DNA of 64,000 nucleotides from Amoebophrya sp. A120 (Eukaryota > Protista > Dinoflagellata). Numbering within the stretch: position 1 is the first letter of the stretch; each line of letters begins with the position of its first letter. Shown here piece after piece: positions 1-64,000 of this stretch. Under the pieces are notes generated by a model. That model made no database searches. It was not told the origin of the DNA and saw nothing but the letters and a program-made list of their open reading frames with translations. Made by a program: the position numbers and the translations under genes. The stretch lies in the NCBI GenBank assembly GCA_905178155.1, contig CAJINV010000007.1, forward strand, positions 4,490,258 through 4,554,257, written 5' to 3'.

Positions 1-1841
1 TGTCGTCGCCCCAGGGCGGTGCGCCCCCACCTCCCAACTGCCAATCGTCGTTGAGCGAAGTAGTCATCATACTGCCAGGATTTATTTCTCCCCCACCCGC
101 AACGGCTACCCCTGCCGCGTGCGTCCTCGCTCGTGTGCCCTCCGTCATACTCGTGGGCGTCAGGTTCAAGTTTAGCGAGCTCGTTGTCCCGCTGGGCGGG
201 GGTGGGAGCGGCGGAACGAAGCTACTCGTCAGATCTTCCACGACAAGTGGGGGTGTGCTGTCGTGCTCTTCGAGTACCGCATCTCCCTGCTGCAACATCG
301 ACCGGGACCTAGAGGTTGGAGTTAAGGACGCCGCGTTTCCTCGTAGTGTTTCGACTGACGGCGGCTGTACTCCACTAGCCGACGATGGTGCCAGTGAATC
401 GTTTACCGACGAAGTACCACCGCCCGGCTGTATCCCAGCATTTCTTGCGGCGGACAGAACCGGTGGGCCACCGGAGCTGGAAGTTCCATACGTGACCCTT
501 GACGGCGACCTGGGCCGCAAGCTCCGCGTGGCGCCCCCGTAGCCTTCCGTGGACGTGGCTGTTGCAAAAAGGCCGCCGTCGTCGAGCGGTAAGTCGCCCC
601 CACCAAAGTCGTCCTCGTCGTCGGCGAACTTGAACATTTCGCGTCTGGTGCCCGACGATGAAGATGTTCCGACCATCATGCCACTCTTGCTGCCACCACC
701 CATGCCCATCGCGGACGTGGACGCAAGCTCGACGACCCTCTCCGCAAACGAGTTACTCCCGGAATAACCGCTCTTGGCGGCCTGCTGGCTGGAGTGGTAC
801 AGGCGGGCCGCGACGTAGATCACCAGGAGTAGCACGATAAACACGGCGATCTGCCGGGTCCTGCTGGCAACCTGTTGCGCCTGTAGGTCTCCGTCCGGTG
901 GCGATCCGTCTTGGTTTCGTAACAATACGTCGTCTCCGCCGGTCGTTTGTGTTCCACCCCGCCCATAGTTTTCGGCTGCGTTCGGGCCTCCGACTCCGAA
1001 CTTGCCCAGACCGCCGCGAAGCGAGGTTTGCGGCTGGTTGTTGTTCTGGTTCCCCGTGGCGCTGGCCGTCACAATGCTCGTGCTGGTGGTCGCACCGTCT
1101 CCTGTTCCGAAGTTGCTCAGCTTCTGCTGCCAGTAGACCTCCTGGTCGTCCAACCACACATGGAAGTCCTGCGTGCGCTCGCTCGGGACCCGCCGCCACG
1201 TGACGAAGTGGAACTGCCCAAACGGGTTTTCGATCAGGTGCGGTTTATGGAACTGTCAGGATCGAAATCAAGAACAAAATCGAAATACTTTGTGATGCAT
1301 ATAATCGATACCAGTTGGGGCCGCAGTTTCCAAGTGGCGCATGACAAATTTGGGGAGCGCCAAAATCCAGTCTGTCATGCTGTTTGGGCAAAGAAGACGG
1401 CTCCTCTCATGCTACTCTGGCAGCACATTCCATACCCCTAAACAGGCTAGCAATCGGCCTCATTTGCCTGCTCCCCAACACAGGCCTTACGTGCGCGTGC
1501 CCTACATTTTATGCATTACAAATTTTTTGAATTTGATTTTGTCGATTTCGATCCTGACACTCTCATACGGCTTCGGGTGCGCGTACTTCGGCTTCCCGAC
1601 CGAGACGACGGTGTACTCCGTCTGCACGGCGTTCGTGCGAACAACTTTCGACAGCGGAAACGCGATAGAGGTGGACGTCGCCGTTCCGCCCGCGGTTGCG
1701 GGGAGCAGGGAAGAGGTCGCGGGCGTCGCGGTGAGGAGCTTCAGTTGAAAGGCGAACAGGCCGCACTCGTCCGGAAAGTTGGGCTCTTTATCCTGTTCAA
1801 AAGTTGCATCGCGCTCTTCGTAATAGTTGTAATTGCAGCCA
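1..1841 (-). CDS. 3' exons (approx. 1841-1559 and 1252-<1) of a large unknown protein, probably the continuation of the gene at 7568-15555; runs off the left edge
   Basis: Minus frame GCNYNYYEERD...KPYES joins FHKPHLIENPFGQFHFVTW... through a GT-AG intron at 1253-1558. The frame continues into a Gly/Ser/Thr-rich tail. The + strand ORFs here look like antisense shadows. Confidence 0.6.
1254..1559. mobile_element. TIR-bounded introner-like intron (306 bp)
   Basis: Ends tgtcaggatcgaaatc / gatttcgatcctgaca form a perfect 16-bp inverted repeat, imperfect to ~50 bp. A minus-strand GT..AG intron at 1253-1558 restores the frame. Carries the GCAT[GCT]ACAA motif at 1339 and 1513. Confidence 0.75.
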
Positions 1842-1924
1842 CTCATTTCCATTTTTTACCCTGTTCCTTCTGTGACTGTGGCATCAAATTTCTGCTCATC
1901 TAAAAGTAAAATAACGTGGCTATA

Positions 1925-2300
1925 TGTTGACGAAGATCATTATGCAGCTGCCTGCGCAGCCAAATGCTCAAGAATCTCACCGACCTAAATCGATCCCAAC
2001 ACCCAAGGCCTTAGCTGATCGGAATCCTTAGGATCTAAATCCCTACCCTTAGCGCTAGCATGATGATGATCGGAATCCCTAGGATCCGCCTGATGATGAT
2101 GACCGACCTGATCCCCGTCATGGAAATGCTTAGGCCAGCCCTACAGCTGGCGGGATCCCGAACCTTTGAGACTTTTCCCATTGCCCTCAGGTCGTTGGCA
2201 GCCTGTGGACGCAAGTCATACAGCTGACCCCTTTAGGATTTGAACAACTTCAGCCCCTTCGGCTTGTTTTGAACTGTTTGGCCTTGTGTTCTCGCTAACA
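1925..2300 (+). repeat. 5' LTR
   Basis: 376 bp. Matches 7118-7493 except one C/T difference seen (1967 vs 7160). Contains gatcggaatccYtaggatc twice. Confidence 0.92.
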
Positions 2301-2319
2301 CTGCCAACCCCTTGACAAG

Positions 2320-2949
2320 ATGCCCAAAATGTCCCGCCGTGCGTTGCGCAAGGCTTTGCGCAAAATCGAAGGGAAAGCCAGCCGCATCGAACGCGCTGGG
2401 GCTCGTCTTCGCTCGTTGGTATCCGAAACCCTGCAAGGGGCCACGGGATCCGACAGCGAGGAGACGAGTACGGAAACGGCCGGGAACGACACGCCGCCGA
2501 ACTTTCCCCCGACGGAAACCCCCGGCCCCACCCCGTACCACTTGAACACCCCGGAGGAGTACGGGAACACCCCGCCCCTGTACCTGTCTAGCCTCACCCC
2601 TTTGGAAGCTCCGACCCCCACCATTTACGGGCCACCGACTTCCCCGAGCTCTTTCGCCCTTACGCCGGTAATGCCGGGCGTTAACGCGGCCCCCTGGTCT
2701 AGTTCTACCCCTCCCGGGCTTGTCGCCGAGGACATGGACACCGAGACCAAGGCCGCCGAGGTCGAGCCCGAGGCCAAAGACAAGGACACGGAGGACAAGG
2801 GTAACGAGGTCGAGACCATGGCCGAGGACATGGACAACGACAACAACGAGAACGAGAAAGACACGGACAAGAAGACCGAGACCGAGACGGACACGAAGGA
2901 GAACGAGAACAAGGAGGACAAGAAGACCGAGAACGCCGGAGCTGCCTAA
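2320..2949 (+). CDS. Intact 209-aa ORF just inside the 5' LTR (basic N-terminus, Pro/Thr-rich middle, Asp/Glu/Lys/Thr-rich tail); gag N-terminal remnant or cargo
   Basis: ATG-initiated ORF with GC-rich third positions, lying in the gag position. No recognisable domain. Confidence 0.4.
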   Translation: MPKMSRRALRKALRKIEGKASRIERAGARLRSLVSETLQGATGSDSEETSTETAGNDTPPNFPPTETPGPTPYHLNTPEEYGNTPPLYLSSLTPLEAPTPTIYGPPTSPSSFALTPVMPGVNAAPWSSSTPPGLVAEDMDTETKAAEVEPEAKDKDTEDKGNEVETMAEDMDNDNNENEKDTDKKTETETDTKENENKEDKKTENAGAA

Positions 2950-5900
2950 GGAGCTCGATGAATTCGGTCAAGAGGAGGAAGAGAGAGAGAGAGGAGAAAG
3001 AGAAAGAAAAAGAAAAACAAAACAAAAAGACGATGTAAATCGTACATGTTGAATCTTTCGAAGAAATTCTTCAACCCTTTGCAACCTTTTAAGAACGTTT
3101 TTGCCGTGCGAAATCGTTGAAAAACGAACAAAAAAAAGAAGAAGGAGCGGAAAGATGACCGCAAGCAGTGAGAATGCTTGGCGGTGTGTTTGGTGTCTTC
3201 AGACATGACGACACGCAAGGAAGTCGGTCGCAGATGCACATGACAGACGCATCTACCCCATTGCGCTGAGCTGGTCACGCAAGTGACCTGGCGAAGCGAA
3301 CTAGGAAAGGCGTCTGAATGCATCTTGTGATAGACATGAAGAGCAATTCTGTATGAAGATCGTTCTGTATGCAGTTCGGTAGAGTTCGTTAGCGCTAGAG
3401 CAGAGACCGAGTAGAGATAGAGTAGAGTTGGCTTTGATTCGGACCAGTATTAGAGTTCTTGAAGTCTGTTTGTGAATGTCGGTTGTGCGTATGTACTTGC
3501 CAGGACGAGAAACCGCGAGTCTTCGGATTCTGGTCGGTGTTTCTTGATTTCTCTTGCGCCTGTTTCAGGTCATGAAGAGAATCCTCTGTGATGATCTTCG
3601 TCAATGATCGGAGAATCGTCGCAACTCCATCGGAAAGAGGATGCCCATTCAGCTCCTGCCCGTGGAGAAAGCTGAAAGCACATAGTCCATGACGAAAGTC
3701 GCGCGAAGCGAGAAAGGAAGAGGAGGGGAGGCAGCCGCGTGAGCGCCTCCTGATGCTGTAAGGTCACGCCCCTGCCCTGTGCAGGTGGAGACCCCCTTCT
3801 ATCCCTGTGTTAGCCTTAGCGGTAGCTCTGGTTGCCTGGATAGCGTTGAAAGCCCATTGCGTGGCCGTAGGCTTATCCTTCAGCCGGAGCTTCGTGAAGG
3901 TGAGCACGACTAGGGACTGCGTCTTGTATGCTAGAAGAGAGTCTATCTATGGAATTTATCTTGCCCTTCGAGACGGCGCGTCGCAGCCGGTTCCGCCCGC
4001 GCTTGGACGACTAGACTTGGATGGTCGGCTCATCGCCTGGAGGTTCATGGGGCGGAGCACGTTGAGAAGAAGGCAGAAGACTGAGTCTATGAAGTTGAAA
4101 GAGAAGGACGGCCCCAGCCAAGACCGCGCTAGTGCTCTCCGAAGGCCTTCAGCCTGAGGAGGGGAACGAGCGACAGCGCCCTGGCGTTGTTAGGTCGGGT
4201 TTTGGGACAGCCAGTCCGGTTCACGCTGTGAAATTCAGCCCGCTAGATGATCGCCGTGAAGACTCTTCCGTGGTTGGCACCCTCGGAGCGGTCGCATCAC
4301 GCGCGTGATTCGCCTGGGAGGATGGTGTCTGAATGAAACGCGTGAGCAAAGGTAGTCCATGTAGTCAAGCAAAGACCCTTCAATGAGGTGAAGGAGTCGC
4401 ACAGAGATCCAGCGAAGGCTCGAGAGGTGTTCTCTCAGTGACAGGAGCCCTGGATAGCCATCTCAGTTAGGCACAAGCTGGAGCACGAGGTCGGAAGGCC
4501 CCGAGGCAGCTTGTGACGGGATTACAATCTGGAAGATAGAACGCGTTAGACCGCGAGGTCTAGTTCTATCAATATGAGGACGACTATAAGCGCCCTGCTT
4601 CAGTCGCCCTGAGGAGGTGAGCCTGTCCACATGCTTACCTTCCACCAGTTCGCATAGGTGAACACAAGAAGAGCTGTCCAGACTGTATACCTGTGGTTCC
4701 TGATTCGTGGCGGCATCGCGCTGAATAGCGCGACTCCACTCGTTTCTGGAACTCCGATGCTGTAAACACGCGAAGACACACTTGACGCGGTGCGTTTCTT
4801 CGACGAAAGACTTGACTCGGACGAAGTCGGGCGAGCGTGTGCGAGTGGTTAGGGATCTTGATTCCAGACCGCGAGACACGCTCAGCATCTATATGGAGAC
4901 TTATCCATGTGAGTGATCCCTGCATCGAATCACAGGCAGTCGACCCACTCAGGGAGGGCGTGCTTGCGGAGGTTCGAGCGTTTCACCACTGGCAGAGCGT
5001 TGAGTCTACCTGATGCAACATGCCTCCGGCTCTGGCTGAGAAACATGCAGCCCGATCCTGGTGCACTTATATTCAAACTCACTCTGAGGCAGGAACTCCT
5101 TTCCTAGCACCCTCAAACTCAGGCCTAGCAAAAGCGCTGAGTTGCTAGGTGAGTCCAAAACTCCAGGCATGACTTTGATCAGCTCAGGGACCCCATGTCT
5201 AGACCTCGCTACCAGCCTGGTCAGGGAGTCCGATTGGCCTTGGTTGTCATTCGCTGTTGGCTTGATGCCTTCGCGAAGCCTTGTGTCATATGGAAGTCAG
5301 GAGTGACTCGGTGAGACAGGTGCATAGCCCCACTAGTCTTGATAGGCCAGCCGGGCGCTATCCGGACACAGCAGAACCCTAGTAGAGCCCTTGTAGGTAG
5401 GCACAGCGCGCCGCTTCGGTGGTTTGCCTTGCGCAGTGTCCTAGCCCGGGTCTACAGTAGTGGAGCAGCCAGGAAACAGTACGCATGGCGAAGACTACTC
5501 AGCTGCGAGTCTATTTCCTAGATAGCACACGAAGCAAAATTCTGAATGAGGTGAAACTGCCGCGAAGGCTGGCGAATGTGAAAGATGTGAAACGCGTGAA
5601 GCGTAGTGAATTCGATGCCGAGCAGGCCGAATGAGATGAAGGAAGAAGAGGCGCGAGGCCCCTTTGCTCTCTTCTAGTTTGATGATGTGAGAGCTAGGCA
5701 GACTTCTTCCCTGGCGTCAAGTCACCGCCGGCGGATTGAGGTTCCTAACAAGTGGACGAAGCGCACGACACAAATGACATTACCTGACTCCGCCAGGTCT
5801 ATTTTCCTGGAGGCAACCACACCCACGATGGACGCCCAGCGTTCCTACGTGCGAATGGTGCTGGTAGTCAGACGGACTGGCGTGCTTCATCTCCCAGAAG

Positions 5901-7117
5901 CAAGATGCCAATATCACGGACATGCAGCAAGTCTGCTTGATATATCGAGGCCTCTAGTCTGGATTCCCTTGCTTAGCTCAGTAGCTCTAGATAGATAGTC
6001 TATGTGGTTCCCAGTAGTATTGAGATTTTGTCGTAGATAGCTGACGCAGACAGCTACGACAGTAAGACTCATGACCACGCCACTGAGACTTGCCAGTCTC
6101 ATGCGCAGTCTAGTGAGCATGTCTAGTTGCTGACGTTCTGGCTTCTAGATCGAAGACGTCAGGCCCTCGGGTGAGCTTCGAGGCGTGTCGCCTCTCAAGC
6201 CGGGAGCGTCCTAGGGTCAGGCAGTCCCCGGACTGTTTTAGGATGTTCTTGACTTGAGGAGGGGAGCCCCGTTGTGAACCTGCAGGGAGGCTACGTTTCT
6301 GACACAGTAGAAGGAAGTAGAGACTTTTAGTAGATTGCGCTACGTAGAGCCTATTCTTTGTTTGGTGTGTAGCTGACCAGTGAGCAGCACAGTCGCCCAC
6401 ACAGTCGCCGTTCCTCAGCTGAGGAGGGGACAGGTGTTGGCGCGTGCCGCCCTGGGTAGTAAGGTCCTTCTCCTTCTGAAGTATCTTTACTGATGTTTTG
6501 ACTGACATGGTCGCAGACCTAGACGTAGAGGGTCGCTACGCAATTCTTGCGCCGCTACTCGCTATGCGGTGACGTTGTCGATTGGGTGCTGTATAGAAAT
6601 CCACTGCGATCTTCTGTCCAGTTGCTTCCATCTCCAACGGCCCACAACATAGGGAGACCCTTGTCTACGTTGAGGACAGACATGGGAGTGGAACAGTCCT
6701 GAATTGCGTTGCTGGCATGTAGTTTGAGTTTCTCTCTTGCTTTGTTCCCCTTGAGCGAAGAGATGTGAGGAAAGGCAAGCGAAGTGACCGCTTTCGCGTT
6801 GCTTTGCTGAGTCTGTCTGCCTGGCTTTGCCAAGCGTTGACAGCTGCAACTCACATGGAGACAGATTCCCCGGTAAGCAGTTGCTGCGCTCACGCCACGG
6901 CATAGCTGGTCTCCCAGTGCAGCCCAGTGAGGAGTAGCGCTGCTATGGATGAATGTCCTGCGCAGGAGCCGTGATGGCCGGTTTACAGAGGCACTGCTAT
7001 GATTTCTAGACTTCTGGCTTCGAGTTTCTAAGTTAGACTTTTGACTTTATGTTTTGCGCTAGTTTTAGACTTTTACTTAGGATTTCCGATGGGTAGTCGA
7101 GACGATTCTAGGAGGGG

Positions 7118-7493
7118 TGTTGACGAAGATCATTATGCAGCTGCCTGCGCAGCCAAATGTTCAAGAATCTCACCGACCTAAATCGATCCCAACACCCAAG
7201 GCCTTAGCTGATCGGAATCCTTAGGATCTAAATCCCTACCCTTAGCGCTAGCATGATGATGATCGGAATCCCTAGGATCCGCCTGATGATGATGACCGAC
7301 CTGATCCCCGTCATGGAAATGCTTAGGCCAGCCCTACAGCTGGCGGGATCCCGAACCTTTGAGACTTTTCCCATTGCCCTCAGGTCGTTGGCAGCCTGTG
7401 GACGCAAGTCATACAGCTGACCCCTTTAGGATTTGAACAACTTCAGCCCCTTCGGCTTGTTTTGAACTGTTTGGCCTTGTGTTCTCGCTAACA
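7118..7493 (+). repeat. 3' LTR
   Basis: Copy of 1925-2300, preceded by a polypurine tract. Confidence 0.92.
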
Positions 7494-7567
7494 TTATAAT
7501 TTGTGTTGTAATCTTCACAACTTGTTCTTTAGCGCGATGCTTTACAATTTTCCATGCTTATTCCCAC

Positions 7568-10500
7568 CAAAAGTGGAACTCGTGGTCTAAAAGCTCTTCC
7601 AACTCCACGACCAACACGCGGGCCATGTCCAGTCCAGGAAAGGAGTCGTCCGCTTCTTGTTGCGCCCACCGCGCGACTGATTCCTTCCCCGCGGAGAACG
7701 CGGGAGAGCCGGACAGGTAGGAAAACGCCACTCGGATCTGCACGTAGGGCGTCTGCTGCTTCTCGTTCATGAACGCCTGGCCCCGCAGGGTGGCGACCAG
7801 GTCCGCGGGGAAGTTGATCTTCAACCTGCGCACGGAGAACGAGCCGGGCAGGGTGATGAGTTTGTTCTCAACCTCGTTCCAGTTCACTACACTGCTATCG
7901 GCTCGGTACCTTTCCCGCTCCTCGCGCTGCATGAGCACGGGGGCCACAGTGTACCCATCCGCATCGTACAACGCCGTCTGCAGCACTTGCTGCGGAAACA
8001 CAACTGCGCCAGACACGACGGGAAGATTTGCTGCTCGCGAATCTTGGCCCGCGGTAGAAGTCTTTTGTATGTTCAGCAGCCACGCAGTTCTGGATCCCGG
8101 GCGGCCGTCTGCGCACGCCGGCTCCTGGTCCACCGATTTCGGCTGCAGCTGCGTCGGGGGCACAACCGAGCCCCCGCCCGCCGTGGCGCTCAGCGCCAGG
8201 AAAAAGTGGAACCGCTGGCAGGCGGACACACCGCGGACCCGGTGCTCCCGATGAAACACCAGCCACAGCTTCTGTTTCGGCTGCAGGTTGCTGTAGACTT
8301 TGCTGTCCTTGGAGCTCCACAGCGGCACGACGGGGAGGCCGTTGGACTCGAGCCGGAACCCCACTTGCTGTCCGCCGCAAGACGACCCGGCCGGGAAGTC
8401 GCCGCCGAACTTCAGCTGGTAGGTGTACGGCGGATTCGATGAGGAACCGGCTGTGTTTGACGATGAGAAAATGCCCCCGAGGCCGGAAGTAGAACTTCCG
8501 CCATTGTAGGTGAAGAACTGTCCGGCTTGCAGGTCGTCGGGCAGCTCCAAAAACACCTTCTTTCGCCCGTCGTGCACGTCGGTTAGCAGCACCTCCGCGT
8601 GGTACAGCTGCGGCGCCGGGAAGTGGGCCGCGCGCACCGGCCCGTGAAACACCTCGGACCCGCCGTGGGCGGAGAAGAAATCCATCGGTAGAAGCGTCGT
8701 GCCACCCGAAAATTGGCACTTCGACCGGGGCCGCAGGTCCCGGGCGGCCGACACGTCGACGACCGGAAACTTTTGCAGTTGCTCGTTCTGCTGGCGCTGC
8801 TGGGAAAACAGGTTCGCGTCGTCTTCCAACCGGTCGTACCGCAGCTCGTCCCCGAGAGGGACGGTTTGAATCAGAAAGTGCCCGAGAAACGCGTCCTCGA
8901 CCGTCGTACCGAAACTGTTGGACTCGTGCGGCATCTCGGTCAGCGCGACCCGGATCGTGTAGATCGCGGGGCCGGGCAGCTCCAGGGACAGACCCATGAA
9001 CGACCCCCGCTGCTCCGCCATCCACACGTATCCTGAGTAAAAACGTACCCACACCAGAGTCAGGATGGGGATTTTGCAACACAAACCTAGGAGCTTTGTG
9101 AGTCACGCATGACAAGTTTTACTCTGCAGCGTAGTGCAGGTTAGCAAGTGCAGCCGCGTCACAGATTGATCTGCTCATCCTGTTCACAGCATCACAAATT
9201 TCAAAACACGATTGGGAATAGCTCTCATGGGGATGCGCACTACAAGTTTTCCTGCCTTTGCAAATCTGCATCACAACTCTGGTGTGGGTACGTTTTTACT
9301 CAGGATAACACGCCCTCGATGGTGACGAGTCCCACCTTCACGCTGGCCTGGGCCATATCGCAAGAAAAAAGTGTTACAGTTACACATTGTGTTGCAAGAC
9401 CGGCAACACAGACAACCTTTCTCATGCAGGAGATGCTTGGGAACCTCGTTTCCTTCCTGTTTTCCCTTATGATCTTCGCATTACAAGTTTTCTCTGCCAC
9501 ACAGAGAAAATTTGTGTTGCTGAATTGCAAACAAATGTGTAACTGTAACACTTTTTTCGTGTGATACGCCAGGTCCGAGGCCCAGTATGTCAGCTTGATC
9601 GCGGACGGCCCCGGCACCTGCACGTCGAAGGCGCGGACGGTGGTGGTGCCGAGAACCGGGTCATTGTTGACCGCGGCGTCCGGCTGCTTCACGAAGGTCT
9701 TGGTCAGACAGATCGGCAGATTGGCCGCGATGGTTTGCTTCTGGTTCGGGTTGAACGCCAGGTCCCGCACCTGTCGGGCCACCTCTGGCTGCCACAGGTC
9801 GCGCAGAAACACCGACGGTTCCTCCGCGGAATTCGCCGCGGATTGGGTGCAGCCCAGCAAATTCCGGCTGCTCGGAAGACCGCCACTCAGCGGGCCGGCC
9901 GCGGCCTTGATGGTCTGCTGCAGGGGCGCGACGCCGGTCCCGGCGACGGATTCCAGTTCGTTGGCCATGGCCAGCGTGAGCAGAAACGGCTGCTCGCCGC
10001 AGTCGTTGGCGCCCGGGGAGCAGTTGTACAGAAATTTCAGCATGACCTCGTTCGCGGAAGTATCCAGCAGCAGGAACCCGGACGGGGAGAGGGATTTGGT
10101 TTCCTGGGTCACTGGATCCTCGAGCATCAGTTTCCCGTATTTCAAGTTCAGCGGCTCGGACTGCATGCGCAGCGCGACCTTCCTGCCCGCGGATTTGCGG
10201 ATCGTCAGGGACGAACCGGAGTGTTTCACGCGAAGGGGAACGGAGAGCACCTGTTTCAGGAAATTTTGCTTTGATTTTACCATGTTGGTCAACCTGAGCA
10301 TAACTGTGCTCTACAAAATTTCTGAAGATGAAGAAACGGCATTACGGCCTCGTAACGCCTTGATTGAGGTGCCGACGAATTTGTGTACTTATTTTGTTTT
10401 CGGGATACGAATAAATCACAGTCATCGACGTTATGTTCCAGTATACCATTTCCGTAAACTCCGAATGCAGGTGCACCGGGTAGTGATTCAGCTTCTCCAC

Positions 10501-13500
10501 TGCGAACAACTCCGGATAGGCCAGTAACTCCTGTCGCCAGCTATCCGTTGGGCCACCCGGCTCCGCAACGATCATGAGAGTCGTGTCGATACAGTACGCA
10601 CCTGTCGCGATCGCGTCGGGAAACCCGTCTGGCGGCTTCCGGAGCCGATCTGCCACCGGGGGAAGAGACAGGATCAGGTAATACGTCCCTTCCGGCAAGG
10701 CGTTCGACGTGAACAGCAATCTCCGCCCGCGCTTCCGACTCGCCCGACCGTATTCCAGACCGTTGGCGTCCTCGATGACCAGCTCGATCGGCACCATGGG
10801 TGGATCGAGCGACAGCTCAAACCGGACCCGCACCCCCTGCGGGCTGTTGACCATGAAGGGTTCGCGAAGCAGCTCGTCCCCGATGATTTGCGCATTGCCA
10901 CTCTGCCCGCTCCCGCCCAGCAAGTCGATGGGCAGAAAAGCGCGGATCAGGTGGCGCAGCAAGTGTCTGGATTCCGTCGATCCGTCCAGCTGCTCCCCCA
11001 CGACTGGACTCAAGCCGCTCGAGGTCTGACTCGCAACCGGCGTGCCCTCGGACAGCGACTTGATGAGCGCCAGCGCCTCCTTCACGCCTTCCTCGAACTT
11101 GGCCAGTTCCGACTCCTTCGTCAGACTGTTCGACTGTCCGTTCACGACGATCCGCGTGTCCTTCCACGGGCACAGCGGCAGCATCTCCAGCTTCGCGGCG
11201 AAAATGTGCAAATTCACGTTGATGCAGGCCGCCTCCAGCGCCATCACCTCGGGGCGGAGCCGGATTCGCAGGCGGTCCCCCCCGGACTGCGACCAAAAGG
11301 AGAACAGCTGCTCGCGGTCCGACCGCCCCGACGGGCCGGTTGGCGTGCCGTACCCCCCGACGGCGAGGGAGCGCTCGAACGTCACCAAGTGTCCGTCCGC
11401 CCGGCCGAAGGCGACCAGCAGACCGTGCTCGCGGCTCCCTAGCGGCACGTCGATCTCCGCCTCGATCACGTCTGGGCTCGCTCCAGCCGAAGAGGACGAC
11501 AGGCTGCTGAAGGTGGAAGAACTGGTTTTCGAAAAGAAAAAGTCCCCGTCCAAAAAACCGGGTCCCCCGCCCTGCGTGTAGGAGACGCCGAGGGGGAGTT
11601 CCGGCGCGAGCAGATTGCACTTCGCGACGTTTTGCAAGGCCACGTTGGCGATGTCCAGACTGTAGGGCGCACAGTACTGTTTGTCCTGCAACACGTTTTG
11701 AAACGGGACGTAGATGATCTGCACCATGCAGCTCTCGCACTTCAGCAGCTCCAGGAACCCGAAATCTTGGTCCATGGGGGACGCAATGGGGATCCCGACC
11801 TTCGCCTGCTTCCCCGGCGTGGTCCAGATCCCGACCACCAGGCCGGCCATCAGGAAGTCCGACTGGATGCCGAGTCGCAGCAGCGTGTTCTTCACGGGTT
11901 CCTCCCGCACCGGGTGCCCGATCCCGTTGAAGTGGTTCCCCACCATGAAGCTCTTCGCCGCGTTCCCCGTTTTGTGCGTCAGCGTTACCGTGGAATCCAT
12001 CCAGTTCGGGGAAAAGCTGTCCGTCACCTTCCTCGACACCTCCTCTTGCAGCAGCCCCGCACCGTCCGGCTGGTCCGACGAGCACGCCCGCGCGTCGTCC
12101 CAGACGACCATCGAGACGGGCGAAACTTGCAGCCGGATCTTCACCGATTTGCACGTGTAGAGCCCGCCGATGGGCAGGAAGGGCGTTTTCACGCGGATCA
12201 GGTACCTGCCCGGCGTCCGGATCTCCGCTGCCAGCATGCGCTGCCGGTTTCCGAAGGGCAGAATCACCGCCTCCACGGGCGGGAAGGTCTCCGTGTCGAT
12301 GTCGGTAACGGCCCCGTCGTCCTCGTCGGAAACAAGTTTGACCAAATCTGCGGTGACGAGCCCAACCGCGCCGGATTCGGGCGCGACGTAGAGGCGCGCG
12401 AGGGACTTGTCCTTGATGTGGAGTCGAATGTAGTGCAGGGTGTGGGAGATCTCAAAAACGTCGTTGATGCGGATCGACTTGCCAACCGACTCGGAAACCT
12501 CCGTGTAGTCGCTCGGCCAGTTGTGCGTCGCGTCGCACGTGATGGGGACGTCGCCCAAGTACAGCGGGACGTGCTCGATGTCGTCCACCGCCAGGTCGTC
12601 CAGGCTGGCCTGGTGAAATTTGGTCTGTACGGAGTTCCCCGCGCCCCCGCTGTCGGAGCCGCTCGAGGACGAACGGGAGAGTTTGAAGTTCTCCGCAAAC
12701 GCGCCCAGCCAGTGGCCGCCCGCGCCGTGCCAGTGCTGGTTCAGCTGCTCCGCGGTTTGGTGGGTCCGCATGGCGGAAAACTCGAAGAACATCTGAAGTG
12801 GTTGTTGAAACGTAGTATACGTCAAGTTGTTGTGCACTCAATAAACATTTGTCATTTTATTTCAAGAACTGAAAACTTCAATTTTCAAACACCGTGTTTG
12901 CCATTCCAGGGTAAAGAGCAAGACGCCACCTCATAAAATAAAAATAAATAGAAATACCCTAAAAACCCTGCCGTTTAGACCGTTGCTTTGTCCGAAGTCG
13001 GTGACGGGAGTGGGGTTCTGCAGGTACTGCCGCAACGCATTCCCGATGCAGTCGTCGTTGGCTTTGAGCTTCGGGTCGTTGCTCGTCAAGTCGCTGTTTC
13101 CCGGTAACGCGGTCTTCGCGAACTGGACTCGGTTTTCGGTGCCCGAGACGTCAAAATCCACGTGCACGAGAATGTGCAGAGTGGCAAAATTGTCCGAGTT
13201 CGAATCTTGCGTGCCGGGAAAACTGGAAAGGGCGCGCTCCAAGGGAATGAAATGGAAATTTTCTAGTAGGTTTCTATTTCGAAGAAGCGTATCTATTTCG
13301 CATTAATTTCTTTCTTATTCTTTCCTTATTCTTTCTATCTACTTCTACACCAAAATAATTTCACGATCATCTTGCAGCTAGAAGCCAGTTGCTTGTTTTC
13401 GTTTGTGCAGTCAGACATGCCAAAAAGATGCGATGATGAGGGCCCTTGCGACGAATCTTCACCTCAATCCTTACTCTTTAATACGTGCATGATTCTATCC

Positions 13501-15555
13501 ACAAAAACCTCTACCAAATTTCCATTCGATATGTAGTTGGCCTGATTCGATCATGGTTCCGCTAACCCCGTCCACGTGGTTCTCGCCCCAGGGCATGTCC
13601 TTCCCGCGCAAGAGGGCCAGCCGGTAGTGAATCCCCGGCGTCAGGGATTCCACCTTCGCGTGCAGCAACGTGACGCCACTCGCCAGTTCCCAGTTGATGT
13701 AGTGCAGCGACATCCAATTCTGCGACTTGGCCTTTTCCGCGTTCCGCGGCGCGGATTTTTTGAAGTAATTGTCGTCTACCAGGTGCGCAATGTCCCAGTG
13801 GTAGTAATTCCGCAACACGCGTTTTTTCAAATTATTGTTCCCGCCCTCGCCCTCTAAGCGCATCACGTTCATGCCCTCCGCCACGATGTCGTGGTCCACT
13901 TTGTCCAGAAACGGCTCGCCCGCGGCGCCCGTTGCCGGCGGAAGGGAACTTCCGGCGCTGGCAATCTTTGTGAAGTCGTAGTCCGCGGACCCGCACATCG
14001 TTTGCCTGGTGAAAAAGCTCAGGCTCCCCGGGACGGTGTATTGCGGGAAGGGGATTCCCACGCTGGGCTGCAGCGCCGACCAACACCGCAAGTCGAGCCG
14101 GATCGGAATGCACTCCAGCCCGCTGTTCCAGGTGAAAACCTGCGCGGGCGGTTGGAACACGAGCGCGGTCGTACCGAGAAGTCTGCTCTCCAGTTGCCCG
14201 TTCCCGTTGGGATCGTTGTTGCTGTTGGCGGAAAAAGGCGAAGAAGAGACACCTCCGGCGTTGGAAGCGGGTGGGGACAGTTCCAGACCGATCATCTCGC
14301 ACCTTCTGTAGGGTCCGTTCGCGCCGAGCTCAAATTCGCACTTCCGTATTCTTCCGGTCTGCACCTGCCCATTCACGACCTGATCCGACGTTTGGAACCA
14401 CGGCAGCTGGTCCGTTCCCTCCACCGCCATATTGCACACCGTCTTCAGCTGCAGCTCCTGGGTCGACGTTTGCCCATCTCCGCCTGTTGTACTTGTACCT
14501 CCACCACCCGAGAGATCCACACTCACGTGCGAGTTTGCTTTCTGCAGCACGACGCGATTGTTCATCTCGGGCGCGAACCCAAACAGGCCGGTGTGCGTAA
14601 AATAGCCCGTTTTGTCCACTGCTGGGATGACGGGCGGCAGCTCGGACCACTTGCAGCCAAGCGACTCGTGCAGCGGCTTTTGGTTCGCCGGATTCCTGCC
14701 GCTGCCGTCCTGCGAAAAGTCGCTGGCGTCGGAAGACCCACCATTGAACCGCTGCAGGATGGAAAAGGGGTTCAGTGGGGACGTTTTAGTACCCATTTCG
14801 GTCGCCGGGTGGGGGGTTGCGAAAAACATCACGAAAAGCGTCATCAGACGCAGGGTGGTTATGTGTGATATAAAGGTCGTTAGTCGTCCGGAGTAGTTTT
14901 TACAGTTTGATGTTATAGTTGGCCTCCGCCTCTGCGGTGGTGATGGTAGTACTCTTTTTAGTTCAGATCTTCTGCTGGCAGAAAGAGAATTTTTTACCGC
15001 GTGAAGACGCCGAGAGCATCGGAGCCCCTTGATGTCTGGTGGTGGTTCCTTCTTCCTCCGTCGCCCAGAACGATTTTCTCGTGCGGGTAATGATCTTCCT
15101 CGATGCACCTGCAGATGAAGTAGACTAATACTTTTACCTGGTGGACAACATGGTGCCTGTGTCGGTATACTTGTTCTATCGATGAGCGCCTCTTGCTCAG
15201 TGTCAGTTTCGCGGTGGATGTGGTGGTCCAGAGCAGACCTCCACCGGTAAAGCAAAGCAGCAGGGACTCCGACGCGAAGCCGCCCGACCGTACCCCGGTA
15301 GCACGCTCGCATCTTTCGACGGACTTTTTTCCAAAAAGTGTAAAGAGCCTTTGTCTTCGCCCTTCGTCGTCGTTGCAAATAAGCGTCACTGCATTTCGAA
15401 TCGTGCGACGAACGCATCGCTGTGCTTCCAGAGGAGGGTTGCAATGGTGCGGAAGGACTCGCACCGACCAAACGATCGAACTCCTGTGACGACTCAGCAG
15501 GACGCATCCGCGACGTCCCGCCTCCTCGCACAGTGGAATCTTCTGAAACGGCCAT
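7568..15555 (-). CDS. Very large multi-exon unknown protein, probably extracellular with repeated Cys-containing beta-rich modules; exons approx. 15555(or 14844)-13530, 13247-12957, 12837-10423, 10301-9567, 9355-9313, 9028-7568
   Basis: Chain of long minus ORFs (686, 103, 831, 333, 508 aa) separated by short AT-richer gaps. Hydrophobic MTLFVMFFA segment at ~14844. Recurring C-xx-hydrophobic-x-L-x-L motifs. Confidence 0.7.
9029..9307. mobile_element. Introner, family A (279 bp)
   Basis: Perfect 32-bp TIR (9029-9060 / 9276-9307). TSD acacg at 9024-9028 and 9308-9312. Removing element plus one TSD gives in-frame IEGVWMAEQ. No GT-AG register. Confidence 0.92.
9356..9566. mobile_element. Introner, family B (211 bp)
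   Basis: ~33-bp TIR tatcRcaMgaaaaaagtgttacagttacacatt. TSD ggcca/cgcca (one mismatch). Removal gives SDLAQASV. Homologous to 61218-61431. Confidence 0.9.
13246..13530. other. Probable decayed introner / non-canonical intron
   Basis: Inverted aatggaaattt / aaatttccatt ends (imperfect to ~24 bp) between two coding ORFs. No clean TSD or GT-AG. Confidence 0.45.
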
Positions 15556-17200
15556 CGTGGTCAGTACCCTACCCGAACCTGAGTAGATCTTCAGGTTAGA
15601 TAATCGAGGTGGCAGAAGAACGAGGCGTCACGAGCGGCGACGAGCGGCATCTCGCTACTGTGCCGACGACGCTTCTTTTCATTCTCTCGGACCCCTGCGC
15701 CGGACACGCAACAAAACTGTTGCTACTCAGTAATTTTGTCCATGTTATCATGCTGGAAAAAGTTTAGGGTTGAGGGTCCAGCTGCTTTTATTCCTGATAT
15801 CATACACCTACACCCTCGGCTACTGTAGAATTAGATAAGTCACGCTGTCGGCTGTCACTTCAGCGATTACAATAGTACTGTAACGGGTTGTTGTTGTATC
15901 ATACACAGAACTGCCTAAGATTCGTATTAATCATTTCTGGAAAGAAATCAAACACCACAACTACTTCTTCTTGTACTTGTTACTCGCTCGACGACACTTC
16001 ACTCTGTTACTAAACCTATTCACTTGCTCTAGCCCTGCTTCTGTACCAAGTGATTTTCATTGATACTCCTTCGCTTTATCCGTGGTCCACGGCTGGACCT
16101 ATTTCAGTCATCTTCCAGAATGCAAGACCACGAGGAGCCTCCATTCTTGAAGATAAATGTCTGCAATGAACATTTTCTCAATTTTTTCTTTTTCAGATTT
16201 AACATGGTGCGAGTGAGAGTGTGACTTGGTTGCGTCTCGTTTGTGGCTCTCAAATAAGCCAAGCAAGCAGGAGCTTCTCAAGATCGGGGATCTTCCTTCC
16301 CAAATGCACCATCTCAACTTCCTCTCAGGTGGATGCGTTTGCGAATTCATTGTCCTTTTTGTTCTTTCAGTGCGGACGGTGTGTGAAGGTGATCAAGAAC
16401 AATTCAGATAAACTACACAATTTCTTTTTGAGAGATTCGATTTAAACAATGGCCAGCCAAAAATATTGCAGCAAACACACGGACAGTTGCTACCGATTTT
16501 TATAGGGCACCTGAATTAATTTCGAGCACTCAGTGCGTCTTCGTTCTTTCTCACAAACAAAACAATAGTTGCTATTTCATACTACACATAGTGATTGGTG
16601 GTGGAATGCAATGCTGTGCTACCTGTTCAACTTTGAATGCTTTCTTGCTGTACAAAAATTACTCCGTTTTTTGTCGTTCTTGGACGTCAATGCGACGAAC
16701 AAGAACTCTCGCTACTATAATGGAAGTGCGCGAAAAACAAATTTGAATAATCTTCTTCAAAACAAAAATGACACGGCAATTCTCAAATAATGATCTCTTT
16801 TTCTAGAATTTTGTCGAAACATACTGAACAAAACAGATTTGCCCACTCAACGAACTCTACTGGGTGAATGCATGTGTGAAATACTGGAGGAAGCAAGGAA
16901 ATGGATAAAGATGAAAAAGCGACTTCTTACTCTTCGAGGATATAAAGTACTTTGATAATGTCGTAGAGCTGTGCAAAAACAAAGGTATTCATTGTGTCTC
17001 AAAAGTAGTCAACTCAAAAACTAAAAAACAATAACAATTTACATTTAGCGGATCGATTGGATGGTCGTATTTCGAGGTACTCTGCAGAGTGCTACTTGTT
17101 ATTCTTATTTGATTTAGCTTAAAGCACATCTCCAACAAAAGTGTCGCTGTCAAAAGTCTGCATCTGCTGTATGCAACTTACGTTTCTTAAAGTGAACTAC

Positions 17201-20200
17201 TTAACAACAGTTAGAGCCAGCATCCGCCTTGGCGCCAGGAACTGTTTGCATATTGTTCGTGGGGGTGGCTGCAGCAGGAGCAAGCTGACCTGCCACAAAA
17301 TGCGAGTTCGCAACTGGTGCCGCGACCCCGGGTCCAACCGCCACCAGAAGGCCACCTCCAGCATGATGCTGCTGCTGCCCCAGTCCTGCCTGCTGCTGTT
17401 GCTGCCCCAGTCCAGCAGCGCCGGCACCAAGAGGAGGTTGGCCCGCCCCTGCTGGTTGTACAGCCTGGCTCTGGCCGATTGTGGCCTGCATCAAAGCAAA
17501 TTCGGCATCGCCAAGCACCACCCGGCGGTACCCCGGGTTCATCTTGTCTGCTGCGGACTGGATCATTGTCCCATCAGGGGGGCGCGTCACAATTGCCATT
17601 CCGTCGGTGATCACCGTCATTGACAGATCCGTGTTGGACAGAGCGAAAGTCTCGTACATTTCGGACAGGAAGATCGGCTTGACGCCGCTGGCGCTACACG
17701 CGTGGGGCCGGATGTTGATCGGCGCGACGCCCTTCAGGCCTTGGTATATCCCCAGGTGGTCCGCCACAGAGTCGGCATTTTCGAACCCGGCCTCCACCAA
17801 TGTTCCCTGACTGGCCAATTTCTCCTTGGTATCCACCAGCTTCTCCAGGTTCGCATTGGCTGCAGTTGGCGGAGGCGCGGTAACACCACCTGGTGAGAGT
17901 AGTTAACTTAAGATTGCCGCGGCTAAGCTGATTTCCTGGGGCGGGAATTCAGCGTACAACTTTTTTCTTTTAACTTTAAAAGAAAAAAGTTGTACGCTGA
18001 ATTCCCAAAGCTAAAACTAGAAAATCAGCGTACAGCTGCTGCTACTCTGCCAGCACTATACTGGAATAGTAAACCGATTACGATTAGCTCACCGAGGCAG
18101 GACGAGCACATCCACGGCGGCAGCAAAGAAATGATGCCCTTGGCTAGTCTTTTACTTTTTACTATTTGTCCGCAACAACATTAAAGGCAACCTTGGAAGA
18201 AGCGCGGAGATCTACGCAGCGACGGCTGCGCGTCAGTCTACTTTCGTTCCCGGAACGAGCGGGGCGCGGTGCCGCGGAGGGGAGTGTCTCTTTTGTTTCT
18301 TCCATGTTTTTTTGCCCACCCGCAATCGAAGAGAGACCAAGGAGTCGAAAAACAAAAGCAGAGAAGCTGGCTCGCCAACGTGCAAGCAGCAAGGCGACGC
18401 GGAGTTAGGGCGCGACGTCCGCTCACCTCTACCGACCGGAACCCGGTCGAGCCGGACGTGGTCTACTAGTGCGGGAACTTTAAACTAATCGCAGAAAATC
18501 AGACTCTTCACTAATCTAGTCTGATGAAGATGAAGTGCCTGACGCGCTATTGTTGACTGGAGATAGAAGGGTGCATGCATCGGTATCGTTTACTTATCAA
18601 AATACAGGCTGAGAAGCAAGTCCAAGCGAAAATTAATAAAGAAGATGCTGATACAAGGCCTCTGACTCAATATTGGTATATTAGCTGTTCACTATTCATA
18701 TACGTGAAGCTATACCGTAGATCTTCATGGCCTCCGCTCTTCCGAACTTTTTAACGACAACCTGCTTCGCCTCCTGGATCGTCTGGCGCGAAACCGCAAC
18801 CAAATCCGGACGCTTGTCTTGGTCCTCGGTGTCATCAGCCTTTGAATTCCGATTCCGCAGCAGCTTCGAGCCCCGCTGCCTGGTTTTGTCCTCTGCTGTG
18901 TTCGCTGCCCGTTCTGACCCTTCGCACTCGCCGAACTTTTCGCTGGTGCGAAGGTGCGGACAGAAAAACGCGACGAGGACGACCGTTCCAGCTGCTGCGC
19001 GACCGCCTTCAAATCCAATCCCCCTTGCTTCTTCTGCAGGCACGGCGACGCTAGAAATCGTCTTAGGACCAGCAGCCTTCTCTTGCTCTTGCACAGGATA
19101 GACTCGATGGAGCTGCAGTAATTGCTGACCCTCAGAAAATTGCTCCTGCACGAGGCGGTCCCAGACCTCCCCCATTCCCCCCAGGAGGCCCGCGGCCGGC
19201 GCTGCCGGTGCGGATGTAACTCTGTACACCGTTACTTCCCTGTCGGTGTGCATCGAGGCGCTGATGGCATTACCGATGACTTCATACGCGGCCTGCTCCC
19301 CCTGGGCTTCCAAGCCCTGCGGCAGCGAAAGAATAACGTACACCCATGGGGCGGTTTTGGGCTGCCCTATGTATCCCTTGGCGCGCGGGTCGAGGAGCCC
19401 GATGTCCAGGGTGCAAGCGGGAAAAAAACCGTGACTGACGCCGCCAACGCCGCGCAATCGCAGGTCTTCGCAGGAATACGAGTACGACGCACATGCAAGG
19501 GCAATTTCCGTTTCCCTGTCGTAATCCACATCCCCGCCAGTTGTCAGCCCCCATCCGCCCGCGCCGCATCTGTCTGATCCCATGTCGCCTTCTGGCGGTG
19601 CCGAACCACCTAGTTGTAGATCCGGCACCGTGAATTTCGTAATGTGCTTGCCCGTGTTCTGGCTGGGAAGCCACCACTCCTGGTACTGTTGACCCAGGCT
19701 GCGTGCGGGAACCAGTGGGCGCTCCTTGATCCACTCCCCTTTGTGGGTGTCCGGATCGTGCGACGGCTCACAATGTTCCCCCGTGGTTTTCGTTATCAGT
19801 TGCGGATACTCCACACTGGGCTGTCGCGGCAGCCTCCCCTTCACAAGGCAGTTCCCTGCGAAATTTCCGTCCTTCGAAAAGGCGTACGTGGGGCCGAAGA
19901 TGTGATGCGGCGCCGGATCGCCCGAGAGGCCGAAAAACAGAAAAGAGTTGTCCTGGTTTTGCACCATGCTGCCAGCTGATTGCCCCGCAAGCAAGAGCGC
20001 ATTTTGCCGCCAGAGCGTGAGAATTCGTGCGAAGTACTCGGGTGCGTCCCGGACTTCGGCCATCAGGTCAAACACATTTCCGCCCCCGACGTAGTACATC
20101 ATCCTCCCCGCCTTGACATCTGGAAACAGATCCTTGGCCATGACGCGTTCATCCAATGTCTGGTCGGAGTTGGGGTTGGCGATTGAAGTTCCGCTCGGAA

Positions 20201-23200
20201 TCGCCCGCACCTGACCAGCCTTGTTTGCAATTGTCCAATCTGGAGCGATAAAAGTGCTGCCTCTCTTCAAAGGCACCTCAATCCGGAGCCCATGGCGGAC
20301 CAAATCGACATAAAATACTGCGTTGTCTGCCGTCAGAAAATGGTTTTTGTACTTGGGCAAAAGCCGTATGGAGTCCGTGAATTGCCGTAGCGAGTTCGCC
20401 ACGTGCGTTCTGAAGGCCGGCGTCATGACGCATTCGGCAATGGTAACAAGTGACATCCGCTTGTTTCGTCGCTGGCATGCCTCCGGTCTCCGAAGCATAC
20501 TGAGCTTCGCGTCCGCGTTCATAATGAAAGTGAAGGGCCCGCTAAATTCGGGCTGCGCTGGCTGGCTTTCGAACTCGTAGAAAAGATTCGCAAAGGCAAG
20601 CTGCAGGCCCCCGTTGTCGATGAGCGTGGACAAAAAAAAACCGTATCCGTACTGTGGCGGCGGCGAGGTAATGGTGGGCGAGAACGCGCTGCGGCCTGCC
20701 CCCATGTTGGCCGTTGAGACATCGAGTGCAAGCATACACATTGCGTACGCGCGCGGCACCACGTTGTCGTCGCCGGGATACGCCCGGCTAGCGCGCTCTC
20801 CTGCCGGGAGGCATCCCGCCTCCAACGGGTCCGGTGGCGTGGAGGCAACGCGGCTGGGAATCGTCCCGGGAGGTTGACCGGAGAGAAGCTCTCGCACCCG
20901 GCCCAGCTCCGGGACGTGCAGCACACTCCCATCTCCCCTGGGGATGCACACCACAGACAGGGCGAACACGGAAGCGACGCGCGCCGCGCCCCCCGGTTCC
21001 AAAGGCGGGGCAGGCTTCTCCGGGCACATGAACTCCATTGCCTCGAAAACGGTGCCGTCACCCCCGCGGTACGTGTGCCCCGGCACGCCCTCCGGGCTCT
21101 TCTCCTTCTGGATGTCCCGCGCGAACATCTCACAAGTGGCCTGGTGGACGGGTGGCGACTGCGTTCCCCCTCCTGCAGAAGGGGTTGCGAGTGGCCGGAC
21201 GAAGAAATTTTTCTGCGCCGTTGTGAGCACCGGCGCGCAGTAGTCCTCCGGTCCTGGGCTGACGCATTGCCATTTCACACCGCCCCCATCGGCGCCACAC
21301 ACCTTGCACCCCGCGACCCGGCAGGCCTTCTTCGCGATTTTCAACGTTTTTTCTGAGTCCGGCTCCACACCCTGCGCGGGCGCTGCAACACCCCCTGCGC
21401 CTCCGCCCATGCGATTGCGACCATATTCTGCCGCCAGTCGGTCGTAAACTTCGGCGAACTTGCCGGCGTCGCACGCGTCGTCAGGCGCTGTGATGCTGCG
21501 CGAGTGGTCGGCGAAGACTTTCTTGCCTGGTGTCCGTTCGCGTTCGTGTTCGAGTGACTCCGTCCCCGGTTGCATGCTGCCAGCTGCCAGCACGTCAGCT
21601 TGCTTTTTCATTTTCTCGCCGACGAGCAGAAGTTCCGTGTCTCCGAGAATCACCCGAGACCGGCCTGGTTCGGATTGCGCTGAATCAGCATGCGGCGGGG
21701 CCGTCACGACGGCCATGCCATCAGTGATGGCGGTCATGTCCATCGCAGTGTTGTGGTGCAGAAACGAGCCATACATGAGGGACTCATAAATTGGCTTTGG
21801 GGATTCCGCGCTGCAGAGGTGCGGCCGAATGTTGAAATGAAGGCCCCGCAGGCCTTGATACATACCGGCCCCATCATCACCAGGTGCATACACTTCGACG
21901 CCGCCTGGATCATTTTGGTTCAACAAAAATCATTGACATGCCGGAACCGAAACCGATGACCAGATCAAAAACGCAAGGCAACAAGTCCTTGCTAACTTTG
22001 CCTGCTTCATTGCTTCTCGACAAAAGGCAGGCCCCCGGGCCATGGCGCCACACCCGATTGCTGGCCGCGCGCGGCGCGGAACGAAGCAACAGCAACAGGT
22101 ACTCGGTCAAGCGCTGCGTGTTATAACCAGCAAGACTACAACACTCGCTCCACGTAGTTGTTGTTTTGGGAAAATATTTAGGGGTTGCACAGTAAAAAAT
22201 AGGGTTGCTAATTTTGACCTCGTCTATGCTGTAGTCAGCCCTCGATACCACTGGTTCATGTTCGTGGCCCAAATGGCAGGGGGCCCCTGCGAATGGGCTT
22301 CGCACAAGCAGAAGGGCGTGCCGACAGGGAGACCCGGCATGGAACAAAAGCAGCCCTCGTTGCCTGTCACAATGCATGGTGATGCCACAACCCTGCTACA
22401 CAGATATTTCTAAAGAGTGAAACTGAAACCAACGTACCCCAATCAGAAAAATAAAGTCAGGCCGCGAGTAAAAGTAGCCCGTCCGACCCGAATAGAAGCC
22501 CGCGAATATTGCAAGCGCCGCTCCTTCCAAGCAGCAAATGGCCAGCGCCCTGGCCGCCAGAGGGGCGGCACGAAAATAGTTACAGGCAATACGAACTACA
22601 CAGCTCCTCAAAAGCAGGCGTCATGATGATGTGAAAAACTCACACTTAGTACCATAGACTTGATAATTCGGCACGCCCCTGACTTCTTCTACCCTGCCTC
22701 CTCCAGTGTCAAATTGGGAAACTCTGGGCAGGGCGTCCCTTCCCCCAATGTCACGCCAAACCTGCGCGACCGATTGCCGCGAAAAGGGCACCAGGTCTGG
22801 ACTTACATCTTCGTTGCCATTTTTCTGCGTTGGGTCACGCAGGAGCTTCGAGCCACGCACGCGCAACTCTGCCGTCGACGAGTGCTCGTCTTGTGCTCGC
22901 TTGGCCCGTTCTGCGTTCGCACATTCCCCTTTCTTGTATTTCTCCGAATCCCGGGTGTGCGCGCAATAAAACGCAACTAACACAACTCGTCCACTGAGGA
23001 CAACGTCACTGTGGAGCTCGACGGCCTCCTTGCCTTCCACCAGAATGCCGTGAATCCGCTTGTGCGAAGGAGTTTGTTCGCCCTGCTTGGCGGGCTTCAT
23101 CGGTTTGCCAACGAACTGGTCGTCCTCGGGTTTCTCGTGTTCGGAAACAAGGTGTAGCGTGACCTCCAGCGCGCATACAAATGAAAACGCAAGCCGCGAA

Positions 23201-26200
23201 ACAAAACACGGGGAAAGCAACGCGGTCAAGGGGCTCACTGTCGTGTCTTTGGGCCCTGCTGCCAGAGCATAATTGTCATCTACTTGCAGGCCTACAAAAG
23301 TAGAACTCCACCTGGAGGGAGGGCTGCTGGGGAAGAGGCAAGAACATAAACAGTGGCGTGATGGCGCAAAAGCCGTGCCGCCAAAAACCAAAAAATAGCG
23401 ATCTCTACATGGATAGATAAAAAGTGGACGGCCAGTTGCTCCACCCACCGTCCCACGTTGTGCAAGCAGTTTGGCCAAACAAAGTCAAACTCGCTGCACG
23501 CGGCGCACCGGGGACGGGCGGGCGCACACGGACACGGGCAGGCAATTCAAAAAGAATGGGTGTGCGCACTTCATCTTGGCGACACCCCCAAAGACTGATC
23601 GCAAGTTTGCTGGCACAGTTTATCTATGCAAGTCACAATACACACTTCTCGTTCCAACAGGGCGGGCAAGGGGGGGGCGACCGATCCAAGTACGGAGACA
23701 AACACGTCGGCTCGGCCGGTAAGAATTAGAATTAAATACAGGCTTTCATGTCCTCCCAGCGAAGCCGGGGCTTGCTCCTGCGCCACGAAGAATTATGATC
23801 TAACCAGGAGGACAGCTACCTCAGCTGCCAGAAAGCTCGAGTACGCCAACAAGAAAACAGCACTAGACTAAGCACACACAAAAACAAAACGGCGCAGCAA
23901 ATGCGCCAGCCACTGCCAGCCTCGTGTCGTGTGGGATAAATATACAAGCAGCCCTTCTGCATCTGCATAACTGAAACTTTCTGTCGCCCCAAGACTTGCT
24001 GCGCGCCCACGCCGGCGGAGCGGGAGACGCGAAGCGTTAACTTTTCCCCGTCGTGGCGCGGCCGCGCAATCTGAATGCTATCCTCGTTCCCGAGCTACCT
24101 TGGACGCAACGTGTCGCCGGATAGCGGCAGGATCGTTTCCGGGGACAGTTTCAACGTTTAACCGGTAAACGACAATAGCTCGGTCCCCAATTGGCGTGAT
24201 TTCCCGAAGCTTCTTGCGAACACTGTTGGCCTTCTGTTGCACCTCGGCATTGTAACCGTACGGAGTGTCACGCGTATCACTCTTATAGTGCATGTAGGTC
24301 CAGGACGAGGTTTTTGGCTGGCCCAAAAATTCTTTTGCCTCCGGATCGAGTAATCCTGTATCCTGTTCACAAGCGGCATAGGCGAAGCTCGAGACCCCTC
24401 CGACGAACAATCTTCCGCGCAAATCAGCACACGAATAAGAATATGACGCACAGGCCTTGAGAGCCATTTCTGCATTGGACTTCGTGCCGTGGGTGCCGCA
24501 CTTGGGCGATTCCGTAGGAGGTCCTCTTTCAGGGCCGCTGAGCGGCACTGTCTGCAAGTCCGATACTTTGTAGGAGCCGATGTTTACAGCTGTGTTGCGG
24601 CTCGGTTTCCACCATGTGGAAAAATCCTGTCCCTCGCTTCGCGCAGGGATAAGCGGACGGTCCTTTGCCCACTCCCCCTTCTTCTCGTCTGTGTCTCGAA
24701 CCGGCTCGCATTCGTCATCTTGCGTCGGCGTTATCAGCTGCGGCCAATCCACCTTCTGATCTTGGTCAAAACAGTTTCCAGCAAAATTACCGTCCTTCGA
24801 GAAGGCATATGGCGACTCTTTGTAGATGTGGTGCGGCGCGGGGTCGCCAGATAGCCTCCTACAGAAAAGCTCACCCATAGACACCACAGTCGCAATTGTA
24901 GATATCTGATGCCTTATGCCTTTCCTTCCATGAAGAAGGCGGCTCTACCTCCTAATAGTTTGAAGACAAGATATCACTTTTTTCATTCTTTCTTCGTGAA
25001 GAAATTGAAATACCAAAGCCCACTTCACGTCGATGCTTCCAGGGTAGGATTTAGTTTCAGGACCATTCGCTGGAATACAATAAGCGCATATTGCTACACA
25101 GGGTTTGGACTCTTCGCTATCATTTGAGTGAGAGTCCAAAGAAATCCGAAGAACTGCAATGGGTTGCTATTATACATCTTTGAAACCAGTGGTCCTGTGG
25201 GTGTACTTTTCTTTCCGATAAACAGTCCGAATGCCAAAAACGAGTTGTCTTGGTTCTGCACCATACTTCCTGCGGATTGCCCAGCAAGAAGTATGCTCTT
25301 CTCTCGCCAACCTTGGAGGATCGATGCGAAATAGTTTTGCATCAGGTCGCTGTCGTGTGCCTCTGCCATGAGGTCGAAGACATTTCCGCCGCCGATGTAG
25401 TACATCATTTTCATGCGGTGCTGCCCCAATACTTGGTTAGCATTGGGTCCGAAAAACGACATCGCGGTGTTCGTTTGCCACTCTGGAGCGATGTATCCCA
25501 GCGCTGGGTCAAACGGAACCCGCACACGAAGACCGTGGCGGGCAAGGTCAACGTAATACACAGCCTGATTGACCAAGCTTTCAAGTTCCGCGCCCCCGAG
25601 TAGCAGCGAGTCCGTGAACTGGCGAAGCGAGTTGGCGACATGGGTCCTGAAAGCTGGCGTCATCACGCAATCGGCAAAAGCGTGTGGACCATGACTCTGT
25701 TTCCCCTTACAGTCGGGGGCTTCCGGGTGGCGCAACATGCTCAGTTTGGCGTCGGCGTTCATGACGAAGGCGAATTTTAGACCGTTATTCAGGTCTGTGC
25801 CGATGAATTCCCGGAACAGGTTCACAAAAGCGAGCTGCAACCCGCCGTTGTCAATGAGCGTGGACAGGAAGAACCCGTACCCATAGTTCGCGTTCTCTCC
25901 GGCCTGGACCGGATGCTGCCCGTTCGCGGTCGACACATCAAGCGCAAGCATGCACATCGCGTACAACCGCTCCCGCTTCTGGTTTGCATTTGGATAGGCC
26001 AGCTCCGCTCGGTTGCGCGCAGTTTTGCAACCCGGCGCGAGAAGCTCCAGTGGGACCGCCGATCCGACACTTCGTTCCCCAGAACTGTCCTCTGCAAAGA
26101 CAGGCATTTCCAGAGCGGGTGCGATTCGCCTCTGGTAATCCTGGTGCTTGCTTGGTTCTTCAGGGACACAGATCACGGATAATGCGAAAAGTGACGACAT

Positions 26201-27031
26201 TGTATCCTTGGTGCTGCCACTGGGAGTCACTTCCCAGTGCGGCCGCTCAATCTTCTTGTCCGGGCACATGAACTGCACATGCTCAAAAGCGGTTCCCGGT
26301 CCTCCTGAGTACGATTCTTGCATTTTCGTGGGGTCTACGCCTGCCGGACCCGGAGCGCTTGCTGCATACAGAAAACAAGTCCTCCGATTACTGAGCTCTC
26401 CCACCTCGGGTATCGTCCCTCCTGCCGCACCATTCGGCCGCACGGCTATAAAATTTCCAACTTCAAAATTCTTTTTCTCGAAGAGTTGTTCGTGTTTGGC
26501 AGGAAGGACCGGCGCGCAGTAGTCTTCCGGCCCGGGGCTGATGCACTCCCACTCCACTGCCGAGTTCGAGGCGCCGCACACTTTGCAGCCTGCCACCCTG
26601 CACGCCTTTTTTGCGATCAGAGTCTGCATCTCGTCGAAGTCGCTCGCTATTGCCATCCCTCTACGGTGGAGGTATTGCCATCCCTCTACTTTGTGTTTCT
26701 TCCACTTTCTGAGCAACTCGTCGTACTTCTGGGAAAACTTGTCCGCGTCGCAAGCGTCATCCGCCCGCGTGACCTGTTTGAAGTGGTCCCTGACGATGTC
26801 TTTCCCCGACCTGGCTTGTTGTGGTTCCAGTTCCACAGCCCCCTGCTGCGCGGACAGCTTCACTCCCACTTGGAGGTGAGAGGAACGAACAGACTCCTCC
26901 TCATCCGTGCGCTCCTCCTCGTCGTCGTCAAGAGGGTCTTCCATCGGCGCCGCCGCTTTTGCCTCACTCCTGGCGTTTTCAGCACTTCTCTGACTCAGAC
27001 TCACGTCCTCCAGCGGCACCGGTCCATTGAG
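17201..27031 (-). CDS. ~2300-aa protein with two tandem peptidase S51 (dipeptidase E / cyanophycinase)-like units; exons approx. 27031-25224, 24858-24099, 23163-22653, 21904-18716, 17889-17201; further 5' exons likely
   Basis: Each unit has YY[VI]GGGNVFDL, LAGQSAGSMV, YQGL..(N)IRPH and ITDGMA[VI]V motifs. GT-AG introns 21905-22652 and 17890-18715 both fall at Y-G|G-V. Confidence 0.72.
17943..18006. repeat. Perfect palindrome, 31-bp arms with 2-nt loop
   Basis: gggaattcagcgtacaacttttttcttttaa-ct-ttaaaagaaaaaagttgtacgctgaattccc. Confidence 0.95.
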
Positions 27032-27577
27032 CTAATATGCAGTGCAAAAATGTACTAATCGTACATAAATATCGGTATTTGATGAAGATAAAAGTCACAA
27101 CATCTGAAATTATGAAGAGAGATACAAGTTACAAACTCGAACTTTAAAGCGTATGCATGTCGCCGTGTGCCTATCAACTTGCTTAGTGCTATGACTTGAA
27201 CGGAAAAAAAAAATCACATAGAAGTTGTAGTACGGTCGAGGACTGGCATGATCATGAACATGATGCAAGATTGCAGCTCATACGGGATGATGACGAATAT
27301 TACGTCGTGGTCGTACGTTTTTTGCACAGCGTAGTTCTTCCTTCGTCTGCTCCTGTTGTGTGCTTCCACGTAAATTTCCGCGACGTGCTGCTTGTTTTCT
27401 GCTCCTTCCGGCACCACCTTCCGACCGAGCTTCGTGGTCCCTGTATGGAATTGGAAAACTGCGCCCATGGATCTCTGCATTGCAGACAAGCACAACTCCA
27501 GACACCTAACTTTGTTTGCTGTGCGGTCTCGAAAAATTTAGTACAGAAAACCCCCGGGCTGATGTCCATTTACGTTC

Positions 27578-28426
27578 TTACAGGGGTCTTCTTTTTATGG
27601 ACAACACAAGACACGCAAAAACCATATTAGAATGGGTAAATTTTATTCCGTGGCACTGGTTCATAGAGACAGTGACATCAGAAGCGGAATCGTATACAAC
27701 CAATGCCAATGCAAATTCTGGAAGGCCTACTACAATACTGCACGCGTCAGTTTTGTTGTTGCATACATCGTCCTCCGTGATGCTGGGACGGTCGCCCCGA
27801 TTGTTCCAAAAAGCCAGGGCGAGCGGCGACGCAATGACAAAAACGCAGAACGATGCCCACCACACCCGCTGGTGCCCTTTGAACGATAAGCCCGACAGAG
27901 AAAATCGCGTCACGCACGTTGCCAGTAGGCTCATGCTCGGAGGTTTGTTGTTATCGACAACCGGCGTGGGATGGCGCTCATTCGTAACTTGCTGGTGCGT
28001 GGTCACTTTTGACGCCATCGTGTTTTTGATTTTGCTTCTTGTTTTTCCTTTCCCAATCGTCATCGCTCTCATCTTGGTCTTACCAGTGATAATCTTCGCC
28101 CACAGCAGAGGGCCCAGGTGGCCCAGGATTGTGGTCAGCAGCGGCACATAAAAATCGCGAAACAGCGGTGGTCCTCCCCCCTTCTTGTAGGTGATAAGCT
28201 TGGTCCAAAATTCGCTCCACTTGTGCTGTGCCAGCGCACGCGCCTTCGCAGCAGCACCGAGTGTGGCCCTCAAGTAAAGGCGAAAGATGCTTTTCCTTCG
28301 TTTTGCCGCCGCGGCACTGGATTTTTTAATCTTGGCCGCAATTTCTTCCTTCCTGTTAAAGATGCTCTTTGCGGGAGCGCGAGCAAAGACCACTTCATCG
28401 ACGCGGGGGCGCAAAGCAGATCTCAT
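27578..28426 (-). CDS. Putative upstream exon(s) or separate gene with a transmembrane-like segment
   Basis: 282-aa ORF with a basic region followed by hydrophobic VWWASFCVFVIASPLALAFW. No homology recognised. Confidence 0.3.
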   Translation of the reverse strand: MRSALRPRVDEVVFARAPAKSIFNRKEEIAAKIKKSSAAAAKRRKSIFRLYLRATLGAAAKARALAQHKWSEFWTKLITYKKGGGPPLFRDFYVPLLTTILGHLGPLLWAKIITGKTKMRAMTIGKGKTRSKIKNTMASKVTTHQQVTNERHPTPVVDNNKPPSMSLLATCVTRFSLSGLSFKGHQRVWWASFCVFVIASPLALAFWNNRGDRPSITEDDVCNNKTDACSIVVGLPEFALALVVYDSASDVTVSMNQCHGIKFTHSNMVFACLVLSIKRRPL

Positions 28427-29392
28427 TGTGCTGCCGGTAGGTCTCAGGAGTACCAGCCTCTCAGGAGTGCCAGCCCTGCAACAAAAGGAGACGTGTGGAA
28501 GATTTGCAACGGGTCAAATTCTGCCTGGCCTGTCGGCGTGAACGGGCCCGAGCCAGCCCTTTATGCTGCGGGTCGCTCCGTGCGGCGCGCCGTGCCTGCA
28601 ATCGTCGTGCAGCGGGACCTGCAAAAAAAATACTGATGCTTGCGTTTGATTCTAATTTTATTCCGGTCTTTTTTTTTAGACACGATCTTTTCTTTTACGA
28701 TTCTCGATTCGTTCTCGGTTTTCTTCTTCTACCATATGGCGCGTCAACACCACGCTCATCGATATAACGTTTCTTTCGTCGAGAGAGCTGCGGCAGGGCT
28801 ACTGCTTTACGTTCACGGCTCTACTGACGCAGAAAAACCAAAAATCCTGATAGTAAACGATTGTAAAAAGTACAAGGAATGAGTGAGAAAAGAAATTAAT
28901 TTATTGAAACACGTATTTAAGAATAGGCGATTAGAGAATACTTATCAGCAGCAGGGAAAAAATAAAGTCACTCCTGCGGGTCGTCATAAAGCAACATCCA
29001 AGAACGATTGCACATTGCTTTGCAGTTCTTCTGCAACTGCCGTACGTATCGGCGTGGGCGTCGGAGATGCAATCCGGGCATAAACTTAATCGGTGCTTAA
29101 ACGTATGAGACTGACCAACAATGTCCGTCTCTTTCCTATCTTACAAAAGATCAGACGTGGTCGGAACCGAGCCGCAAGGAAAAAGTTCAAGTTGCACGAC
29201 AGACATGTAAACATAACGACAGCGCAGGACTCGACTGCGACAAGCTGAACTAATTGTAGGTGGACGAAGACGCGGTGTGTGGGCAACAACTACCGATAAT
29301 GAATTTTCGCTTATGATGGAAACCAAGAGCAACCGAGACCATTTTTCTTTTTTTGAATGTTTTCACTACTACCTAGTCTGCAGTAATGTTCC

Positions 29393-29414
29393 CTTGAGCC
29401 AAAATGGCTACGGA
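29393..29414 (-). other. Genomic full-length dinoflagellate spliced leader (DinoSL) sequence
   Basis: Reverse complement reads TCCGTAGCCATTTTGGCTCAAG, a 22/22 match to DCCGTAGCCATTTTGGCTCAAG. Followed by GGAAC rather than a GT donor. Confidence 0.93.
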
Positions 29415-30540
29415 TAACCAGTAGAAGACCGAGAAGAAACGCTTACATGAGTGACTAACGTACAGGAATTACCGAATCACCACTTCGTTGCAGAAAATCA
29501 CCGACTCCAACCTTGAAACAAAACCGCTTTAGGCGTCCGTGGGCTCATTTTATAGCCTCACATTTTAAGCCACGCAAATTTCAGTCCGCGGACTTGCAAT
29601 TATATCATTCCTTCAGCGATAAACGTACCAGGCACTTTACAAAGTCGTTGCTACAAAACCATCTGTAGAAATATAGCATTTGCAAAGAAGCCCCACATCC
29701 GTCTTCTCTCTGGCCATCAATACGACGCGCAGCTCTCGCTAGAAAAGGAGAAGAGGGCGAACTTGGGAAAGCCAGTAATGCTGCAGAGGTACTGGTGCAA
29801 GACGGATTGTTTCGCGATAGAAGATTTTAGTATGAGTATAGTTTCAGACTGCAGCTCCTCATCATGATTTTGAGACGCGCCTTGCGATAAGAATTACCGG
29901 AGGACACATACAATTTAACACGGACGAGGGACTAGTTTTAAAGCTGCGTCGAACTTTTGGATTTACTTCAACAAAAAGTGCAAATCGGAATCGAGTAGGC
30001 AAGTCTCGGCAGAAGTAGTAAGTAACTTGTGTGGTGCAAGATCCTAGCATGACAGGTTCACAGATTTGCAGAGACTGGCGAATTACGCCAGAAAAGCAGA
30101 ACTGCGCTGTCATTTCAGACCTGCAGTACAACAACCTTCTAGTGCAGGAAAAGCGTCAAGTACAGAGACAAACCTACTGATTTTGCAACTTGCGGTAGAT
30201 GACACACGACACCGTAGCGATTTGATTACGGGTGAGACGACCACGTTCATTCTAGCTGATAGCAGTAAAGAAGACAAACGATACTTGTACTAGCTCATTT
30301 TAGTCCATATTTGTAGCCTAGTGAAGATACAACACTTTATTTTCTGTTGGAAAACGAAGAAATTAGGAATTCGTAGTTTCGTTTGTGGCTTTTTTTTCAC
30401 AAGGGAAAATTCCATGGGTAGAATCACTACGGTGTGTGGTGGTGGAAAAGGCAAGGAAAAGTTTGTCTTTACTAAATTTCCGTGAGCACGACGTTTTCAT
30501 GTCCCGTAAAAGTGAGTATCATTCCAGAACCTCTATTAAT

Positions 30541-32062
<1,522 letters not shown>

Positions 32063-33148
32063 TCAAAAGAGCTCGAAGATCGGAAATTCCTTTCAGGACT
32101 CACAACAAATCACAACTTTCAACTACAATTTTTATTTTTTTCCACAGGAAATCAAAATTTGGATTTTGTTTTATTGTACAACTTGGAGAGAAAAGAGTGT
32201 TGCTGGTGTAACAAAATGTCAAATTGCAGATCGCTTGTTTTTCGGGGAAACCCTTCAGAGGATGCTGCGCGCGCAGAATGATGAAATATGTCGGGTCTAT
32301 TATTAGGATCCAAATGCTTGCTTTCTTGTGCTTTTGAATCGTTAGTTTTGTTTGCTTTTGTTCACCAACTTCGGCTTCCCGCAATGCAAGGCCGTCTGAA
32401 TAAAAAAACCTCCAGATCTCACAGTCACAACATACCAGCTACTAGGTCGCAATGAGCAGCTGCAGCGTGCAACTAGAACTACAAACAATCATGTAAGTAC
32501 GTACAACGTGTTGTCTTTGCTGTAAAATTATCAGCTCTGGTCCTATAATCAACCTGTATGGAGCGGTGCTATTTTGCACACTTTCGCTGAGTCGTGCGCG
32601 TTTGTTTCACAGATATCTCAACCACTCCTCAACCGACATCTCTTTCTCTTCTTGTTCTTTCTATTTTTTCGACGTACGTACTAAACTGCTCTTCTTACTT
32701 AATCGAGTGAACGAAGGCCGACCGATACAGACACTTACAACTTTCCTTCCGAACATGCAGCTTCTATTCGAAATACGAAGAATGAGAACTCTGCAACTTC
32801 TCACGATGCGCGGCCGATGGCATAGGTCCTCTGTTTCTTTCTACGTACGCCTTAACCCTGCGTTTTCTTGCGCTGTGCTGTTTCATCAACAAGCCATTTT
32901 CATCTTGTGGTTGTCATTTGCCTTCAACTTCAAAAAATTTAAGAGCTAGGTGTAAGAAAATCATGATACGGTGACACAATGTTTTTACAGAGATCCGGCT
33001 CGCCGTAGGCTCCGCTGTTCAGCGTGTCGACAAAAGCTACGAATGCTCTTTCTTCCACCAAAGTAACGCTCATGACACTTTGCTCTTGAGTATACATAGA
33101 TTTCAATGCGTTTGGTCAATCATGGTCTTCATCTTATGCCTCTATCAC

Positions 33149-35941
33149 TTAAATCCTCTCCAGGGTTCCGCAGCCCAGGAGGTCGAAGCAGGATTTCATC
33201 GTTCTGCGCGTCAGTTCAATCAGCAACAGCCTGCTGTCCTGCTCCTCGTGGCCGACCACCTTGCACTTCATGTAGAACGCCGTGTAGAGGTTCACGACCT
33301 TGTACAAAAACTCGCACAAGTTGTGGACGGCGAGCGAGTGGAGGACTGATTCCAGCACATCCGGAAATTTCAAAATCTCCAGCAGCAGATTCCTCTCCTC
33401 CGGCTCGGTGATGTTCAATTTTGATAGCGGAATCTTTGCCGTCATCTCTTCCGGCGATTTGAATCCGGCTTTCCTCTGGATGCTGCAAATACGCGCGTAG
33501 GCGTACAGAAGATAGCTGTGATGGTGATGGATTTCATTGCCAAGTGTCATAGGTTAAAGCAAAAATGATGACTGTTCCTGCGTGCAGCCGGCGTCGAATC
33601 TCGTGTGTCCTCGTGCATCGATGCATCTAAACAAAAAGAACCTAGTCGAAATGGCAATCATCATACATGGCAATCAAAGTCACGGTCTTACACTGCGGTG
33701 TCTCCCCTAGGATCCAGCATGCGATCGAAGCTGAAGATGTAGTTGGAGGTTCGGTTTTGCTTCAAATCGAAGTACTTCACCGCCGCATACCTGTGGGTTT
33801 TTGATTTAAAAAAGAAACTTTTTGTCTCAAAGCAGTGTCGACGAAGAGAGTAGTCACCCGCCCGGTTTGTCCAAAGATAGCGTTGAAACAATGTAGAAGG
33901 AATGCACTGAGATTGAGAAAGATGCATAGAAAAGATGATGAAGAAGATCTATGCAGGTGGAAGAAAGCTCGAAAGCGGCCCTAGTGGTAAATATAGTACC
34001 CGATAATCTCCGCTGCCGCGTCAACATCGTATTCCATCGCCTCACCGTTCTTCTTCGCCTCCTCCTGACGCTTTTCTAACTCGACCTTTGCCCTGCTAAC
34101 CGCCTCGTCGAGCAGCATCTCGAGTTTGACAGTGTCGCCAGATCGGGTCTTGAACTTCTTACCTGATGATTTAGGAACATGAAAGCGTTCAAGTAGAGAA
34201 CCGATCTTCAAAATCAACAATCTGTATCGAGCAAAATCGCCAAGACGTCCATCTGGACGCATGATGCAGCGCACTGCGTGCCGTCCTCACTACTTACACC
34301 GTGCCACAAGTAGCATCTTCAAGAGCACAATAAAGAACACAACCAGCAAATTCAGTATAGATACCGTCCTCTCCCTGCACAACCCCGAACCCCATGTGGT
34401 CCAGCCTGCTGACGCCGGGCCTGTGCCAGCCCGCCTGCTTTGCCGCATCGAAAACCGACCAGAAGTGGTTCTCCTGGCCGGTGTCCGTGATGTAGATCAC
34501 CCAATCCGCGCGGTGCACGATCAATCGGTGGTAGATGCACGCTAAATCCGTTGATCCGTAGCAGAATCCGCCGTCTGACTTCTGGACCATGAGCGGTACG
34601 TCGGGGTTGACGTCTGGGACAGTGATCACCTTTGCTCCCTGCGAGGGGACGACAATGTTGCGGTGCTCCAGCTCTTTGATGACGGTGGGAATCATCGGAT
34701 TGTAGTAGGACCTGAAGAGATGAAGGGACTAGGACTTTGATTTCGATAGTATTTCAAATAGTACAAAAATTATCTTCGGCCGAGAGAGCAGACGGTGGCT
34801 CGAGTCGCGTCTTGTCGTGCGACACGTTCATTGACGATCATTCCAGACGCTGTTGCTATACCATTTAAGGGTAAGAGAGAACTCCTGACGCAGGAAATAA
34901 ACACAAAAAAATTACTCTCCCCTTTCCGTCACGTTAATTTCGAGCCGGTCGTACACCCTTTGGTAGCTTTTCCGGGAAATTTCGCAAATGACCTTCCAGG
35001 CCTCGGTGTGAAATTTCGCCCCGGCCTGCAGTTCCACGACGGAGAGTTGACTGCGTTTCTTGAAGTCTGCGTCATCGTCGAATCGCTTCTTGCTTGCCTT
35101 GTAAAAAGACTGCAGATCGGAGATGTCTGGCATGTTTTCCAAAAAATCCGGATACGTCTCCCTCATGTACTCAATCAGCATGCCGAACTGCGTTCCCCAA
35201 TCGCCCACGTGGTTTAACCTCGTCACGTCGTGCCCGCAGAACTCCAGCACGCGGCACATTGCCTCGCCGATAATGGTCGACCGCAAGTGCCCCACATGCA
35301 TCTCCTTGGCAATATTTGGGCTGGAGAAGTCCACAACCACTCGTTTTGAGTAATCCGTCTCGTACTGCTGCTTCTGGGAGGAAGCGCTCGTAGACTGTGA
35401 CAGGAGCCCGAGACCCTGAAGATAGTCAGCCAAGAATTTTGATTTTCAATCCAAAGCCAAAGGCATGCACCAGTTCACTTGACTTACATCAAGTTGCTCG
35501 CTTTTTCAAATTGAATCTCTAGTACCTGATGCATAAGTCCTTGCAATGGCACAAACGAATCTCTTTCAACATCAATCCTGGTACCTTTTCATTGATCCAC
35601 CCGAGGTCGATCCGGACTGAAATGAACCCCGCCGGCGCAACACTTATTTCCTTGAACATTTTATTCTTAAATTCGTCCGCAAGCGAGTCCTTTATTCTGT
35701 TTCCGATGTCTCCCGCGGTTTTCATTTCCTGGCCTAGAACTTCCGTGTCTCCCCGGTATTGGGAGAACAGATCCATGGCATTGTTGCACTGGTAGTCGCC
35801 GAATCTGGGCTGGGCGACGACTATTTTCGCTTCCTGCAACGGGACCTTTGGGAAGGCTTTGTGGATGGCGTCGGAAAACGCTTTCCGGATCGTCTGTTGC
35901 AGCGAAACGATTTTGCCCGCTGCCTCCATTTTTCTCGCCAT
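33149..35941 (-). CDS. RARS1: Arginyl-tRNA synthetase, about 6 exons (first intron boundaries uncertain)
   Basis: [69 protein letters not shown]. Four introns resolve as GT-AG. Confidence 0.96.
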
Positions 35942-36847
35942 GTGGGTTTTTTTCCAATGCGGGCAAAAATATTAAAATGCCTTGCCAAACAGGACAGAAT
36001 AGAGAGGTCGCGAGTATGAGTGTGCGAAGAGAAACTCAGACTTATTACGGTATTCAAAAATGAAATTTCAGAACATAGACCCTGAAAGATCATACAGCAA
36101 CAATCCATGATACTACGGCTCGAAAATTACAAACGCCAATAGCGCACAGATTTTTGATTTTGTACGAAAGGTTTCTACCAGATATCCAGTTTACAAAAAA
36201 ATTTCCAAATAATGTCGTCCTTCTATTTTGTCAAGTATTTCGTGCGATCGGTCGTGCGTCACGAGACTTCTTTAAACTCTAAAAGTACTACAAGCAGGCA
36301 GGATCATCCGGAATGTGATCGCGATCTGGATCTTGTTGCTGCGGTGTGTTTGTATACCAGTTCCGATCCCTGTTGAGAGCAGCTTTCTCTGCAGCTGTGT
36401 CTGTGTCATGCTTCTGAGTACAACGACGATCTCGATCATCACGCAGTACGATTACCATGTTGCCGTCAGTGTTTTCACATCAATCTAGTAGTAGATCGTA
36501 GTCTAGACGAGATCGCTGGAGGATCTTGTCGTCAGCAAGAACATTCAGCGGTACGCGAGAGTGCGAAAAGTAGTGATTCCAGTGGCTTTGCTAGAACATC
36601 AGCAGTAGATGTAGAATCAGCCTCGGGGACTCGCATTGCGTCAACTATAATGGAATGGATGTAGAACTATGACGGCGCCGGCCTGATTTCGACAACATGT
36701 TGTTATCCAATCGCCCAGCCGGAGCCAAATGCTAGCATTGCTGCACATCTAAAATGCTTGCGGAGCCAAAAAGGCATCTCAAACAACGAATGTCGATGTC
36801 TTTGTTTTCGGTGACACTTGCACTTGGAATTAGTACTCGCATTACCC

Positions 36848-38980
36848 CTACATTTTCCATCCCTTTTCCTTTTCCCTGGGACTTTTCTGGGGGCGCGCTA
36901 TTCGCGGTGAGGGTGATGGTATCGAATCCTGCTGCAGTGTCTGCATTGGCGTCCTGACGCTGTTACTCCCATTCAGCCCGCGCTTTGGCCTCCCTTCTTT
37001 CTCCAACAGCGGCCGCTCCCTTTCATCCATGACTGGTGATCTCCCACGGCCCAAATCAAGATTCACAAAAGTCGCCTTCGCCCCTATATCCGCCGGGCCT
37101 CGTCCCACAGCCCTTGGCGGCATCTCTATCACACGCCATAACGCTCGCGGCGTGCTGGTGCTGCGCTCGGTGCCCTCAGGCGTAGTTCGAAGCTGTTGTG
37201 ACCTATGATCGCTCGTCATAGCGGTAAATCGATAATCTAAATCTTGATCATGGTCCTCGTCCATGCGAAAGTTTTTCATTCTTTCCGGCACATGTTCCTT
37301 CGACAAGGTGCTTCGCCTCTCCAGGGTGAATTCCACCAGATCGATGCCAAAAAGCTGGTGCTCCGCACTCACCACAAGGTTGTCCGTGAACTTCAACAAA
37401 TAAAAAGTGAGCCCGCACGTCACCACCGCCCAAATGGTGATCGCAAAAAGCCCGATAACCTGCGCGTGAAGTAAAGCGGTGCTTGGAGGCGTATTCGCGG
37501 TTGCAGTCTTGAAGAACCCCTTTTTTTCGTCGAAAAGCCCAACCGCGAGCAGGCCCCAAATGCCACAAGCCCCGTGCACCGGAAAAGCAGCGACGGGGTC
37601 GTCGATCTCCAGTGTCAATAAAAGTACAGTAGCGAACTCCACAACGACACCTGATATGATCCCGATCACCATGCTGTCCCACAGATCCACACTGGCGCAG
37701 CCAGCGGTGATGCCAACGAGGCCGCCCAGCATGCCGTTGGCGAAGGCCGCGATGTCGAATTTTTTCACGCGAATGAAATTGACCAAGAAGCTCGACACCG
37801 TCCCAAAGGCCGCAGCGGTCGCCGTGTTGGTCGCGACGCGGGCGGCAGTCACGGCCTTCCCGTTTGTGAGTCCGTTCGTCGAGCCTGCATTGAAGCCGTA
37901 CCACCCGAACCAGAGGATGAAGCTGCCCACACAGATGTAAAGCATGTTTGTGGGGGCGAAGTCATCAACTTCTGTTGGTGGTGGTTGCACTGTGGTCGTG
38001 AGAGCACGGCTACTTCTAGAGGAGATAGAGATTTGACTTGCAGCATGATCACGTCTTTGACTATTACTCCCACCTACACCTCCTCTGATTTTTCTTTGGA
38101 GGAGCTCCTGACCTAGACTATGGTCTGCCGGTCTAGTACTTGATGAATTAGCATTGTCCAGCACGGCCGCGGAACCGTTCGACGGAAAGAACCGTCCGTG
38201 CCTTGGTCCGCACGCAACTGCGCCAACCAAGGCCGCAAACCCGCCGAACATGTGCACGATTCCGCTTCCCGCAAAGTCCGTGAACCCGATCTGTTTCAGC
38301 CAGCCGCCGCCCCACGTCCAGTGAACCACCGTCGGGTAGAACAGCAAGGTTAGCAAAAACGAGATCGCGGCAAAGCCCTGCAGCTTGCACCGTTCCGCGA
38401 CTCCGCCGGACACTATGGTTGCCGCAGTGGCGCAAAAGGTGTACTGGAAGAAAAAATCCGTGTAGGAGCCCCCATGTTGCTCGAAATCCTGGCTGGAGGG
38501 GAGGAAAAGAGTGCTGCCGAAAAACCCGGTTAGGGTCATTGATGTCGTCGGAGGTGAGACTGAAGCACCTCCTGCAGTGCTGCGCTGCGATCCAAAGTCG
38601 TACTCTTCCCCAAACGCGATGCCGTACCCGAGCAGATACCACGCGATCCCGGCCATGGCGGCGTCAATCAGGTTCTTCATCAGAATGGACTGAATGTTGC
38701 GTTTCTTCACGAACCCGGCTTCGAGAAACGTGAACCCCGCTTGCATGGTGAACACCAAAGCACCGCAGAGGATTATCCAGCCGGTATCGACCGCGAAGGC
38801 GAGGTCGGTTAGTTGGTGTTCTAGTTGTACGGGAGCACCAACGATCATGGGGCTGTTGAGCTGCTGCTGTAACGTGCTGTCGGGAGTGGTCGCCGTCGCC
38901 TGAATGTCTACCGCAGGTGATGCGGCTTCTGTGCTGGGCAAGCTAGCCATTGATGCCATATGGGCTGCTGCCAAACCCAT
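36848..38980 (-). CDS. AMT1: Ammonium transporter (Amt/Mep/Rh family, AMT1-like)
   Basis: MQAGFTFLEAG, FQYTFCATAATIVSGGVAER, DFAGSGIVHM, LWFGWYGFNAGS, IDDPVAAFPVHG. Confidence 0.95.
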   Translation of the reverse strand: MGLAAAHMASMASLPSTEAASPAVDIQATATTPDSTLQQQLNSPMIVGAPVQLEHQLTDLAFAVDTGWIILCGALVFTMQAGFTFLEAGFVKKRNIQSILMKNLIDAAMAGIAWYLLGYGIAFGEEYDFGSQRSTAGGASVSPPTTSMTLTGFFGSTLFLPSSQDFEQHGGSYTDFFFQYTFCATAATIVSGGVAERCKLQGFAAISFLLTLLFYPTVVHWTWGGGWLKQIGFTDFAGSGIVHMFGGFAALVGAVACGPRHGRFFPSNGSAAVLDNANSSSTRPADHSLGQELLQRKIRGGVGGSNSQRRDHAASQISISSRSSRALTTTVQPPPTEVDDFAPTNMLYICVGSFILWFGWYGFNAGSTNGLTNGKAVTAARVATNTATAAAFGTVSSFLVNFIRVKKFDIAAFANGMLGGLVGITAGCASVDLWDSMVIGIISGVVVEFATVLLLTLEIDDPVAAFPVHGACGIWGLLAVGLFDEKKGFFKTATANTPPSTALLHAQVIGLFAITIWAVVTCGLTFYLLKFTDNLVVSAEHQLFGIDLVEFTLERRSTLSKEHVPERMKNFRMDEDHDQDLDYRFTAMTSDHRSQQLRTTPEGTERSTSTPRALWRVIEMPPRAVGRGPADIGAKATFVNLDLGRGRSPVMDERERPLLEKEGRPKRGLNGSNSVRTPMQTLQQDSIPSPSPRIARPQKSPREKEKGWKM

Positions 38981-39870
38981 CTTTGGTGTGGGAGAACAGA
39001 TATTCGAAATGGAGGGCGGTGATCCTCTCTTCAGATAAAATGTTTATCTTGGTCGCAAAATTGGACGTTATAATTTTGCGGGCGCGCCCGGCAGGGATAG
39101 CTCATTTATTACCGTGTAAAATTCTTCTCGGTCCAATTCCGAAAGAAGTCCTGTGGAAAATGTAGAGCGACACCGACAATAGAGACAGCAGCATCTTCGT
39201 GATGTAAGATTACGATTACGATTCGTGACAATCGCATCCGACCTCGAGGAGAGAGGAATCACAACACCACCAAAATTAATAACACTGCGAAGACAATGTC
39301 GTGGATACTTCGACCTGCTTCTTCTTTTATGACCGAGCTTCGCTTTTTTTTCTCAAAGGCATCCTTTACAAAAATGGGCAATGACAGACCAGGATCGCAT
39401 CAATCACGACCGAATGTCAGCATTCTGCTCAACCCAGACATGAGTCGCACCATCACCGATCAATATCGATAGCCGACAAAGATGGACATGATCTTAACGC
39501 TATCACAGCCGAAATTGCTAAGTGAACAACAGAATATCACATCGACAACATGACTCATGGCAAACATTTTTTTGTGGAATTTATCAGATGAGGATGAGCA
39601 CAGCCCCAGGACTAGCAGAATAGCGGAAGCAAAAACTACTGGATCTAAGCCATGAGCTCGGTTTCGTAGTGGGGAAAGCGAAAGCTACGAATGGGTACTG
39701 AATAACAGCCGTTTTCTAGTTGATCTCTGACTCTGGGGGAGATGAGGAGCTTGCATAGAGTTATAGCTATCGCGGCTAAGAACTAGTAGGGAGCATGGCA
39801 CAAAAAGAAAAATTGGGAATTCGAACGCAGACTTCCTTTATGAAAATTTGCTTAGCCACCTCCAACCCAC

Positions 39871-41304
39871 CTAACAGCAACCCCCGTCGCCTCCCAACGT
39901 GGTTGGATCGTCTACCGTTTCCCCGTCCCCCGGGGTCCACTTCTCAAACGTACCACCACCAGCCGAAACACTCCCGCCGTTTGCTGCATCGCCATTGGAG
40001 CCTGCGCCGCCGCCAGAAGATGGTGCACCGGACGAGGGGGGGCTGGTGCCCCCTGGCGTGCCCCCCGGCGTCGTCCCAGGCGGCTCGGTCTCGTGCTCAG
40101 ATAGCGGATCTTGCGAGGGATCCAGCAGGGGGTCTCCCGGGCTGTCTGCGTCGGGTGAGTCGGCGTCGGCAACTGTCGCAAAGGCCGGGGCTTGGCTGGG
40201 CGGAATGCCCGTCGTGCCGGAGGGACAGGTGCCGGTTGCCTCCCCGAGACACACGTCTTTGATGTACAACGTGTAGCCGTCACAGGTTTTCCCGATGTCG
40301 CCCTGTTCTTGCTCCGTGCGGCAGCTGCCACCCAACTGCGGGTACGTGGGCCCGCGCCCCCCGTCCGAAACGTCCGCCTTGGTTGCCACCTGCTGTCCGT
40401 TGAAATGCACGGTGTACTCCCCCGGTGCCCCCATGTCGAGGTCAATGCGGTTCCAAGCGTCGGTCGGTATTTCCGTGGTCGAGACACAATCGTCCTCCCG
40501 ACCGAATTTTTGCGCATCGTTTCCTGGGAAGGTACACAGGAGAACCTGGCCGTTCCCATAGTGCTGGTTCTGCCCGAAAATTACCTGCAGGATGCTGCCG
40601 CTGTCGGTCCAGAAAAACATTTGATTGACCCCACCGAGGGTTTTCGCAACGTCGGTGATGTAAACGGAGAAAGAAAACCGCTGGTTGTCGGGGTTGCGGT
40701 CATTGTTTGAGGACCCGTCGGCGCCGGATTGCCACAGTGGCGAAATAAAGGAGCGCATAGGGGACCTCGCAGCGTCTTGCGCGGTCCAGTATTGCTCGCT
40801 GATGCTGAAGCGCACACCCATACTGGCGTCGAAGTCTGATCCTACCCGTTGCGCATTGCAGTCGTCAAGCTGCCCTTCCGGCACGTCGCTACCGCTCAGC
40901 CAGCCGGTAATCCAGCGGGATTTTTCGTCAACGTTCCACTTGATCGAGTGACCCTGTCGGCACAGATCAGCCCTTTTCGCTCCCGTAATCCACACCTCTC
41001 CGTCCCAATCTGCAGCACCGGCTGCGTTGTTGCAGGTGCAGGACCCGCCTGTAGTTTCGAGGTGATTATGTGTTTTTTGCGCCGCGATTGCGCTCTTCAT
41101 CATCTTCGACGAAGCGGTAGTGGCGAGCTGTAATTTCGAAGCTGTGGTTTGCTTGGTGTGCTTTTTCAACTGCGTGCGAAGCGCATTCGCGAAAATACTC
41201 TGCTCTCTTTGGTGCAGACTGGCGAGCAGCAGGATGCTGCTCATGGCCGGAGATCTCCGTTTCATGATTATGCGCGCACTGTTCGTAGTACTATCATAAG
41301 GCAT
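39871..41304 (-). CDS. Unknown, probably secreted protein with a possible beta-jelly-roll (ConA / polysaccharide-lyase-like) domain and Pro/Gly/Asp-rich tail
   Basis: Long ORF with likely start MPYDST at 41304. Strand-like pattern FSFSVYI...WNRIDLD...YTVHFNGQQV...YPQLGG...LYIKDV. The fold is inferred only. Confidence 0.55.
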   Translation of the reverse strand: MPYDSTTNSARIIMKRRSPAMSSILLLASLHQREQSIFANALRTQLKKHTKQTTASKLQLATTASSKMMKSAIAAQKTHNHLETTGGSCTCNNAAGAADWDGEVWITGAKRADLCRQGHSIKWNVDEKSRWITGWLSGSDVPEGQLDDCNAQRVGSDFDASMGVRFSISEQYWTAQDAARSPMRSFISPLWQSGADGSSNNDRNPDNQRFSFSVYITDVAKTLGGVNQMFFWTDSGSILQVIFGQNQHYGNGQVLLCTFPGNDAQKFGREDDCVSTTEIPTDAWNRIDLDMGAPGEYTVHFNGQQVATKADVSDGGRGPTYPQLGGSCRTEQEQGDIGKTCDGYTLYIKDVCLGEATGTCPSGTTGIPPSQAPAFATVADADSPDADSPGDPLLDPSQDPLSEHETEPPGTTPGGTPGGTSPPSSGAPSSGGGAGSNGDAANGGSVSAGGGTFEKWTPGDGETVDDPTTLGGDGGCC

Positions 41305-42122
41305 TTTAATTTTTCGAGCCTCCACCTGGTAACTATCGTTATATAGTGCTCTTGACTTGAGGTTCAGTCTCTTGCTCTTCGAAAATGACTCGCACAATGA
41401 AAGATAGTGTCTGACTTCGGAAACACTTCTGAAGCGAATTATTACACGTGACGTTCGTACTGTAACAAGGGGGTTGCGCAAGAGGGATGAACTGCAGAAA
41501 CGTATTGAATTCGAATCGCTACTCAAAGAGGTGACGACTATGAGGAAAACAACACTTCGCCAGCTAGCAAAAATAATGAAAAGCAAAAGAGAAACGGAAA
41601 GCAAACAAGATAACAAGAACGACAACGACAAGTACGCGATTTCAATTTGCGAAGTTCTTGAGTTCCCATCGCGCACGAAATCGCGGAGGTGAGCAACAAA
41701 TTCCTACGGCATAACGAAAACGAAAAGCTGGATAGATCTTTTTATTTGGATCTTCATGCAGTACGACACACCATTGAGTACGACTAGGCACGACAACGAA
41801 GTTCTTGTAGACGATTGCAACGAAACAGTGCCAGAACGCATGGCCATGGGAACATACTACACTGTAGGAATCCACCGGCGCAGCTCGCCAAAAGGCTGCC
41901 CGCACTTCCCAGTTTATATATAGTCATGTTTTTTTCTTTCCCGGATTTGCGCTGCCAATGGAGGATTTTGCTCCGCATGGTTTGAAGGCAAGGGGAAGCT
42001 TGTTCAAATGAAGCTGTGAAAATGTCGCGTAGTTTCTTGTTTTTCATGACAATAAATCTTTGTACGTCGTAAAAACTTGAACTTTTGTCGCTCTTAGCTC
42101 TGCACACTCGTGGACAAATCAA

Positions 42123-43125
42123 TTAGAGCTTGGACACCCGTTAGAATTTTGATGGGTGATTTTATAGTGATTTTAGGGCTTTATTCTCAAGCACGGCGCC
42201 GAAAAAAAGACGCCTCATTGCCTTCAGAAGATTTCTCTACTTTTGTCCCTGAGAGCAAAGGAGAAGATACCAACAAGAGGAGACAAAGGAGGGCCAAAAA
42301 ACAAGCGCCATACCATCGGCATTCCAGGCATAATTTTTAAAAATTCAGAAGGCAAAATGCGCAATTTCCAATGCGGCGAGCGCTCCCAATTTTTGCGCTG
42401 CTTTTTTCGACACACGAGACCAAAACTGACGCCGCTAAGTCTTGCCGATGTCCCTACTACCGCCGGGATTGGCACTTTTTCGACGCGAATTCTACCTGGC
42501 CAAGTCGGCAATTTTCCATGCGGATTGGGTTTGGAATTTTTGCCGTCCGGATGTTGGTGACTTTAGCGGTGACTTTAGGGTGACTTTACGGTGACTTTAC
42601 GCGTTGCGCGCCGGCAACCTGCATGCTATGGTCGATATTTTGGCTCCAAAATGGAGAGCCAAAGCATCTTTTTTTGTTGTAAAGTCACCAGCAACTTTTT
42701 GCCAACTTTTTTGAGCCGCAAAAAAGCTGTTTTTTTAAGATGACGCCGTAACGTGCGGTTTAAAATCATTCACGATGGCGCTCGGTGTTTTTTTTTGGCT
42801 GGCCTTTTGCAACATCCACGCACAAAAACGACGAAGCAAATTCATAAGCGAAAGGAGAAAAGCGCAGTGGTGTTGGGAGCATGCTATTTTGGTGTTGCTC
42901 GCGGTATTTTTGCGACGTGTTTTTTATCGAAGTCCACCCGAAAAACATCGCCGACACCATGCAATGCCCGCCGCAATTCCTTAGCCTGCTCAGGCAAATA
43001 CTCACCACACGCCTGGCGCAGGCACACATCGACGAGCTCGGAAAATCAAAGACCTAACGCGCCCTCTCTGCATAAAATCACACTAAAATCACCAGCCTCT
43101 TTTCTAACGTCTGTCCAAGCTGTAA
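42123..43125. mobile_element. Non-autonomous TIR DNA transposon (1003 bp) with 9-bp TSD, Mutator-like
   Basis: ~52-bp imperfect TIR (ttagagcttggacacccgttagaa... vs rc ttacagcttggacagacgttagaa...). TSD acaaatcaa at 42114-42122 and 43126-43134. Internal ggtgacttta x4 at 42556-42600. Confidence 0.8.
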
Positions 43126-44437
43126 ACAAATCAATCTTCACCAGGGAAGCGTTTGCTTTGTTTTATTGGTTGATACTACGAGGACGTTTATTTGTAGCGT
43201 CTAGGCGAAAACAAAGGCGTATCTGTAAGTATCATACTTGTATTTCCCAGCACATGTAGTAGCGCGAAGGTAAAAAGCGTAGAGCCGAAAACCCTAAAAT
43301 ACTTCTTCCATTGTCGTATAGCTATTTGGCATAAAATCTTTGCCCATGTTCAAAGGAAGCTGCTGCAGGTCTTACGACTTACAGACAGTTCCCAGAACTG
43401 CGCGGAAAATTTTTCTGCTGCTGTGGGTACAGATCTAGTAGTTGAGAAAGACAATATGAAGAACGTAGTCCTCTCGGTTGTCTGTCATAAAGTTGTAAGC
43501 GCCTACATCTTTTGCCCAAGCTGGCCCGCACTCAGAAGACTTATTCTGAATACGGGGCCGGTTCTGGTCTTGGTAAGAGAACCCACTTGACAACAAGAAA
43601 TTGAGTTGCTGTTTCTGCTGCGTTTGACACGTCAACTACACAAGCAACAAAATGGGTAGCTTTTAGTGGTGTGCGTTGGAATTGAGTGATGATTGGACTA
43701 CTAGTGCTGCAAGAAGAACCCGGGTATTGGAAAGACAGTTCCTCCCTTTTCCCTCTAGTACAACCAATTTGGTCTTTAGTACTCAAATGCTGTTATCAGA
43801 CGTACTTCAAGAGCTCGTCGTGGGGACTCACACCAAAGGCGGGCTGCGCCGTCGGAGATACAATCCCGCCTCAGTGTCGCAGTCGCATCGCAAGCTCGAG
43901 TTACAAATACGACGATCAAAGGAGAGGACCTGATCTAGAAGCAGCGCCAAAAGCGAAGTCATCTGATCGTGAAGATGCCCAATAATACATAGATTAGCAT
44001 GCGAAAGCCGCTGTAATTCCATTTTTCCCGTCCCTAACAAAATGTAGCTCGCTGATAACTACCAGCAAACGAGGTTGAGCTCAAGTTCTAGATTACAACG
44101 AATCAAAGCACAGCAGAGCGGGTCCCAGTACGTAGTCGCTGCTTGGCTCTTTCTTCCAGATCTAGTTCTAGTCACTAGTCTGAAAGTGAACCTAGATTTG
44201 ATCAACCTCTTTGAACAAGAGCATTTCGTCTCTTTGAAAAGAAGTACTCCACCTTCTTGCGGCCGCTCTTGCGGCCGCTCCCCGGGTGTACAAGTTCGAG
44301 CACCAGATCCAATTCACAGATCATCACCAATTCGCTACCTACGTCGACACACCGTCCTTATTTTCTTCAGAGATGCTGCACACATCATCTTCATCGCAGA
44401 TATTGACTTTTCAGCAGCTGCGTCGTTATTTGTTGTC

Positions 44438-44495
44438 CCGAGTCGGAAGATGAACTGCTCCCGTCCGACCGAGTCGGAAGATGAACTGCTCCCGT
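44438..44495. repeat. 27-bp direct repeat x2 (period 31) downstream of the desaturase stop
   Basis: ccgagtcggaagatgaactgctcccgt at 44438 and 44469. Confidence 0.85.
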
Positions 44496-44529
44496 GTCGC
44501 TACTCCTTGATATGAAAACGGTTGTTCCT

Positions 44530-47187
44530 CTATCCTTGCGCGTTGACTGCGTCAATCAAGAAGGGCGAGATTTTGTCCGCCGTCTTCCGCAGTGTGTCGA
44601 TCACCATCAAGTTGCATTTCAAGAAAGTTTCCTTCTTGTATTCAAGGCCGTGCTTCTTGCAGAACGGCAGAATTTTCTCGTCGCGAAGTCTGCGGAGGTT
44701 ATGTCTGGGGACGCGAGGAATCAGATGGTGCACCGCTTGGAACTGGAGGCCGCCGTGGAACCAATCCATGTAGGATGGACAGTCTGTAGTTTTGTAGTTT
44801 GTACACGTTTTTGCTTTGATGTTATTGTATCCATTAAAAATTGCATTTACTTTTCAATATTATGAACACGACTTTTGTCAGCAACACAAAAAATCTACAA
44901 AGTCTTATACCAACGTCGATGGTTCCCTGGAGTTGCAGCTGGATGAAGTTCAGCTTGTCGTTCCCGAGCGGGTTCCCGTCCACGACCGGGCAGGGGAAGT
45001 GGGAGATGGTGATTTGCACGTGCAGCAAGCCCGCGACGGCGTGGGATAGCAGTAGAAACGCCACCCGTTCGCCCATGGTCGGGAGCTGCGCGACGAGCAG
45101 CGAGAACCAGGCCCAGAAGAACCCGAGACACGCGAGTTCCTTGGCCCGTGACTTACCGCCCCACCGCCGAAAAACGGGGTAGGGGGCGAAACACAGGATC
45201 AGGGACTGTGCGTAGAGGTTGAACCTGATATTAAAGTTGGGATTTCATGTTTGCTGGGTTTGTTCATGAGACAGGATACAGTTACAGTTGCAGATGGCAG
45301 CTGTTGAAAACAATCATAGAAATATTGATACTCAGCACAGGCTCCTGCTGTACCATAAATAAATGCAGATGCAAGGTAAAAAAGAGAAAGGCGTTCATAC
45401 CTTGCCAGCGCCAGGATCGGGTAGTAGAGGATGTGCTGGTACTGCAGCAGCGTCTGGGTGACCTTGTCGAAGTGGAGGGTTTTCATGTGGTACTCGGAGA
45501 AAATGTTGTTGAAGTATTTCTCCTATCAAATGTAAAAATGTCTGGGTCTGGAAGAGTGCCAGACTTGTCATGCATATTTTGTATCATGATTGATGCCTCT
45601 AATCCATGATCTAGCAACACAGATTTTTAGAGGGCTTCCTAATGCCTATTCCGCATGAGAAATGCCCTCTCCGCGTAACACAAACTGGACCCCTCTTGCT
45701 GGTCATGCAATACAGACTTTTTTTAGAATGCAGAGACAGTATCACAAGTTGCAATCATCCAGACCCAGACATTTTTGCAATGCATATCTCCGTGACCGCG
45801 AACACGGGCAGATGCTGGATATCCGGGTCGTACTCCACCGAGTTGGTTACCAGGTGGTGGACGTTGTGGGTGGCCTTCCACCAGCCACCGGAAATTCCGG
45901 ACATGGCGTTACCCCAGAAGAGGCTGTGTTAGAGTGTTTTTTTGTGATGGTAAAATTCTCGCTTCATTTGTCATCTTTACGCGCAGCAAAATATATCGTC
46001 ACGAAAGTCCTCGACAACTTCGTTTATCGGTTTCAAAGAAAAGCTCGTAAAGAAGTAGAAAAGTATGAAAATAAATCTTTTTTATCAATACCCGAGGCAC
46101 TCATCCACGAACAAAGAGTGTGAGACGCCGTTGTGCCCGGTGTCGTGGCCGATGAAGGCGACCTGCTGGAAATAGCAGCCGAGGATATCAAATGCAAAAG
46201 TGTCTGGGTCTGGAAGAGTCATGCTGTTTTGTGCATGACACAGAAGGTCTGGCATGGAAGCTCTAGCATTACAGGTTTCGAGAAGCTTCCGCAATGCCGA
46301 ATCCGCATGACAAATCCCCCACTTTGGTGGCAGAAAGCGGGCAGCTTTTGCTACCCACGCATGAGAGATTTTTCTGTTTTCTGAAATGCGCATCACAAGT
46401 TTGCACTCTTCCAGACCCAGACATTTTTGCAATCCATAGAGGAGCACCGCGGACAAAATCGTCCTGATGTAGTAGTTCTCGGTCCCGTAGACCACACAGG
46501 CGACGCTGCTGAAGAGCAACAGAAAGTATCTCAGCTGCACGCCGAGGTAGAACCACTTGTCAGCTTCGAACCAGGTCTTGTCCTTCTGGATGTCTTCCAC
46601 CATGGTGGCGAATTCCGTTTCCATCTTGCTAGCCTCCGTGTCCACGTAACCTACGAGGAAGCGTTTCAGAAGGGGAGCGACGACTTCCTCTCGGTGGTTG
46701 CCCAGGAAGGAAATCTGTGAATTTGTGGTGTTTTTTTTTTTTGTAAGGAGAACTGGAAAGAATAGGTGCTGAAATTGAATGATGCAGAACATAACCGGCT
46801 GCAATTTTGTTCGCAATGACAAAAGAAGAGCTGTGGTGCTTCCCTACGCGCCTGCACATGAGATGAAAGTATATATTGCAGTCGAAGGTAAAAAGTAGCT
46901 TGATGTTATACCGTGATATCCGACCCCCTTCCGTCTCGGAGCAGAATTTCGCCCCCGGGGTGCTGCATCATGGCCCATTTTTCTGGCACTTTGTACACCT
47001 GCTTCTTGATGATAAACAAATAGTCGCCATCGGTTTTTGCCTTCTGGGCCACCTCTTCCCTAGTGTACAGACGGTAGTTGGTCGGTCGCGCTCCTGCCGT
47101 CACCCCTCGTCTGCTGGTGCTGGCGGTCGCGTGCTCTTCAGGCACCAGCGGCACCACACTAGGGCCCCGAGGCTCGTGGATACACAT
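44530..47187 (-). CDS. Cytochrome-b5-fused front-end desaturase (delta-6 fatty acid / delta-8 sphingolipid type), 7 exons
   Basis: HPGG haem motif, HDTGH, WWKATHNVHH, DPDIQHLP and DWFHGGLQFQAVHHL boxes. Four GT-AG introns plus two introners. Confidence 0.93.
45524..45786. mobile_element. Introner, family C (263 bp)
   Basis: TIR tatcaaatgtaaaaatgtctgggtctgga vs rc tatgcattgcaaaaatgtctgggtctgga. TSD tctcc on both sides. Removal gives LPVFAVTEKYFNNIFSEYH. Confidence 0.92.
46186..46438. mobile_element. Introner, family C (253 bp)
   Basis: ~34-bp imperfect TIR. TSD gagga on both sides. Removal gives SAVLLGCYFQQVAFIGHDTGH. Confidence 0.93.
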
Positions 47188-48802
47188 AGTTGAAGTTTGC
47201 GTCACTTTGCCCAAGGTGTTGTCGTGTTTTCAAAAAGAAAAAAAAGAAAAACTAGGGTGGGACTTTTGACGTCATTGTCGAGCTTCTAAAAATGCGTTGA
47301 CAAACAATAACGTGCATCAACAAAAATTAGTGAAGATGTTGAGCTTGGGTCAACAAGGGGTAGGCTCAAAATTATTGTGTTCTTGGGTCCTGAGGCGAGA
47401 TTTGTGGGGACAAAAGGTTTATAAATTTGAATACTGTTTTTCGGGACACATTAAAAAATCGACGTGGTTTTTTTTTCGATGCTTCTGCTTTTAGGTTTCT
47501 GGGTGGAAGACGGTCTTCTACGTAGAACAATTTGAATTTCATCCCGAACAGCCGTAGATCCATTTCCCAAGCATTTTTTTGTACGATAATTCATTTACGT
47601 CATCTCTCGATGTGCGTCTTAAGCACTGGAACTGGTGTACGAAACCGATTCAAAAAATGCGGCTGCTTTTACTTTTTTCGTTTTTGTGGTTTTTATTTTC
47701 CACTTTGCCGCGGGATTTCGTGAAATACGAAACATGAAGACCGAAATTTCGTTTGCTGCTTCAGTTTCCACTCTGTGTGTCTTTTTGGGGTCTTCTATTG
47801 CTTATTCTACGAGAAAGAACGAAAGCGGCAAGTAGCGCATGGTGGACCACACGGAAACAGATGTGATAAGTAGAATACCTATAACGCCCCGTCTGCTCTC
47901 GTTGTTTTGTTCTTCGTGAAAATGAGGAGCAAAAACTACGGTTGTACGCCGAACAAGCCGAACACATCCAATTAAACTAATCCACGGCAACAGTAGGGCT
48001 GCGAGCCGAGGAGCGGAAAGCCAAAAACCGGCTCAAGTAATTGATGATGATTTTCTGTACAACCAGCGATTTCGGTCCTTCTGAGAAAATTTGATGGGTT
48101 ACACGAGCACGAGAGAGTGAGAATTTCTCCCGAAGAGAAGATCTCCGACCGGGAAAACTCTGCATTCCTTCGATTCATTTTCATTTTTTCATGACAAAAG
48201 TTATACACACAAAGTTCGTTTTTGTTCTTGAACGTTGTATCAATCGCGAAATAGTAGCAACATCGAGTTTCTGCGACACGTTTTTTGGAATCATGTAACC
48301 AGTCACCAAAAAAACAACAATCTGCGCTCTAGCTCATGTACGTGTAGTTTTTCTACCAGGCTGTACAATATGGAGAACGATCTGGCGATCATTATTTGCG
48401 TCTATCATCTCTGAACAAAGCCGCATCTATTTCTGGTATAGCAAGAACAGGTGACACTGGCATTGATTTGCGTGATCTGGAAATCTTCAAACCTGTGGTG
48501 AAACAAAAATCGAATTTCTAAGAAGCAAGCTTCTAGAAGAGTTTTGTACGGTCATCGTTTCGTTAGAGCATCCGTCCCGCTGTTATCATTGAGAAAAACC
48601 GCAGGTCCAGACGCTAAATAATGTCGTATCTATGTATGAGTATGTATGAAAAAAATGATTACTTCTGTGTGCAAGAACCTGAGCACGTTTGCTAGAAAAT
48701 GTTCCGCATGTGATAAAAGACAACTGTTAAAGTTGCTCGAAATCAGTCATTGTTTCATTGTAATTGTTGGCTTGACATTTGTGATGGCGGCCGAGGTAGC
48801 CA

Positions 48803-49656
48803 CTAAATCGCAAAAGTTTTTGCCTGCGCCTGCCAGAATTCTGGTTTGCCGTCTAGAATGTCGAATGTCATGCAGACGTGTTTCTCAATGTCTTCAATTT
48901 GTGGCACCGTCATTCCCGCCAAAAGCCTGTCCCATTCCGTTACGGTTTCTGTACCATGCCCGACCTCTTGCGCCGCGCCCCGCAAAAACTCCCGGACCCT
49001 CGCTTGGCAGCCATGCAACGAAGCGACCACTTCCTTTCCGTCCTCGTTGTTGGTGTTGAGGTTCAGTTCCGGAAAGAACAGGTTCATGATCGACGGATAG
49101 TCGTGCAACGCCGATTGTAAATGTCTGGCGGCGACGAGCAAGCGTTTGCCGAGCTGGTCCGTTAGATGATTCTGCAAAGTGAGTAAAGAACTCTGCTGCG
49201 GTCCAAAAAAATCTGCTCCAGCAGCCCCTGGAGGTGGCGGGAGGCCATCTGCTGCTCCCTGGTGTGTATCATGATTTATTTTCCCTGCACTTGAAGACGG
49301 AAAGAGTAGCCCTTGCTCTTCCAACACGGCTCTCTGCATTATGAAACTGCACAACTCGCTCTTCTTCATCATGCATCAAAACGCCAAACCCAATTTCTCT
49401 TCGTAGAAATGTTTGCATGACAAACTTCTCCAAAAAGTAGCCCAAACAATACGAAACTCGCCGATGCAGCCATACACATGATCAGGCTTGTTCGTGTTTT
49501 TACTCGTTGTTGGCGTTTTTGTTGTTGTTCATATAATTGCCCTCCAGATGAGTGTTCAGATGAACGTTGTGCACTCTCGTCATATGAATTCCCACTTTCT
49601 CGACCACCAGGTCGAGCTGTGTCAAATAGATCGGCCTCAGTGTGCGGATCAGCCAC
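48803..49656 (-). CDS. Putative small unknown protein with one transmembrane segment, two exons
   Basis: ORFs 49369-49656 (hydrophobic MAASASFVLFGLLFG) and 48803-49372 can be joined by a short GT-AG intron around 49364-49425. No homology recognised. Confidence 0.4.
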
Positions 49657-50046
49657 TGCACTTCCGCATACACCGACCTTTTCTTCACGTCGTTGTTCAC
49701 TATCATCAAGTTGGAACAGCTCCGGGCGATCTCATCTACCGGCGTGGAACTCCTGTGGTGACGTTCTCGGATATCAAAACGAAAGATCCCCCCTCGTCCC
49801 CATACACGAAACAAAGCCGCTAATGCTGCTGGATTTTTTGAGTACGCATAAGCTCTGTCTTGCAGTAAAAAGGGACTGCGCGACGCATACCCTCAGCCTG
49901 ATTAGGAGCGTCATCATCATCATGTAGTGGACACCCGCACCCAGCGCCACAGGTCAAGGATCCCCTCCCCGGGGGGTGGGCGAGGAAGCACTTTCGGCGA
50001 CCTCAACATACAAAAGCCGAGCGCTACCACGGCAAGTCGCCCCAAT

Positions 50047-50524
50047 NNNNNNNNNNNNNNNNNNNNNNNNNNNNNNNNNNNNNNNNNNNNNNNNNNNNNN
50101 NNNNNNNNNNNNNNNNNNNNNNNNNNNNNNNNNNNNNNNNNNNNNNNNNNNNNNNNNNNNNNNNNNNNNNNNNNNNNNNNNNNNNNNNNNNNNNNNNNNN
50201 NNNNNNNNNNNNNNNNNNNNNNNNNNNNNNNNNNNNNNNNNNNNNNNNNNNNNNNNNNNNNNNNNNNNNNNNNNNNNNNNNNNNNNNNNNNNNNNNNNNN
50301 NNNNNNNNNNNNNNNNNNNNNNNNNNNNNNNNNNNNNNNNNNNNNNNNNNNNNNNNNNNNNNNNNNNNNNNNNNNNNNNNNNNNNNNNNNNNNNNNNNNN
50401 NNNNNNNNNNNNNNNNNNNNNNNNNNNNNNNNNNNNNNNNNNNNNNNNNNNNNNNNNNNNNNNNNNNNNNNNNNNNNNNNNNNNNNNNNNNNNNNNNNNN
50501 NNNNNNNNNNNNNNNNNNNNNNNN
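50047..50524. other. Assembly gap (478 N)
   Basis: Run of N. Confidence 1.
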
Positions 50525-50903
50525 GGGCGCCTCAGAAGGGCGCCCCTTTTGCCGGCTCCCCTGCGTCGTTTTATCAAGTGCGAATCGATAGTTTTCGACC
50601 GGGCTTGTTTGCCGCAAACGCCCCGGCCGCTTGATAAGTGAAAACTTTTTATGCTCAAAAACACTTCCGGCCGCTTGAAAACTGCCGGTCGTTTTGCTGT
50701 CTGGCTGGCAAAAAAACTCCCTGATTAGAACCGTTCGGTGACCTCACTACATACCAACCAGTCGGGAGCGTGGCCTGAGGGCGGTGTAGGTGTTTAGCAT
50801 GACAAATGCCTGCCCTGCCGACAAGCAGCATGAGAAAATCTCCTCCATGACCATGACGTGGCGCACACCTCCGCCCTTGCCTTCTTGTAAGAGCGGGGTG
50901 TGA

Positions 50904-53900
50904 TCAGGAATCTGCATCCCAGATTTCCCTTTTGAATCTGGGGAGGGGCAGGGGCGGGGATTTTTCCTCACAATATCGGAGCATGGACGAGGACTCTGGA
51001 GCCACGTCTCTGCGCCTTCCTTGGCTGTCCCGGTCCCGCACATCAGCGGCTTCTTGCTGGTCTCGTTGACCACCACCAGCAGCTGCCCCAGATTTTTTTT
51101 TTTCAGGACCGTCGCTACCAGAAGCGAGATCTTTGCTCCCCATTCTCGACGAAGTGGATGGGCCCTGCTTGTAGTTGTGCGCCGGCCACAGCAGCTGATG
51201 CACACGACCTGCTCGTGAAGTTGGTACAACTGGAGTGCCGGTAGTGTCGCTGCAAGTGACGACCATTGCGTTGAATGAATCGAGCAGGAGGTGCAGAAAG
51301 ACAGAAAGGACGGAGTGGTGTTGGTCCAGAAAAAAGTTCAGATCCGAAGTGACCTGCACCTGGTTAGAAACAATGTCAGCAGGAGCAGGAGCAGCTGCGC
51401 TGGTCCTCGAAGTCGTGCCATTAGAAGTTGGACTGGCGGAGGTTGGTAGGCCTCCTGAAGCTGATAGTCCAGAAGCAGCTTGTTCTACTGGTGCACAACT
51501 TCCCACAGGAGCCCGCCCGCCCCGGAGCCCGGCACCTCCTACCGAGCTACCTTGTTCATCTCCAGCCTGGGCAGCAGTCGCCGCTTGCTGGGTCCTCGTT
51601 GTTCTAGGTACGAAATTTTGTTCGTTGCCCGTCGTGGTTGTCAAGAAGGACAGGAAACCCTGCACGAAGGCATTCGCGTGTCCGGGTTGGTAATTGGAAT
51701 TCCGCGAACCGTACGCCTGATGATACACATCGTTGAAGGCCCCGGACCATAACTGCGTGAGGCCGTAAACCAGGCATAACGCCTGCGAAGCCTGGTTTGG
51801 GGTGCGGGTCGTGCGGGAACTCTGGCTGGAGTAGTTGTCCCAGAAACGAATGATACGGGCCAGCTCGCCCTGGCGGTTTCTTGCCAAGTCAAACACGAGC
51901 TCTGCGATGACAACGCTTGCGTGCTCTTTGTCCTCGTACGCGTCTTCGATCAGGAGAAGCTCCTTGAAGTAACTACCGTCCTCTGGGATGCTCGCACCGT
52001 CGAACATGTCCAAAGCCTCTTTCCAAGCGGTGTGTTGCGCCGCGGTCACAAAACCGACTTCCTGGACAGCCATGCGGAAGCTTCGGATCATGAGCGCAAA
52101 GGGAGTGCTCCCATCTCGATCCCGATCGGCACGCTTCAAAATGTTGGGATTAATACTTTTGAGCTGCTCGTCATGGAGACGTCGAGGCGGGTCGCTGTAG
52201 CTGGTGCCAGAAGAAGATGACAGGACGGAGGCGAAGGAATGACTACGACCCAGGTGCTGGTGACGCTGCACCCCAATCGCCAGACTGACGAGAGGTCTGC
52301 TGGTGTGCTGATACCGTCCGGCGGTAGAACTAGTTGAGTTACTGCTGCTCCTCCGCCCGGCGCTCGGGACGCTACCGGGCCTCCCGCGGGGCCCCTCTTG
52401 GTCCGACCAGTACGTGTGCTCGAAATTTTGATTATCGGCACTAGGATTTGTCGCTTTTCCCTGCTGCTGCAGCACTTCCAGGACAACTTTCGCAAATTTA
52501 ACCCGGTGCTCGAAGCCACAGGTGGCCTCGTCAAAGATCAGCCACGGGTACTTATCCTCAGCCAGGCGTGAGTGCTGGTATTGTTCTTCATCTTGCTCGG
52601 TAAAATTCAGAATATCCTCCGCTGTTCCACCTTGGTTATCAACGTCCGAGCTCGCATTTCTAGTCCTCGCTTCAAATTCGTCATCCAGCGTAAAGTGCAA
52701 ATACTGCTGACTGCCAAAGATGATGTGCAGTAAGTTACCGTGGTACTCAGCTTCTTCAGACTTCTGAGGGTAATTATCCTCGTCCCGGGGTAATAAAGGT
52801 AAAGCTGTTCGTGCTTCCGCTTCATTATTCGCCAAAAAGGGATCCAGAATCAGTGACGGCTTGAGTTGCAGCAGAATTCGTAGCATCTCCGGATCTAACT
52901 CTGCGCACGTGTAGCTACCGGAAGGACGACCGTTTTGCAGAAGCTGCTCGCCCTCGTAGAAAGAACCTTCCGATGCAGAATCGGACGAAATGGAAATAAA
53001 ACTGCCCAGCGCGCTGCGTGTAGTACTTGGATCATGTTGGTGCAACTCCTGGTCCGCTTCAGGTTCAGACGGCTGAGCCGCTTCCGCAGCATGAAACTGC
53101 TCGACTTGCACGGCATGCTGTTCATGATATTCCTCCGCAGCAGACGCTAGCTGCACACGAGCAGACACTGCCCACGGAAGATCTCGATCCTCCTCGTGGT
53201 GTCGTTCTATCTGCCTGCTTGGGAACACCGGCGCGGGCACTCCTGGAGGTGGAGAAAATACACACGGCTGCTGCACTAAAGGGTCATCCATCACAACTTC
53301 ATCTTCGCCTATGACAGGCGTCGCGCTGCGCGGCGGTCCCAGTATTCCGGTTCGAAGGGAGGCGTCCAACCAACGGCAACGCTGGGGAACAGCTCCTGCT
53401 GGAACGGAATCTGTATCTGAAGCGGGTGGCACTACTGCCCCCGCTGCCAACCGTACTAAAGGTGTGCAAAGCGTTGGCCCGTCCGTGGGTGGCGGGGACG
53501 AGGAGGTCGCACTCGTCGGGATCATCGGAATCATTGGCCTGCCGGTGTGAGGGACGCTTAGATATGTACTATCGTGGGCGCCGGAAGACGATGAGGAAGG
53601 AGAACGACGCGCGGCCGAGGGAGGTACTACCGGAGGACTTGTAAAACTTTCATGACACGGTATCGGCAGTGCCAGGGCGTCAAGAATGTGAGGTCCGGCA
53701 CGACTGCCGGACGCTCCGCCTAAACAAGCTGCAGTATCGCTGCGAGCTGGAGCAGGGGCTAGCAGAACTTGCTGCCGCTCAGCCGCGGTGCCGTGAATCT
53801 CCCCGCTCAGAACGAGTCTCTCGAATGCCTTGCTCAAAGCCCCTTCTGCAGCTTCGCCCTCTCGGTGTCCATATTCAGAGCTGGCGCAGCTCTCTTCATC

Positions 53901-56900
53901 ATTCTCGGACGAGTAAACGCCGCCGCCTCTGTCGTCCACAAGCTGTGGTGCGCTAGCAGTGCTTCGTGACACGATGAGGCCAGGATGTAGGTCGTGAATG
54001 TTGACCCTTTCTTGTTTATTCTGCTTGTGAAGGAGACGAGCCTTGTCAAGTAGATGAGCACGTCTCAGAAGATCTTGCCGCTGCGCCGCGTCTTGTGGCC
54101 GCGGGGGACCTGCGATCGGTTCAAAGGTTTCTTCTTGGTAGTGGTACTGGAAACCACTCGCTGTCGCTGCATTTCGACGGTGAAAACGAGAAGCGCTTCT
54201 TTCCTCCTGCTGCTCGCCGACAGAAGTCGTTGTTCCGAAAGCCAATCCACCCGCCGAGAAGGGCAGGGCATTAGCACTGTCAGCTTCCTCTTCTTCATCA
54301 CTTGGAGCTGGACCGGAATCGTCTTCATCGTCATCAAACAGCGTATCGAGTAGTGCACCCGCCAATGGATCTTCGGGAATACCTGGATCGCCGCTGACAT
54401 GAACATGATACTCTTCCTGCATCAGGGGATGTTCCGCTCTAGTAGCCGCGTACTGGTGACCAGCAGGCGCAAGACCACTACCGACTTGCACCGTGGCATT
54501 GGCGGTTTTCAGTTTTTCCAGGAGGGTTGTATTTCCCTTGATCTGGTGCTTCCAAAAGGAATCATCTTCACGAGTCGCAGGAACTATAACAGCTCCTGCT
54601 CCTGTGCCGCTGTCCACAGAAGACCGTCTAGAGTCTGCGGGCGATTCGCTCGGTGATACGGACAGAGTCTTTTGCTTTTCCCAAAGCAAGCTCCCTCTCT
54701 CTGATATCGCGTCCACTTCGGGAGATGACACAGTCCGGGAGGACCTCGGTCCGGCCGCGGCGTGGCTCTCGGTGTGCCAGGCGCCGAAGAGGTAAAACAG
54801 CTCCGGCTTCAGAAAGCTCGGCGTCTGCAGATCTGCGAACGTAACGTGGTGAATGCCCGCGTAGTCCAGCATCTCCATTTCGAAGACTCGCAGGGATTTT
54901 TCCGGGAGGTCCTGCAGGTGCAGTTTCGGCAAAATCCAGTGCTTCAGCAAGTGCAAATGCTCGTCAATGATGTTGGTCAGCAGTGCGGTCTTAAACGTCA
55001 GGGTGCCGTTGGAGAGGTGGATCTGCTGTTCTTGCTGAGCTCGCAAATCCGCAATGTGCTTCAGCGACTTTCGCAACACCGCTTGCAGCTCGGAGTGCGC
55101 GAGCCAGTCGTCCTCGGTCGGCACCGCGGAAAGAAGGATGCTCACCATTTCACTATCGTTCTGCAAGATCGCGTATTCGAGAAGGTTGTTCTGGATGAAA
55201 AGCTCGGCGTTAGTACTATTTGCAGCAGCAGCTCTTACCGATCGGCCTTGTAGCTTTCGAGAACCTGCTGGTGTCTCTTTCGATTTCTCTCTTGTAGAAG
55301 TTCCCTCCTTCTGGTGCTCTGCATGCAGTGGTCCATCCACAATGTCTGGCAGGGCCGATAAGTCGGCGCCTGTAACATTATTTCTGGTCACAATCGGCGC
55401 GCGCTTCGGGTTAAACAAGTCCGCCCCGTGCGCTAGACAGGCCTTGACGGCACTCCTGTTTCTGAATTTCACGGAGATGCCCAGAATGTCGTCGTGCGGA
55501 AGCTGGCGCGCGCCCGTGGCGTCGGGTGGAAACTTGTTTTCACGAAGGTGATAGATGACGGACCGAAGCCAGACTTCCTGCTTGACGTGCGGAAGGGCCA
55601 CGGAATTGCTGAAGCTGACAGTCGGTATTTTTGCGGGACGGGTTTGGTGTCTCTGCCGGAGTCCTCCGGGAGTCCCAACGACACCGTCAAGGTCGGTACC
55701 GGCATCTTCTTCACTGTCACTATCACTCTCGTCCGAGATGTCGGCCTTCGCAGCTGCCGCCGCGGCCGCAGCTGTTCTCGCCCTGCGTGCGACAATATCT
55801 GCTGTCGCCGGTGGTTCTTCTGTGGACGATGACAGCTCCGCTTCACTAGAAGTGCCAGCTATCAATGCTGGCATTGCCAGGAGATAGCGCGTATCTAACA
55901 TGAGCCCTGCTCTTTCCTGTTCGTGCTGGGCATCTATGATCTTTTCCACAATTTCAAAAGACAAACAGAATCTGCGCTTCTGATGCGGTTCCGGCCTGAT
56001 TGTTTCGGGACGATTTTCTGTACTGGGCTCTGTATCTGTTCCTTTTCTCTCCGGTGCAGCGAAAAGGGCCAAAATTGGAAGGTCGTACACATAGGGAACT
56101 CCGTTCTCCCAGGAAGTAGGAACAAAAGCAGGATCCTTCGTAGTCGCTGTGCTGCGGCCGACGTTTCGGGGAGCGTTGGCGGGAGCAGATGGCGACGATG
56201 ACAAAACGAACGCCTCTTTTTCCAAAACCTTCCAGAACTCGGTTTCGGGCCAGCTCATGCGCATTTTTGTAAAGATCGCGTGCGTCGTGGCGTAGTCGAT
56301 TTCTTCGATGTCGCCTTGATCCTCTTCAAGCGGCGCCGCCTGGGTAACATCCCAGCCAAAGTCCATCTCCTGTCGCCTGCTTTCTTGCCTTGCGCACTCC
56401 TCAGCCAGTTTCAGCTGCACTAACCGCATAAATTGCCAAATTGGTGTGAAAGCCGGCAGAAGATTTATTTCGAAGGTTAGAGCCGTAGTTCCACAGGGTC
56501 CGTAGTATTGATCATCAAGATCATCGTCCGCGCTATCTTCATCCCGAGACGAGACCGAAGGCCAAGCCGATGACGAGGACTTGTGAAATAATTCTTCCTG
56601 CCCAAGGAGCTTTGCCTTAATTTCAACCGTAAACAGCTCTGGCAGTTGGTCATTCATTTTTCCATGCCGCACTTCCTGCTGTTGCTGTCGTCCAGGGATT
56701 GCAGCTCCCGCACCGTAGTGCCCCGTTCCTGTATTGGCTACGGTCGGCTCGATTAATGGATTTGTCGTTCCAGCAGTAGGAGACGCTGTGCCCGTGCGCT
56801 GGGCGGACGATGAACTACCAGCGTCGTCTACTACTATCGTTTCACTTCTACTTGCTGCAGACCCAGACCCCGGAGTGGAATCGCTTTGCTGGTGCGCTCG

Positions 56901-58250
56901 AGGCGTCGTACCATCCGCGGTCCCAGCTGCTATGCGGGGGTGGACCACATTTGCGTGATGTGCTACGTCTGACAGTACTGGTCCCCCCGCCTCCAGCCTT
57001 CGCGCATCCCACCAGGATGGCTCAGGTTCAGGCTGTGGCTGCGGAGGCGGACGTTGACCCCATTGTTGAAGAGGGCGGCCGAAGACGTTATGAAATGAGT
57101 TCGGGAACACAGCATCTACCCCCGCGGGATGTTGCTGTTGGCCTCCTCGTCCATATGCTCCTGCTAGAGGTCGGACCGGCCAAGGCTGCCGCCCTCTGGT
57201 TTGAAAGTCGCTGCTACTGCTGGTTGCACTTGTTCCGCGTGAGGAGGTCGAGGGGCTGGCAAATTGTAAAACTTGCGACGACCCACCACCACCACGACCG
57301 CGACCCCCCATGGCGTAGAGAAGCGGAGGTGGTGTGTTGGTTGTGAGTCCTGTTGCAAGCAGCTCATCCGGCCCCTGGTTGGACAGCGAGTCTCGCGTGT
57401 GTGTAGCTGCACTGTCTTGCAACGAGGACAGCATGCTGTTACTGCTACCTGTTCGGTACATGGGTGTGTTTGGGTGCGAAGACCCCCCCGAGCTTGGGTA
57501 GGCCGGACCAGCAAACGGCCAGTCTTGACCATATTGATCATGTGGTCGTTCCAGCAAAAGGCGACCGCGTGTGGCGGCCGCGGATGACGAGTTGTAGCTG
57601 TTGGGCCTGCTCCCACTCCCGCTCCTGCTAGTGCTTTCTCCAACAGAAGGTCGTCCGTCGAACTCTTCATTGTAATAATATCCTCTTTGCCGCGCGGCCA
57701 GCGCGGAAGATTCTCCGGGACCGAGGGGTCCGCCTCCGCTCGGTCGCCCCTGTCGGGAACGAATTAGTACAGGTGTGGTTGTACTAGTACCAGGAAGATC
57801 TTCACGCGGAGCAGCTCCACGACCGTCAGCACCGGCTAGAGCTTGACGATGCCCGTTCCGAGCTGCATCCTCCACGGCAACTGCATCATTGCTGGGACGA
57901 TCACTGCTGGCACCAGCAGACAGAAGTCCGGTCGGTTGTCGTAGGTGGTGCGTCTCTCCTGGTACAGACGACACCGCGGAAGAAACGCGCTCGGCTGCAG
58001 CCTCGAGCTGTAGTAACTCGCCTGGGTTATAATCATATGGAGGCACAACGTCGTCGTGGTGGTGCGCAGAAGTCGTGTAGGCCGCGTTATCGACCAGGAC
58101 CCGCGCATCGCCAACATCGGCTTTCTTCTGGAGCGCGAGACCGTCGGCAATGTTAATGTAAGCAAAGGATAAAATAGAAATAAATTTCAAAGTGGAAAAT
58201 CCACCGGTAGAAACGAAGGCGTAAAGCATTCTCAGTTGAGGCGCCATCAT
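50904..58250 (-). CDS. 2448-aa uninterrupted ORF: N-terminal hydrophobic leader, largely low complexity, dispersed ankyrin-like segments
   Basis: 7.3-kb open frame with AVKACLAHGADL, NLLEYAILQNDSEMVSILLS, GNLLHII and DRDGSTPFALM segments. Confidence 0.75.
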   Translation of the reverse strand: MMAPQLRMLYAFVSTGGFSTLKFISILSFAYINIADGLALQKKADVGDARVLVDNAAYTTSAHHHDDVVPPYDYNPGELLQLEAAAERVSSAVSSVPGETHHLRQPTGLLSAGASSDRPSNDAVAVEDAARNGHRQALAGADGRGAAPREDLPGTSTTTPVLIRSRQGRPSGGGPLGPGESSALAARQRGYYYNEEFDGRPSVGESTSRSGSGSRPNSYNSSSAAATRGRLLLERPHDQYGQDWPFAGPAYPSSGGSSHPNTPMYRTGSSNSMLSSLQDSAATHTRDSLSNQGPDELLATGLTTNTPPPLLYAMGGRGRGGGGSSQVLQFASPSTSSRGTSATSSSSDFQTRGRQPWPVRPLAGAYGRGGQQQHPAGVDAVFPNSFHNVFGRPLQQWGQRPPPQPQPEPEPSWWDARRLEAGGPVLSDVAHHANVVHPRIAAGTADGTTPRAHQQSDSTPGSGSAASRSETIVVDDAGSSSSAQRTGTASPTAGTTNPLIEPTVANTGTGHYGAGAAIPGRQQQQEVRHGKMNDQLPELFTVEIKAKLLGQEELFHKSSSSAWPSVSSRDEDSADDDLDDQYYGPCGTTALTFEINLLPAFTPIWQFMRLVQLKLAEECARQESRRQEMDFGWDVTQAAPLEEDQGDIEEIDYATTHAIFTKMRMSWPETEFWKVLEKEAFVLSSSPSAPANAPRNVGRSTATTKDPAFVPTSWENGVPYVYDLPILALFAAPERKGTDTEPSTENRPETIRPEPHQKRRFCLSFEIVEKIIDAQHEQERAGLMLDTRYLLAMPALIAGTSSEAELSSSTEEPPATADIVARRARTAAAAAAAAKADISDESDSDSEEDAGTDLDGVVGTPGGLRQRHQTRPAKIPTVSFSNSVALPHVKQEVWLRSVIYHLRENKFPPDATGARQLPHDDILGISVKFRNRSAVKACLAHGADLFNPKRAPIVTRNNVTGADLSALPDIVDGPLHAEHQKEGTSTREKSKETPAGSRKLQGRSVRAAAANSTNAELFIQNNLLEYAILQNDSEMVSILLSAVPTEDDWLAHSELQAVLRKSLKHIADLRAQQEQQIHLSNGTLTFKTALLTNIIDEHLHLLKHWILPKLHLQDLPEKSLRVFEMEMLDYAGIHHVTFADLQTPSFLKPELFYLFGAWHTESHAAAGPRSSRTVSSPEVDAISERGSLLWEKQKTLSVSPSESPADSRRSSVDSGTGAGAVIVPATREDDSFWKHQIKGNTTLLEKLKTANATVQVGSGLAPAGHQYAATRAEHPLMQEEYHVHVSGDPGIPEDPLAGALLDTLFDDDEDDSGPAPSDEEEEADSANALPFSAGGLAFGTTTSVGEQQEERSASRFHRRNAATASGFQYHYQEETFEPIAGPPRPQDAAQRQDLLRRAHLLDKARLLHKQNKQERVNIHDLHPGLIVSRSTASAPQLVDDRGGGVYSSENDEESCASSEYGHREGEAAEGALSKAFERLVLSGEIHGTAAERQQVLLAPAPARSDTAACLGGASGSRAGPHILDALALPIPCHESFTSPPVVPPSAARRSPSSSSSGAHDSTYLSVPHTGRPMIPMIPTSATSSSPPPTDGPTLCTPLVRLAAGAVVPPASDTDSVPAGAVPQRCRWLDASLRTGILGPPRSATPVIGEDEVVMDDPLVQQPCVFSPPPGVPAPVFPSRQIERHHEEDRDLPWAVSARVQLASAAEEYHEQHAVQVEQFHAAEAAQPSEPEADQELHQHDPSTTRSALGSFISISSDSASEGSFYEGEQLLQNGRPSGSYTCAELDPEMLRILLQLKPSLILDPFLANNEAEARTALPLLPRDEDNYPQKSEEAEYHGNLLHIIFGSQQYLHFTLDDEFEARTRNASSDVDNQGGTAEDILNFTEQDEEQYQHSRLAEDKYPWLIFDEATCGFEHRVKFAKVVLEVLQQQGKATNPSADNQNFEHTYWSDQEGPRGRPGSVPSAGRRSSSNSTSSTAGRYQHTSRPLVSLAIGVQRHQHLGRSHSFASVLSSSSGTSYSDPPRRLHDEQLKSINPNILKRADRDRDGSTPFALMIRSFRMAVQEVGFVTAAQHTAWKEALDMFDGASIPEDGSYFKELLLIEDAYEDKEHASVVIAELVFDLARNRQGELARIIRFWDNYSSQSSRTTRTPNQASQALCLVYGLTQLWSGAFNDVYHQAYGSRNSNYQPGHANAFVQGFLSFLTTTTGNEQNFVPRTTRTQQAATAAQAGDEQGSSVGGAGLRGGRAPVGSCAPVEQAASGLSASGGLPTSASPTSNGTTSRTSAAAPAPADIVSNQVQVTSDLNFFLDQHHSVLSVFLHLLLDSFNAMVVTCSDTTGTPVVPTSRAGRVHQLLWPAHNYKQGPSTSSRMGSKDLASGSDGPEKKKSGAAAGGGQRDQQEAADVRDRDSQGRRRDVAPESSSMLRYCEEKSPPLPLPRFKREIWDADS

Positions 58251-59428
58251 TTTCGTCGCAAGTAAGGAAAAGCAGCTGGCAGCTCTGGTAGAAAAATGTC
58301 AGCCTTTGCTGAAGCCGTGTGGTGGCCCAAAAAAAATTCCGATATTGAAAATCATACACTTCGTTTTACAGTAGTAAGTTGGTTGATCATTGGGCATGTA
58401 GTTACGTACAATTAGAATTTAGTTGTTACAAGATGACGCTTATATATATCTACAGTGATGTCGGCGACACGAAAAAATCTTCAGAATTGAGAGTGATGCT
58501 ATAGCAGCACCTCCCTCATAGACGTGGGAAGCTGATTGATGTTGTTTTTTAGATAAAATTATGAGTATTCGGCTCCACTACTACTTCTAGTTCTATTGGA
58601 GCTACATCAAGCCTCAGTCGCTTTCTTGGCGGTAAGAGTAAAGTATTACTTCTAAAAGATCAACCAGGCGGAGCACGGTCTCGTGGTCACACTTTCATTC
58701 TGAATCCTCTAGCCTCTTGATATCGTCGATCAGCCTCCACCACGGATCATGTTTCATGTTCCAGGAACTCGTTTCAGGAGCGCAAAGAAAGGATCCTGTC
58801 GCGCAGTGGCGCTGGTGATCTCCTTAAGCGACCACGTTGTCCATTGCAAATGCGAAGATCTTACAGTTACAGCTGCTAATAAAGCAGGTCGACACACAGG
58901 GTATCTGATCTTCTTCGACATGATCTTCTTCCCGAAGCAAGTTGAAGTTGTAAATCAATGCGGATGAAGATAAACCTTCTTCCTAAAGATGCCCTTCTAC
59001 TGGTACTGCTGCATCTGACCCTTTGTTTCATGATCGTTACCAGCGCTCCCCGGTGCTACCGTGGCAATTGCAGCCGTCCAAGATCCTCTTATCGGCGTGG
59101 TCACTGGCGTTGTAAGTTTTGGAACACGATAAAATCGCTGCGCGCAGCGTTAACGATAGGCTCTATCGTCCGTACAAGCCGGCGCACAGCAGCCAATATC
59201 GGCTGCTTGTTTGAGAAAAATAAGCTCAAGTTCATTTCTCCTACGGATAACGATGAGTTTAGATGAAATGGAGAGCGTAGTTGAGGAGTTCCAGAGATCA
59301 ACCTTCACCTCAAAAGTTGTTCGTTTAGAAGTGTCGCTTTGAATATGGTAATGTCATGAACTGAGACCTGTGTAGAAGTGTAGTACTACTTACAACGTGC
59401 TCATCTTTTAGAAGCACGGTAGCCAGCA

Positions 59429-62400
59429 TCATCGACCAGCACCACTAAGTACCGCCGTGCTAGTACCACCAGCAGCTCCACTCGTTTTCGTGATGTCTTG
59501 CCCGTTGATTTCGAACTTCGCGTAGAACACCTTCGCAGCCGCCACCGGCGATTTCACAAAGAGCAGTTGCACGCCAGCCAGCGTTAAGCCGACGAAGTCG
59601 GTCTCCTTCCGGTGAAAGAAAAACGCGTTGTGTTCTCTCAGAATCGATAATAGCGTCGTTTCGGCGGGCACCTTGAAGTACCGTTTCCAGTCGTCGAAGC
59701 AGTGCTTCAGCTTGTCGATATTGGTCGCCTGGTGAAGGATTTTATTCGCACATGATGAAGCGGCTGAGTTTTTATCTTTTGCGCCGCGGATAGATGCGTT
59801 GTAGTGCGCAATGTTGGGGTTTACGTGAGTGTTCGTGTTGTGAAGAAAAGATGAAAAATTGTTCTGTGTGCAGAGCAGAGTGGTGGAGTTTATCATCGAG
59901 GCTTGGTTCTTCGCGATCACCATGGCAAGCTTCTGCAGCAGGGTCAGTCGTATTTTCCCGAACCGGTCCAGGATGTCCTGGCGCATCGCCTGGAGCAGGG
60001 GCAGGGGACAGACCTGTTTTTCGTTTGTATGATGTAAATTTGGATTCTTCGATGAAGATCATTTTGATTCTATGCTAACGGAAACGCAAACGGCCACTGC
60101 TAGTATACACGACAGCAATTGCATGCGCGGGAAAAAATGCAACGGTGACGCGACGAGGACATCGAATGCGAGACTTCTATAAGACTGCAAGGATGTAGAA
60201 TTTGCATTTCCGATGATCACTCGGTGTTCTGCTTCTGCACCACCACCAGATGAGAATTTATCTTCTTATAGTACCTCCGCTGCCCGATCTTGGTTCTTCC
60301 GGGCAATCTCTTCGTCCGCTAAGGTTTTGAATTCCACCACCGTTGCGTGATTGTCCGGTAGGTTGTAATTTTTCGCCTTCCCCTCCAGTTCGCCCAGCCA
60401 GTCGATCCTTCGGATTTTCTTGTGCAGCTCCGCACAGAGAAAGGGGCACATTTTCTGCAGTTTCGGGTCGTCTTTTACGGAATGGAGGTAGGCGTGGCCC
60501 AGACAGGGGATGGTCGAAACCCCCTCGTTGGTCAAATGTAATTTCCGCACGTCATCCTCGTACTGGTAGAAGAGCGCCAAATCGTCCATCTTGTTCCTAC
60601 TCGCCCCGCCATAGGTGGACAGAGTAAGCGCATCGGCCCCTAACGGGAAGTTGTCGTTGTCTTCTGAATCGCTGGAGTGCGGGCGAGTGAGGAGGTTAAT
60701 ATTGTTCGTCGAGCTCGGAAAAATTCCCCCACTTGATGTACTAGCTGCCAACAAAGGTGATGAGGATTTCTTCCCGCCCTTGCTCCCACCTTCTTCCCGC
60801 AACCCGGGAATCAGAAACCGCTTCTGCTCAGGGAGGTTCTTGTTCTTTTCCGAACTGCCATACGCAATTCCTCCGAGGACAGCAGCTTGCTTGTGGTCCT
60901 CGTCCTCTTGAAACAAATCCGCGTAGATGTCGTCCACCTCTTCTTCTTCCCCACTGCCTGTTGCGGCGCTGGTGCCGGAGTTCCGGTTCGATGAGTTATT
61001 TCTGTTTAATATTCCCCTAGATGACGAGAAATCCTTCGTCACCTGGTCCAGCATCCAGGGGTTCGCTCTCAGAAGATTTCGCCTGCACTTTTCCGCTAAA
61101 CCAATCACGTCCACTTCGACGATCTCGCTGTTATTATTCTCGTCCGCCGGAGTTGTGCTTTTAAAGCTGTACTTGAGCACGACGAAAAACTCCGGGTAGT
61201 AGAGACAGATGTCCTTCTATCGAACAAAAAAAGTGTTTACAGTTACACATTTGTTGTCAATTCAGCAACACAAATTTCTCTGCATGAGGGAGAAAACTTG
61301 CAATGCAGAAATCCTACGGGAAAATACCTATGAAAGGACGCTTCGATGCATAATATCCGGCATGACAGAGCTTGTCTGTCTTGCTTGGCCTGCAACACAA
61401 TGTGTAACTGTAACACTTTTTTCTTGTGATACCTTCAATGTTTTCTTCCGCCAGCCCTTGATCTTCATTTTCATCTGCTTCAGGTTCCACGCGTCCTCTT
61501 CGGAAAGTTGGTTTTCCAAGTTTTGCAAATCCAGGAACAACCCCGGACAATCGAAGAAGATCAATTTCACCAAATGGAGAAGGAAAACCATCTTCTCCAA
61601 CTGCGGGCGGATCAGCAGCGGTGGTAGATTCTCGTAGATGCGGAATTTCTGCAGCGCCTGGTGCTTCCGCTGCTCAAACGTCGCTTGCGTCGGCGGCTTC
61701 TCGCCGGTCAAGGCGACAATCTGCAGCATGCTGGTGTTGATGTTCGGGTCGATAAAAGGCTTCGGCGAAGCTGCGGGCATTTGCATACTAGCATTGGCAC
61801 CAGCTGTAGTTGCCGCACCAGAGTTTGTGCGGTGGAAAACTTGTGCAGCTGCTGCAACTTCTCCGAAAGCGCCGCTGGGAACTACAGTGTGTTTTTGCTT
61901 GTTCAGCATCCTCCTGCCTGCTGTAATTCCCATAGAATCGTCGCTGTCCACGTCGAATTCGTTGACATCTAGCAATCTGGACTGCGAAGTACTAGGATTG
62001 TTCGCCCCAACCGGGTGCAGAACCGGCGCACCCAGCGTCGTGATGAACTCGCGTTTTCGTTGCCGCTCCTGTTCCTCTTGCAGTTTGCGGGCTGCGGTCC
62101 GCGGGGAAAGGAACTCTGGCTGGTGATGTTCTTCGACGTCCATTTTGGATGAGTCCCGATTGATGTTTATTTCCAGTTCGTCTTCGTCAAACTCGTCCCG
62201 ATCGTGATCAAACGCCTCCATGATCTTGTTCCGACTTGTACTAAAACTAGTTCCAGCGTTTAAACCAACCGACGGATTTACAACTTTGTGTGGGGGATGC
62301 AGCTCAGGAGGAGGAATATTAACTCCACCCCCAAGAACAGCAGCTGTACCAAGAGCGCCACCCTTGTTTATTCCGCTTGTAATTCTACTTCCCTTGTTGT

Positions 62401-64000
62401 TCACCACGTTCGTTGCACCTCCAGTGTGTTCGCCTTCCATGTCGCTGAAAACCGGTAAACCGGGCGGCGCGGGGAACTTCTCACCCGCAATGATGATGGG
62501 GACCGCCGGGGCTTGCGGGATTTTTTTCCCTTTCTTCGAAGTAACGATTTGTGGATGTTGTTCCAGGTCCTCGTCCATAATTTCTTGTGCACTTATTGGC
62601 GGTTTTTTCGGCAGTATCGGCCCGAATTGATTTGCCTCGGTGATGCAAGGAGTCATGTAAGAACTGGAAGCTCTTCCGATCATCGCCTGATCCTGCTCCT
62701 GCCCCTTCACCACCCCGAAATGTTCAAACAGCGGCTTGTTGAGCATCCTTTTTTCCCGGATCCTCTCGTCGTAATCCTCGCTGCTGTCACTCGGCACGAT
62801 CCCCTGCTCTCGTCTCGCTTCGCGTCGCTGCTGCTTCGCGCGTTGCTGGCGCTTTTCGCCCTTCGTGAGCTTCTTGTTCACGATGTTGCAGTCCGGGTTC
62901 TTCTCCGACCAAAACTTCTCCATTTTGCGATTATGCATTGCAAAAATGTCTGGGTCTGGAAGAATGCAAAGTTGTCATACTAAATCCGAATCATGCAAAA
63001 ATATGTGTTGCATGAGTGCCAAAAGCTGTCCACTTTTGACCAAGATAGTAGTAGTAGTACCATTTAACTCCTGGCGGGTGGGCGTTAGAACAGATTTAGC
63101 CTCTGCCAATACCTGGGCGTTAGAACAGATTTAGCCTCTGCCGATGCCACTTTTGACCAAGATGGAAGGGAGTTTCTCATGCAGGACAGGCATGGCAGAG
63201 ACCTCGCAGAGTCTGTCATGCTAAGGCCCGCATTCCAGACCTCATGGGTCATGGAAAATCTGCATGACAAGTTTACACTCTTCCAGACCCAGACATTTTT
63301 GCACTGCATAGCGATGCCACTGCGCCGATTTGTCGTTGCTGTTCGGGTCCCACCCGACGGTCACGATGTATGGAGTTCTCAAATGTTACATTCTCAACTG
63401 TTACATGAATCTGTAATGCAAAAATGGCAAATGTGAAAGGAGTGGAGGAAGATTGCGCCTTTTGCATTACAAGTTTGGCGCAGATTTAGATGCTGTTTAG
63501 CCCTTTCGAAATTTGTCATGCGAAGCAGCTCGATCATCTGCCGGCTTAAGGTACTTTTGCATGACAAATTCATGCAACAGTTGAGAGTGTAACGTTTGAG
63601 AACGCCATACGATGGTCCGCCCGCGCTTCGTCACTTTCACGCTCGTTTGGTTCACGCGGTGATCCTCTTCCTCATCGAACTCATTTGCAGCTCCTTTGAG
63701 ATTTTTCGGCGGCTTCCATCGATAAATGATATGCGGCTCGTCTTCCTTTTTATTCTTACCACGCCCTTTCTTACTCGACGTCTGCTCCGTCGTGGGATCA
63801 TTCATGGTTCCTCCAACGGCACCATTGGTACCAGCACCGTCCTTGGCGGCGGCGTTTTGCTCAGTTTTTGGCGCGGCTGGCACAGTGATCCAGGCCCCGT
63901 CTTCGTCATAGTAGCCGTCCTCCTCCTCATAGTCGTCTCCGTATTCATCCTTGTAATTGTGCCCGTCCTCGTAGTACTCGTTGTAATCACCTGGGTCGTG
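59429..64000 (-). CDS. Large unknown protein, 5' end outside the window; exons >64000-63610, 63363-63311, 62926-61433, 61213-60275, 60013-59429
   Basis: ORFs join in frame after removing three introners and GT-AG intron 60014-60274 (RGRTIVTVGWD, QWHRKMEKF, TLKDICLYYPEF, AAEVCPLP). Confidence 0.75.
61218..61431. mobile_element. Introner, family B (214 bp), inverted relative to 9356-9566
   Basis: TIR tatc...aaaaaagtgtt(t)acagttacacatt. TSD ccttc on both sides. Removal restores the frame, and the TSD supplies a GT-AG register. Confidence 0.92.
62932..63310. mobile_element. Introner, family C (379 bp, with nested insertion), inverted relative to 46186-46438
   Basis: ~32-bp near-perfect TIR tatgcaKtgcaaaaatgtctgggtctggaaga. 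TSD gcgat on both sides. Removal restores the frame. Confidence 0.92.
63047..63146 (-). mobile_element. 100-bp nested insertion flanked by a 17-bp duplication, with a (TAC)n tail; possible truncated non-LTR retroelement
   Basis: ccacttttgaccaagat at 63030-63046 and 63147-63163. (agt)4 at one end. Internal 29-bp repeat at 63079-63107 and 63114-63142. Absent from sister copies. Confidence 0.6.
63369..63609. mobile_element. Introner, family D (241 bp)
   Basis: ~55-bp imperfect TIR tatggMgttctcaaaYgttacaYtctcaactgttRcatgaat. TSD cgatg on both sides. Removal gives GRTIVTVGW. Confidence 0.92.

What the first reader, a model, noticed from the sequence alone, without database searches (positions are those of the whole stretch)
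46181..46443. Intron in a conserved desaturase with neither GT nor AG in any frame-restoring register
Seen: the minus strand reads C[TCCTC]TATGG...TGATA[TCCTC]GGC. Possible end pairs are TC/TA, CC/AT, CT/TC, TC/CC, CT/CT and TA/TC. Precise removal yields SAVLLGCYFQQVAFIGHDTGH. Known: this matches front-end desaturase spacing before His-box 1, so homology fixes the junction. An 86-aa insertion in this membrane helix is implausible. This is the cleanest test case for non-canonical excision in the window.
Basis: partly seen in the sequence, partly recalled or inferred. Interest (0 to 1): 0.8.

Follow-up and report, generated by a model that had tools for sequence, protein, structure and literature searches.

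The report
Known Amoebophrya introner element in desaturase
A 253-base transposon-like element with inverted-repeat ends and a 5-base target duplication sits inside a coding exon of a desaturase gene of the parasite Amoebophrya sp. A120 and is likely cut out of the RNA without normal splice signals; this kind of intron was published for this very genome in 2021, so the case is real but ordinary there.

Summary
On the minus strand two TCCTC copies (46439-46443, 46181-46185) flank a 253-nt element (46186-46438). All six 258-nt removals give one product, and none has GT-AG, GC-AG or AT-AC ends.

The window is Amoebophrya sp. A120. The deposited 487-aa protein P0001 is rebuilt exactly by seven exons, four GT-AG introns and two non-canonical removals.

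The "intron" is a MITE-like introner element. It has 34-nt terminal inverted repeats, begins TAT + 7 nt + AAAAA, carries a 5-bp target-site duplication and is predicted to fold as a long hairpin (z -6.9). A sister copy splits exon 3 and a third lies at 62932-63310.

Farhat et al. 2021 (PMC7789003) describe this class for A120: 29,850 repeated introns, 3-5 nt direct repeats, TAT-type inverted repeats, no U1 snRNA found, mechanism unknown.

I got no direct RNA reads for this junction. Both read-laying runs left the unique parts uncovered.

One correction to the title: frame-keeping GT-AG pairs do exist nearby (GT 46447, AG 46166), but they would delete eight conserved residues and the deposited model does not use them.

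This scan has already noted the same kind of intron on other DNA, in Prorocentrum and other protists.

Verdict: already known, low interest.

The parts
44530..47187 (-). Cytochrome-b5-fused (front-end type) fatty-acid desaturase gene, 487 codons plus stop. Exons: 47187-46912, 46714-46444, 46185-46092, 45923-45792, 45523-45401, 45224-44911, 44783-44530. Four GT-AG introns of 197, 168, 176 and 127 nt, and two non-canonical introns of 258 and 268 nt.
   Evidence: Joining these exons translates exactly to P0001. P0001 is named Amoebophrya sp. A120 by its source. Pfam finds Cyt-b5 at residues 42-116 and FA_desaturase at 179-454. HPGG is at residue 76, HDTGH at 196, HNVHH at 233 and QAVHH at 419.
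46186..46438 (-). Element A, the finding: a 253-nt introner element (MITE-like) inside exon 2. On the minus strand it begins TATGGATTGCAAAAA and ends TGATA.
   Evidence: Similarity to other copies in the DNA run stops exactly at 46186 and 46438 (loose ends and joints).
46405..46438 (-). 5' terminal inverted repeat arm of element A (34 nt).
   Evidence: Pair I7, 88% complementary. It pairs from the first element base in the predicted fold.
46186..46219 (-). 3' terminal inverted repeat arm of element A (34 nt).
46439..46443 (-). Upstream copy of the 5-nt direct repeat TCCTC, read as a target-site duplication.
46181..46185 (-). Downstream copy of the 5-nt direct repeat TCCTC.
45524..45786 (-). 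Element B: a 263-nt sister copy of the same family, in the same orientation, inside exon 3. It is flanked by GGAGA at 45787-45791 and 45519-45523. The removal is 268 nt. If retained it gives an in-frame stop 10 codons in.
   Evidence: (fold z -4.09).
62932..63310 (+). Element C: a 379-nt copy of the same family with an internal duplication. It is flanked by GCGAT at 62927-62931 and 63311-63315. It lies inverted relative to A and B with respect to the minus-strand gene block.
   Evidence: fold z -9.46.
61218..61431 (-). Element E: a 214-nt introner element of another family, beginning TATC, flanked by CCTTC (plus-strand reading). The deposited protein P0009 lacks the element plus one repeat copy.
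   Evidence: P0009 holds KIKGWRKKTLKDICLYYPEFF; fold z -4.63.
63369..63609 (-). Element D: a 241-nt introner element of a third family with 56-nt arms, flanked by CGATG (plus-strand reading). It lies 58 nt from element C.
   Evidence: fold z -10.31.

Best explanation
The 258-nt interruption is a non-autonomous, terminal-inverted-repeat 'introner element' of Amoebophrya sp. A120 that sits in exon 2 of a cytochrome-b5-fused desaturase gene between two copies of a 5-bp target-site duplication, and it is likely transcribed with the gene and then removed from the RNA together with one copy of the duplication.

Shown here:
- The element, its 34-nt arms, the 5-nt repeats and its family copies.
- The deposited protein lacks exactly element plus one repeat copy.

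Predicted:
- In the RNA the two arms pair from the first to the last element base into a long hairpin. That would set the two TCCTC copies, and so the two exon ends, side by side.

Inferred:
- Removal happens in vivo at the RNA level.
- Removal is guided by this structure rather than by GT/AG.

The catalyst is unknown. My best guess is the organism's own spliceosome, for which the genome paper found no U1 snRNA (about 0.5). A spliceosome-independent cut-and-ligate route like the one suspected for euglenid nonconventional introns is the main alternative (about 0.3).
For: Identity of the locus:
- P0001 is 100% identical to the exon query and is named Amoebophrya sp. A120.
- The seven-exon model with two non-canonical removals reproduces P0001 exactly.

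Element anatomy:
- 34-nt arms, 88% complementary.
- 5-nt repeats directly abut TAT...ATA.
- All 8 distinct TAT...ATA elements in the window have a 5-nt flanking repeat, 6 perfect and 2 matching at 4 of 5.
- 0 such structures in 20 shuffles.

Hairpin: z is -6.86 for A, -4.09 for B, -9.46 for C, -4.63 for E and -10.31 for D. No shuffle folds as well in any of the five.

Family: the arm core gives 6 hits against 0.37 expected. 7,336 contigs of the DNA-like run X1 lie on the two elements.

Removal is needed for function:
- Retained B, C, D and E each bring in-frame stops.
- The protein after site B is 76-78% identical to orthologs P0002 and P0003. That is no lower than the 60-66% seen before site A.
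- No homolog has the insert.

Published match (PMC7789003, sections 10, 11, 16 and 25 read; supplement legends seen):
- More than 60% of A120 introns are non-canonical.
- Introner elements have inverted repeats plus 3-5 nt direct repeats.
- A120 inverted repeats start TAT, then seven less-conserved bases, then at least three As. Element A starts TATGGATTGCAAAAA.
- Gene models were built from transcripts.
Against: - I have no RNA read or contig across 46444|46180 from my own calls. In some searches the RNA-labelled runs covered only the repeated element parts, and the tool warns that such holes prove nothing.
- So for this junction the RNA-level removal rests on a deposited gene model and on conservation.
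- Element A has no in-frame stop and is 86 codons long, so a retained form would still be translatable.
- A hairpin flanked by short direct repeats is also the classic setting for reverse-transcriptase template switching. The genome paper's main text does not mention this (0 occurrences of 'template switch', 'artifact', 'artefact' or 'reverse transcript').
- Frame-keeping GT-AG pairs lie nearby.
Confidence: 0.88

Rival explanations
1. The apparent excision is a reverse-transcription artefact. The enzyme would jump across the stable hairpin between the two TCCTC copies, so cDNA and the transcript-based gene model lack the element while the real mRNA keeps it.
For: The geometry (a long hairpin, z -6.86, flanked by 5-nt direct repeats) is the textbook setting for template switching. 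That is my recollection, and from the papers PMC2923612 and PMC10275267 I saw only the search listing. The genome paper's main text does not discuss it.
Against: - If elements stayed in the mRNA, element B would stop this protein 10 codons into the element, before the third His box.
- Yet the part after B is 76-78% identical to orthologs, with all motifs intact.
- Elements C, D and E also carry in-frame stops.
- The paper counts 29,850 such introns in A120 (section 11). A proteome broken on that scale is not credible.
- The artefact could still inflate apparent splicing efficiency.
Confidence: 0.04
2. A conventional GT-AG intron is used instead: GT at 46447 with AG at 46166 (282 nt) or 46163 (285 nt). 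This would remove the element plus 8-9 flanking codons.
For: Both pairs keep the frame and introduce no stop. The gene's four other introns are GT-AG.
Against: - The deposited protein does not use them.
- They would delete VLLGCYFQ from the hydrophobic stretch before His box 1. That stretch is ungapped in 25 of 28 metagenome relatives and is not shortened in the 6 aligned proteins that reach this stretch.
- The gene's four GT-AG introns all start GTAT and end CAG. The candidate donor reads GTGC.
Confidence: 0.03
3. Element A is retained and translated as an 86-residue in-frame insertion, as the main product or as a regular isoform.
For: The removal length is 258 nt, which is 86 codons, with no in-frame stop.
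Against: - The insert falls 11 residues before HDTGH, inside a hydrophobic stretch (Kyte-Doolittle peak 1.57 at residue 186).
- It has 20 charged residues and a mean hydropathy of -0.07.
- It matches no Pfam family.
- No relative has an insert there.
- The sister element B cannot be retained because it carries stops.
Confidence: 0.03
4. The element is cut out of the DNA (transposon excision or programmed elimination as in ciliates), or the gene is a dead copy hit by two insertions.
For: A terminal-inverted-repeat element with a target-site duplication is by nature a DNA-level mobile element. Removing element plus one duplication copy equals restoring the empty site.
Against: - In the DNA-like run X1 a 451-nt contig runs from element B through exon 3, the GT-AG intron and exon 2b into element A (45760-46210). 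Its depth is 40.2, equal to neighbouring single-copy sequence at 43.7. No empty-site joint is among those listed. Contigs can hide rare variants, though.
- The organism is not a ciliate, and the gene also has ordinary 127-197 nt GT-AG introns.
- Against a dead gene: 487 codons are intact and the sequence after B is well conserved.
Confidence: 0.02

Closest known systems
Introner elements (IE-type non-canonical introns) of Amoebophrya sp. A120 and A25, Farhat et al. 2021, BMC Biol 19:1 (PMC7789003)
   Same: Same genome. The ends are non-GT-AG. Inverted repeats sit at both ends, and short direct repeats overlap the exon borders (5 bp in the paper's Fig. S19 legend). The A120-type inverted repeat starts TAT + 7 nt + A-run. 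The family is repeated. The host gene also has canonical introns, which the paper calls a 'heterogeneous gene'.
   Different: Nothing of substance. The arms here are 34 nt, longer than the 8-20 nt motif the paper searched with. This particular desaturase gene is not mentioned in the main text (0 occurrences of 'desaturase').
Nonconventional introns of euglenids (review passages in PMC11282704; abstracts of PMC3935182 and PMC6221363 in the listing)
   Same: The borders are non-canonical, the ends are brought together by base pairing, and TSD-like repeats make the exact cut ambiguous. A MITE origin is suspected and the excision machinery is unknown.
   Different: The lineage is different (Euglenozoa). 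Euglenid introns pair through short motifs, usually CAG/CTG at +4..+6 and -8..-6 according to the review, which are not present here. They are known to leave as full-length circles after the conventional introns, and that has not been examined for Amoebophrya.
Canonical-splice introners of Micromonas, Aureococcus and Polarella (as cited in PMC7789003 section 16, PMC9860276 and PMC12130899)
   Same: They are transposon-derived introns with target-site duplications and often terminal inverted repeats, and they spread through genes in large numbers.
   Different: Those elements provide or recruit GT/GC-AG sites and are spliced conventionally. Here no register of the supported junction has such ends.
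MITE-derived non-canonical introns of the tunicate Fritillaria borealis (as described in PMC7789003 section 16 and PMC11282704)
   Same: Non-canonical introns thought to come from MITEs, in an organism that still has a spliceosome.
   Different: Fritillaria introns share a preferred pattern (AG-A(N) according to PMC7789003). In the Amoebophrya elements in this window the flanking repeats differ from copy to copy (TCCTC, GGAGA and others). So at most one end of any register is constant.

Membership tests
Amoebophrya A120 introner elements (Farhat et al. 2021) | Lies in the A120 genome | tested here: met
   P0001 and P0009 are 100% identical to window exons and are named Amoebophrya sp. A120 by their source. 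P0001 is rebuilt exactly from the window.
Amoebophrya A120 introner elements (Farhat et al. 2021) | Intron ends differ from GT-AG | tested here: met
   The six registers have ends TC/TA, CC/AT, CT/TC, TC/CC, CT/CT and TA/TC.
Amoebophrya A120 introner elements (Farhat et al. 2021) | Inverted repeats at the two intron ends that can form a hairpin | tested here: met
   34-nt arms, 88% complementary. Fold z is -6.86, and 0 of 100 shuffles fold as well.
Amoebophrya A120 introner elements (Farhat et al. 2021) | Direct repeats of 3-5 nt overlapping the exon/intron borders | tested here: met
   TCCTC at 46439-46443 and 46181-46185.
Amoebophrya A120 introner elements (Farhat et al. 2021) | A120 inverted-repeat signature: TAT, seven less-conserved bases, then at least three As | tested here: met
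   Element A starts TATGGATTGCAAAAA. B and C start TATGCATTGCAAAAA.
Amoebophrya A120 introner elements (Farhat et al. 2021) | Junction validated by RNA-seq (at least 3 reads in the paper) | tested here: inconclusive
   Searches gave no coverage of the unique parts in any RNA-labelled run, and the tool says such holes prove nothing. The only indirect support is the transcript-based deposited model.
Non-autonomous TIR DNA transposon (MITE) | Terminal inverted repeats, a target-site duplication of fixed length, small size without coding capacity, and many copies | tested here: met
   All 8 distinct elements in the window have a 5-nt flanking repeat, 6 perfect and 2 at 4/5. Element A is 253 nt. 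The 86-residue read-through matches no Pfam family. 7,336 X1 contigs lie on elements A and B.
Non-autonomous TIR DNA transposon (MITE) | A cognate autonomous element with a transposase that recognises these ends | not testable with these tools
   No whole genome is held for this window. The Pfam scan of 14 large ORFs between 34 and 58 kb found no transposase. PMC7789003 reports no transposase in A120, while PMC12130899 assigns A120 introners to diverse TE classes (passages).
Euglenid nonconventional introns | Short pairing motifs, usually CAG/CTG at +4..+6 and -8..-6, in a euglenozoan host | tested here: not met
   Positions +4..+6 read TCT in the first register and GGA in the last, not CAG. 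The host is a syndinian dinoflagellate. It may work like these introns but is not a member.
Canonical-splice introners (Micromonas/Aureococcus type) | GT/GC-AG splice sites supplied by the element or its target duplication | tested here: not met
   No register of the supported junction has such ends.
Ciliate-type internal eliminated sequences | Absent from the expressed (somatic) DNA | tested here: not met
   The X1 contig 45760-46210 runs from exon sequence into both elements at single-copy depth, 40.2 against 43.7. Contigs show presence only, so rare excision is not excluded.
Front-end (cytochrome-b5-fused) desaturases | N-terminal Cyt-b5 domain with HPGG, three His boxes, and a third box that starts with Q (criterion recalled, not from a call) | tested here: met
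   Pfam finds Cyt-b5 at 42-116 and FA_desaturase at 179-454. HPGG is at 76, HDTGH at 196, HNVHH at 233 and QAVHH at 419. Regiospecificity (delta-4, -5, -6 or -8) cannot be told from sequence here.

The most novel reading that the evidence does not exclude
Removal of these elements does not depend on any directional splice signal. It is a symmetric, hairpin-guided cut-and-join at the base of the inverted-repeat stem that works in either orientation and does not need the spliceosome.

The lead in this window is element C. It is a copy of the same family as A and B, but it lies inverted relative to its minus-strand host. Taking out C and its neighbour D, each with one repeat copy, opens one continuous minus-strand frame from the window end at 64000 down to at least 62400, the limit of the join, where it runs in the stop-free frame 61328-62974.

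Neither the main text nor the supplement legends of the genome paper discuss element orientation. All hits for 'orientation' there concern gene orientation.
Probability: 0.25. Interest if true: 0.7.

Novelty: already known. Interest (0 to 1): 0.15.

Why it matters
As a finding it adds one more worked example to about 30,000 published ones.

The class itself matters for three reasons:
- It shows that a eukaryote can remove transposon insertions precisely from coding RNA without GT-AG.
- Standard gene finders misread such genes.
- Its enzymology is still open.

Searches returned no paper that resolves the mechanism.

This gene is a convenient test bed. It carries four ordinary GT-AG introns and two introner elements side by side in a well-conserved enzyme. 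One of the elements (A) would stay in frame if retained. The other (B) would not.

Tried and rejected
1. Direct RNA test. laid runs X12, X13, X3 and X1. laid X4, X5, X6 and X14.
   - No RNA-labelled run showed any depth on the unique exon or intron parts.
   - X13 and X14 laid nothing at all.
   - X12 gave 93 reads, all on one arm of element B with foreign flanks.
   - No joints were reported.
   - The tool states that a filter leaves records out and that a hole proves nothing, so this is no test either way.

2. Share of sampled words. X3-X6 hold 0.54-0.56 and X1/X2 hold 0.91. My rough sum is about 0.44 for coding exons alone and up to about 0.53 with the untranslated ends. So the RNA-run share fits mature mRNA, but it cannot separate it from retention of one element. 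I dropped it as evidence.

3. A120 transcript fragments in the protein collection (shorter proteins, residues 120-290). There were 3 hits at 73, 57 and 52% identity, none from A120.

4. Metagenome contigs encoding relatives. Of 38 loci the best is 50% identical. None is an A120 cDNA or an empty-site allele. I used them only for spacing.

5. The annotated protein across elements C and D. P0009 starts at an internal Met downstream of C, so it does not test C or D.

6. Whole-genome search. No genome is held for this window.

7. Rfam over the window gave 0 matches.

8. 'Longest open frame across the junction' was uninformative. GC-rich sequence is open in several frames; for B the best frame was antisense.

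9. My first guesses, before identification, were euglenid nonconventional introns and ciliate eliminated sequences. One search showed the organism is Amoebophrya.

10. Dating the insertion from arm mismatches was rejected. A and B share the same arm asymmetry, so the mismatches are inherited from the source copy.

11. Earlier notes of this scan for this genome: none.
Full report
**What is there.** On the minus strand exon 2 of a gene reads ...GTGC TCCTC | TATGGATTGCAAAAATG ... TTTTGCATTTGATA | TCCTC GGC...
- The upstream TCCTC is 46443-46439.
- The element is 46438-46186 (253 nt).
- The downstream TCCTC is 46185-46181.
- Sliding a 258-nt removal through the repeat gives six registers, with ends TC/TA, CC/AT, CT/TC, TC/CC, CT/CT and TA/TC. 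All six give one product. The neighbouring bases allow no further register.

**Which organism and gene.** A protein search with the read-through exon returned P0001 (487 aa). It is 100% identical and its source names it 'unnamed protein product [Amoebophrya sp. A120]'.

Joining exons 47187-46912, 46714-46444, 46185-46092, 45923-45792, 45523-45401, 45224-44911 and 44783-44530 translates to P0001 letter for letter. The gene has six introns:
- Four are GT-AG, of 197, 168, 176 and 127 nt. All start GTAT and end CAG.
- Two are non-canonical, of 258 and 268 nt.

P0001 has a Cyt-b5 domain at residues 42-116 and an FA_desaturase domain at 179-454. HPGG is at residue 76 and the His boxes are HDTGH 196, HNVHH 233 and QAVHH 419. 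That fits a front-end desaturase by the criteria I recall. Its regiospecificity cannot be told here.

**What the 'intron' is.** Its ends are 34-nt inverted repeats, 88% complementary. A second copy, aligned, lies in exon 3 at 45524-45786 and is flanked by GGAGA on both sides. A third lies at 62932-63310 and is flanked by GCGAT.

A scan for TAT...ATA elements with complementary ends finds 8 distinct elements in the window.
- Six have a perfect 5-nt flanking repeat and two match at 4 of 5.
- Two other pairs in that list were set aside. One is a cross-pair between elements B and A. The other is a weak 14/20 pair at 15798-15903 with no repeat.
- Twenty shuffles of the window give none.

So this is a miniature terminal-inverted-repeat transposon with a 5-bp target-site duplication. 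Removing the element plus one duplication copy restores the pre-insertion coding sequence.

As RNA, elements A, B, C, E and D fold into long hairpins with z of -6.86, -4.09, -9.46, -4.63 and -10.31. No shuffle folds as well in any of the five. In A the stem starts at the first element base, so the two repeat copies sit at its foot.

**Is it removed?**
- The deposited proteins lack element A and element B (P0001) and element E at 61218-61431 (P0009). In each case exactly element plus one repeat copy is missing.
- The genome paper says its gene models were built from transcript alignments because of the non-canonical sites. It also says the protein-based step assumed canonical sites (PMC7789003, section 25). 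I infer that these junctions come from transcripts.
- If retained, B, C, D and E bring in-frame stops.
- The desaturase after site B is 76-78% identical to orthologs P0002 and P0003. That is no lower than the 60-66% before site A.
- All 7 other aligned proteins lack the 86-residue block.
- Of 38 metagenome loci, 28 have a match crossing residues 178-200. Of these, 25 are ungapped and 3 have 2-5 extra residues.

My own attempts at RNA reads failed. In some searches no RNA-labelled run covered any unique part of the stretch, and the tool warns that this proves nothing. RNA-level removal at this junction is thus well supported but inferred.

At the DNA level, a 451-nt contig of run X1 runs from exon sequence into both elements (45760-46210). 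Its depth is 40.2, against 43.7 for the neighbouring single-copy contig. The element is therefore in the DNA.

**A correction.** Canonical frame-keeping alternatives exist. One search lists 128 stop-free GT-AG, GC-AG or AT-AC pairs within 90 nt of the borders.
- The nearest is GT 46447 with AG 46166 (282 nt).
- It would delete eight residues (VLLGCYFQ) of the hydrophobic stretch before His box 1. The Kyte-Doolittle peak there is 1.57 at residue 186.
- The deposited model does not use it.

**Comparison with what is known.** Farhat et al. 2021 (PMC7789003) describe this class in this genome. I read the abstract and sections 10, 11, 12, 16, 25 and 32, further passages, and the supplement legends. 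They report:
- More than 60% of A120 introns are non-canonical, with no preferred dinucleotides.
- A subset, the 'introner elements', has inverted repeats at the ends and 3-5 nt direct repeats over the borders. The Fig. S19 legend reads 'direct repeats of 5 bp'.
- A120 inverted repeats start TAT, then seven less-conserved bases, then at least three As.
- 29,850 repeated introns make up 17% of the assembly.
- U1 snRNA was not found, and the mechanism is open.

Element A meets every sequence criterion.

Later papers treat A120 introners as transposons of diverse classes (PMC12130899, passages). They also place them beside euglenid and Fritillaria non-canonical introns (PMC11282704, passages). 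None of the papers returned resolves the enzymology.

This scan has already reported hairpin-bounded non-canonical introns in Prorocentrum and other protists, each naming the Amoebophrya paper as the closest known. I did not test those notes.

**Mechanism and rivals.** My best reading is transcription through the element, arm pairing that brings the exon ends together, and removal of the element plus one repeat copy. The catalyst is unknown.

Rivals:
- A reverse-transcriptase template-switching artefact. The geometry invites it, and the paper's main text is silent on it. But it would leave thousands of genes broken.
- Use of the nearby GT-AG pair.
- Retention of A as an in-frame insert.
- DNA-level excision, or a dead gene.

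Each is given a few percent at most.

**Verdict.** The phenomenon is already published for this very genome. Interest as a new finding is low.

The one lead beyond the paper's text is orientation. Element C belongs to the same family as A and B but lies inverted relative to its minus-strand host. Removing C and D opens a single long frame. If C is truly removed from the RNA, the signal is symmetric, which favours structure-guided recognition. I could not test this.

Noticed in passing
window 45524-45786 (minus strand), repeats at 45787-45791 and 45519-45523: A second copy of the same element family splits exon 3 of the same desaturase gene. It is flanked by GGAGA. The removal is 268 nt and retention gives a stop after 10 codons. 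This makes it a stricter test case than the one flagged.
   Followed up: yes
window 62927-63614: Two introner elements of different families, C (62932-63310) and D (63369-63609), lie 58 nt apart. Removing each with one repeat copy opens one minus-strand frame from the window end at 64000 into the long frame 61328-62974. That implies a micro-exon of about 53 nt between the two elements. The deposited model P0009 starts at an internal Met downstream and may be cut short at its 5' end.
   Followed up: partly
window 62932-63310 versus 46186-46438 and 45524-45786: By its internal sequence element C is inverted relative to A and B, although all three sit in minus-strand genes. A aligned to C on the plus strand gives 119 matches, against 54 on the minus strand. 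B gives 104 against 17. This would mean orientation-independent removal if C is spliced.
   Followed up: partly
window, the 8 TAT...ATA elements (1246-1567, 9029-9307, 9356-9566, 45524-45786, 46186-46438, 61218-61431, 62932-63310, 63369-63609): Six of the eight removal lengths are divisible by three (327, 216, 258, 219, 384, 246; not 284 or 268). The binomial P is about 0.02 against one third. Only element A is also free of in-frame stops. The sample is small and copies of one family share lengths.
   Followed up: partly
window 45524-45555 (run X12): 93 raw RNA reads carry this arm of the family, with one foreign flank on each side. So at least one other copy of the element is present unremoved in RNA of the same species label.
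   Followed up: no
window 63080-63143: Element C holds an internal tandem duplication: a 28-nt unit at 63080-63107 and again at 63116-63143. A second repeated stretch (ccacttttgaccaagat) occurs at about 63030 and 63148. This explains why C is longer than A and B.
   Followed up: no
P0006, a 259-aa relative from an unnamed source: This relative is 73% identical in the His-box region. It carries a low-complexity insertion of about 93 residues right after the position that matches site B. It could be a real loop insertion or an unremoved insert in another organism.
   Followed up: no
L031-L034 and L036: Five metagenome loci share a stop-containing stretch of about 52 codons between DIQHM and PIFAV, a few residues before the position of site B. 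It is probably an intron in an unknown relative.
   Followed up: no
window 17943-18006: A perfect 31-nt palindrome (arms 17943-17973 and 17976-18006, 100% complementary, 2 nt apart). It is unlike the TAT...ATA elements and remains unexplained.
   Followed up: no
window 34912-39043 and 50904-58298: The neighbours are all on the minus strand: arginyl-tRNA synthetase pieces (34912-35445, 35519-35971), an ammonium transporter (36848-39043) and an uninterrupted 2,464-codon frame with no Pfam match (50904-58298). There is no lipid-synthesis cluster and no transposase near the desaturase.
   Followed up: partly
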